A DNA stretch of 64,000 nucleotides. It comes from Octopus vulgaris (Eukaryota). Position numbers and translations under genes: made by a program. This document shows positions 1 to 64,000 of this stretch, piece after piece; the first letter of the stretch is position 1; every line of letters begins with the position of its first letter. The stretch is from NCBI GenBank assembly GCA_951406725.2, contig OX597815.1, positions 122,574,001-122,638,000 of the forward strand. The letters run 5' to 3'. Below the pieces are notes generated by a model. That model saw nothing but the letters and a program-made list of their open reading frames with translations. It made no database searches and was not told the DNA's origin.

Positions 1-19
1 TATACACACACATATACAC

Positions 20-88
<69 letters not shown>

Positions 89-412
89 TAAGTGAACTTA
101 TGCACAGAAACATGGATACACAAACAAAATGTAAGAGTTGGAAATTATATTAAAATCTACTTTACATAGTTCAAACTTTATCTCACTTGGAACTCAAAAA
201 CATAGGAAGAATGGATAGATATGTTTGTTATATCAAAAGTTGAGCCAACTTTAAAACTTTGCACCAGGGCAGGCTGCACATGAAACTGTCAACTTTAATA
301 TAATAAATATATCTATTAGTCTGTTTATCAGTCTATCTATGTGTATATATACATATTATATTTTTATATATCTATCTATATATATATATAGATTCATACA
401 TACACAGGTGTG

Positions 413-445
<33 letters not shown>

Positions 446-526
446 GTATATATACATATATATATATATGTGTATATATATATATGTATATATACATATG
501 TATATATACATATATGTATATATACA

Positions 527-594
<68 letters not shown>

Positions 595-630
595 TATATA
601 TATGTGTGTATATATATATATATATTTATA
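1..630. repeat. (TA)n/(TATG)n microsatellite tracts (1-85, approx. 330-630)
   Basis: Direct inspection; source of the spurious YI-rich ORFs. Confidence 0.9.
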
Positions 631-658
631 TTCACATTTGTTTTATGTTACAGTAAAA

Positions 659-742
659 GTGTTAACAGCAAACAACATGAGGACAAATATCCATCAAACG
701 TAAATAATGTACATAATTCCTCATCTCTTAAATATAGAACTG
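659..742 (+). mobile_element. 3' fragment of the same tRNA/hammerhead element family
   Basis: gtgttaac...aaatatagaactg matches the tails of the 4587 and 59200 elements; GTAAAAGT duplicated at 653-660 and 742-749. Confidence 0.72.
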
Positions 743-1032
743 TAAAAGTAATTTTACAATAAACTAACGCATTACTAATATGTTTGGTAGAGTACCAATT
801 TATTGTTCTATAACAAGAATATTACTGACTGTGACTTTGAAAATTTGGCCAACTAAGCCATCATCAGCCAGTCTGATGATAGATTGCCTGGATGGACAAA
901 ACTTCAAAGTTGCTGTCAATACTATTCTTTTTAAAGATATATATATATATTTTGAAGAGGTCACAGGTCAGCAGGTTTTGGGGCCTTATGTGTGAGAAAC
1001 CCAGGGTAAACCCATAAACCGGCCTACTGCAC

Positions 1033-1035
<3 letters not shown>

Positions 1036-1076
<41 letters not shown>

Positions 1077-1194
1077 GTGTGTGTGTGTGTGTGTGTGTAT
1101 ACATATATATCTATATATGTATGTTTATATATATATGTATATATATATATGTGTATATATATATATATGCATATATATGTGTACATATATATGT

Positions 1195-1252
<58 letters not shown>
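1036..1252. repeat. (TA)n/(TG)n microsatellite
   Basis: Direct inspection. Confidence 0.9.
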
Positions 1253-1258
<6 letters not shown>

Positions 1259-1289
1259 AATGTATGAAATTAGGTATGTTAATTCATTA

Positions 1290-2150
1290 TAAATCATGAT
1301 ATTAGAGAATGTAAAACCTAGAATTTTTAATGATTTAGTTGATTTAGCTGTATTGTTTATATATATAAAGATTGTGTGTTACAAATTTTAATCTTTGATG
1401 TGTATAGTGACACAGGTTGTTAAAAGAATCCTATTTTTGAAATCATTGTTGATGGAAGCAATGAATGTTTTGGATGAGCTTTCTAGATTAATTATGGATG
1501 AAATGTTTAGGAAAAGTGAAATGTAGTATCACCAGCATAAAACTGTGATTTGTTATAAATAACAACAAGTCATTAATGCACAGAAGGAAGAGTGTGGGAA
1601 GGAATCATAACCAAACCTTAGAGAACACCATTGTTAAAATTAATAGAATATGATCTGGACAGAGCTGTGTTAGCTTGAAATTTATGTGCATAGAGGATAA
1701 CAATAGAAGGAAGTGAATTGGGACAGATGACAATAATAAAAGAAATCAGAGAGCAATAGATATAAAAGAGTGATTTAGAGCAACAAGGAACAGAAACTTT
1801 GAGCAAGAGTGATCAGAAGTCTTTGTTCTTAATAATCAACTAGTGAAGATTTGTGATGTGAAAGTGGATTTTATGTAAGAATGGGCATAACCTTTCAGAG
1901 GAAAATTTAAATATAAGGTGTAGCCTGGACAGCAAAGAGATGGATTAAAAACATATATTTGTTTCCAGAAAATGAATTTGATTCGCATGTTTATAGATTG
2001 TAGTGGGCTGGGTAAAAGATAGGTGGAAGTTTGCCAGCTTAGGTGGTGAAGAGTAGATAAACAATAGATAAATTCTTTGTAACTATAATAGACTTCATCA
2101 TTGTTTTTGTTTTGTATTGAATGTTTTGGTGAAGAAATAAAGTAAAACAT
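1290..2150 (-). mobile_element. degenerate LINE endonuclease-region fragment
   Basis: Purine-rich plus strand; remnant motifs LFYIYCS and SIVILYAH; broken frames. Confidence 0.4.
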
Positions 2151-2282
2151 AGACTATTAGTTACTAATCACTGCAGTCATCCTCTTTACACACATGCACA
2201 CACACACACAGTGGTGGTATAAAACACTTTCACAAGTTCCTAGCCTAGGAGTATGTACCTCGCAAAAAGACTCCTTGAATCA

Positions 2283-2665
2283 TTAGAAATATAGTACATA
2301 TATACTATGTAGTACATATATAAACCTATATAGTACATATGTTATATAGTACATATATATTGTATAGTACATATATACTATACAATACATATATACTATA
2401 CAATACATATATACTATATAGTACATATATAAACCTATATAGTACATATATATTATATAGTACATATATATTGTATAGTACATATATACTATACAATACA
2501 TATATACTATTTAGTACATATATAAACCTATATAGTATATATATATATACTACATAGTACATATATAAACCTATAGAGTACATATATACTATAAAATACG
2601 TATATACTATATAGTACATATATAAACCTATATAGTACATATATACTATATAGTACATATATAAA
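2283..2665. repeat. minisatellite, 21-27 bp unit (tatagtacatatatac...)
   Basis: Visible tandem array with variant units. Confidence 0.9.
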
Positions 2666-4586
2666 CAGAGCTGTTTCTCTGGCAATTGAAAAAATTATGA
2701 ACAACCTTAATCAATCTTTGAAATCTGATTGGAGTCAAATCAGAGGCTTCTACATCAATTTGACAAATATATATATCATCATCATCGTCGATATATATGT
2801 ACATACATTTTATGTATACAAACAGATGTACAACTGCCACAGCTATTTTTTAGAGTACCATATAGATTACTATATTCTAATCTGCTTCCAATATAGTGTT
2901 TAAGTAACTGCTACATTTAGTAGCATTATTAATTATGGAATACAGAACAAAAATAGAATAAATTAAGACAGACGCTCATAAACACAAATTTACATTATTA
3001 GTTTCATTGCATATTTCACCATCATGGCAAACCATGAGAATTAGAATTGAAATCAAAAGCATAAGCTGCCATTTTTGCACATGTCATTCACAAAGTTTTT
3101 TAAACAAAAGAACATAAGGATAAGCATTTTCTTTAAACTTTCATTTCATATTTCAAACAATATTCAGAGTGGCTATTTTAAAATAAAAGCAGGCTTGGTT
3201 TACCAGCTGATGATTGGAAACAAGCTACTCTGGGTACTTTCAATTAAAAGGTATTAAAGAATACTCTGCATAAGTATTGAGTCCTGTTATTTATCACTTC
3301 TGGTAAATCAACAGACTTATAAGTTTTGTGTGTGTTTAAGAGCATGTGTATATGTGTATATATATATAGGATCTTCTGCATGAGGAATGAGATGGTGTAC
3401 TGAACAACCAGCTGAGAAGTTAGTGGTTTGTATTCTTTCACCAGTACTATTTGTCCATGATTAAAACATAATGAAAGGGGTGATTATGATGGATAGTAAT
3501 GAAATCAATGATAAATGAGGATAAATATAAATGAGAATGATACTTTAAAACAATTACACAATATCAGCAAACTCTAGCTGTCGTGATCTGCTGCAATTTT
3601 GTAATTCTTAAATGAAATTGATTTAGCACTGAAATATTGTGAGTTGAGTCATATGAATTAAATGAACTGTGAGTAATTTTAGTAAAATACTAGCAAGGTA
3701 AAGATTTAGTATATTTTGTTTTATGTTTTGAAATCGTAGAGGAAAATGAGGAAGAAATGTGTTAATTTGTTTATTACATTGATAAAAACTGTGTTTGATT
3801 TACTTACATTCTGTAAATCATACCATATGCAGTTTACCTACCTTATGTTGTTTTTTAGCTATATTTCAGCAATTTCATCCATAGAGTTTTTCTCCAGTTA
3901 CAAAAACAATTCTTAAAACCACCACATTGTACAGTACTTTACACTATGCTTATAAACAGCATTTGATTGTAATAGTTTTCAAATAAAATGTACAATTATT
4001 TAGATAGGGAATTTAGTCAATATTTATAACCTTAGTTTATCAAAAAATGAAAGAATATTTGGCTGATATACTTAATAAATAACTAATGTTCTTTTAACTT
4101 ATCTTATAATCATGATATAAATTTTTTTAGTCATTGATTATTTTTGCTATTTTATCCAGTAACTAGTTTAACTCCATGCTTTATGCATGTTTTAAGAGAA
4201 AATGTAAATTAGATGTATATATATTTAAAGTATACAGATGCTTAGAAGTATACTTACATAATGATGAAACATTTACATTTCATAAAGAGTGAAGTATTTT
4301 CAATACAAGAATGATAGGAACATATTGATTTCAACAGAATGTTTAAAAAAGATGAATATTTAAGCTTAATCAATTAAAATTCTGGATCAGTAAAGATAAA
4401 ATTATTTTCTTCCAAAGGAAAGCTACTTATTCTTTTAAATGATACTTAAACTTCCAAACAGCTCAAGAAGTAGCACATAAATAAATAATGTATATGAGAA
4501 ATGTTATCCACACATTTAGAGATGAATATTTTTCTATATATCCAAAAACAATTACAAATAATACTTACAAACAGAAGAATATTTCA

Positions 4587-4964
4587 GTTCTATATTTACG
4601 AGATGAGGAATTATGTACATTATTTACATTCAACGGATATCTTGTTTGTTGTTAACACAACGTTTTAGCTGATATACCCTCCAGCCTCCTTCAGGTGTCT
4701 TGGGGAAATTTCGAACCTGGGTTCTCATTCCTAAGGTATTTTTCAATGTTATTATTATTAGTATTATAATTATTATTATTGTTCAGGTCACTGCTTGGAA
4801 TCGAACTCGGAATCTTGGGGTTACTAGCCCACGCTCTTAACCACTACACCATATGCCCGTGGGCATATAGCATAATGGTTAAGAAGGCTGGAGGATATAT
4901 CATCCAAAACGTTGTATTAACAATAAACAAGATGAGGCCAATATCTGTCGAATGTAAATAATGT
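4587..4964. mobile_element. tRNA-headed, hammerhead-bearing inverted element (copy 1)
   Basis: 14-bp TSD AGAAGAATATTTCA at 4573-4586 and 4965-4978; tRNA-like head with A box TGGTGTAGTGG and B box GTTCGATTCC on the minus strand; degenerate hammerhead at 4654-4699 (-). Confidence 0.78.
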
Positions 4965-6439
4965 AGAAGAATATTTCATTGCATGTTTGGAAAAAGTGCA
5001 ATACTTTACAAGTATTATCATATCCAGGTAAAGTAAATATGAAAGATTCTACAGAATGGCTGTTGCAGAAAGGAGAGCAATAGTGATAGAAAAATATTTC
5101 ATATGAAAAATTTTACATCATCATCATCATTGTTTTGATGTCCATTTTTCCATTCTTGCATGGGTCAGATGGTATTTGCTGTGGAAGATTTTCTACAGCC
5201 AGATGCCCTTCCTGCTGTTAACCTTTAACCTTTTCTCAAGCAAGGTAATATTTCTCTAAGGTCAAACATATCTTCATGGAAGATTGCAAATGAAGGACAT
5301 TACTTGTGTCACAGTGACACAACTATCATACAATGTCAATAAAAGGAGACATTGCTAAAACTCCACATAATATTCTTGTAGTGTAGATAACATATGCAGT
5401 TAAGGGTCCATACTATGCTTGTTTGTGTTAAAACTAAGGCAGCTCAAAAGATTTTATCTTTCATTTTAATATGAAATAAATTTCTGTAAATTTAATGCAT
5501 CTAAATATCAAAAAGAAATAGCCTCAGATTATATTCTTTCTTTTTTATATTTCATAATTCTTTTGTATCATAAATCAAAGTGTAGAGATTATTTTAATTG
5601 AATCATTAAAATTGATAGATTGTTCAATCAGAAATAAATTAAATGTGGTGATTTTAAAGAACTGTAATCAATATATATATATATATATATATGTATACAT
5701 ATATATATATATATATAACTAAGCATTCACATCTAAAAACATGTCATTTTCCATTCCGCATTTTTTTTTTTTGTATTTTTCATGTTGAGAAAGAAAATAT
5801 CATTCATTCAATTGAAACCTAAAACAGTTGTGTAAAGAATAACCATTTTTAAAAAGTAAAAATAGCATAGCTGTCTATAACCTAAATAATATCAAATAAA
5901 CAGGTCATCACATATATTTCTTTTATTGGAGCAAAATAAAGTAATCTTCCACACTCTCACAGAAAACATGACAGAAACTAGTAAAAATACTCCCCACCCC
6001 TGGGTAGTGTTCCATCAGCTAATATATTAAGTCATTCAGAAGTTGTTTTGCATCTTCTTGCAAGGGACTTTCCACAATTTAAAAAACTGATTGATGCTAT
6101 ATATATCATCCTCCTCCTCATCATCATTATCATCATCTTCATTATTATTGTTTAACATATGTACATATATGTATGTATGTAGGTATGTATGTATATAATC
6201 TTGTCTGCTGGCATGTATGAGATTACATTTTCTTTTTCCAGTTAAAGACGGTATTATAATCTAAAGAAAACTTGGCTATTATACCTAACAGGCTGTGCAC
6301 CCACATATAAGTTTTTCTCGTTGGCTTGAAGCAAGCTTTGTTGTTGCTGCGTATATCCTGATCAGTCATATTCAAGCAAAACCGTGAGAAAGATGAAAGA
6401 CGTTCATGTTTTGAAATTCCCAGCATTTGTGTGTGTGTG

Positions 6440-6488
<49 letters not shown>

Positions 6489-6830
6489 GTAATATAACCT
6501 ATAAGACTGTATGATTGATCTGTGAGGCTTCTGGCTGCTCTCTTCAGCAGATTAAGTTACCATGTATAGCTACTTGTTCAACAAACTTGCAACTAATGAT
6601 GCTATTCTCACCCTCTTCTTCTTCCATCTTCCTGGTTCTTCTTCTTCTACCCTACTCTTCTACTTTTTCTTCTTCTATTTGTCATACACTGTTCATTTCA
6701 TATCCTCAAAACAAGTGGATGAATTTACACGTTAGTTATTTATCTCTTTTGCTCTAAAGATGATGAGTTTTGTCTAACTTAGAAACAATGGTAGAAAGGA
6801 AGACAATTCAAGTCATTCACAGACACAATA

Positions 6831-6863
<33 letters not shown>

Positions 6864-7401
6864 ATCTGAGAAATAATAATCTTGTTCTAATAAGAGATAT
6901 AAATGTGTGTGTGTGTGTGTGTGTTCACCTTCTATAAAAACAAGGCAAGTTTAACAAACACCTGGTGACAAATGAAACAATTTTGATTGAGAAGGGGAAA
7001 TAATTAAAAAATCTCCAGAAATGATATGACATTCAAGAAAAAATAGTATTTATTCTAGAGACAAGTGAACAAATATGGTCGTATGTTGCTGCTTTTGATA
7101 ACATGTGTCCACAGTCATCCGCTTGTCTGAAGAAAAGTAATCAAACACTCCTTTCCTTTATGGCATGTCAAGTGCACTGGATTCTTGATATTATCTCCCC
7201 TTATCATTCATATTTGGTAGCATATGCCATGAGGTACATGATTAGCTTCCCTTAAGAAGAAGAAAATTTTAATGAATGAAGAATTCATCTCGTATGATAT
7301 TTCCAGTGAAAATTCATGACACTGTCCCTGCATGTGTATACGTATGTGTTCGCATACATGTAAGTGTGTATGCATACATGTGAGTGTGTATGTGTGTATA
7401 T

Positions 7402-7444
<43 letters not shown>

Positions 7445-10400
7445 ATAGTGGGGTAGGCTGGTTTTTACACAAACACACACAATACAAACATGTTTTCTTC
7501 TTGAATACAAGTTGTAAAACTTGCAATGCAGTATGACGTGGTAGCATAATTTTTTGAACTATCTGTACATACATATTTATAAATACATACACATACACAC
7601 ATACACACACATATTCACATACATAATTCACATTTATGCATGTATACACATACATAAATACATACTTATAGATATATAAACAGATACACATATATATATA
7701 CACACGCATACAATCACACACATAATGGAATGACCTGTTATGTAAAAGAATTTGATATATTCAAACATTCCTTTAAGTAAGTTTAAAATATCTGGAGAAT
7801 CTATAGATGACAACAATTATTCATTACAAAACTGTTTTGGTTTTCCATTTCATTCTTTAAAGAAGTGCAGCTTCTCTAACTACAATTCTTGTCATTCTTT
7901 TTTTTTTCCTTTTTTTTTTCTTTTCAAATCAGACCATTTCACATTTTATGAAGGCAATATTGAGAAAGAAAAAAATAATTAAAATGGCATAGCAATATCT
8001 ACAACATTAATGTTAATAAATGGCAGTCAACTATATTTGAGATGAGTTAATGTAAATTCTATATTATAGACTTATGTTTAAAATAGGAAGTATTAATATT
8101 GATCGTTTTTTTTTGCAGTGTTTTGTTTCCTTTCATCTTTTGTTGGTTTTAAAACTAAAATCTTCAATTGTTTTCATATAACAAGCCCATATAACAATAC
8201 TGGAATGTCAAGATATTGTAGATAAATTACTGAAATTTCAATATATTGTAGATAAAATAAACAATTTAGTATCACTAAAATTAGCAGAGTAGGGGAGATG
8301 TTACAAAATGTTGTGCCATGAACTGAAGTTTTATAAGGTTTAACTCCTTCTCAGTCCTGATTGAGCAGACTTATAATGAAGGACATTCCACTCATTCCAC
8401 ACAGTATATATAGAATATATTATTTAATGCCTTCTTTTTCTAAGACAGTCAAGTATGACTGAAACAAGATTTGGTCCCTATTTCATTGGATTGTGAAAAG
8501 GTTTATGTGATGGATCTTAACAAAGAGGGCTAATGGATCAAAGAGGGTTTTCTTTTCTGCACAGAATAAAAATTTGTTCAAGATTATAAAATTTATCAAC
8601 CCATCCACTGCAAAAATTCGAGTTTCCTTTATACGATGGAAAAATCTTTAATGCAAGATATTATTCTGGATAAGCATTTTGATTGAGATACTTTAAATTA
8701 TGAGATCTCAAAGTTGGAACAATTACTTGAGCTTGCAACCACTAACTAATTTTGCTTTGTTGAAATGTTACAAAGTAGTCAGGTCTCATTTGGAGGATAA
8801 AAAGGATCTCATTAATAGACAAATGGGATATTTGCAGATATCAGTAGTGGGAAGGAATGCAACAGATAGAATAAGGAAAGTGCTGTGGATGTGATTTGCA
8901 AAGTTATGCAAGGAGTTCTGATCACCAGGAAAAACTAACAATAATGGAAATGATAGTCTGGTGCAATGAGGAGAGGAAACAAAGCACTCTCATAATATCA
9001 GAAGCAATGAGAATGCTTCACATCCAATCCAGCTACTGAAATTTAGATAATACTCATATGAGGAAGGTCTTGGCCAACACATTCAGTCAAAAGGTCTAGA
9101 AATACCGAATGCTACAATATTGAAAGCAATGGTTTAATAAATCCAATGCTGCTGGTAGATTTTCTAATGGCTGCTATGGGAAGAAAGTGACAAACTATAA
9201 TTACTCCCATAATTAAAAATATTTTCCAAATTTATAGTTTTATTAATATCTCATAACTTTGCAAATGTTGGAGACGAAGACTATAGTGTGGTCAGACCAT
9301 CTGTACTGTACACTGAGATGTCATGTAAATTACCCATAAAGCAGGTAATCAAATGTTATACCAACTCAGCAACTCCAAAAGGAATAATCTTTGGATAAAC
9401 TCTGGCATATAAATAGGGATTAAAGATCTGGCATTTACAAAGAGATTGAAGATTTGTTCCCAAGAGGGATAGGACTAATGTGGCAGAGGAAAAATGCATT
9501 GAAAATTATTTCTTTTAACTTTACTTGTTTCACAAGACTTCAGTCATGCTGGAGTACTTCCTTGAAGGGTTTAGTTGAACAAATTGACCTTAATACTTAT
9601 TTTATTTAAGTCTGATACTTATTTCATTAGCCTCTTTTGTCGATTGATTCTTTAACAATAAAGTTGAAGGCAAAATAAGCAGAAAGAGAAAAGGAAGATT
9701 GGATAAACTAGTTTGTTTTTGAAAAGAAAATGGGGGAAAATAAAAACAATTTTTAGTCTCAGGAGTATCCTGAGATATACTATAACTAATCTTCAAATAT
9801 TTAAATGTTATTTCCATTTTTAAGGATAAAAATGATATTTAAAATATACAGAGAAAGAAATTAGGATATGTGAAGATACAATGAGACTAATAATCATAAT
9901 AATTTCTTTAAGTAATTAAATAGAAGATTGCCATAAGTCTACATATCTACAAAGGCAAGCAGGCGATTTTCTCAGGTGAATTGTCAAGCAAGTGCAATGC
10001 AATGCAAACAGCCAGCAATTGTGCAAACATAAAGCACTACTATGATAGATATACATTGCTAATATAAAATCTACAGAAGTGAATGTCATATTAAATTAGT
10101 GTGTGCCATGTTAATTTGCAAAACTATTATTAATTAACATGATGTAAGATATTAAATACATAAATACTAATCGAATGATAATGATTATTAGTTTATGGTA
10201 ATGCTAAACTAAAAAGAAATCTATACATATACATGCATAGAGTGTTGATAGTAGGTGAAAGAACACAATATGACTTTAGAAGTACACTGACATTGACAAA
10301 TATACAAAAACAACAGCTGATACAGAACAACTCATCTCATAAGAAATAGGAAAGTGTAAGAAAAAGGTAATGAAATAGCCGTAAAATATGTTAAATATAT

Positions 10401-13248
10401 AGAGAAGTAAAAAACATTTTTACCTGAACGGTTTTAGAAGTAGGGTTATAAATACATCAAATAGACTTCTTTCTACTTGAAAGGAAGCACTGAAATAGTT
10501 TTCTTTTGTTATAAATCTATGAATAATTTTATGTTTTCCTTCATTTATGAAATAACTATAGTAAGCTCATGTCACATTTGTCACATTTCTTGATAAACTA
10601 TCAATAGAAATCAAGTCTATTTAAGCAAACTTGTTTTCTTTTAAAAAGATATTGATATTATCCTGAATAGTTAACAGAGACAAATTCACAATATGAAGAA
10701 TACAAAAGGCAAAGTGACAATCACTGAAAGCTGGGCTGAAGAAAGAAATATTACATTGTTTTCAGCCACAAATAAAAATAAATGTGATTATAACTTTATA
10801 TAGTAGATACTTATAATAAACACAAAGCATAGTCAACAGTAGGAATTATCAAAACAATAGAAGCAGGGACAGGACTAAATTCTAGTGTTTACAAAAATGC
10901 ATGCACTAATCACATGCAATTATATATGTAATCAATATGATTAAGAGGACTATGGGGAGATGAAAACACACAATAGACATTTTTAAGTGCTCATGCATGC
11001 AAAGTAAATTAAAAAGCAGGTGAACTAAAGAATGACAGTGTAATCCAATAATGACATGCCAGGTCATATTTGAAACTATGAAAAATATTGATAAAAAATT
11101 AACTTGTTTATTCAAATTAACCCTATATTTGAAAGGCAGCTAAAAATTAAAGAGGCAATCCTTCCTTTATTAAAGTTTCTTATATATATATATATTTTGC
11201 ACAAGAGAATAATCGTTATTATGATAATTTTCTATAAGCTATTAGAGTTATTGAATCGATTATTAGAGTGCTATGGTTATATTATGGTTATAATACTGTT
11301 GAATTGAACATAACACTAACAATCAGAAAAATTAATTTGTTTTTGAATATCTTTTGTTTTTTCCTGTTCATTGCTTAATAGAGAACAGAATAATAAAGTA
11401 ATGTCTGAAATATATATGATAAACTCAACAAATTAACATAATTACTTCAGAAAAACTAATAAGTGCAAAAAAGTTTAAGGAAACTAATATTGCAGTTTGA
11501 TTTTAATAAGCAACATTCAAGAAAAAAAATATTAACAAAAAAAGCTTTTAAACTAGCATATTCTACTGCTTCAAGAAAACCATGCCCTTTGCCTTCCAAT
11601 CATTGGTTACTGCACCACTCAATTACTTCAATACAGAAAAAAAGCAGAAGTTATAAATCCAATTCATTTATTCCAATTTTCGCTAACGAACTGTACAATT
11701 GCTACTGCATGTTTCTGATTATATTTACAAAATCTGACTTACATACAGAGCACCAATTAAGACAGAATGAAACTAAGAATCAAAAATTTCATTATGTTAT
11801 GCTTTACTGTCATTGTAATCAGATCACCTGCTTTTAATTACCTCAGTTATAACCCCAGTAGTTTAATTAAAAAAACATTTCATTTGACTGATGTAAGCAA
11901 AAATAAAAAAAACAATTATTACAATTAGCATTTGCTACATTTAAAAACAGTAACATTAAATATTTACTGTTTCTTGAAAGAAATAATTTAAAAATAAAAT
12001 ATAAACAGAAATTTTGATTAAAAAAATATTAAATTTAAGCATAATCTAAAATACTACAAAGTTGTAATATATAATATTAAACTTTACATCAGCATTTGAA
12101 TAATAAGTCCAACAATAAGGTAAAAGTACCACTATGGTTATATGCACAATTACCAGGCCAGCCTGTAACCTCTGATAAATATAGGCAAAGAATAAGTAAT
12201 GCAAATAAAAATGAGAAGCTTCCTTTTTTTTCCCCAAACAAAAAATATAGACAAGGAAAATAAGATTTAGCATAAGTGTAAGAATGTTTTCTTGAGAAAA
12301 GAAATATTAAATATAAAGGCAATCCCACTGATAATGTATGTGTTAAACTTCTGACTACTTCCGAAAATCCTTGTAACTTAGTAATAGGAATCATCAATTA
12401 ACCAAATCTTTTGGAGATAGATTTAATGTCAGGGTTAATAAACTATCATTGTTTTCAACTGAAGCAAAGTAGCCATCAGTGTCCGAAAGATAGAGGGTCT
12501 AATGCATTTGTTGTTGTAAACAATGTAAATGTAATTTATGTAAAAGCTGAATTTTAACTTTGGGCAGTGACTGAAATATATATCTAATAAGATAATTTAA
12601 ACATAAAATATATTTTAAGCAAAACATCACACTAATATATGCCCTGATATTATACACAACATATTATATATATATATATATATGTTGTATATATGTGACT
12701 ATGCATATATGTTTGTGTGTGTATATATATACACACACACATACGGTATGCTTGTTTGTGATATGTATGAGATAACTTGTAATTATGTATATATATATAT
12801 ATATATGATATATATAGATATATATAGACATATTTACACATGTGTATATATATATGCCTATATGTATTACACATACATATATATACTATATATTGTATAT
12901 AAATATTATATATAATATATATATAGTTTATATATATACATACACACATACACACAAACACACATGCACACACACACACACATGCACACACACACACATC
13001 ACCCTTCCACAATATCCTCATTTGTTTACAATTTGTTTTCTACCTAATAATTATATTTACTGACTGGGGTGATAACTGCTCACAATCTAATTTGAAAATA
13101 AAAAAAATAAAAAATTGCAAATAAAAATAAAAGATATTGTTAGCCCAATTATATTTTAACATTATTCCATGCATATCATTTTGGGAGTTTAGGCGGCAAT
13201 CAGCACAGCATGTAACCAGTAGACTTTGAGAGTTTCTTTGCTCTTTCA

Positions 13249-13535
13249 TTATGACTGCCATAGACAACAGAAAAAACAGCACCAAAAACAGCAACCAAAA
13301 CTTAAGAGCCACGCCATGAATCGTATGAACATCATAACCATAATCATGGCCAAGAGGAAGGTCTGCATGCTGGCATCCCCAACATTTGTGGGTTCCCCAC
13401 CTTCTGTTGGAGCTGCTTCAGTTGTTTCTTTCTTGGTTGTTGACTCAGTAACTGTTTCTACTGTCTGTTCCGTGATAATTGTAGTTGTTTCAGTTCTTTC
13501 AAGCAATGGCTTCACTTCTGCTACAGGGAGTGGTT
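13249..13535 (-). CDS. terminal exon: T/E-rich stalk + transmembrane helix + Cys-rich tail, stop codon
   Basis: Long polypyrimidine tract then tacag|[19 protein letters not shown]...[43 protein letters not shown]; phase 1 matches upstream exons. Confidence 0.75.
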
Positions 13536-13808
13536 CTGTAAAGGGAAGAAAAGCAAAAAAAAAAAAAAAATGCAAAGAAATTATTTTGTGTAAAATAATG
13601 TTAAAAAACCTAAAACTATATATTTGTTTTAGGCACAGGTATGACTGTGTGATTAAGAAGCTTGCTTCCCTAATCTTGTAAACTTAAGTTCAGTCTCACT
13701 GTGCAGCACTTAGGACAAGTGTCTTCTGCTATAACCTTAGGCCCATCAAAGCCTTGTAAATGGAAATGGAAAAGAAGCCTGTGATGTATGTGTGTCTGTG
13801 TGTGTATG

Positions 13809-13852
<44 letters not shown>

Positions 13853-14611
13853 CATCTTGAGAAACTCCATTTTTATTCCTTCCAACATCACAATGAGTGC
13901 TTTATCATTTGTATGATGTGGAAAATATTCCAACAACACTACCCAAATGATGTTAGCATCCACTTTAAAATTCATCCAAGGCTTGGTCCCCGCGCTATTC
14001 ATTCTCTACAAAAGTCATGCTCATGTCACATCACAACACTAAGACAGAATTATTTCACCTCAGTTGGCCCTGCTCTCTTTAACATCATCCCAAAACACAT
14101 AAGAGAAGAAAAACATCCCCTAATATTTAAACAGTTCCTGGACAAATATTGCCAATGAATTCCAGATAAACCACCTACCCCTGGATATATCTCTGCAAAC
14201 AATAACTCTCTAACTGAATGGGCTATGGTTCCAAAAGAATGACTGATGTGAAACATCTTTAAATGCCTTTTTCAAGGTTAGACATGGCCTGGACCAATGC
14301 TGGCCTAAACTTGTCTAAGTATAAATATTTGTGTATATGTGTGTGCATGATGTGTTATGTGTATACTTGTCTAAATACCAAATGGTGGTTTAAATGGACA
14401 TAATCAATTTCCAATCTTTTGTGTAAAACTTGTCAAGTTATGGGAAAATAACATCTTGCCTGGAAACAGTGAGGATTGGCAACAGAAAGGGCATCTGGCC
14501 ATAAAAAACTTGCCTCAACAAATTCCATCTGTGTCATACAAGCATGGAAAAGTGGATGTTATCTCCAAACAACTTATGATGTCCTACATATATAGGACAC
14601 ATCTACATCTT

Positions 14612-14656
<45 letters not shown>

Positions 14657-16768
14657 CGTGCACATGTGTGGCTTGGCTTCCCATGCCTTGAGCCTCAACT
14701 CTGGATAGGATCATATGGGCACCATTATGGAATTAGTGGTTAACACTTTAATATAAATAATATATATTATGTAAGACATTTAAGTCCTTCATCTATCCCA
14801 AACTGGTATATGTAATGTATTATATTATGTTATTCCTTCTCTCAAAATCCCTTCAGTAGTTAGTCAAAGTGGCACCTTTCCATCAGTTTTAATAAAAAGT
14901 ATTCAATTGTTCAATCAACAAAGCTACTATAAATGGTTGAGTAAGCCACAATCCTGAATATTCTTAATGCAACCACAAACAGAATCACCATGACACAATA
15001 GCTTACAAGGTTGAACCTTTACATAACTAATATAACCTATCCTTTAGGCTTCTACACAAGTCTGTCTACCCAATTTCACTCACAAGGGCTTGAGTTGTGC
15101 TTGGGTTATGATGAAAGACACTTACCCAAAATGTTAGACAAAGAAGTTGAACCTGAGACCTCATGATTTTGAAGCATAGTTCTTAATCATTTAACCATAT
15201 TACGTCCATACATACATGCTTATACATGTATGCTGACACACACACTCAAGTGAAAATGTTCTACTTAAAAATACATGTTTTGGTATGATTGCTGGAGACT
15301 TAGAAAGGAAGAAGGTTTAAGTCAGCTGCATAAAATGAGCAGTGATGAATTAAACATTAAGCAAAATAAGCATGTGCAGAATTGGTAAATGGTTTATGGC
15401 ACAAAAGAAATCACTTTAAACTTGTTAAAATATTTTGGATGCCTTATCTCTGCAAAGTATAGAAGCAGATATTTTACCTAAGATTAATTTTGAGGATCTG
15501 ATCAAAGATTTTGCAATTATAAAAGATAAGAGGAAAAAATAGAAATAAAGTGGAAATATACAAAAATAAACACTATTTCTCATCTTACTGCTAGTTTTGT
15601 TTCAGTTTGAAAGATAAAAATTTATGTTATGGTTTATTATTGTTAACATTTCAAATTATATATGGAGGCACCAAAATCTTTTGAGTGCTTAGGGCCTCTA
15701 TGTGTCTTAATCTGGCCTTAAAAATGAGCATTGTTGGATGTGGTGGTAAGTCATTGAGAAATAGTAGAAAGAGAATAGTAGAAAGTGAGGGATAGAACTA
15801 AACCCTGAGGAACACCAAAGGTGAGGCAGGAAGAACTCCATAGCTATGATACAGTCTGACAGGAAGCTACTGATTCAAGATATAAGAGATGGATAACGTT
15901 TTCACAGGAGATTCACAAATCAGACATGGTCAATGACTTTGCTGATGTTTAGAGCAAAAACATTACTCTCTGCCAAACCTCCCTAAAGTGAAGATCCGCT
16001 AGTAAAAGACATAGAAAAGTAGGTCTTTGAGAGATCTGGTTTTGCAAAAACAAACTAATGATCACTAAGGAGACAGAAAAATTTAAGGTGAAGAAGTCAT
16101 TGTTAATAACTGTCTCTATTACTTTAGAAAAGATAGAAGTGGAAGAAATTGGGCAATAGTTGCCTGATTAGAGGGGTTGCTATATTTTGGAACGGGACAC
16201 ACTGAAGCCTGCTACAGTAGAAATTGAGATTAAGTGATTTGGTGAGTATAGGAGGAAGTTCTGGGTGCATTGTGTAAGAGCAATAGAAATTAGTTTAGTA
16301 GAACTTGTCCTTCTCAAATATATCAATTACATTCAGAAATCACAGATACATGAGGTGAAAGCAATTTTCATAATCATGAGTCAAGCCTGTGTTACAGCCT
16401 TGACTTGCTTGGAGTTTATTACGACAAAACAATGAAACATGTATTTCACTATTCCAATGGAAAATAGCAGTTCTCAATTTCACGTGTGTGTGTGACACCC
16501 TTCGGTCATGACACTGACCATGGGCTTGCACCTAGAAAGTTACCCTCCCAGGCAAGTATGTATATATATGCATGTACGTGTGTGAAAATGACTGTGCGTA
16601 TGCATGTATATATTAAGGCAAACAATTAGCAGAGACTTTATTGTCTCATTAACTGCTCTCGTCACTCCTAGTTCAAATCCCGGCGAGGTCAACTTTGCCT
16701 CTTTCATTTCGTGGTTGATTATTAAGTTAACAGATTCGTATTGAAGAAGATTCTTCTCTCTCTCTCTC

Positions 16769-16801
<33 letters not shown>

Positions 16802-19800
16802 TTTTTTCTTTCTCAATTTCACAAGTATGCACAATGATACAGTACATTTACCTAAGCCTACTTGATACACACGCTTATCTCTTGTCATCCCTACAGAGTC
16901 CCAAATACCAAGACTTGTACTAAACATTTTGGGCAATATTTCCTTTCAAGAAGTGAAACCAATTGTGTGTGAAACTAACTGTGTCTGACCCACAATTGGA
17001 TTCACTTGTGAAAAGTGGATGTTAAAATAATGATGACAAGACAATCATTCAAAAGAATAGTTATGTTGGTCATAATTGGTGTGTTATCATAACATGGTCA
17101 TAGTAGGTGAGTTGTCACCATAGTATGGTCATAACTGGTGTATTACTTCAGCAATAATTTTCAGCTTTTCTATTATATGTTATATAATATTATACTGTTA
17201 ATTCAAACAGTTAACAGGTATATTTAATATATAAAGCCTTGCATACTGGGCAGTTATATACAGAGTAATATATACATATATATCATTAAAAGCAATTCTT
17301 CCTAGATTTTCATTATGCTACGATTGAAAATAAAACTTTTTTTTTCCAGTTTAGAAATCAAAATGCATGATTAATAATTCTCCAAACTGAACTATTAGAG
17401 AGCTTTTGGAGTTCTTGTAGTATTGTAATTTTTATATAAATTCTTCAATTTTGAAAGAGAAAAATATATTTTAGTTTTAATTTTGTTACATTACCTGGTT
17501 TTGGAGGTGCTCCACGGCTACTAACATCAATGTTAATCTCAAACTTGTGGAACTCTTGCTTAATTTCCATCTTCTCCTGTTCACTTACAACTGCTCGCTG
17601 GGTTTCAAATTCAGTATCACTAATTGATAAGGCTGAAATTAGAATTGGATAAATACTTGAAAATAATTGTTACTGAACAAAGATACATTTTTGTAGCTAA
17701 AATAAAACTACAGAAGTAATTTTTTAAAATCACAAAACACTAAATGGATAAATTGAATAAAATATAAATAAAATACTTATGATATTTTCTATGACTAATA
17801 AACATTTATAAAATAAATATATTTATAATTAAAAATATGAAAGCAATATTAATAGTTCATTATCTAATTCTATTAATACAATGATCATTTTCATTGTAAT
17901 TATATCTCTCAAAAGAAAATTTGGGAACAGTGAAGTTCAAAACTCATCAGAATCTAGAATGAAAACATCAGTACATTAGATATGTATTACTAATGATATC
18001 AATAGAAATTAAACTTATTAATAAAACTAAATGTGGACTAAAGCATTTAACATTTACAGAACAATGACACATAAATGTTAGATTTCATTTACAACTTTCT
18101 TTGCCAAAATATTTTACATAGCAAAATTTTAAGAGCATGTTAAATAATTTTCTTAATGTAAAATATTTTCTATATTAAATAGTATATTGTTGCGAATTTA
18201 TTTTTGGCTAATTATAATTTTGAAAGGTGACTTTGGCAAAGAAAGTTTATTTATACATAAATTTGTCTGTTAGACAATATTATAATTAGCATAAATTCTT
18301 TTGCTTTCCAATCAAGGCAGATCCTGGTAAAATCCATAATTGTTAATTAGGTTTATAAAAGAAAATTGAAATAATATTTTTAAACAGGTCTATAATCCTA
18401 TTTTGTTAACAGCTCACACATACATACGCACATGCATGCATGCACACACACATGCACACGCACATACACAAAAACATACATACAGATGCGTGCATGTGCA
18501 CACATGCACACAGAGAATTACACATTCTGAAGAAATACTTCTTTGATTACAGAAGTAAAGCGGAATGTAAAACACTGTAATAATTTAGTTTTTAATAAAT
18601 CATAATATAATTGCTTATATATATGCTTGTGTATATAACTCAAGGGCCTAGTGGTTCATGAATGCACAAAACTCACTCCTTGAATTACTTTTGTAACTTT
18701 CTACTGATTACAAACAATAAAAGTATCTATATATTTATGTATTGACTTCTATTTTTCTGGTTTGTTCATTCAAACCTATACACATACATACACATATACA
18801 TACATATACATATATACATATATATATGTACGTACGTACATACGTACATACGTACATACATACATACATACATACATACATACATACATACATACATACA
18901 TACATACATACATACATACATACATACATGTATGCACCATTTTGAGCAGGATACTATTTAACTTCAAGCGAGTCACCAAAAAGTCAATAAGGTGTTGGTC
19001 AATCTGATAAAGATCAAGCTGGATTTGTAACTCAGATATTTAAAATACAAAGACTTAATCCAATTAGTTGTAAACATGTACTAAAACATGATAAAGATAC
19101 ACTGCTAGAGTAACAACAATACTATAAAATTGATGAGTGCTTCATAATTTGAAGTCATCATTATTTTTATGCTTGTTTTTCTATGCTGACATAAGTGACA
19201 TGGGACTTATAGAGGCAGTGTTCAATAGACAGATACCCTTTCTGACTCCAACTCTTTATTGCTTTCAGCTAACATACTTTGTTCCACTGGTCCACACACA
19301 TTGAAGCACTAAGTTGTTGGACATAAATCGATGTCACCCTTGCTCACATAGGGGCAATGTGAAGACAGACAGTAACACGAAATTTACAAGTTTTTTTCAT
19401 ACACAGCAAGCTTTATACTGTTTCATTCTCAAAATTTCACTCACAACATATTGGTTCACCCAATGGCATAGTACAAGACATTTCTCCAAAGCAACACACA
19501 GTAGGATCAAGTCCAAACCCATGTGACCGCAAAGCAAATCTTTCCAGTTCCAGCCATATTTGCATCTTAAGATCTTCCTTTAAGTAGGATTTTACCTAGA
19601 GACACCACATAGAATTTGAGTGTTCAAATGGTCCCTTTATAACCCATTGTGATCTAAAACTATCTTCACTAGTTATTATAGTATGCGCTGCTTAGAATCT
19701 AAAAAAAAGATGTACAAATTTTGATAGTTAAGGAAAATATTGGATAATGCTTTTCTTTTTTATTAGTCTCACAAAGATAAATGGAATGAAAATATTATTA

Positions 19801-22800
19801 TTTTAATACTACTTTAAAAAGTATTCTGAAATTGTAAAAACTCTATTTATTTAATTAGATCTTAATTTAGTAAAAAATGTTTTAAATGAGAAAATGAAAC
19901 AATATACTATAAAATTCTCACAAAACTTTTTGAGTATTTTTAGTTGCTATACATTGTGAAAAAGAGTTGATCATTAGCATTGAAAAATAACACAAAAATA
20001 TATTAGAAAGCATTAATTTGTGCGCAGATGAATTACAAATTAACACATAAGCAACAGCGCATGTACAAAATGTTCAAAGGCAAATGCTGAAAAGTAACAA
20101 TGATAACGAAAGTGATATGCATATCTTTTTAAATATTAAAATACTTTTTCCCCTCTAGAAATTATTAAAGCATAAAACTTAAATTATACAAAAAAATTCA
20201 ATCTGTGAACTGCAAGAATTAACAGAGAGAGTTGCAACATTTCATCAAATTAAAGTTGGATATCAAACTTATTGCAAGATTAACATAAAGGTACTTAAAT
20301 TCTATTATAGAGGAAATACAATAGCAAATAATTAACTATGATAACCAATTAAAGACCAGGAACCAGGAACATGATACATAGCATTTTTTGAAATGTAAAA
20401 AATATTTGATAGAAATATTATGCTAATTCCAAAACTAAAATAAATAATTAAAGATATTTTAAAAGTTTTAAACAAAATAGAATTTATTAGTGACAGAACT
20501 TAAATTATATAACTATCATCATCATCATCATTGTTTAATGTCCGCTTTCCATGCTAGCATGGGTTGAACGATTTGACTGAGGTCTGGCAAACCAGATAGC
20601 TGCACCAGACTCCAATCTGATCTGGCAGAGTTTCTACATCTGGATGCCGTTCCTAATGCCAACCACTCCAAGAGTGTAGTGGGTGCTTTTACGTGCCACT
20701 GGCATGAGGGCCAGTCAGACAGTACTGGCAACAGCCATGCTCAAATGGTGCTTTTTATGAGCCACCTGCACAGGAGCCAGTCCAGCGGCACTGGCAACGA
20801 CTAGAATTAATGAAAGGCTTTTTATAAATAAATTATTTAGCTACTTTAAATTATAGTGCTCTTTGACAATTCCATCACATTTACATAAAGATAAACCTAC
20901 CAAGCCTAATGACATGTTGAATATACCAAAATATATTTAACAATTAACAATGACTTGCATATTTTATTTTTAATATGTTCCAAAAGATTCAAATGGAAAT
21001 AAGGTAATTGCTGTTGTGTAATCACATGATTTATCATTTAACATTTGAAATGGTTTAAAGAATTTTTAATTTAAAAGGTGACACGAATCACTGCAAACCA
21101 TCTGAGTTGCTGATGAAAGTAACATGAATGCTCAAAGTAATTCACTCTTGCAATAGAATAAATTTGGAACTATTGTTGCACTTCAATTATTTAAATTTTA
21201 TTACATTATTTCAGAGTTTGTAGGTGACCAGGTGTAACTACATAAATTCAGGCATGAACTGGTATTTTGCAATAGATTATACAATGTTGTATAAGTATGG
21301 TTTTATACATCTTGATGTAAGTTCAAAGGATTACAAATAGCCAAAATAATGTTCAAAATTACAGTTTATGATATTCTTATTTATATTTGATTTTTAAAAT
21401 TTTCATTCTCTCATAATCAAAATTATTTTTTCAAGATTTATTTATCACTTACTTGAATATTATTTGAAAGTGACAAAATGTAAAAATAATGAGATTTTAA
21501 AAAATATATTTAGCTATCTCATAATTAGGTAAATTAACTTAATCTATGAAGTACTAAATAGACTATCTATTGGGAATATATTTTAAAAGACAAACATAAA
21601 TGATTTATATCATATTCAATATTAATTGAGATCTGCTTCAAATTTTCTCTTTATGTTATTTGTTACTGAAACTATATTATCTCCTTTTGGCAAGCTGACA
21701 GAAATGTTAGGCCACTGGGTGAAATGCTTAGAGGTATTTCGTCTGTCTTTATGTTCTGAGTTCAAATTCCACCAAGGTCGACTTTGCCTTTCATCCTTTC
21801 AGGGTCAATAAATTAAGCACCGGTTGTGTACTTGGGTCGATCTAATCGACTGCCCCCTCCCCCACCCCAAAAAAAAATTTCAGGCCTTGTGCCTAGAGTA
21901 CAAAAGTATATTATCTCCTTTCATTTTAGATTTATTTCCAACAACCAATATTTTCCCCCAAAAGTTTATCACTTGCAGCTTTAAAAATATTTTAAAATAT
22001 TCTTATTTTCTACAGTCTTTTGACTAATGTAAGCTAATATTTATATTTTTAATTTCCAAGAATATTACAAAAACAGTTTTAAAATGTTAGCAGTCATTTT
22101 TTTTATATACATGCGAGATAAATTTAAAGCTTTCAGTTACTGCTGTTTGATATTTTACAACTGAAGATAATACTTATTTTATTTTTCTATCAACTTTTTC
22201 TTTTGGTTTAAATGTAAATATGTTTATTCTTTGATACCTGCTTTTAAAATTGAAAATGTTACAACATTAATTTATAAATACGAAATGATTATTTAATTTA
22301 TCTTTTGACATCTTTACAGCAGCCTCAGTTTGTTTGTTAGATTTCTGAAAGGGAAATATCAGTTCAATGAAAAATGTGCATATCACATAGAAGGCATTAA
22401 AAATAACAATTAATACAATATGAGATGAGTAAAGCAAGCCACAAAACGTAAAAGCAACAAGGTTAAATTATGTTTGATTTCAGTCTAAAACATATAAAAA
22501 CTTATTAAAAAAAATGTTTTTAATAAAAGATCAATAATAAATTTTATAAATAAATATTTAGTTATATTCCAATGTAAGTTGCTGTATGAAATTCTTTGAA
22601 TTGTTAGAAACAAGTCAGGAAAATAGTTTTGACTAATAAATAGAAAGTTGTAATTCAATTTTATTATTAATTTTGATCATTTTAATGTAGGAAGCCTTAA
22701 AACATTCAAGCAAGGAACAAGAAAAAGCAAAGCACGGTAAAGAAATGTGGGACTGTAGTGCTTTTGTTTGCATTCATAAGATGTAGTGGTTTGTGCTGGT

Positions 22801-25800
22801 TAAAAAGCCGATGATTTCACATAGCAATTTTGTTTTATTTTTACTTACGTAATACTGTAACGTAGGCAGTAGATACATATGAACCAGCATCATTTTCAAT
22901 CCTCACTTTATATTCTCCTTCATCTTCTAATATAGCTTGTTTAACAACAATCATAGTTCTGTTTTCTTCAATCACAATTAAAAATTCTTCAGTAGATTCG
23001 ATAACTACATCTTCAAAATACCATGTAATTGATGGAGCAGGATGTGCTTCAAATATTATCTCAAGAGTAAATGTATCTTTTTCACGGACACTAATATCAT
23101 GGAACTCTTTTATAACTTCCAGCTTAGTAGATTTTTTATGAATCTCTGATACATCAATGGTCTTTTGAATATACTCAGATTTTTGTTTTACAATTTCACT
23201 TGTGGAATCCTTTTTAATGATCCTGATTTCTTTTTCAAATTCTGGTTCAGGTTCTTTAGGATGTGAAGCAATTGTTTCTATGGAATATGTTTCTTTTTGT
23301 GTTACATTTAGTTGTTCAGGAACTGTTCTAACTTCAATATGCATCTCTGGTTTTCTTTCAACAGGAATGTCTTTTTCTTTAGAGACAATAGTCATGTGAA
23401 CTTCCTCAAACTTTGGTTTGGGAGTAATTTCTAGACCTTCTTTATATATTGCAGTTTCATCAACGGGTTCTTCCCTTCTCTCAGGTGTAATTTGTTCAGT
23501 AACTTTCTGGACAATATGTATTGTCTCATTGACATCAACCTTCTTCTCTGGAACAATAGTCATGCGAACCTCCTCAAATGTTGGTTTGGGGGCAATTATA
23601 AGACCCTCTTTAAACACTGCAGTTTCATCCACTGGTTCTTCTTTTCTTTCAGGTGTAATTTGTTCAGTAACTTTCTGGACAATATGCATTGTCTCATTGA
23701 CATCAACCTTCTTCTCCGGAACAATAGTCATGCGAACCTCCTCAAATGTTGGTTTGGGGGCAATTACAAGACCCTCTTTAAACACTGCAGTTTCATCCAC
23801 TGGTTCTTCTTTTCTTTCAGGTGTAATTTGTTCAGTAACTTTCTGGACAATATGCATTGTCTCATTGACATCAACCTTCTTCTCCGGAACAATAGTCATG
23901 TGAACTTCCTCAAAAGTTGGTTTGGGGGCAATTACAAGACCCTGTTTATACACTGCAGTTTCATCCACTGGTTCTTCTTTTCTTTCAGGTGTAATTTGTT
24001 CAGTAACTTTCTGGACAATATGCATTGTCTCATTGACATCAACCTTCTTCTCCGGAACAATAGTCATGTGAACTTCCTCAAAAGTTGGTTTGGGGGCAAT
24101 TACAAGACCCTGTTTATACACTGCAGTTTCATCCACTGGTTCTTCCTTTTTCTTGGGGGTAATTTCCTCTTTAACTTTCTGGACAACTTTTACAGTCTCC
24201 TTGACTTCAACCTTCTTCTCAGGAACAATTGTCATATGAACTTCCTGAAAACCTGGTTTGGGTGAGATTTCCACAGCTTCTTTAAATACAGCAGTTTTAT
24301 CAACTGGTTCTTCCTTTCTCTCGGGAATTCTTTCTTCTGTAACTTTCCGAACAATTTCTACAGTCTCTTTAACATCAACCTTCTTTTCAGGAACAATTTC
24401 CATGTGAATCTCTTCTAACTGTGGTTTGGTTACCACATTTACAGATTCTTTGAACAAAGATGATTCTGAGATTGATATATCCTTCTGAATATTTTCAGAA
24501 ACATTTATTTTTATATCACTCTTTTTAGGTCTTGTAACAGGAATAGTTTTGTCTACTTTATATTTCTCTTCAACTTGCATAATAACAGGTACATGTTCAG
24601 CTAAAGAAACTTCATGCTGAACAAGATTTGTTACAGAAATTGCTTTCTCTACCCTCTCTTCTCTTGGTTTGATTTGAACCATAACTTTTGAAGTTTTGTC
24701 TCTAGTAGTCTCAATAATCTCTTCCTTCACAGGTGATATTTCTGGTTCCACCGCAATGTCTATGCATTCTGTGAACTCTTCAAGGCTTTCCTTTTCTTCA
24801 TCAGATGGTTCAGCTGCATCTTCAAATGATTCTTCCTCAACTTCTACAGGTTTGTCCTCATACACATTCATTTCTTCTGATACAGTTGGTATCACCATAT
24901 CAGTAATTTCAGCGATCTGAATTTCTGCTGAAGTAGGGATTTCTCTAGGAATAATTATCAATTTATCAATCTCAGTCTCTTGTGGAATTTCCTCAGCACA
25001 GACGGATCCTTGAGTAATAAAAGGCTTCTGAGAAGCAGATGATGGAACAATTTCAGCTATAGGTTCTATAGCACATACTTCTTTGATGACATCATGAGAA
25101 GATTCAATAACTGTAGTATCTGGCAATTCATCAACCTTAATTTCTTTTTGCACAATTAAAACTTGTTCTTTTGTTGTTTCAGTGGTGTCATAATCAAATG
25201 TTGTACCAACTGGAGATTCTTCTCTGGGCACAACAACTAATAAGTCAAGAATAGTATCTTCTGAAGAACCTTCAACATTAATTTCAAGCTTCTCTGATAA
25301 TTCATGTGTATCTTTAGATCCTGATTCAATAAGTTCGGTCTGTACTTCAACTGGAGATGGTTCCCGAGGGAAAGCTTCAACATTTTCTGCTGCCAAATCT
25401 TCAGGTAAGACTGTGACATTTTGAACATGTTTTTCTGTGACCATATGTTGTTCTACACCCTTAGATTCAATGACTTCAGATGTAGTTTCAACAGGTGATG
25501 GTTCTCGAGGGAAAATATCAACATTTTCAGTCGGTAAATCTTCAGGTAAAACTACAACATTTTGAACATGTTTTTCTGTCACCATATGTTTCTCTACACC
25601 TTTAGATTCAATGACTTCAGATGTAGTTTCAACAGGTGATGGTTCCCGAGGGAAAATATGGACATTTTCAGCTGGAAGAACTTCAGGTAACACAGCAACA
25701 TTTTGAACATGTTTTTCTGTCACCATATGTTGTTCTACACCCTTAGATTCAATGACTTCAGGTGTAGTTTCAACAGGTGATGGTTCCCGAGGGAAAATAT

Positions 25801-28800
25801 CAACATTTTCAGCAGGTAGAACTTCAGGTAACACTGCAACATTTTGAACATGTTTTTCAGTAACCACATGCTGCTCTACACCCTTAGATTCAATCACTTC
25901 AGGTGTAGTCTCAACAGGTGATGGTTCCCGAGGGAAAATATCAACATTTTCCACTGGCAAATCTTCAGGTAAGACTGCAACATTTTGAATATGTTTTTCG
26001 GTAATCACATGTTGTTCTACACCTTTAGATTCAATCACTTCAGGTGTAGGTTCAACTGGTGTAGGTTCCTGATAAACTGCATCAGCATTTTCAGCAGCAA
26101 TTACCTCTGGGATTAGTTCAACATTCTGCACTGGTTTTTCAACTGATTGAATAACTCTTATATCAGATTCTATATTTTCAATGATCATTTCTACTGGAGA
26201 TGCTTCTGCAATGACATTTTCACTTTTTTCCATTGTCAAATGATCTGAAATTTCATTTATACAAACTTCAGTTTTGGATGTGATTTCTGCTTTGTTTATG
26301 GCTAAATTCTCAGATGTTTCTGGCTGGATATTTTCAAAATCTGTAGAAAACCTTAATGATTTTTCTTCATTAACAGTTTCTTTTGATTCCTGAACAAAGT
26401 GAATTTGCATTGTTTCTGATGGTATTGTATCAGGCTCATCCACATCCACTAAAATGTTAGTAGGCTCTAACATAAGAACATTCTTAAAACTGGATTCCAC
26501 AGCTACATCTTTGGTCATCTCAGTTTTTACAATTTCTTTGACAACTTCTTTCTGAGCATCAACATTTATAGTTATTGTGTCCACAAAATTGCTTGGTTCA
26601 GTAGCTATTTTAACTTCTTCTTTGAATATCTGTTCAGGAGATACAGTAAATTTGATTTCTTCCTTTTTAATTTCTGGTGACAATACAACTTCTGTTTTGA
26701 AATTTGAAACTTCTGCTGGTTGAATCTGGATGCCTACTGTTTGAACTATTGTTTCTCTTTCAATGTGCTCTTCTTTTCTTACATCAGGTACAATTTCTGA
26801 TTCCACATAATCATCTTGATAGCATTCTTCAAAATGATCTTCACTATCATCAGAAACTGGCTGACCTTCAATGCATTCTTCAAATGTTTCTTCACTTTCA
26901 AAGCTTTCACCTTTCTGAATTCCATATGTTTTATCAATTATTTCAATATTAACTTGTTCCATTACTGGTTTTGCATCTATTGAAATCTCTTCCACAAATG
27001 TTTTAGTGACTTCCTTATGCTCTTCTTCAATTGGAGAAGCAGCTGAAAGAAATATCATTCAAGATGAACTTTCACTTAAAGATTCTAAAAACAAATTCCA
27101 GGTTCCACATAAATTAATAATAATAATAGTAGTAGTAACCTTTCTTTAACAAATATTTTTGAATAACATTTTTAAAAATCTGTTATAAACAAAACCATTT
27201 AAAACCATACAAAGTTGATTTTTCACTCAATTAATTTTAAAGCAAAATTTAATTGAGATTACTGTTAATTTTTGTTTATCAAATACCTAAAATAAACATT
27301 TCAACTATTATCAAAAATTTGGCCTTACAATGGTTTTATATTCTATTCACACCTCTGACATGTCAAAACTTTGTAATATATATTAATTAAATGATCACTT
27401 TTAAACAACACATTTTTAAAACTTCTTCTAAAATAGCATTATATCTTGAGATTTATTTTATACCTGAAATAAGAATTTTATCAATAAAATTGTTGAAATA
27501 GCTGAAAAAATAACTAATCAATTACTTTTTTATATTAAATATTATTTAAAATTTAATAATATTTTCTTGTAATTTGAAAAATATACTGCTTTATAAAATA
27601 AATAAATAAGCATAAATTTGTTTAAAGTTTCAAATACACAAAAAACTCATAATTTATAGCTTAAAAGTCAACACTTCAAAAGTAATGATTAATTAACAAC
27701 AAATATTTAAATTCAATTAACATTTTCAAAATATAATTAATAGACTGATTTTATTTTGAGCAATTCTTCAAAATAAAACATTTCCAGCTACTGCTCTCAT
27801 TATTATTATCATTATTATTATTATTATTATTACTCAAAAAATTATGAGTAAGCTGGCCAAATCCTTAGAAGGTCATAAAAAGTACTTTGCAGTATTTGTT
27901 CCAGTTCTTTATATTCTGAGGTCAAATCACATGGAGGGTAACTAACATTTCATTTCCTCGGGGGCAATTAAAATAGAGTACCAGTTAAAAACTTGAGTTG
28001 ATGGCATCAATTAATCCCTTCGTGTCAGAATTACTATCATTGAACCAAAATTATAAGCATTATTATTATTATTATTATTATTATTTTGTATCTCACCCCT
28101 ATGGAATTTAGATGGGTTTATTCTTAGATAACAAGTCACTACCTGTGACCTCAGTCACTCAAGGACTTTTGAATGATCTTCACTGCTCCTAACAAGCAGG
28201 CCAGTGACATGTATTCTATGTGCTTCTGCAATTCAATCTTTTCTGTCTACTCTTTGAGCCTCTTCCTTTCATTCCTAAAGCTCCAGTGACAATTGGTACA
28301 ACCCCACTTTTTCTGCAACCCCACAATCTGCTTATCTCTCTCTTCAGATCTGGGCACATATCTACCTTGTTGATTTCTTTTTCTTTTTATTCATGTATAT
28401 AATGGACAGGCCACATCAATTGTGTAACAAGTTGGTTTCCTTTTCTCAAACACCAAGATATCTGATCTGTTATGCTCTAGAACATGATCTTTTTGGATAG
28501 GAAAAATTCAAAGAAGTTTAACCTTACTGGACAAAATGCCTTGCAATATTTAGTTAAGTGATTTGTAACATATATTCATATATTCCAATTGTATTTATTA
28601 TAACTGAAATGACAACCACATTTCATGTATACTATAGTGATTTTAATCTGATAGATAAGTGAAAGTCTGAATTCCTCAACTCTTTTTTAATGACCTTGTA
28701 GTCACTTGATACCGCTATAGCAATTATTAACATACAATATTTTCTACAAGGCAGTTTTGTTGTATATAGATCAGGCATTATTTTCTGAATTGTACCTTAT

Positions 28801-28917
28801 TTGTACTGTACTGCCGTTTCCAAAGACATGAATATATAAAGCTTTATCTCTAAGAAAATGAACTTGTTCTGTTATGTGTGTGTATGCATATATAATATAG
28901 GCATGCAAATACGTTTA

Positions 28918-28965
<48 letters not shown>

Positions 28966-31900
28966 CATGTAAATATGTATATATGTGTACATGTGCATAT
29001 ATGTGAGTACATGTATGTGTGTATACACACACGCACTTTGGTACTTCATATTTCTACATATAATTTGTGCGGCAGGTATAAGATATCTAGTACATATACA
29101 GTATACTGTTTGAGGAAACTTATCACTTATACAGTATGATCATTGCTATGTTCTGTATTATTACCAGTCATTATTCACAATATTATGAAGCAAGAGATAA
29201 GCTTCTGATAAGTCAGATGTGTAATGTGGATTCAGTTCCAGATTAAAGCCATTTCCTTTTATAAAGGACAATAGTGTCTTTGGAAATATATCAATAACAC
29301 TTATTTACTTTCCCATATCTAAAATATATTTTAGTGTCAAGAAGAAGAAACCAATACATGAGGTTCAATTTCTCCCCAGGATTGATTTAAACATTTCACC
29401 TCTCAAGCAATTGATAAACTAAATAATGGGCTTGTGTTGAGATTAATTCAGTCCAGTGAACCTCTTCCTTAAAAATTTGTGCCATTGTGTCAATGTAATG
29501 AATTATTGTTGCTGGTGTGTATTGACAAGCAAGGGATAAAACAAATATGGATCTACTATATGAGGGTGAGTTTCAGGTGAAGTCATTTCATTTCATTAAT
29601 ACTGCTAAAACCTTATCATAACCTCTTCCATTTCTATGATATAGTGTTTGAATTTCAAGTTATAAAAATATCATAATTACATTTGGGGAGGGGTGATGTT
29701 ATTAAGATATAATTATTGTTATTATTATTACTATCTTTGTTATTATTTTCAGCTAATTGCATGACAATTATAAAATATATTTTTAAAATTTATTAAGTAG
29801 TTTTTGATTATTCAATGTTTTTTTTTTTATGTATTCCCTGATCAGAGAATGTTCTGCAAGTGAAAATATTTTCAGACAGTAGATGAGACTTTATAACTAT
29901 TTTATGTGATTACCTATAAAGAATTACAAGAAATTATTTTGGCAAATATGGTTCATTCACAAAGAATAGAAATAAAATAAAGCATTGGTACTTACACAAT
30001 ACAGTAATATAAGCTGATGAAGTCACTGTGCCAAATTCATTAGTTGCAACAACAGAATATAAACCTTGATCTTCGGGAAACACTTCTTCAACGATGTATT
30101 CAGAACGATAACCTTCTTGCCTGATATGAACGCCTGGTGATGGAGCAAGTTCAACTTGATTCAAATACCATTTCACTTCTGGAGTAGGTGTTCCACTGAC
30201 AAATACTTCCATATGGAGAACATGATTTTCAACAACAGAAATATCTTTTAAGCTGACTTCAAAGGAAGGCATCTTACTTTCTTCCACAGTTTCTGAAATT
30301 ACTTCAGTTACAAGGTTTTCAACAAATGTTTCCAAAATCTCAGGTACCTCTTCATATTGAGCTTCCAAAGTTTCAATTGGCATATCTTTAGCTATAGCTG
30401 TTTCAGTCGATGGATGTGTGACTTCAGTCAAATTTGGTTGTTCAAAAGCTTCTACAACAGAGCGAGTAGTGGTTTCAGTGATTGGTTGTGTTTTCACAGA
30501 TTGAGTATCCAACTCAACACCAATAACACTCAAGTTCAATGTATCTTGTTGTTTCACATTATCAATTACAGATGGTTCAAGTAATTCTTCAGTGATATCT
30601 GCCTTACTTTCAGAAGGAGCTGAGGGTGCACAGACATTACTTAGAGGTGATACCTCTCTTTCATCTGTTTGCTTTTCAACTTCACGTGTTAACTCATATG
30701 TTTTATGTTCCTCAACAACTTCTTCAAGTGGCACTGTTTGAGTAAGGAAGGCATCAGATGGTTTATATTTCACATCTAAATCTTGTACACTAGAAGGTTT
30801 TTCCATACTTTCAGTTTTATTTTCCTCCAGTTGCTTGACTTCAGGAATTTCAAATATCTCTTCAAGAACAACGCTCTTTGCTGTTTTAGGAGAAATATGG
30901 CCAGTAGTCTCTTCAGGAGCTGTCACTTCCTCAACAACTGGTTGAGATGAAGTTTCTTCATCCAATGATATTATTGAAGATGATTCAGTAAATTCTTCTA
31001 GTGTAATAGATTTGCTCATGATTGGCATTGATTTTTCAGCCATTTCTTTTACTACTTTCATTTCAGCACTACTAAGTTTTTGTTCCACTTTTTCAGCAAC
31101 GTTTACAACTTCTGGCACTTCAATTATAGATTCATCAGGTGCAGCTTGAGTTTCCCTTTCCACTCTCCGTTCATACTGTACTTGGAAGCTGGTTACCCCT
31201 TCACTCTTCAAAGTCTCTACAGGAGCTTCTTCAAGATCCATTGTAGTTGCATGTTCTGTCATTTCCTCTAAAGCAAATGCTTTTGCTGAGGTAGGATATG
31301 TTTTCTCAGGTTTAGTTGTAACTTGCTTAATTTCTTGAGTACTAGGCTTATATTCTGTTTTTTCTGGAAGATTCAATATCTCTGGGTGTTCTATCAATTC
31401 TATTTCTACAGCTGTTTTACTTTCAACAGGGAGATTTTGCATGTATTGTTCACGTATGGATGAAACTTCATCAGGAACAGTCTTTTCTTCTACTTCTTCT
31501 TGAACATCACTTGCAGTTGCCTCTTCAATGAGTTCTTGCATAGCAACAGTTTTAGCAGCAGTTGGTAAGTGTTTCTCAATAGTTTCAGTAATAACCTTAT
31601 CAATTTCTTGAACAGTTGTTTTTTGTTCAACACTTTCACTGATACTAAATACATCTGGATGCTCAATAGCAACAGTTTCAATATCTACTTTAGTTTCTTT
31701 TGGTAAAAGTTGATCAGTTTTATGAACAACAGAAACAATTTCCTGTCCTGAGGTTGTTTCCTGATCTAGTTCCTTAACATGAGTTACAACATTTTCAGGA
31801 ACATCTTCTGAAAGGAGTGTTGATTCAGAAATAATAGGCGAATCAATTGCAGATGTTTCAGCAATTACTTGTACTTCAGAAGAAGTTGTTTGTTCTTGAA

Positions 31901-34900
31901 CTTTACTATCAATATCAAATACCTCTGGCTGCTCAACTCTTTCCAATCCAACAGCTACTATACTTTCTTTGGCATGTTTCTCTTCAACTGTACGAACATC
32001 CAAAGTTATTTCTTCCATTTCAGTTGTTTCTTCAGGAAGTTCTTGTAATTGTGTCACTACAGATTCTTCTGTTAGTTCTTTCATAACAACAGACTTAGCC
32101 ACTGTTGGTTGTTGTTTCTCAACCTCAAAAGTAACACCAGGAATACTTTCAACATTTGTTTGTTCTTCAACTTTGCCATCAATAGCAACAACTTCAGGTT
32201 GTTCAAGACTTTCCATTTCCACAGATACTTTAGTTTCTTTGGCATATTTCTCTTCAACCTTATGGATATCCAAAGTGATTTCTTGTACATCAGTTGTTTC
32301 TTCAGGAAATTCTTGCAACTGTGTCACAACTGATCCTTCAATGACCTCTTTGATAACAGCAGACTTAGCGACTGTTGGTTGTTGTTTTTCAACCTCTTTG
32401 GTAACTGATTCTATTTTCTGAATATGTGTTTGTTCTTGAACTTTACCATCAATACTTACTACTTCTGGTTGCTCTAGACTTTCCATTTCAACAAGTACTT
32501 TACTTTCCCTGGCATGTTTCTCTTCCACTTTGTGGATATCCAGAGTGATTTCTTCCATGTCAGTTGTTGCTTCTGGAAGTTCTTGTAACTCAGTAAGTAT
32601 AGATTCTTCAGTGACTTCTTTCATAGTGACAGATTTTGCAACTGTTGGTTGTCGTTTTTCAGCTTCTTTGGTAACTCCAGGTACACTTTCAACGGTTGTT
32701 TGTTCTTCAGTACTGCTAACAATATGAAATACTTGTGGTTGATCAACACTCACCGTTTCAATAGATACCTTGCTTTCTGCTGCAAGCAGTTGTTCAACTT
32801 TCTCTTCAACTTTAACAATATCCCTTGTTACAGGTGTTTCTATTTTCTGTTCAAAGTCAAATATTTGAGGTTGCTCCAAGTCTTCAACCTTTTCAACAAC
32901 TTTCGTTTCAGTGGCAAATCCTGCTTCATGTTGCTGTGAAACAGAAATGACTGATTCAGATTTGACATGTTCTTCTGGAACTGACTGCAATTCACTCAAC
33001 TGACTTTGAACTGGGATTTGTATCTGGGAAGCTGCTCTAGCACTGATTGGTGATTCTACATCAGCTTTTTGAATACTATCTTTAATTATTTGTGATGTGA
33101 TCTGGAACTCAGCAACTTGTTTCTGAGTAATATCAGTAGTTGATTCTGCTTCACCAGTCAGAACCATCTCCACAGTTTTAGCAGTGTGATATTGCTTTTC
33201 AACTACAGTAGTTTCTGGCAATTCAGTAGAAACTTCAGCAACTGAAGTTTCTTCTTGAATCAATTTCTTAACTTCTTCATAAGACAATTGCTTCAATTCA
33301 GTTTCTTCCAATATTGGTCTTGGAGATGGAGCTTCCTGTGATGAAGCTTCTTCACTGTCAGGAATATATTCATATGCTGCAATATTGAAAATAAAGAGAT
33401 TAGACTTATGAACTCATTTTACCTACATATACTGAAACTATGAAATTTGTAATTTTTTTCACCAGCTAATGATTAATCAATCAATTATTTGTACAGCTAA
33501 TTAAGAAAAATTCTGTAAAATTACAACTTTAAAATACAAAATATATAAATAGATAAATAAATAAATAATTAAATTATTCATTTTCATTTACACATTTTTG
33601 TTGTTGTTTCATGTTGAAATAAAATTCATAAGACATTCCAAAAGCTTTCTAATCAACATAGAGATAAAATTTACAATGCAAGTTAATAGATGAGAAGCTG
33701 TTCATTTTGTCATGCAAAAGAAAAATTATGAATAAACATTAAGGATGAATAATGAATGAGCAAAAAATAAAAAAAGTAGCTGATTAAATCACAAATGAAA
33801 ACTATACAATGAAAGCTCAAAGAAATATATAAAGAAATTTGATAAAATTTATATGTATAGTAAAGTAGTCTATACCACTTTATTTCTTTTTTTTAATAAA
33901 ATTATAAACTCAGTTATTTAAGAAATTTCTAAGCAGTTCATAAAAATAATTTACCATTAAAATGAGATTATTCTAACTCTTGTAAGCATTAACAGTAGTT
34001 TTCATTGAATTTTTACAGTTACATAATTTGTAAAATCATTAGATTTTGTTTTGCTTATGTTTTCTTTTTCATGAAAGCTTCTTTTTAATTAATAATTTCT
34101 AAGTTTCTATTTCTATTCACAACATTCTCTTCAGATATAGATTTTCATGGGATTTCATGTTGAGATTCTCTTTGAAGTAATTACAAAACTAGTCACAGAA
34201 GCATAGTGCAGGCTCCTGCTGGCCAACTCCTATCCAACTGTCCAACCTATGCCAGCATGGAAGGAGGATATTAAACGATAATGAGGATGAGTATGATTAT
34301 GAAATATCAACTGCATTGGCTTAAAGTTTAATATGACAGATTAAACTTTATATTCAATTAACACATCCATGTATGCTTACTCAATACCCAATATACATTT
34401 CATATTTATTCTAAGATATTTATGTTATCTACTTTGCTTTAACCATTTTAATTATTCAATTTTATTTGTAAACAACTTAGGGAAGAAAAACAATAACAAA
34501 GTCACCACTATGCATTTCATTGTTGATTCGTGGTATATGTGTGTGTACCATATTGTGAATGTGTGTGTATGCATGCATGTGTACATTCATGCAAGTATCT
34601 ACATATGTACTAAGTCACTAAGATATATAGGTCAGAAAGAGAACAATTTTGTTTCACTGACATTCACAAAAGAAAAGGACTGAAAATATGTGAGACAAGG
34701 AATTTGTCTACTATAATAATGGGCATTGAAACTCGGTGTCATGACAAATTATGATTTAACATTGTTTTCATCGTGTTACAAATGATGTAAGCAAGAATGA
34801 TTGACCATTAACTAAATTGATGAAAAAGATAAATATTTCTTAGAATTAATGGTAACACAAATAATTTGTTACACACCTCAAGATAATAAATATTTAAAAA

Positions 34901-37900
34901 GTAGAGGGCTTCAAATATATAAAGGAAAGATTAGATGAGAAGCTCTGTGTTTCAGAGTGATAAAAAAGATACTTTTAAAATTTTGTCATCCTATCATTTG
35001 CATTATTTCTTAACACAAGCATTTAATTTATCTTTCAGGTATTCATTTCACTGATTAGACATATTTGCACTTGAAAATAAATCTAACATTTTGCAGATAT
35101 GGTATAGCCTGTTGTGGCTGAAGATTAAAATTAAAAGTTAAATGCAAGATCTTAAATGTAATTTTTTGGGGGGGGCGGGGGGGACAGATAGCAACAAGAC
35201 TTTGAGATCACTATTGCAAGTAGAACCACATATTACAAGAATTATCACAAGTTCCTTGATACCATAACCCTGAAGTATTAAGACAAATAAATTAGAAGAG
35301 ATGCAAAGCACCATCTAAAAATGAAGTGTGGAATGAGAATGCTGTAGTATATGTGACAGCATTGTCTCCATAGGTCTTACCAGATTATCCATCTAGTTTT
35401 AACAATAGCAAAGAGGAGGACCCAATAACGTCGAAGATATGCTTTATATAGAATTAGAATGATGTATAAATGAAATTAGGGGAAGTTAAACAATAGAGAT
35501 TAGAAGGCCATGTTTCATGGAAATTGGGAGATGTGTATGAAAGACATGTCTTTTCATTTGCTGAATCTGGAGGAAGGACTAGTACCCATGGTCCTTGTAG
35601 ACCCTTAATGTTCCTCTAGGACAGTGGGAAAGATATGAACAAGGAAGAAATTCCAGAAAGCTGATACCTTGGAAAGGAATGACAGAGCATAGTAATTAAG
35701 GGAGATCCTGGAAGCACAAGGATGGGGAGGGGTGATAACAAGGATGATGGAAAGAGGAAAGGTGAGTGAGTTGGGAATATCTGAGTAGAAAAGGTATTAA
35801 CACAGTCAGCTCCAAAGAACAGAAGCCATTATAGTAGCAAGTGAAAAATCAGAAAGAGCGTACAGTACACCAGTGGGTCAGGGCTAGAGCACATCTGTGA
35901 AAGCCTGCTTTTTATTTTTAGTGAGATATTTCCTCCAGACACTTATAGGCTAAAAAATATCTTTGTTTTTAAAGAATAACCAATATTCTAGTGAGCCATT
36001 AGTAGAAGGAGACTAATGTAAAGAATAATTTCAGTAAGAAGGAGAATAAATGTCCTCAAGACATGAAAACAAGTGTAAAAAAAAACACATGATGATATTT
36101 TAGCCGATAGGATATCCTACTATCCTATCATTTAGTAGAAAAATGATAGGATAGTAGGATACTTAAGTAGATTTGAGAGGTAAGATTTGAAGTAAGTAAT
36201 GAGTACTATTAATGGAATACTTTGCAGCTTGCACCTACTTCCAAAAAAAATTTAAAGAAATATTTGAAGTCAGTACTCTAGAAGGAGAAATAGTGATTAA
36301 ATGTGAATGAGTGCATACGCCAACCTTAAAGTAAATACAACTGAGCTATGTTAACTAGTTTCTTTTTGTTCACTATCATAACTCATCTGATTGCTTAAGA
36401 TTACAAAATTAAATATACATATAAGCTTTATTTGTATTCTTTGTTGTGTAAGATCAGTTACACAATTCTTCATTAGTTTTCATTGCATCAAGCAAAACTA
36501 ATGCAAAAGTATCAGTTTTCTATCATTGATTTTATGAACCAAAAACTCTTAGCAGTACAACATTCAAAGGAACTATAAACTGTTAATATGACTATGACCT
36601 GAATTTAAATTAAATCCCTAAATAAATGTAAGCTTGTAATAATATTAAGAAAAACTTTTAGTTTGAGGGGTTTTCAAGAGCATTCCATTTAATTTATTTT
36701 TTAAGCACGAGATTTAATTTATTTTACATTATTTCATGCACAGACATAGAAAGCTTCAATATTTTAATTACATAATGATAATGAAATAAAAATGCCTGTA
36801 AAGAAATAAATGTTAGTAAAAATGAATGCAACAGAATTATTTACTTACACTTACGAATAATTGTGGTTAATAAATGACAGATGATAAATGATGCTAATAA
36901 GAGATGCGAAACTTTTGAAAATCCTTTTAAATGTAATAAGTAAAAAGATTTCAAATCTAAATATTTATACTAAGAACATGTAACTTTCCGAGGCAAATAC
37001 TCAAGCAAATACTCAACATGGTCATGGCTGTCAATAGCAGAAGCATAATAATAATATGTTGTAGTTTCATTAGCAATTTTATGCATTATGCTTCTAGTGA
37101 TTAGAACAAGACAAGTAACGAAGGCAGAAACTAAATCTATGATGCTTCTAAACCTGCAACAATTATCACTTACATTCTATTTCCAAATACGCTCTGCTAA
37201 CAGCAGTACCTAGAGCATTGGTTGCTTCACATTTATATTCACCAGCATCTTGTGGGAATACTTCAGAAATCAGTAAAGAACAACTTCCAGTTTCCTTATT
37301 GTATGTACATTTGAAATCTTGGTTTTCAGAAATAGGTACTTCCTCGTGGTACCACACTATTTCTGGCATTGGCTGACCATCGATTTCACAGAGAAATTTT
37401 ACTTCTTCACCATCCATAACTTTCAATGATGTCAAATTCCAAGTAAATACTGGTGCTTTACCAGCTTTTTCAACTGGTTTCTCTTTCTCTTTTATTTCTT
37501 CCTTTATGACCTCTTCAATTACTGGCTGTTCCTCTTTTTTCAAAACAATTGTTTCGCGAGAAACTGAAACCATATCTACTGTTTGTGCAGGTATTTCAGC
37601 TACTTCTACAACTACTGGTTTATCAATTTGTGCATGTATTTCGACTGATTCTACAATTGGTGCATCGGTTTGAGCAGGTATTTCAACAATTTCTACAACT
37701 GGTACATCAGTTTGTGTAGGTATTTCAACAACTTCAACTGGTACATCAGTTTGTGCAGGTATTTCAACTGCTTCTACAGCTGGTACATCAGTTTGTGTAG
37801 GTATTTCGACTGCTTCTCCAACTAGCACATCAGCTTTTGCAAGTATTTCAACTGCTTCTACAGCTGGTACATCAGTTTGTGCAGGTACTTCAATAACTTC

Positions 37901-40900
37901 AACTGGTACATCAGTTTGTGTAGGTATTTCAACTGCTTCTCCAACTAGCACATCAGCTTGTGCAGGTATTTCGACTGCTTCTACAACTAGTACATCAGTT
38001 TGTGCAGGTATTTCAATGGCTTCTACAACTGGTACATCAGTTTGTGCAGGTATTTCAACTGCTTCTGAAACAGGTGCATCAACTGTATCAGGGAGCAGAA
38101 CTACTTGAACCTCAGGTGACTTCATCTTCATAACATGCTCCTTAACTTCAACTTCAATTCTTTGAGGTTGAAGAACAGGCTGTATTTCTTTCTGTGAAAC
38201 AACTACAGGTTCACTTTCAGGTTGTTCTTTATGAAGTATTTCAATTGTTTCTTTATGGATGTCTTCACGTTCAATAACTACATCATCCTTAGCAGGAATT
38301 TCTTCGGAAGTTATGTGAGTTGATTCATGAATTTCAGTTCTAGTTTCAGTCACAGGTTCACTAACTTGGAATCGTAACTCCACAGGTGTAGGTTTTCCTT
38401 CTTGATCTACTGTTAAAGTAGTAGTATGTTTCTCAGTAGCTTTTACATCAGCTGGAACTTCTTCAGTTTGCTCAAAATAAGAAGTTGTTGTAGATATTGT
38501 TTTAATTTCCTCTGTCTGAGTAACTTCCTCAGGTGCATCATAAAATAGATCAGTTTCAGATTCTCTTCGATCATCACATTGAAAGTCTACATGTTCTTGA
38601 TAGACAGTTTCATCGGGTAATTCTACTATTTGCGGCTGATCAACTATAATGGTTTGTTTATGTGTTTCATCAGATTCAATAGCTTCACTACCAGATGAAG
38701 CTGAAATGAATTAAAACGCAAAAATATTTAAATGTATATAAATTAATGTTTGACCACCACAAGAAACTAACAGTGATTATCTTTCGCAGATAAATGGATA
38801 TGATTAGCAAATGAAGAAATATGAAACAAATGATTAGTAAATATAAACACAGATGGAAAGTAATTTGAAAATATTCACACAAGAGAATTCATGAAAAAAT
38901 GGAATGTTATTTAATGTATTTATTGATCTGATTGTGTCATTATCAAGTTATCTTAAATAGAGGTATGTTAGTATAAATTGCAATTCTTGCAATTTAAAAG
39001 AAAAATTTTTGGTCAATCCAATTAAAATATATCATTTAATTATATATCTTCTTGACATAGACATTTTTTTCACATAAACCTCATGGATTAGAGATTTCAC
39101 TTACAGTAAGTTTACTAACATAAGCAAAGCAGCTATTTTAATTCAGTTTTGAAGATCTAAATCTTCCATTCATTCTGTTGATAAATTCAGTACAAAATCA
39201 ATGGGATACAAATGATACACATCAGGCTATTAAAACACTTATATCTAGTAGCTTTTTCAGTATCCTTTATCTATTTCCCATTTGTAAAGAGTAAAAATTC
39301 CAAGAGAGCCTAAAACAGATTAAAATTCAAAGATTGCCACAGTCTAGTGATTAAAACAAGTAAAAGCTAAAAGATTTTAAAAAGCAAAATATTATGGAAA
39401 CACCCTCACTATTCAATCATATATTCCTTTGATTATAAGAAAATTTATATAAAACATTTTCCTAAACATTTTCAAAGTATATTTTCTGTCTTTTTGTAAT
39501 TTTAACTTACTTGTATTCTATCTTTATATTTATGAAGTAATAGAAATAGTTGAGCAAACAGATTAACACTTCTGCATTTAAACTGGCCCTTTATCCAGCC
39601 TTAATATTTGACCTGTTTCATGTTCAAACTAGTTGGATCCAACCTCTCACACCTATCTTACAACATTATTCTAAAAATAAACTATCACATCATTGAAATC
39701 TTGAAGCTACAAGATAACACACTATTACTACAAAATTATGTGAATAAATAAGCATGACATTTGGCAGAGTAATCTGAAGGCTAAAGAGATGCTTCACTAT
39801 TTTCTCTATGTTCAAAATTCAGCTCTCAACAGAATCACCTCTACCTTTCATCCCAAATGACAATAAAATATATCTTGTTAATACGGAAGTCAATTGGATC
39901 AACTACATATCTAATCCAATGAAAAGTGGGTTTATATCTAATGAAATAATTCAATAATGATAATGAATTAATAAAATTTATTAGTATATTAAATAAAATA
40001 AATGGAAAAAGACACCAAAACAATTTTATAAAGATCCTTTGTAAAAAGTAAAACTTACATGTAACTGTCAGTTTGCATGTTGTTATTGTCTCACCATACT
40101 CATTTGATGCAGAACAAGTATATTCTCCTTCATCTTCAGGGAATACTTCCACAATAATGAGAATACTTTCTTTTCGTTCATAATCTACTGTAATTTGTAT
40201 ATCATTGGTGGATGTTATAACTTTGCCATCATAAAACCATGTTATTTTTGGCAAAGGTTGGCCAGTGAAACGCACTCTAAATTCTGCTCTATCGCCATCA
40301 TGAACAGTATATGGCTGAAGTAATTCTGTGAATTCAGGAGCTGCTGGCTCAGTAAGTGGTGCTTCAATTTCTAAATTAAATACATATAAATTGAAACTCA
40401 GTAAAATCTTATTTAAAAAGGTGTACTTTAATCAGAATATTTTCCTAACTTTTATGGTTTCCTGTGTAAATATTACTCTATTATTATAGAAATAATACAT
40501 TTCTAAATATCTCAGAGAGATTTATGCAGTAGTAGTACGATGAAGTAGTTGTATACTGTCAATTTAATGTGACAGTCCCATGAAGGGAATCATACTTCTG
40601 CTATTTAGCCCTAGGAAGCAGCAATAGTTTCTGTCAGCCTTGACACATTTCCTGTGTCCTTATGTTTGCAAGGGAGAGATAAGCACCCCCACCCAGCTAA
40701 GACTGCATCCAGAGACTAGTTTCTGAGTCTTTGCTCATCATCAGTCTGGTGTCAAGGCCGACAGGAAGTGTTGCTGCTTCCTAGGGCTAAATAGTAGTAG
40801 TATGATTCCCTTCATGGGACTGTCACATTAAGTTGACAGTATACAGCTACTCTATTATTATACTTCATAATTAACTCATATAACATCATATACTGCAATT

Positions 40901-43900
40901 ATAATTATAAACTATACTTACAAAGCAAAGGGATTTTATATGATGTCAATTCTAAAATGCTGCAACTGGGAACTATTATGTTATTATTAAATTTATCAGA
41001 GAACCAGTAGAATTTAAAGATTTAATCCCAAACATTTGCAACTTTTAACTTTATGTGCTAAAAAAATACATCATACTTACGTTTCATCACATTGATAGAT
41101 GCTCTACTTATTGATACACCCTCTTTATTTTCCATACGGCAAATGTATTCGCCAGTATCTTCATATGTTGCATTTACAATCAATAATATTGATGTATTAT
41201 GTTCAATAAACATTTTCCTGTTAGGTGTTGGTCGAACTTCAACCTCATTGATATACCAGGAGACATTGGGTTCTCCAGTCAACTGGCATATTAGTCTGAA
41301 ATAAAAATAGAAAGAATCATGTTGAAATTAAATAAAATAGATTTAAAAGTGTATAAAAAGACAAAGATAGTTACTTTATTAACAAAATTTGTAAAAAGAT
41401 TAGCTCTATAATGCTTAGTTCTATAAATAAAACTTAGCTCTATAAATAGAATTAAATCTACAATGAAATAAAATTTTAAATATCTACATATTTATTAAAT
41501 TGAGACTTTTCAAAGAATACATTTCTATATATTAAATATAAATATAGACATATATGATCATCATCATCATTGTTCGACCGTGGTTGAGACGATGGAATTT
41601 ACCATGCTACGCCAGACTTCACGGTCCATCATGGCATTACGGAGGTCCTGTTGCTGGATGCCTGTATCCCTGGAGATTACATCAGGGTAGGAGAGTGTGC
41701 ACCCTCTGGTATTGCGGGTAGATGGCTTCCAGAGGAGAAGAGTAGAAATGACTTCTTTTTCAGCTCTACAACAATGTCCAGCAAACTGGACTCTCCTACC
41801 TTTCACAAGAGATGACACAGGTGGTAGTTTCCCATATATTTGCATTTTGGTTGGATGGCGCTTCCATGAGAGATTTTGAGCTTTCATAAGGAGGCGAGTG
41901 TAGGTTCCATCCAGCCGCCTCTCAAGCTTCTTTGATAACGTCCAGGTTTCTGAGCCATATAGTAGAATTGGTTCGACTGTGGCTTTGAAGATTTCAAGTT
42001 TGAAGTCTCTACTTAGATTTGATGACCAGATCTTATGCATGTCATTACAAGCTGACCAGGCCATACACTTTCTAGTTAGAAAGTCTTTTCCAGATGATGA
42101 TATGTATGATCCAAGATATTTGTAATCAGAAACCATATTTAACCCTTTCGTTACTATATTTCTGACCAAAATACACCCCTTATGTGTTTCAATTAATTTC
42201 TAACATAATCATAAATTTAGTCTGGTTTCATTAAACAACTATAACTTTTTTATTTATCAATATATTAACGTGAATTTTGGAAAATAATTTAATGAAATGT
42301 TCTCAACCAATTCTATACTATAATTTTTGTCACAAAGTGACTTTAATTGCAGGTAGATACAGGTAAATTCAACAAAATATAAAATTATTAAAATTTTGTT
42401 CAAACATCGCTGTAGAAAATGGGTTATTAGCTAATATTCAATTGGGTATACAACAAAATTTGTTATTCTGGGTAACTTTCTGATACCCATAATAATATTT
42501 ATGGCAAAATAAGCCTTAATTTCATTTAAGGTTGTGAGAAACCACAAAGTATCCTTTCTTTCGTTTTGCTTACATTTAGCGTAACGGTTCGTTTCCGCCG
42601 TAATGATTTCAAATAGGCTCATTCGAAAAAGTAAAAAGAAATAGTCTAAGGCTTTACTCTTCTGGGAAAGTCTGTGGCTTGGTCCAGTTTCTTCAGAAAA
42701 ATCACCGAAAGAAACAGTTTTAAATTTTAACTCCATTCAGGTGCCAATTGATTTTCTTTATCGCTGTTGGAGCTCTCGGATTCACTGTTTTCACTTTCGG
42801 AAAATGAAACATCAGATTCATTATCAAATACCACATGCTTTTTTTTTTTCAGTCATAGAGTTAGATTTATCAAGGTCTTCAGTAGAAAATCCTTCGAATT
42901 CTGACTCGCTGCTTGATATAATGAAATTCGTATCCATTTTTTGTCAGAATTACAAATTTTGAAAACACAATAGGAACAAATTTCAGAAAAAAATCTCCCA
43001 AAATTCACGGAATTAAAATTACACTTCGATTTTTGTACAAAACTGTAGTATAATACGTGTTTTCACGAATGTACTAAAGAGATTTGCTCTGATATACTCA
43101 TTTAAATATGAATAGGTAAATTCGGGCGGCTTTGGGCGGTTTGGTCACATTAATCAAAATTTTTTTCGGGCGGTTTGGTATCGAAAGGGTTAAGGGCGCA
43201 TTGTTGAGAGTATGGATGATGCAATCACATAATATGATACTATATGTGATATATAAAGAAAGAAAAAAAAGCAACTGCCTAGCCTATAGAAGTCTAATCT
43301 TAATCTACCTCATCATCATCATTTTAATGTATTTCTATTAACTCAGCTATATATTTGCTCAGAAATTTAATATATATGTATGATCTTTTTAAGCAAAAGA
43401 CGGATGCAAATAGTGCTGTTTTTTTCCAGTTAGTCATGAAAATGTATCCAGTCTGTTTATTTTTCAGTAAACTAGAAAACTATTATCTTGTTTAGAAACA
43501 GGTGAGGATTGGAACCAGGAAGGACATCCAGCCATAGAAAACTCTGCCCAAATGTAGTCTCATCTGACCAATGATGATTATGATGATGACTTCAACATTT
43601 CTAAACAACTTTCATTTTACAATTACTTCAGAAAAAATGGTTCCTTATTATTATTATTTATGGAAACTTTTCCAATTCACAATTCTAATAAACAAAATTA
43701 GAATAAAATGATGAACATTTTCTATGTATAATTTAGGATAATTACCTGACAGGTTTTCCATGATAAACCTCAGTTGGTTCAATATAATGAGGTGACATCT
43801 GAACAGAAGTAATGTAACGTTCATCAACTAATTTGATGCTTTCATCAAGAGGAATGGTTGTCACAGATTTTGTTGTGGTCTCAGTTGTTGTGATTGAAGC

Positions 43901-46796
43901 TGAAAAATATTTAAAGGTAAAATGTAAACAGGCTGGTTTCTGCATATTTAAGTAAATTAAATGCAAATGTTTACTTGATCAGTTTATTCGAAGACTGACT
44001 GAACAAAGATACTAAGTGAAGAGTACGGTAATTTATCTGGGATTATTTCATCTAATTTTTTAAAATGCATTATTAATTTAATATCAATTTATTTCACTGT
44101 GATAAGGCTGCTAACTTATGGGATAGGGGAGGATTCGGTTAAATCAAACCAAGTAAGTCTAGTACTTAACAATCTCAGATGTACTGAAGGTAGTCAACCC
44201 TTACAAGATTTGAAATCAAATCATAGATTATGAACTTAAATACAGACAAATTTTTTAATCTATTGCTCAACCATTTCTGCTAATTGACCCATCTTGTTAT
44301 TTACTTAATACTAAAGTCACTAGGATTCATTTATAGTGAAAATGTTGTTGGTCGCAGTAACTGTTATGATATAAACATCTTCCAGAAATTAGTTTGGTCT
44401 CAATTTCTGGATTTAAATTTGGTTGGGGTAAACTTAACTTGTTGTTTTTCTCGAGTTGATATAACAGGATACTAATCAAACACAGGTGACTAAAAACTAT
44501 ATAATTCTTCTTTAAATTTCTGGCCTTGTACCACTGAGAAAAATTATAATAGTATATTGTCAACAAATTTCTAAACATCGCAAATTAATAGACCTTACAC
44601 TACATGTGATTAAAACTATACAACTTCCCTTCAAATTTGTGGCCTTGTACCAAAATGAAAATTCATAAAATGATATTAACTATCAATTTCTAAAATTCTT
44701 TTAAATTAATTCATTTTATGAAATATTTCTATTTTTGTTTGTTGAATTTTAGGTTTAAAAATTTATCAAATTAATAGATGCACTAGAAACAGTATAAATT
44801 AAAATAATGACATGTATAATGTTCATAACATATATATACAACTGTGGAAAGGTGCTAGTTGTAATATTTTGCCTCAGAGAAACTTCTCCTTCAGAGATGA
44901 TTCTCTGAGACAAAACATTAATGCTGTTGCTTTACCAGGTGTGTACATACATTAAGAATATTTATACACAACATAATGAAAAAAATCTACTGAAATTATC
45001 AACTAAATTTAACTCAGTTCTTATTTCATGAAAATAGTCTTATTCTTTTAGCATTATTGATATCATCCTAATATGATCAAATTAACATTAAATGAAGGTA
45101 AGAATTTAAAATGTATCCTATGAAACTATAATAACTATATTACTCACTTTCAACAATAACAGTTGTGGAAGTAACAGATTCTCCATAAATGTTTCTGGCA
45201 TGGCAAGTATATTCTCCTGCATCTTCTGGATAGACTTCAGTAATAATCAACTTACATCTACCAGTTTCGATTTCAAATGTTATCTGGAAATCATTATTTG
45301 GTACAATCTCAATTGAGTCTTTATACCAAGTGATTTTGGGTTCAGGATAAGCATTCATTCTGCAAGTCAATACAACCTGAGAACCATCTTGAACAGTTTG
45401 TGGTTGCAAAGGTTCCACAAATTCAGGAGGAATAGCAGCTGGTTTGGCTTTCTGATCTTTCTTCTGAATAGGAACAATGACTTCTTCTTTCTTTGGTTCA
45501 TGAACTGTCAGTCGAGCAGATGTAGCTGCTTGTCCATATTGATTGATAGCCATGCAAACATAATCTCCTCGATCTTCTGGAAGAGCTTCCACAATATGGA
45601 GACAAATATCTCCTGTCTCTGGGTTGTATGAAATGACGTATTCATCATTGTTATCAATATTAGTTCCATTGTGGAACCAAGAAACATGAGGAATAGGCTT
45701 TCCAACAACTTTGCATATCATTTTTATTTCTTGGCCATCGACCACATCCATTGTTTCTAAGTCTTTGACAAAGTTTGGTGGCATAAAGTCCTCTACAGGA
45801 GGTTCCTCTTCAGTTTCAGGAGGTGGTGACATTTCTGCAGCAGGTTCTGTAAAATAAGCAACATAACATTAGTTATAGCTAAACATTTTTCTTTTATTTT
45901 TATATAATTGGTAATGATTGCATTAAATAAGGCATTTTGAATATTTATTCAAGTATAAAAGTATATCACTTTCCAATGTTTTATTTAGAATGGTAAAGTC
46001 AGATTTTTAATAGTAACTGTCAATGGTTTAGCATGAGATGTGTGGGGTATGTGGACTACACAGAGTAGCCACTTTGGATGGAGGAGGCCAAACATACATT
46101 GAAGGTATGTTACATTTAAAGAAGAGCATAACCACTGTGGCTACCACAGATCATGCTATGCTACAGTTGAATATTAAAAAAGTGTTGACAAGTACAAGCA
46201 TGACTGCCAGAAATTTGATTTGCAACCAAATGGTTTCAAGTTTAGTCCCACTTTAGGGAATTAGGTATTGGTGTTTTTAACAACAATCCCAGTCAACAAA
46301 TCATCCAGAAGCTCTGTGCTTTCAAAGATGATTGGCATGAAAATTCCCTTACTTGAAACCAGTTAAGGGTTAATGACACAATGGTCATCGATCTATGGAA
46401 ACAGTTATATGTATTCCACTAAAACCCATGCTACCATTCAAAAAGGAATGTAAAATGTACAAATAAAACCATTGATGATATGAAAAGAGAAATATTACCT
46501 TGAACATATAAGGTAGTACTGCACACAGCTTCACCTAATTCTGAAACTGCTCTGCATGTATATTCACCAGTATCTTCTGGTCCAACATCAATAATGATCA
46601 GCAAACTTTTACCAGATTCGTAAAAGATTTCATAATGTGGAGAAGGCTTGATTTCCATTCCATTGATATACCAAGTAATCAAAGGAGGAGGATGAGCATC
46701 TACTGAACATTCAAGTCTGTAAGATAAAATAATGAAAACATATACATTTATATAAATATAAACATATATCTATGTCTATCCATCTATCTATACATA

Positions 46797-46850
<54 letters not shown>

Positions 46851-48155
46851 CACACCAATACCTACACACACAAACACATAATTGGAAAGAACTGAGGCCA
46901 ATTCATGAAAAGCTTAGTATAAGTATTAACATGGAATATAAATCTATCTATGATAATAAAATATTATATTATGATTTTACAAAATAAGAGAAACTAGATT
47001 TGAATATTTTTCCTGTTGAGTCTAAACATCAATGGCTTACAGTTTATAATTATTATAAATAAACATAACATGAAATCAGAGCCTTCTAATAGTTAACATC
47101 TAACTTAGACAGTAGCTTCACATTTTAATTTAAAAGCAAACGTAAAGAGGGTTATTAGAAAATAAGAAAACAAATAAAAATTATGTTCAGATAGACATGA
47201 GTCTATGATGCTTTCAGTTAAAATAAGCAAACCATTTAAGAGGAAATAATTTGTTTTATTTATTTATCTCATTTTTTTTAAAGTTGACAATTTCTAATAG
47301 AAATTAAATGGTGCTATACATAATTACCTAAGACTAGAAATTTTATTACCTTCATAATGAGTAAGTTAAAAAAAATTAACTATACATATATTGTATGGGT
47401 CTTCTAATCCCTCCAAATACTATGTAGAAATGATTATCTCCCTTACTCTAACTGGCCTTCAGGAAATGCAATGTGTTTAAGATAAAGATGAAATATCTGC
47501 TTATATGGTCAAACTGTAGACTTTTATAAGGAATTAAGTTGCAGACTAGACCAGTCAATTAGATCAACCTCAGTATGCAACTGGTACTTAATTTATCAAC
47601 CCCGAAAGGATGAAAAGCAAAGTCAACCTCAGCAGAATTTGAACTCAGAATGTAAAGGCAGATGAAATACTGCTAATCATTTCACCTGGCCTACTAATGT
47701 TTCTGCCAGTTCCCTGCCTTTAGACCAGTATAATATTATTATTTAAAACAACAGTAAAGGTTTTAGTGAAACTTTACCTTGCAATTCCTCTTTCTCGGAC
47801 GAACACCTCAGGTTGAATAGGCTCAACAAAAATAGGCCTTATTTCCCTGATTTCAGTTGTAATAGTCTTTTCTTCTTTCTCAATCATTTTAATAGTAACG
47901 GAATCAGGTTTATCTGGTATTTGCACAACCTTTTGTTTTTCTGAAAAAAATAAGAACAGTTGCAATTTGTTAGATTCTTTGTTGCAAAGTTTTAATTGAG
48001 TGCAACTAAAATAATATACCAACAGCTATTTCAAAGAAGATGTAGGAAGAAGTGGTAGGCCTCAAGAAAAAGACTAAGTTCTGTGGCAAAACATTAAACA
48101 GAAGAAAACTCATTTAATCTATACAAACATGGAGAAACAGATGTAATATGTTATG

Positions 48156-48196
<41 letters not shown>

Positions 48197-48802
48197 TTAT
48201 GGGTGAGATAGCAGTGCATGCCATCAAAGTGACACTGGGGTAAAATATATGAAGCCCAGTATACCCATCATGACTACCCATCTGATAAGGGTACACCAAG
48301 CACATGCATCACAACCAAATGTGTGCGACATGGTGACCTCATATCAAGATAAACAGCACATGACATTGCAGGTGGGGCCTAGTTAGAATTTTCTTCAAGT
48401 TGAGTAGCCCATCCAGCTCAAGATGTCCTTGAATAAGGGTTGTTTAAGGATGTTGAACAAAATTCCCATGCCTCCAAAGGTGAATTATCCAAACCCCAAA
48501 GAATTCCTCTCAACACATGGCTATGATGCTCCTCCACTACTTCTGCTTGTGATCAAAGATGCACATATCTTCAGCCACTAAGGAACATGCTCAACTGGTT
48601 ACGGTCAAACAACTGACAAGCAAATCTGTAGTATTGAGCAGAATATTTGCTGTAGTCCATCTTTTATACCAAGACAAAACAATGTACATGATATCACTTC
48701 CAATCAGTTAAGATCAGGAGCCATGAGAGCCACTGTCTGGTATTGCATCAGGGCAATGAATTTTATTATTATTATTTTTTTTTTTTTAATTATTTTTATT
48801 AC

Positions 48803-48849
<47 letters not shown>

Positions 48850-51800
48850 GTTGTTTTTATCTCTCAGTCTTAGGTGTTATGCCAGTTCATTCTGCTGGAT
48901 AGCAATCATATCCTGCACCTTTCTGAAGATTCTTGTTCCTAACAAACAGACTATTCTGAATTCTTACATGTTAGGAATTTTAAATCATGTTCCCCTGCAA
49001 CTTATAGCATTGTAGTATTTATAGAATAGAATTAGAAATTTATAAATATAAAACTGCCGGTGGCACGTAAAAGCACCATCCGTTCGTGTCCGTTGCCAGA
49101 CTCGCCTGGCCCCCGTGCCGGTGGCACGTAAAAGCACCATCTATTCGTGGCCGTTTGCCAGCTCCGTCTGGTACCTGTGTGGGTGGCACATAAAAAGCAC
49201 CCACTACACTCAGAGTGGTTGGCGTTAGGAAGGGCATCCAGCCGTAGAAACACTGCCAGATTTGACTGGGCCTGATGCAGCCTTCCGGCTTCACAGACTC
49301 CAGTTGAACCATCCAACCCATGCTAGCATGGAAAACGGACGCTAAATGATGATGATGATGATGATGATGAAAACAAAAAAAAAATTGAACAGTATTTATA
49401 GGGTTGAAAATACTTATTGTTAGTTGTATACTTTTTTTTGTTTTATTCTGTAACATATATTATAAGTTTGAAAATATTCCATATTTTATTTTTATTATTA
49501 TTATTATTTATTATTATTATCATGTTTTTCACTTTGTATTTGTACAAGTTGACTCCAAGTCTCACCCAGAGACCTCAAGAGACAACAAGTTAGAAGTTCA
49601 AGCAGGTGCTATGACTAGGGTGCCATATTTTTGGTTTTGCATAAAACATTGTTCAAGAGAATGTCTGTGAAAACATAAGAAAATTAGAAGTTTGCTTTAA
49701 AAGTAATCATTATTATCATTATTATTATTATTATTATCAAGTTAGTACATGCTAATTTAATTAGCAGGAATAATGACTGTTCTCCTCTAATCTCAAGAAT
49801 CTTTCTTAAGATTCTTGCAGAATATAGGCTGGTTGATAATGTGAGCTGCAATTTCAATTTCATTCAGTTTTTTAGGTACCATTTTGGATGTTATATCAAG
49901 TGCACAAATTCCCACAGGAATAACTGTTGTCTTAGTTTTCCATAGTCTCTTAAGCTCTCTGGCTTACAAAATGTTAGACCAACTATTAGTTATCAATTGT
50001 TTTTACTCTTCTAGCACTTCCTGTATAAAAACTGTCACTCCAGGTTTCCCTCTTCTATGGACAGAAATTTCAAGACTGTTGTAGACATCATGATATGAAG
50101 GCAAGTGATTCTTGCTACCAATACAATCTAATATCTTTTACTGCAGATACTTGCCACTAATTTTAATGACATTATTACTGAAGTAAAACAAATACTAACC
50201 ATCAAAAGTAATGGTTGTCCTGCATGTAATTTCACCAAGCTCGTTTCCAACTCTCAGGACATACTCTCCAATATCCTCTTCATCAACATGAATGATGATC
50301 AAGACAACAGTATCTCCTTCTTGGAACATCTGGTAATGATCTGATGGTAGAATTTCAACACCATTGACATACCATTTCACCAGTGGTGGTGGATAAGCCT
50401 CAACCTGAGCTTCAAGTCTGAAATTATTTAAAAAATTATAGTTTAAGCTTTTTTATGCATTTCACACCACATCACATACTATGGAGCAACAAAATAAGCA
50501 TAAATAACAGTAACTGATACTCAAAATAAAACAATAATAAAATTCCAAGTGAATAATAATAGTAACGGTATCTTGTAAATAATTTAGATTATATATTAAC
50601 AAATATAACTAAATACTATTTCATCCCAATATATAATTACATTTGTTAATATATAATCTATATTATATATTAGCAAATCAATTACTACACACCAAAATGA
50701 TCATAAGTTATGAATAAGTTGATGAAAAAGTGATGCCAGTATAAACTTATATAGAACTGTACCTTGCAATTTGTCCTCGTTTCACTTTGTAGGTTTGAGA
50801 AAGAGATCTCTTAAATACAGGTATCTTTGGTTGAACTAATTTCATTCCTGCACGAGAAACTTTGTCTTCTGGTAGCTCTTGTTCCTCTGTAAATAAATTC
50901 ATGACAACAAATTTCAGTTAAAAGAACAAGAGAATTTGTTTATTTATGACAACTTGCTCCTTTGCTTTATGTAAGCAGTTAAGAAAAGTTGTGTAATTAC
51001 AGTTATATTAGATGTTTTTTTTCAAATACTTCACTGTCTTATTTTGCTAGCTAAGATTTAGGAAGAACAAAGTGATTAGCATACTGCTGAGATTCATCAT
51101 GTCTATTGCAGATGAATGTGAAAGTAAACTCAAAGATGTGAGTGAAGAACAATCCTTAGCTTGTAGTAAAGCAATATTGTTGTTGTTTGTTGGCATGGTT
51201 GCCCCTCAGTTTTGTAGAGTGACCATATGAGTGTAAAAGAGATAACCTAACCAAAGCATGCTAAGATGTGGTACAAGAGAACCAAGATGTTCTCCAGTAG
51301 CATTAATATTGCTTGGCATTGCTGGAGGAAATGATACTATTATGATCACCAGTCAACAGCTGATGAAGAAAATGTCCCCTCCTCATCAGTGCAATCTATA
51401 CGTCTCAAGATAGAATGGTGTTTCACTTGGAAAACTCTTCTCAATGATGCAAGGTTTTCTTTATGGAAAGACAAGCAATTGCTATGCATGCAAATCTCTA
51501 CCTCTCCACATAACTGATTTTAATCAAGCCAAAGGCCAATGCAGTTTGTTACTATTGTTATCGCAGATAATGATATCAGAATCCAAAGAGCCAGAACAAA
51601 CACCACACAATATCTCATCCAATGATCTAACCATTCTACTAGTCCACTAACCTGGATAGGCTCTATTTATCAAACCCTAAAAGGGATGAAAGTCAAAGTC
51701 AATATCGCCAAGATCTAAATTCAGAATGCAGAGAGCAGAAATAAATACTGCAAGTCTCTAAGAATTCAACCAATGCACAACCTCAAGCTATATCACCATC

Positions 51801-54800
51801 ATCATCATCATCACCATACGTCCGCTTTCCATGCTGGCATGGGTTGGACGGTTTGAATGAGGACTGGCAAGCCAGAAGGCTGTACCAGGTAGAATAAAAT
51901 ATATTACTTTAAGAAATTTTGCATCAAAATTAAGTTTTAAAGCTTGTGATAAACATACTAATTAAGTTTTAATTATTGATACCAAAATATTAAAAGTGTA
52001 AACCAACAGTTTAAATTTAGAAAGTAAACATGCATTCTCGCATAAGAAAAATTTGACTCAATTTATATTAATCATGTTTTATACAATCACACATCATGAT
52101 CTGACTGTAATATATATCAAGAGCTCACTCTCATGCTAAATATTTCAACATGCAAAATATTTTCTATTGAAAATGATTGCAAAGCAGTTTTAAAATAAAT
52201 AAAGTATAAATTCTTTTAGCATACTGAAATAAATCAATATTTAAATTTTTAAAATTATATAAATATAATACTTACATTATTAGATGATACATGCATATGG
52301 AATTCTTAGTATATAGCAGTGATAATCAAACAGTTTAGTGGTGTATTCAAAGAGAAGAGCTAAATCAAGACTTATGAAATATTACATGCAACTTTTCTAA
52401 AATTAATAAGTAATGGTAATTTTTTATTTATTTCAATATATAAACATTGAATAAAAATCATGCATTAAAAAGTAAATATAAAATTTTTCCTTGGATTTAT
52501 TCAGATTACAACCAAACCAATTCATAAAAAATAAAATGGCCAAGCAGTTTATAAATCTCGCAAAATTTGTTACACACGCAATTATTATATCAATATATAT
52601 TGTATAAAATTAATAATATAAAAATGTTAAAAAAATTTGAAAAAATATTAATATTTTTTAATTTGTTTTACACCATTAAAAAAATTCAGTGACAGCTTTT
52701 TGCATTTCTCAAGACCATACAAGTATATAAAGTGTGAAAACATCAAGGATCAATGTAATAATATAAATATAATACTAAACACCATTACTAAATCAGAATT
52801 GAAAAAAAACAATGCTATATATATATATATATATATATATAACAATTGCAGCATGGAAGGTGTTTATAAGCCATTTAAGAAACACACAAAAACCGTTAGA
52901 TTCACTTCAACATTTAAATTTAATTTGTCAAAATATTTTTGTCGCTTTGAGACTGCGACCTGTTCACTGACAAAACTTTGTGCTGCAACACGAAGTTTTG
53001 TCAGTGAACAGGTTGCGGTCTCAAAGTGACGAAAATATTTTGACAAATTAAATTTAAATGTTGAAGTGAATCTAACGGTTTTTGTGTGTTTCTTAAATGG
53101 CTTATAAACACCTTCCACACTGCAATTGTTTTCATTCCAGCACACGATCTCAGATCAAGTCACTCGCTATGCAAGTACATCTCCGTAATATATATATATA
53201 TATATATTATGGTTTATATAATTTATGGTATAATATTTATAGTGCAAAAATACATAAAAGCATATATTTTTAAAAATTCAAAAATAATGCAAATTTCCCA
53301 TGCAGTTAAAATTTTAATCCAAAAATATAACATTATACAATGAATACTTCATGCTCTGTTTCTTATAAAGTTATTGCAAAATGAATGGAAGATATTGTAC
53401 ATACCTTGAACGTAGAATTCAGCAGAACATTCAGCAACACCAGCACTGTTCCGTGCACGACAAGTGATAAGACCACTATCTTCAGGAAATGCTTCCCTGA
53501 TAGTAAGTAATGTTGTCTGACCAACTCTCTCAATCTAAAAAGGAAAAAGATTATAATAATATAAAAACATGTTCACTGAGAAATGAGATGTGACTCTTCA
53601 AATGATGAAGAAATGAAATAGGCCATACTGTATTTATTTTGAGATGCTCTGTGTTTCTTTCAATTATTTTAACTATAACAAAAAATTTAGTAAATTAGCT
53701 TTATCATTAAGCTAGTGTTAGGAACATAAATTTTAACTAAGATTTGGTGGAAGATTTGAATTCAAAACTTATGAAAGCAAGACATTTATACTAAAGAGCC
53801 AGAGCCAGGCTGGTAACAAAAAGGTTAAACTATATATATTCATTTACAATGCAACAAACTCTTTTAATAGTTCAAATATTTATTCTTCTGTTCCTGATAT
53901 GTGGTATATTAGTTTATACACATGCTTTGTGGCAATAGCAAAAAAGATTTTTTTTTAATTTTCAGATGAGATTCTCCCATCCTTTAATGTAACTTTTATT
54001 ACCTTAAAGTCTCTGGTGTTCTTAATCTTTTTACCATTGCGAAGCCAAGTAATTTCTGGATCAGGTTCTCCTGTAAATACTGCTTCAAAGTATGTTGGAT
54101 AACCTTCTTCGATAACAATGTTAGAAATTGGTTTAATAAAACTGGGTGGTGAAACTGGAACTTCAGGAGTCTCTGGTTCTGTTTCACTTTCAAGACCTAA
54201 ATAAAAAACAAGCATTAAATTAATTCATTTTATATTTACTTATATTTAAATAGGAAAATTCTCTTCTTTTAGAAATATATTTTTTAAGAATAACATAGGT
54301 AAACTTAAGAATAAGATGACTCACATTAAAATATTATAATTGCATTAAATACTAAATAAAATTTATTAGCAGCTGCCCCATAACAACTGTTTGCCTTTTT
54401 CTTATTTTATCAAATTAAATAATTTTTGTCGATTATGAATAATATGCTAAGGGATATTAAGAAAATCTGTATCAAGCACACATGCATGAAAACTTATGTA
54501 AATATTAATTATGTAAATAATTTGACTCAAAATAATTTACATAATTCATATTTATACACACACACATTTTAACACTATCATGCTGAAACAAAAATATGCA
54601 TTAATATAAGTTGAAAATAACTCACCAATAACATTGAGATAACAAACAGAGGAAATTTCTCCAGCAACATTTCGTGCCACACATCTGTATTGACCTCTGT
54701 CTTCGGGAAATGCTTCCAACAGAGTTAGAGTATGGACACCATCAGGAGTAGAAACCATGTTGAAATATTTTGAAGGTTTCACAAGGTGATTATTACAGTA

Positions 54801-57800
54801 CCATGTTACGACCGGAGCTAAAATGTTAAATATGCAAACAATGTATGTTAAAAAAATGAAATATTTTATTATTGGTATTGGAGATTTTAATAAGTGTCAT
54901 ACTTAAAAAAGAATATCTAGGATGTTTCAATGACTAATTGGATAGATTATAGATAATGAACTTTAATCCTTTTATTGGCATTGTATTCTTTGTATTAGCT
55001 GTTATATGTTTTCTATGCTAATAGAAAACATATAACAGCTAATACAAACAATACAATGCCAATGCATTTATGTAATAAACTACTAAACATGGTACTTCAA
55101 TTATGGTCAATAACTTTGGGCATGTTTTAATCTTTTTCTGAACTCATCAGCAAAATATTGCCTTTACTATACTTGATAAAACGAAGTTAAAAGAATTGTT
55201 AAGCAAATGCCTCAGATTTGTCATTTATTGGCAGAAGAAAATAACATTGCTTAAAATTTTTAAATAATTCAGAAATAACTTAGAATAAAATAATTTACAT
55301 ATAAAAGAGTTTAGAAAATTAAATATTAGAGTAAATAACTGATTTTAAACATTTTTTATGTTGTATAATATAAATAAATGTTTGGAAATATGTTAGATAT
55401 AATTTTTTAAAACACTTACGTGGATTAGCGGTGATTTTGCATGAGAAACTAACACTTTCACTCTCTGGAACAGTTTTATTTTCTGGCTTTTTGATAATAG
55501 CTGGTGGAGTAGCTTTTACTTGTTTTACTTGTTTGGCCAACTTCAGATGTGCATGTGATTCTTTGGTAACATCTGGTTCTACAAAAAAAAAGAGAAATAA
55601 ATTAACGATCTCACCTTCATTTCATTTCATTTTTCATTTTTACATTCTATTTTTTATAAACAGACTAACAAAACTAATGTTCCATATATATACATAGAAA
55701 AATCTAACAAAAAATCACCCTGGATCCCATTGTGAAGATGGGCCAACATTACACGCTTTGATGCACAAAAAACCTTTCCATCTGAATATGCACAACTTGA
55801 TTTGGGGTGCATCTGATATGCCTGTGCAGCTTTTATGTCACCAAAACTCTCAGCAAATATTATCTTTAAATTTTGATCAAATTGTAAATCTGCAGCTTAA
55901 CTTTTCTTTTAAATTTCCTATTCATAACAAAATGTATTTTATTACAAATACTGACTAAATACTAATTTTTCTTCCTATTTTGCATGTCTTTTGTTTTATT
56001 TTTGATCACATTAAAAGCATTCTTTTCTCATTTGTATTTAACTTACATTTTTTCTATAATAACTCATATTCATAAGGATCATCTGGAGAAATATTTATCT
56101 TCAATTCCCAAAATGAATTGCTATGAATATAGATGAACACAACTGACATTAACCTTATGTTGAATGTTTAAAAGTTTTTAATCATGTTATCTCGATGATG
56201 AGCAAACAATACTGCATAGAATAAACCTGTTATTGTTAATATCCTTGTAACAAAAAATGTTTACATACCATCAACAATCAGTTTAGCAGTACATGTTGAC
56301 TTTCCATTTGTGTTAATGCTAACACAAGCATAAGTTCCAGCATCTTCAGGCTGAACTTCAAAAATAAGGAGAGTGTAGTGGTTTTCTTCATGAATGAATT
56401 TCCACCGTGGACTTTCAGGCATATTTTTGCCATCCTAGAGAAAAGAATGCAAAAAGTTACAATTGACACCAACTCCAGCAATATTACATATATTACATAA
56501 AAAAATTATTTAAATGAAAGTAAGCATACCTTTTGCCAGTGAACTTTGGGTTTAGGTTTCCCAATAACTTCACAGTCAAAGGTTGCAGGTTCTCCAACAA
56601 CAACTTTGGTATCACGAAGTAAGTTACGAAATTCAGGAGAAGTTTCTTTTGCAGCTTCTTCTTCTTCTGTTGAACCAAAATAATATTTGATTTGAAATTA
56701 ACATAATCTATATTTATTTCAGTATTTGTCATATTCTACTTTAAATTGTCAAAACATTTTCAGAATTAACTACGATAAATATTGAAAATTTACAATATAC
56801 TTCTAGCAATTACATACGTATTTCCTTTTTGTTATTAACAATGATATTTTTAACAGGACTCAGTTTGTTAAACTGTTATTTCATAATCTGTCTAATTTTT
56901 TTGTTTCTAGAATGTAAATTTACCAAATTATTGCCCACCTTACCCATTTTCTGGCAAGCCCATTCTATGTTCATTTCCAGCACTCCCTATCAATGTCTGC
57001 AATTTTAATCCCATCACATTTAATGTGTATAACAAATCATGTTTTATTTCACTTCATTTTAGATTCAAATTGCTTATCCACCTACTTAATATATGAATCA
57101 TAATTTTTTGTTTATATAGAAAAAAATAGTTCTTTAACTTCAGTTGGACCAGAATACCCTAAAATGCTACCATCGTAGGGTTACTGGTTTGTGAAAGTCA
57201 CTTCTACAAACACTGGCAATTTGATATACATTATTAGAAAATAAATACATACATATGTTGTTTCCTTATACATTATTAGTTATTTTATTGCAAGTAGTAG
57301 AAATACTATACTCACCCATAACAGTCATCTTTGCTTTGCATTGTGTCATGCCATATTTATTATAGGCTTTAACTGTGTACATTCCTGAGTCTTCTGGGAA
57401 TACTTCAGAAATATGTAAAGTACTGCAAGTCTCAGTAACTCGAATCTGGGCAAATTAAAAATTGGATAAAATGATAAATTATCCAGTAATTCATAATATG
57501 AATAAAAGAAAAAATATTTTAAAAAATTTAATAATAATCAATTTCATACAATTAATTAAAAAACTCAATAACATAAAAAGTAAGAGATTTCTCTAATGAT
57601 AATAAAATTAATCATTGTACTCACCTGGAAATCCCATGAATTGTGAATTTCAATGCTATCTCTGTACCAGGTAATAATAGGAGGTGGATTACTGGTGAAG
57701 TGCACTTTGAGTCTGTAATATGAGAAAATATGAATTGAAATTTAAATTCAAGATTCATAAGGATTTTTACAGTTTCTATAAAAACACATTTTTTAAATAA

Positions 57801-59514
57801 AAAAAATTATGATTTAATCAATGTTATTGATCACTAAAATTATCACTTAATAACTCCTGGATCTCTGTCAGTTATGACAATGAGTGTTGCAGATGATCTG
57901 ATCAGCGTATCAACCTGCTTGTGAAAGGAACATACAAGTGGCTGAATACTTCATAGATATGCATACCTTAACATCGAATGCAAGGCTGGACCTCTGAACT
58001 ACAGGTACAACTCATTTTTGCCAGTTAAGTGGACTGCAGCAATGAGAAAGAAAGTGTCTTGGGCAAGTGTCTTCTACCAATGCCTTGTGAGTGATTTGGT
58101 AAACAGAAACTCTTTGGAAGTCTGTTGTATATTTATGTGTTTGCCTTCACAACTGTTTGATGACTGGTATAGGTTTGTTTACATTCTCATAAGTTCAGTA
58201 AAACAGACCAATAGAATAAGTTTCAGCTTAAGAAAATAAGTGCAGAGGTTGATTTGTTCCACTAAAAATAATCTTTTCTACTTTGGGTACAAAGTAGAAA
58301 ATTTGGTGGGAGGGGCAAGTCATTTACATAAAACCCAGTACTTGACCCAGTACTGATTTCATCAACCCCAAAAGGATAAAAGGCTAAGTCAGCCTTGGTG
58401 AAATTTGAACTCAGGATGTATAGCCAGAAGAAATATTACTAAGCATTTTGTCTGATATGCTAACAATTCTGCCAGCTCAAAAATAGTAAAAACATAGATT
58501 TGCTCTTTTAATTTTCTACTTACGTTACAGAAGTACCCTCCAGAACTTTGACTGGGCAAAGTGGAATACCAAACACAGGAGGCTCTTGTTTGACTGGTTG
58601 TTTAAATGTTATTGTTTCAGTAGATGTCTTTTGTATCCTCTCATATTGTTCATCTATAAGTTTCTGTCTCAATGCATCTTCAGCAAGAAGCTTTTGTAAG
58701 TTAGCATCAGTTGTGTCTCTTCGGAAAGTGGTCTCTGTTTTATCAAATATTGAACAAATATTAAATTAATGAAATGATTTTTTGTATGGAAACAGAATGT
58801 TAATTAAAAGATTCTGTAAATTCAGTAAAAATGATAAATTGTCATTTTTGAGTTATAGATTGAGGAAAAATCATATGATGAAACTAAATAACTGTATTTA
58901 CTCATATATAAGTTGCACTCATGTATGAATGGTACGCTATATTTAATTATGCAATCATAATATACTATAAAGTATAATGAAATACTGTGTACCTACAAGT
59001 CATTAGCCTATATTTAGTGTTAAATCTTGGTACAAAATTTTTCTCTGCATAGTTTTAGCTTTGCACTGAGTATAAGTAAAACTCCAGTTTTTTCAGTTAA
59101 AATCAAGTATAAAATAATTCTGATATACTATATATACTTGTGTATAAATCGTACTAAGCTTTATCAGCGTTAAGTTACATCTTTATTAAATTATGTATAA
59201 TACAGTCCTATATTTAAGAGATGAGGAATTATGCACGTTATTTACATTATTTACATTTGATGGATATTTGTCCCCATCATTGTTGTTAACACATTTCAGC
59301 TGATATACCTTCCAACCTTCATCAGGTGTCTTGGGAAATTTCGAACCTGGGTTCTTATTCCTAAGGTATTTTTCGATGTTGTTGTTGTTATTATTATTAT
59401 TATTATTATTTAGGTCACTGCTTGGAATCATGCTCAGAATCGTGGGGTATATGGCATAGTGATTAAGAGCATGGCTACTAGCCCCAAGATTCTGAGTTCA
59501 ATTCCAAGCAGTGA

Positions 59515-59580
<66 letters not shown>

Positions 59581-60610
59581 CAACATCAAAAAATACCTTA
59601 GGAATGAGAACCCAGGTTTGAACTTTCCCCAAGATACCTGATGAAGGCTGGAGGGTATATCGGCCAAAACGTGTTAACAACAAATAAGATGAGAACAAAT
59701 ATCCGTCAAATGTAAATAATGTAAATTATGTATATATGAATAAGAAATAAAATTCCATTTCCAGAATTTATCTTAAATGGTATGGAGGTGGTATGTACCA
59801 GATATAGATGTAGCCAATATTTAAAGGATGTTGTGAAGTACAGCCTTTGCTGTTTTCATACATCTATAAAATTAAATGGCTGCTGAAGAGGGTGGAACCA
59901 TTAAATTGCTACACTAAAGCTTGCAATAGTTAATTCTGTCCCCAACCTTACCCATTTCAGGACCTAAATTCTACGAGGTTTGTAATTATTTGCCAGAACT
60001 TTGATAAAATAATAAGATTATAATACTGAAATAGAATTCTTAAATTATAAACTTATTTTTACAAAACTGAATTTTTGTCAACAGAAAAATTATAATTTAT
60101 TATTTTAGCTACAGCCATTCCATAAAAAGTTGCTGATCACATAAAAAAAAATACATGAATAATATATTTCTATTACATACCATGCTTGAGCATTCCCAAC
60201 TCCAAAGATGCCAATGAACCCTTCATCTGAGCCATTTTAAGTTCAGCACTGCGAAGTTCCACTCTCTTTCGGCGTTCCAGTTCAATCTGGAGATCACCTA
60301 AAAAGATAGTTATAAAATAACATATTAATTTCTCAAAATAGCTTTTATATAGATATAAAGAGAATTTACAATAATAAAAAAAGACAACAGTCAGCATCAT
60401 CATTATTATCATCATTTTGACATCTACTTCTTCTATAGTTGCATGTATCACAGAATTTGTTGAAATAAATATCTTATGGCTTAATGCCTTTGCTGTCACC
60501 AACTCTCACCTGTTTCTAAGTAAGGTAATAATTTCCCATGGCTGGATATGTTTCCATTGAAGGTTGGAAACAAAGAATACCACATGTATGGAAGTGATGC
60601 TCATTTATAT

Positions 60611-60670
<60 letters not shown>

Positions 60671-63011
60671 TCACACACATATATATATATATATTGGCCT
60701 GCCTTCCTAACCAGCAGAATGTCATCAATTAAAAGCTACAACAATGTGCGGAAGCACACTGTAACCAGTAGTATATAGTAACATCACGTAGTCTGGTTGA
60801 TACAGTGATAAAATGCTATGTATACACGATGGGCTTCTTTCAGTTTCCCTCTACGAAATCTAATCACAAGATTTTGGTCAGCCTGGGACTTTAGCAGAAG
60901 GCTTATGCCCAAGGTGTCACACAGTGGGACTGAACCCAAGCCACATGGTTGAGAAAAACAAACTTCATAACTACACAACCATATCCATGCCTATGCTATA
61001 CTTTAATACTTGCATATTTAATTTAACTACAATCTTTGTTCCTAAATTAATAATAATGATTAATAACATGAAAGAGCATCAACAACTGCATTTTATATTT
61101 CTATATTTGCAACCATCTGTTTAGTCACTTCATATAAATTGATAACATGATAAATTAAGGTAGTATACACAAATGATGAAAGAAAGAAATTCAGGTTAGC
61201 ATTGTTAATTTTGTAAATAATAGTTATTGTGAGCCTATGCTAGCAATGTTTGACATACATAACATAAAAAACAAGCCATCAAAGTTGTATACTAAGAACT
61301 GTAGTCAGTTTCAATAGATCACGAGCAGAAAATAGTCATTAAAAGAAATTTCTTATAATCAAATCAAATTTTTTTTAAATGAAAAGCATTTTTTTAAGCA
61401 AATGAGATTTATAACATAAATGATATTTTACTTTCCCTTATAATGAAAAACACACAAGGTGTAGAAATAGTATTGGATAAAGATGAAACAAGACAATTAC
61501 CTTTAGGAGCATGTCGCAAATGTGAACGCCAGTCCTCCTTTGGAATTACTTTAAGTGTAGTAATACATTCAGCTTCACCTTGTTGGTTTTTGGCTAAAAC
61601 TCTTATTTGGCCAGCATCATATTCCCTTACACGAGGAATTTCAAGATAATGTATCACACCATCATATCTTACTTTAAATCTGCTTCCCTGAAAGAAAGAA
61701 AATGGTTATAAGAATAATTGTTTCAATTGTAGAAATGTTATAAATAAGAAGTTAATTTTCTTTATAGAAATTATAGGAAAACATAATTCAACTTTTATTG
61801 TCTTTATGATTAATACTTACTCCTGCAACAAGACTTCCATTTATCCACCAAGTAACTCTTGGTCGGGGATAACCACTAACATTAACAATAAACTTAGCAG
61901 TTTCTCCTTCATCAATTTCAACCGGTTCTGGTTTAATTTCAATAATGGGTGGTGCAGGTTCTGATGGAATATCTGCATCGTCAGTATAGTTTCCAACCAT
62001 AAGAGAACTACAAATATAAATAATTTATATGTAATGAAAATGAAAATCATATTTAAAAAGCAGCAAATTCTTGTATAGTTATAATTGGAGAGTGATGTTC
62101 TGCCAATGAAACACTTGGTGTTGCTTAAGTTCAATTCTTTATTAATTACTTGATGGAATGATAATTAAGTTGCTGAATTCACATTGAAGAAAATATTGTT
62201 TTCTGTGAATGGTTTGTGTACTTCTGAAGATAAAATTAAAATTCTAGCCTAAATGCACACATGCACAAAGATACTGATATAGATTATAAATATGGAATCA
62301 TATGGAAAGAATTCTTAATATTTATATCAAATGTACTTTCTCTTTAAAATTTGGATTAAACGATATAAAAGAAAAATATTTATATAAATGACAATGACAT
62401 TTTTACATCAACAGTTTTTTGATTAAAAAGAAATAAGAGTTAATATTGATTTTATATTAACTCATAACAGAAACTTACATATTTTTGTAACTCTCCAACT
62501 GACGTAAACGGGCAATTGCTTCTTGGCCTTCAGGAAGTTGAGTTCCAATAATAATAGATGTTTTGTCTACAAAATCATAATAGAAATTTATAGTACTTAT
62601 ACCAAGTATTGGTTTTAAATTCGTGTACACTTACAAGAAGTGCATATTACTTTACATTACAATTAAAAAATATTAATTATATTTTATATCTTCATAAATT
62701 ATTAAATGAATTATAAAATAAATAAATTTCTTAGTGCTTTTAAAGAAAAGCATAGTGCTAACAAAAGCTCACACAAATCTTTCTGCTATTTACTTAGGTT
62801 ATAAATTTTAATTGGATGTTTTAACAAAAAAATTTCAGAATGTAGATTAGTGCATAATGATACATACTTAGACAAACAACTTCTGCATTTATTGTTGCTT
62901 CACCATATGCATTTGTAGCTTTTATAGTATAAATGCCTGAATCCTCTGGGATGGTGAAAAGAAGATCAAGCACAACATAGCCAAATTCATATACTGGTCT
63001 GTAACGATGAC
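13249..63011 (-). CDS. sls: Titin/kettin (sallimus-like) giant muscle protein gene, 3' portion; 27 exons, 5' end outside the window
   Basis: 27 exons with GT-AG borders and matching phases sum to 13,760 nt (2 nt + 4,586 codons including the stop). I-set Ig domains (PxF...W...(F)PEDxGxYxC). Kettin-type Ig/linker sequences ([23 protein letters not shown]...[24 protein letters not shown]...[10 protein letters not shown]). The symbol reflects family resemblance; orthology not tested. Confidence 0.88.
13855..14300 (+). mobile_element. CR1/L2-group LINE ORF2 3' fragment
   Basis: ...IICMMWKI...[14 protein letters not shown]...[18 protein letters not shown]...NNSL, typical ORF2 C-terminus. Confidence 0.7.
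15720..16320 (-). mobile_element. degenerate LINE reverse-transcriptase fragment
   Basis: [14 protein letters not shown] (RT GVPQGSVL motif) near 15790-15825. Confidence 0.6.
17495..17632 (-). CDS. titin-like small symmetric exon
   Basis: tttcag|[45 protein letters not shown]|gtaatg; 138 bp, phase 1-1; not in the ORF track. Confidence 0.8.
18778..18930. repeat. (TACA)n microsatellite
   Basis: Direct inspection. Confidence 0.9.
20516..20802 (-). mobile_element. SINE/LINE-tail repeat ending in (GAT)n
   Basis: gtccgctttccatgctagcatgggttg...ggatgcc.ttcctaatgccaaccactcc; homologous to 49055-49370, 51795-51890, 5115-5350. Confidence 0.72.
21685..21905 (+). mobile_element. tRNA-derived SINE with Nin/Deu-like core
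   Basis: gagttcaaattcc B box followed by gtcgactttgcctttcatcctttcagggtcaataaattaagcacc core. Confidence 0.75.
22849..27042 (-). CDS. titin-like giant exon: PEVK-like 47-aa and 56-aa repeats + Ig
   Basis: 4,194 bp open frame, tttcag|...|gtaagt; C-terminal Ig ([11 protein letters not shown]...[15 protein letters not shown]). Confidence 0.93.
23390..24440 (-). repeat. coding tandem repeat, 168 bp (56 aa) unit, about 6 copies
   Basis: tcatccactggttc recurs every 168 bp (approx. 23625, 23793, 23961, 24129). Confidence 0.9.
25340..26180 (-). repeat. coding tandem repeat, 141 bp (47 aa) unit, about 6 copies
   Basis: gttc(c/t)cgaggg recurs every 141 bp (approx. 25360, 25501, 25642, 25783, 25924). 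Confidence 0.9.
28090..28520 (-). mobile_element. R4/Dong-type non-LTR retrotransposon, restriction-like endonuclease fragment
   Basis: [40 protein letters not shown]...[10 protein letters not shown]; 3' end abuts (TAA)n. Confidence 0.75.
29996..33376 (-). CDS. titin-like giant exon: E/V/T-rich 90-aa repeats + Ig
   Basis: 3,381 bp open frame, ttgcag|...|gtaagt; ends with [13 protein letters not shown]...[19 protein letters not shown] Ig. Confidence 0.93.
31000..32900 (-). repeat. coding tandem repeat, about 270 bp (90 aa) unit, diverging copies
   Basis: actgttggtt at 32101, 32371, 32641; QPEV..PTVAKS..LQELPE motif repeated. Confidence 0.8.
35100..36060 (-). mobile_element. degenerate LINE fragment
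   Basis: Purine-rich plus strand; remnant TLFLIF-type RT motif near 35850. Confidence 0.35.
37174..38700 (-). CDS. titin-like giant exon: acidic/PEVK-like region with 13-14 aa repeats + Ig
   Basis: 1,527 bp open frame, ttcag|...|gtaagt; [14 protein letters not shown] repeats; C-terminal I-set Ig. Confidence 0.92.
37580..38080 (-). repeat. coding tandem repeat, 39-42 bp (13-14 aa) unit
   Basis: catcagtttgtgcaggtatttc repeated about 12 times. Confidence 0.88.
39563..39792. mobile_element. degenerate piggyBac-type MITE
   Basis: ttaacacttctgcatt ... aaggctaaagagat, resembling TTAA-CCCTTTAGCATT termini. Confidence 0.4.
40059..40370 (-). CDS. titin-like exon (one complete Ig, symmetric)
   Basis: [49 protein letters not shown]...[30 protein letters not shown]|gtaagt; 312 bp. 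Confidence 0.92.
40489..40847 (-). mobile_element. fold-back non-autonomous element carrying a hammerhead (Penelope-like/retrozyme-like)
   Basis: About 100 bp inverted arms (approx. 40544-40646 and 40749-40850); 15-bp TSD TACTCTATTATTATA at 40474-40488 and 40848-40862. Confidence 0.8.
40709..40749 (-). ncRNA. minimal type I hammerhead ribozyme, canonical core
   Basis: CCAGA-CUGAUGA-UGAG-caaaga-CUCA-GAA-ACUAGU-C^UCUGG: stem I CCAGA/UCUGG, stem II UGAG/CUCA, palindromic stem III, GUC triplet. Confidence 0.8.
41081..41295 (-). CDS. titin-like exon (Ig body)
   Basis: [71 protein letters not shown]|gtaagt. Confidence 0.9.
41556..43220 (-). mobile_element. RTE-clade LINE 3' fragment, interrupted by the piggyBac
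   Basis: YKYLGS...[14 protein letters not shown]...FAGHC...DREVWR ORF2 C-terminus; (GAT)n tail; frame continues across the TTAA. Confidence 0.88.
42143..43189 (-). mobile_element. piggyBac internally deleted derivative
   Basis: TTAA TSDs at 42139-42142 and 43190-43193; TIRs CCCTTTCGTTACTA and (reverse complement) CCCTTTCGATACCA; frameshifted transposase N-terminus (LDYFFLLF...ETNRYA...W...[18 protein letters not shown]). Confidence 0.9.
43746..43899 (-). CDS. titin-like exon (linker + Ig start)
   Basis: [51 protein letters not shown]|gtaatt. Confidence 0.85.
45148..45846 (-). CDS. titin-like exon (two complete Ig domains)
   Basis: ORF 45140..45832 extended to the cag acceptor at 45847; two I-set Ig domains; donor gtgagt. 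Confidence 0.92.
46499..46716 (-). CDS. titin-like exon (Ig body)
   Basis: [72 protein letters not shown]|gtaata. Confidence 0.9.
47550..47720 (-). mobile_element. same Nin/Deu-core SINE family
   Basis: ctggtacttaatttatcaaccccgaaaggatgaaaagcaaagtcaac is the reverse complement of the core. Confidence 0.72.
47778..47940 (-). CDS. titin-like exon (Ig start)
   Basis: [54 protein letters not shown]|gtaaag. Confidence 0.88.
48200..48755. repeat. interspersed repeat (probable TE) between (GT)n and (TTA)n
   Basis: Higher-GC block bounded by microsatellites, no coding signal. Confidence 0.45.
49055..49370 (+). mobile_element. same (GAT)n-tailed repeat family, younger copy with internal tandem unit
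   Basis: gtggcacgtaaaagcacc repeated; ggttggcgttaggaagggcatccagcc; (GAT)n tail. Confidence 0.75.
49740..50150 (-). mobile_element. R4/Dong-type fragment
   Basis: [23 protein letters not shown] motif; adjacent TAA/TGA repeat. Confidence 0.6.
50200..50417 (-). CDS. titin-like exon (Ig body)
   Basis: [72 protein letters not shown]|gttagt. Confidence 0.9.
50763..50886 (-). CDS. titin-like exon (Ig start)
   Basis: [41 protein letters not shown]|gtacag. Confidence 0.88.
52029..52464 (-). promoter_or_regulatory. cluster of five UGCAUG (Rbfox-type) motifs in the titin-like pre-mRNA
   Basis: CATGCA on the plus strand at 52029, 52149, 52290, 52385, 52459 (a sixth at 53299). Confidence 0.45.
52841..53189. 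mobile_element. near-perfect palindromic element (about 140 bp arms) inserted in (TA)n, Penelope pLTR-like
   Basis: Arms approx. 52841-52982 and 52989-53130 are reverse complements with few mismatches, mostly CpG-type; about 60 bp unique tail; (TA)n on both sides. Confidence 0.8.
52997..53047 (+). ncRNA. minimal type I hammerhead variant with G3-C8 compensatory core
   Basis: UUUGUCA-GUGAACA-G-GUUGC-ggucucaaa-GUGAC-GAA-AAUAUU-U^UGACAAA; 7-bp stem I, palindromic stem III. Confidence 0.62.
53405..53534 (-). CDS. titin-like exon (Ig C-terminal half)
   Basis: [43 protein letters not shown]|gtatgt. Confidence 0.9.
54003..54196 (-). CDS. titin-like exon (Ig N-terminal half)
   Basis: [64 protein letters not shown]|gtaata. 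Confidence 0.9.
54626..54817 (-). CDS. titin-like exon (Ig C-terminal half)
   Basis: [63 protein letters not shown]|gtgagt. Confidence 0.9.
55420..55578 (-). CDS. titin-like exon (Ig N-terminal half)
   Basis: [52 protein letters not shown]|gtaagt. Confidence 0.9.
56269..56434 (-). CDS. titin-like exon (Ig C-terminal half)
   Basis: [55 protein letters not shown]|gtatgt. Confidence 0.9.
56530..56666 (-). CDS. titin-like exon (Ig N-terminal half)
   Basis: [45 protein letters not shown]|gtatgc. Confidence 0.9.
57316..57445 (-). CDS. titin-like exon (Ig end)
   Basis: [43 protein letters not shown]|gtgagt. Confidence 0.9.
57625..57712 (-). CDS. titin-like exon (Ig middle)
   Basis: [29 protein letters not shown]|gtgagt. 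Confidence 0.9.
58285..58480 (-). mobile_element. same Nin/Deu-core SINE family
   Basis: tcaaccccaaaaggataaaaggctaagtcagccttggtgaaatttgaactcag. Confidence 0.65.
58524..58734 (-). CDS. titin-like exon (linker + Ig start)
   Basis: [36 protein letters not shown]...[21 protein letters not shown]|gtaagt. Confidence 0.88.
59200..59721. mobile_element. tRNA-headed, hammerhead-bearing inverted element (copy 2)
   Basis: 13-bp TSD TAAATTATGTATA at 59187-59199 and 59722-59734; head-to-head arms each with (AAT)n and a CUGAUGA..(G/A)AAA motif (59288-59330 minus, 59633-59675 plus). Confidence 0.8.
60181..60297 (-). CDS. titin-like exon (helical linker, symmetric phase 1-1)
   Basis: tag|[39 protein letters not shown]|gtatgt; 117 bp. 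Confidence 0.82.
61501..61687 (-). CDS. titin/kettin-like exon (Ig C-terminal half, resembles the last kettin Ig)
   Basis: [62 protein letters not shown]. Confidence 0.92.
61821..62007 (-). CDS. titin/kettin-like exon (Ig N-terminal half)
   Basis: [10 protein letters not shown]...[44 protein letters not shown]|gtaagt. Confidence 0.9.
62479..62566 (-). CDS. titin/kettin-like exon (kettin linker)
   Basis: [28 protein letters not shown]; tag|...|gtaagt; phases fit neighbours. Confidence 0.88.
62868..63011 (-). CDS. titin/kettin-like exon (C-terminal half of a kettin-type Ig)
   Basis: ttgcag|[48 protein letters not shown]|gtatgt; absent from the ORF track. Confidence 0.9.
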
Positions 63012-63611
63012 CTGCAACATTTTAAAAGAAAAGCATTAATTAGTCATGGAAAAATATAACATCAAAGTAAAATAATTTTCATTTTTAAACCCATTGCATA
63101 AAATGATATGAGTTCATGTTAGCTTGACATTTATCAGCATAAAATAGTAATAAATAATGAAGAGTCAGAGGAGAATAAGTAAATAAAGTGAAGCTGAGGA
63201 TGGAAACAAGATGCTTGAATTTACTAACCAACACAAAGGTATGACCAAAAATAAAAGTTAGAAGTCTAAACTGATCGCAATTTCCTATTGTAAGAAGTCA
63301 CTTTAAATATTTCTTCATCCTATTATAAAAAGTTGTTTCAGCAAAAATTGAGATAAATTCATGAGTGATCTATTTAAAGGATTTGACTTAATTCAAAGAA
63401 AAATACTTTCAGGGTTATGTGCTCATTTATATTCATGAGCACATGCATATACGCACACACACACACAGAGAAACTTATATGCCAAAACATTTATGGTTAG
63501 TTGCAGTATTACTCATTTGTTGAGAACCAATTCAATATGGTGATAAATGAATATTAATATTTAAATATTTCTAATCACAGAAGTAAGAAAATAAATTGGA
63601 TATCTCTCTCT

Positions 63612-63765
63612 CTTTTACTTGTTTCAGTCATTTGACTGTGGCCATGCTGGAGCACCGCCTTTAGTCGACCAAATCAACTTATTCTTTGTAAGCATAGTAC
63701 TTATTCTATCGGTCTCTTTTGCTGAACTGCTAAGTTACAGGGATGTAAACACACCACCATCGGCT
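63612..63765 (-). mobile_element. SINE 3' fragment
   Basis: ttttacttgtttcagtcatttgactgtggccatgctggagcaccgcc; homologous to 9518-9660. Confidence 0.6.
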
Positions 63766-64000
63766 ACTAATATTATAGAACAGAAAGTAGAAATGACTAG
63801 GGTGGAGCTAAGTGATCAATTTATGAAATAATCTATAAATCAAATAAAATGTATAAGGTTGCAAAAAATGTTTGTGATTTCTACAAATAGTTAGCTATTA
63901 ATGTGATTAGAATTTAGTAAATTTGTTGTATTTTTGTTGTAAATTCTGAGAGTAAGTATAAAAGTTTGTCGATAGAGTATTTCTATAAAGTTATCTTTTA

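Follow-up and report, generated by a model that had tools for sequence, protein, structure and literature searches.

The locus raises the question whether a giant protein of the titin family can end in a membrane anchor of its own. The window, i.e. the whole 64,000-nucleotide stretch of octopus DNA analysed here, is AT-rich animal DNA bearing one large minus-strand gene. The sequence-only reading of the window had proposed that this gene is titin/kettin-like, and that its last traceable exon encodes a hydrophobic helix followed by three CC pairs. We consider in turn the identity of the gene, the status of this exon, its connection to the upstream exons, and the likely nature of the encoded tail (Table 1).

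About 15 I-set domains can be traced in the gene within the window, and the gene start lies outside it. Twelve of the 16 segments scanned with Pfam contained an I-set match, one of them at E 0.014, below the curated cut-off; none of the scanned segments matched an Fn3 domain. The last I-set Ig, in exon 22849..27042, was found at E 2.7e-14, and no Ig exons were found below 22849 within the window. The best matches in PDB were titin chains, namely 6dl4 for exon 61687-61501 (E 4.5e-8), and 3b43 and 6fwx for exon 45846. The spacers of kettin carry, according to the accessible part of its description, the motifs IXXXQH(P/E) and IQXLE, 5–9 residues apart (PMC3207145). In the window, a single spacer, that of exon 62566-62479, reads IIGTQLP and, at a distance of 8 residues, LRQLE; these come near the two motifs without matching them exactly. 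In addition, inspection revealed the layout of kettin region 4, with the spacer exons 60297 and 58735 followed by four close Igs at 58.5–53.4 kb. The long spacers consist of 43–47% P+E+V+K, chiefly E and V, with 8–10% T, and the giant exons contain coding tandem repeats at 23385-24408 (168 nt × 6.1), 25346-26069 (141 nt × 5.1), and 31886-32778 (270 nt × 3.3). Judged by its sequence, the host gene is of the kettin/Sls type (invertebrate titin), with the 3′ part in the window; the I-set domains, the titin matches in PDB, and the region 4 layout all bear out the earlier proposal.

Table 1. Features of the kettin/Sls-type locus and of its candidate terminal exon.
Feature	Position	Strand	Remarks
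Kettin-type exons	60181..63011	-	Ig end; spacer; Ig; start of long spacer
Spacer nearly matching kettin motifs I and II	62566-62479	-	Within the kettin-type exons
Ig best matching a titin domain in PDB	61687-61501	-	Within the kettin-type exons
Run of small exons	40059..58735	-	About ten I-set Ig domains with short linkers
Exon, 1527 nt	37174..38700	-	Repeat-rich spacer and I-set Ig
Exon, 3381 nt	29996..33376	-	E/V/T-rich spacer and I-set Ig; donor also joined directly to 17632
Exon, 4194 nt	22849..27042	-	E/V/T-rich spacer of about 1300 residues with 56- and 47-residue repeats, then last I-set Ig
Penultimate exon, 138 nt, phase 1-1	17495..17632	-	Acceptor at the loose ends of two X5 contigs
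Polypyrimidine tract and CAG acceptor	13536..13568	-	28/30 pyrimidines, rank 1 of 1613 minus-strand YAG sites
Terminal coding exon	13249..13535	-	Phase-1 acceptor, 94 full codons and stop; acidic T/E-rich linker, then conserved tail module
Pre-membrane motif [LI]GW...N-V-x-D-x-S-M	13366..13404	-	Conserved; W absent here, present in the other 8 clusters
Predicted membrane-spanning segment, residues 57-77	13303..13365	-	Hydropathy in 9/9 clusters; AlphaFold2 helix 51-93
C-terminal amphipathic helix, residues 78-94	13252..13302	-	C82-x3-C86-x3-C90 conserved; CC pairs in this genome only
Candidate long 3′ UTR or, in a longer isoform, intron	9700..13248	-	AATAAA at 11672, 11171, 11112

As far as the accessible descriptions of Drosophila Sallimus/kettin and C. 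elegans kettin go, the gene resembles them in the I-set repeats, the near versions of kettin motifs I and II, and the long spacer followed by close Igs; long E/V-rich extensible exons and alternative splicing are further features shared with Sallimus/kettin (PMC3207145, PMC9886281). The same sources describe the end of Drosophila Sls as five fibronectin domains reaching the start of the myosin filament (PMC9886281), and that of kettin as lying after Ig35 (PMC3207145). Unlike these proteins, for which the accessible text reports no membrane segment, the gene in the window has a last traceable exon that encodes a membrane-type helix (PMC3207145, PMC9886281). The gene may continue beyond the window, the tail exon being an alternative rather than the only end.

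This exon, 13535-13249, is open in phase 1 on the minus strand, with a CAG acceptor at 13535. The acceptor had been called very strong. This holds for the 30-nt tract, which tops all minus-strand YAG sites of the window in pyrimidine content, and does not hold for the weight-matrix score of 5.9 (training range 5.1–16.5), which ranks 42 of 1093 AG sites under a crude matrix trained on 19 acceptors from the same window. The phase, by comparison, agrees with what had been proposed: a phase-1 acceptor fits the phase 1-1 exons upstream (45846, 40370, 38700, 33376, 27042, and 17632), and the chain 38700->13249 is open for 3174 codons, with the sole stop at its end. The chain stays open, at 1776 codons, when exon 27042-22849 is skipped. 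The continued T/E/V-rich composition was likewise recovered, as the first 54 codons of the tail exon contain 19% E, 26% T, and 9% V, and their P+E+V+K content is 43%, compared with 43–47% in three long exons.

To describe the tail, we number residues from the first full codon of exon 13535-13249. A phmmer search with the tail against 1.84 billion representatives yielded 10 hits. Two were compositional matches and were dropped before alignment, a dinoflagellate repeat protein (P0009) and a low-complexity T/C/Y-rich ORF (P0010); the remaining eight (P0001–P0008) were kept, so that the tail is present in 8 further 50%-identity clusters. The alignment comprised 19 sequences, and all per-residue counts refer to nine cluster representatives, the window included. 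D53, M56, F59, W75, and C82 are invariant in the 19-sequence alignment. Among the representatives, C82 is kept in 9/9, W46 and R/K71 in 8/9 each, and C86 and C90 in 7/9 each. Residues 53-92 show 35–65% identity, versus 8–29% in the preceding acidic linker. Moreover, a profile built from 18 proteins without the window sequence recovered the exon at E 2e-24 among 2687 window frames, the runner-up being at E 0.05. Hydrophobicity alone would be insufficient to set the tail apart, since its maximum mean over 19 residues on the Kyte-Doolittle scale, 2.34, is equalled by 43 of the 573 stop-to-stop frames of at least 40 codons in the window; the tail exceeds chance because it is conserved. When compared over 40 codons with its counterpart in a metagenomic contig (L001, see below), it has 20, 30, and 14 identical first, second, and third codon positions, respectively, and this order, 2 > 1 > 3, is a coding signature. 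Exon 13535-13249 is real coding sequence, and it is likely the last coding exon of the kettin/Sls-type gene. Automatic gene models may already contain it.

The helix of the sequence-only reading is therefore conserved, as the eight other clusters and the contig L001 extend it to sequences of other animals, and the three CC pairs are not: C81 occurs in 4/9 clusters, C85 and C89 in 1/9 each, which confines the pairs to this genome. The common pattern of the tail is C-x3-C-x3-C. Molluscs are our guess for the source of the homologs. The 40-residue module has no match to any Pfam family. A tail profile search of PDB produced nothing better than E 1.7, a search of the ESM Atlas with the tail gave no usable match, none of 25 candidate viral contigs was confirmed, and an exact-sequence look-up of ten window-encoded ORFs found none present in the protein collection.

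The tail resembles CYSTM modules in being C-terminal, hydrophobic, and cysteine-bearing. In CYSTM proteins, conserved CC clusters form the membrane segment, whereas the main hydrophobic segment of the tail precedes the cysteines, and its CC doublets are not conserved. None of the 19 members matched Pfam CYSTM at E up to 2 (filters drop most weak matches above 0.1), and the CC triplet is limited to 1/9 clusters; the suggested CYSTM likeness is not supported. The absence of a PPPX KASH motif, in turn, was read correctly: no cluster out of nine ends in PPPx, and the KASH profile of Pfam matched none of the 19 members, so that we reject KASH membership. There was also no caveolin match in Pfam among the 19 members.

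The tail exon could still belong to another transcript, as the sequence-only reading had cautioned. One line of evidence on this point comes from contig JYMV01000753.1 (L001), the sole one confirmed among 20 candidate stretches in a metagenome scan. It starts within an I-set exon (Pfam E 5e-10) that closes with a phase-1 donor at 154, and a homologous tail exon lies 4.3 kb downstream, with a phase-1 acceptor at 4464 and the identical first residues E-P. The order of the Ig exon and the tail exon and their phase are common to the window and this contig, the synteny coming from this one contig. We did not find in L001 a counterpart of the 138-nt exon between the Ig and tail exons, nor any nucleotide conservation between the two 3′ flanks. 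In the tail of L001 (4464-4726, P0004), Pro replaces the conserved R71, and three additional cysteines stand ahead of W75.

The upstream part of the connection was observed in sequencing data. Among the loose ends listed for run X5, those of two contigs lie precisely at 17632. Their 30-letter consensus matches donors 29996 and 22849 at 23/30 positions each and at 30/30 jointly; the next window site reaches 20. The joins 29996->17632 and 22849->17632, obtained from one run by decomposing a two-contig consensus, show that both last Ig exons are spliced to exon 17632-17495, and skipping of the 4194-nt exon 27042-22849 is indicated in this one run. Exon 17632-17495 has a phase-1 donor with a score within the training range and requires a downstream acceptor. 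Among the pieces listed for four runs over 13005-18400, there was no 17495->13535 contig. The depth of the tail exon was zero in all four, a hole that is no evidence either way because of the record filter, and intron stretches lacking coverage are likewise given no weight. The check on junctions proposed by the sequence-only reading is thus half answered: the joins into 17632 were seen in one run, and 17495->13535 was not. At least half of 46 sampled words of 13060-13560 are contained in 20 runs from 9 studies, of which 19 are small assemblies of 10–115 million letters, their RNA nature being guessed or not on record. This fits an abundant transcript and is no proof of it; as low-depth intron pieces occur in X5, tail-exon words in a run do not prove a mature mRNA.

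Protein collections were less informative. No long protein with the tail was found among 79 candidates of 166-2000 aa and 8000 candidates of 322-2000 aa, and searches with length limits of 2000 and 5000 residues gave no long protein uniting Ig domains with the tail. A search with the last Ig region returned, from 114 candidates, five generic Ig-repeat proteins (three named flatworm or crab, one hemicentin), none clearly the same gene, and no full-length named homolog; with the Ig exon, the ESM Atlas gave generic I-set clusters only. One homolog, P0008, was considered as a fusion of the penultimate exon with the tail and rejected, as BLASTP produced no alignment and 315 of 2000 shuffles equalled its score. 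Still, the linkage in L001, the phase, and the upstream joins make it unlikely that the exon is another transcript's, and we regard it as very probably part of the Ig gene. We infer the last junction, the continuity from kettin to tail in one mRNA, and expression in muscle.

Since in the RNA-type evidence just two Ig exons, the last ones, are tied to exon 17632, the tail might be present only on a shorter product of an internal promoter, consisting of a few Ig domains, a spacer, and the helix. It would then be a membrane adaptor of the sAnk1 type, binding sarcomeric proteins off the full kettin filament. According to the accessible text of a recent study, the connectitin/kalirin loci have internal promoters (PMC12198301). 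However, the exon chain from 40370 to the stop is open and phase-compatible, and we consider this explanation unlikely. A full-length isoform ending in the tail remains our preferred reading, and we turn to the properties of its end.

By simple hydropathy scales, one hydrophobic helix lies within about 40 C-terminal residues in 9/9 clusters, with KD19 of 2.25–2.97 and summed Hessa scale values from -1.07 to -4.69. In the AlphaFold2 model the linker is disordered and a single helix, 51-93, is predicted with confidence (pLDDT 78–96 over 51-94); at 43 residues it is longer than one membrane span, and it is unbroken. Residues 59-70 are hydrophobic on every face in all nine clusters, and a single helical face, at most 120 degrees wide, bears R71, W75, position 78, C82, C86, and C90. 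Given the hydrophobic 59-70, the conserved R71 and W75, and the polar or small position 78 (S, D, K, G, or Q), the most consistent membrane span is 57-77, with 78-92 as an amphipathic extension. These features support a conserved C-terminal membrane-type helix, as far as prediction from sequence goes. With a titin-type cytosolic N-terminus and no later domain, it would be a tail anchor.

The insertion, topology, and target membrane of the tail are likewise what we infer. The N-side flank of the segment is acidic, and a conserved Arg lies inside it; both fit poorly with the positive-inside rule. The simplest tail-anchored topology places the tail cysteines on the non-cytosolic side, which the cytosol-facing palmitoylating enzymes are unlikely to reach. 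Palmitoylation of these cysteines is therefore doubtful, and disulfides or partner binding are favoured. As tail anchors commonly enter the ER, we rank the sarcoplasmic reticulum first, the sarcolemma second, and nuclear or mitochondrial membranes third.

The hydrophobic run of 37 residues exceeds one span, and position 78, being polar or small, might mark a turn. One could accordingly imagine a palmitoylated hairpin or monotopic anchor with both ends cytosolic and the cysteines acylated, placed at the sarcolemma at Z-level attachment sites. Such an anchor is quite unlikely, because the second segment would span just some 12 residues and is degenerate in 2/9 clusters, the AlphaFold2 helix has no break, the CYSTM and caveolin profiles are unmatched, and the CC triplet is not conserved, despite the location of the conserved cysteines on a single face and the membrane-matrix processes that the accessible text of PMC5430041 describes at Z lines in cephalopod muscle.

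A non-membrane helix would be another kind of end. It could bundle or bind partners, tying filament ends together or to thick filaments in place of the Fn3 end of insect Sls, and the invariant D53, M56, F59, W75, and C82 with the conserved Arg do suggest a binding surface. We hold this to be very unlikely, as 59-70 is hydrophobic all round in 9/9 clusters, with L, I, V, M, F, and A interchanging as in lipid-facing helices.

The least probable explanation, and hardly a credible one, is that the exon forms a small transcript of its own, or that translation from M56 gives a membrane micropeptide of 39 residues acting as a pump regulator, resembling sarcolipin or phospholamban: M56 is invariant and opens the hydrophobic run, and every homolog was found as a short ORF, but short ORFs are what intron-blind gene calling would be expected to produce from a last exon, the residues ahead of M56 are conserved as well (W46 8/9, D53 9/9), in L001 a phase-1 acceptor lies 45 codons further upstream, position -3 of the ATG context is A in the window and T in L001, and the profiles of the SERCA regulins phospholamban and sarcolipin are unmatched, so that these families are rejected.

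We thus return to a tail-anchored kettin/Sls isoform that tethers Z elements to a membrane, probably the sarcoplasmic reticulum, which we consider reasonably probable. By analogy with the family, the N-terminal kettin repeats would bind actin in the Z element. The Ig domains and the long E/V/T-rich spacers would form an extensible arm, its length set by skipping of phase 1-1 exons. The C-terminal helix 57-77 would enter the membrane post-translationally, the short helix 78-92 would sit at the far leaflet, and the conserved cysteines, R71, and W75 would provide one face for partner binding or disulfides. In this way a single chain would link the Z element elastically to the membrane. More tentatively, and with less confidence than we place in the tether itself, we suggest that one invertebrate lineage, probably the molluscs and perhaps lophotrochozoans more widely, possesses an old titin isoform which is an integral membrane protein in its own right. 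This single-chain, splice-tunable spring would run from the Z element, where actin is anchored, into the sarcoplasmic reticulum, and its conserved Arg/Trp/Cys face could bind a membrane partner, for example a calcium channel or pump.

Such an integral-membrane titin would position the sarcoplasmic reticulum in muscle without T-tubules and relay sarcomere strain to it. Obliquely striated muscle is of this kind (PMC4757648), and the protein would be a candidate molecule for holding the sarcoplasmic reticulum among the dense bodies there. Giants of the titin family are seen as soluble filament proteins that reach membranes only via partners such as sAnk1 and MSP-300; with a conserved anchor built in, the family would gain a new architecture. 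The anchor of sAnk1 is its N-terminal helix. In the obscurin–small ankyrin 1 system, as described in the accessible text, a giant Ig protein is similarly joined to the sarcoplasmic reticulum, but two proteins are involved, mostly at the M-line, and it is sAnk1 rather than the Ig protein that bears the anchor (PMC12812942). Drosophila MSP-300, according to the part of its description available, anchors ER, mitochondria, and nuclei to Z-discs via Sallimus, the titin homologue; there the anchor is a separate spectrin-repeat/KASH protein, whereas the tail in the window has neither PPPX nor a KASH match (PMC3432764). Similar to the proposed isoform, vertebrate Novex-3 titin is cut short after the Z-disc/I-band Ig region by a terminal exon of its own; unlike it, Novex-3 is presented as a Z-disc structural and signalling hub, with no membrane anchor given in the accessible text (PMC13649281).

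A membrane-anchored, transmembrane, or membrane-bound titin did not appear in the accessible portions of the literature searched, a collection thin on subscription work, including the classic invertebrate connectin papers. In particular, the 2025 study of connectin evolution, which uses octopus and oyster sequences, has 0 occurrences of "transmembrane" in the text and five supplements as far as these are accessible (PMC12198301), and the accessible parts of PMC12040844, PMC13322953, and PMC5430041 contain nothing on a membrane-anchored titin. A conserved C-terminal membrane module on a kettin/Sls-type gene is apparently undescribed.

The locus has several further features. The interval from the last Ig exon to the 138-nt exon contains acceptor-like sites at 22344, 19698, and 17953 (-); in phase 1 they lead to a stop within 1–6 codons, and soluble short ends are possible. 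Downstream of the stop of the tail exon, a 2.7-kb U-rich stretch without a tandem repeat (9700-12400, minus strand) contains 16 ATTTA, 4 TGCATG, and three AATAAA, which would suit a long 3′ UTR or a regulated intron. A possible micro-exon at 10473-10424 (-), 2.8 kb beyond the stop, has the frame ERSLFDVFITLLLKPF and a CAG/GTAAAA donor, and could be a chance occurrence or a piece of a longer isoform. At 16425-16784 lies an interspersed repeat of high copy number, over which the summed contig depth is very high in 3/4 runs. Finally, an intronic ORF of 210 codons at 41567-42199 (-) matches Pfam DUF6451 (E 2.6e-4) and resembles what we take to be the end of a LINE-type reverse transcriptase, and an intronic fragment at 42431-42736 (-) looks like a possible piece of a piggyBac-type transposase.
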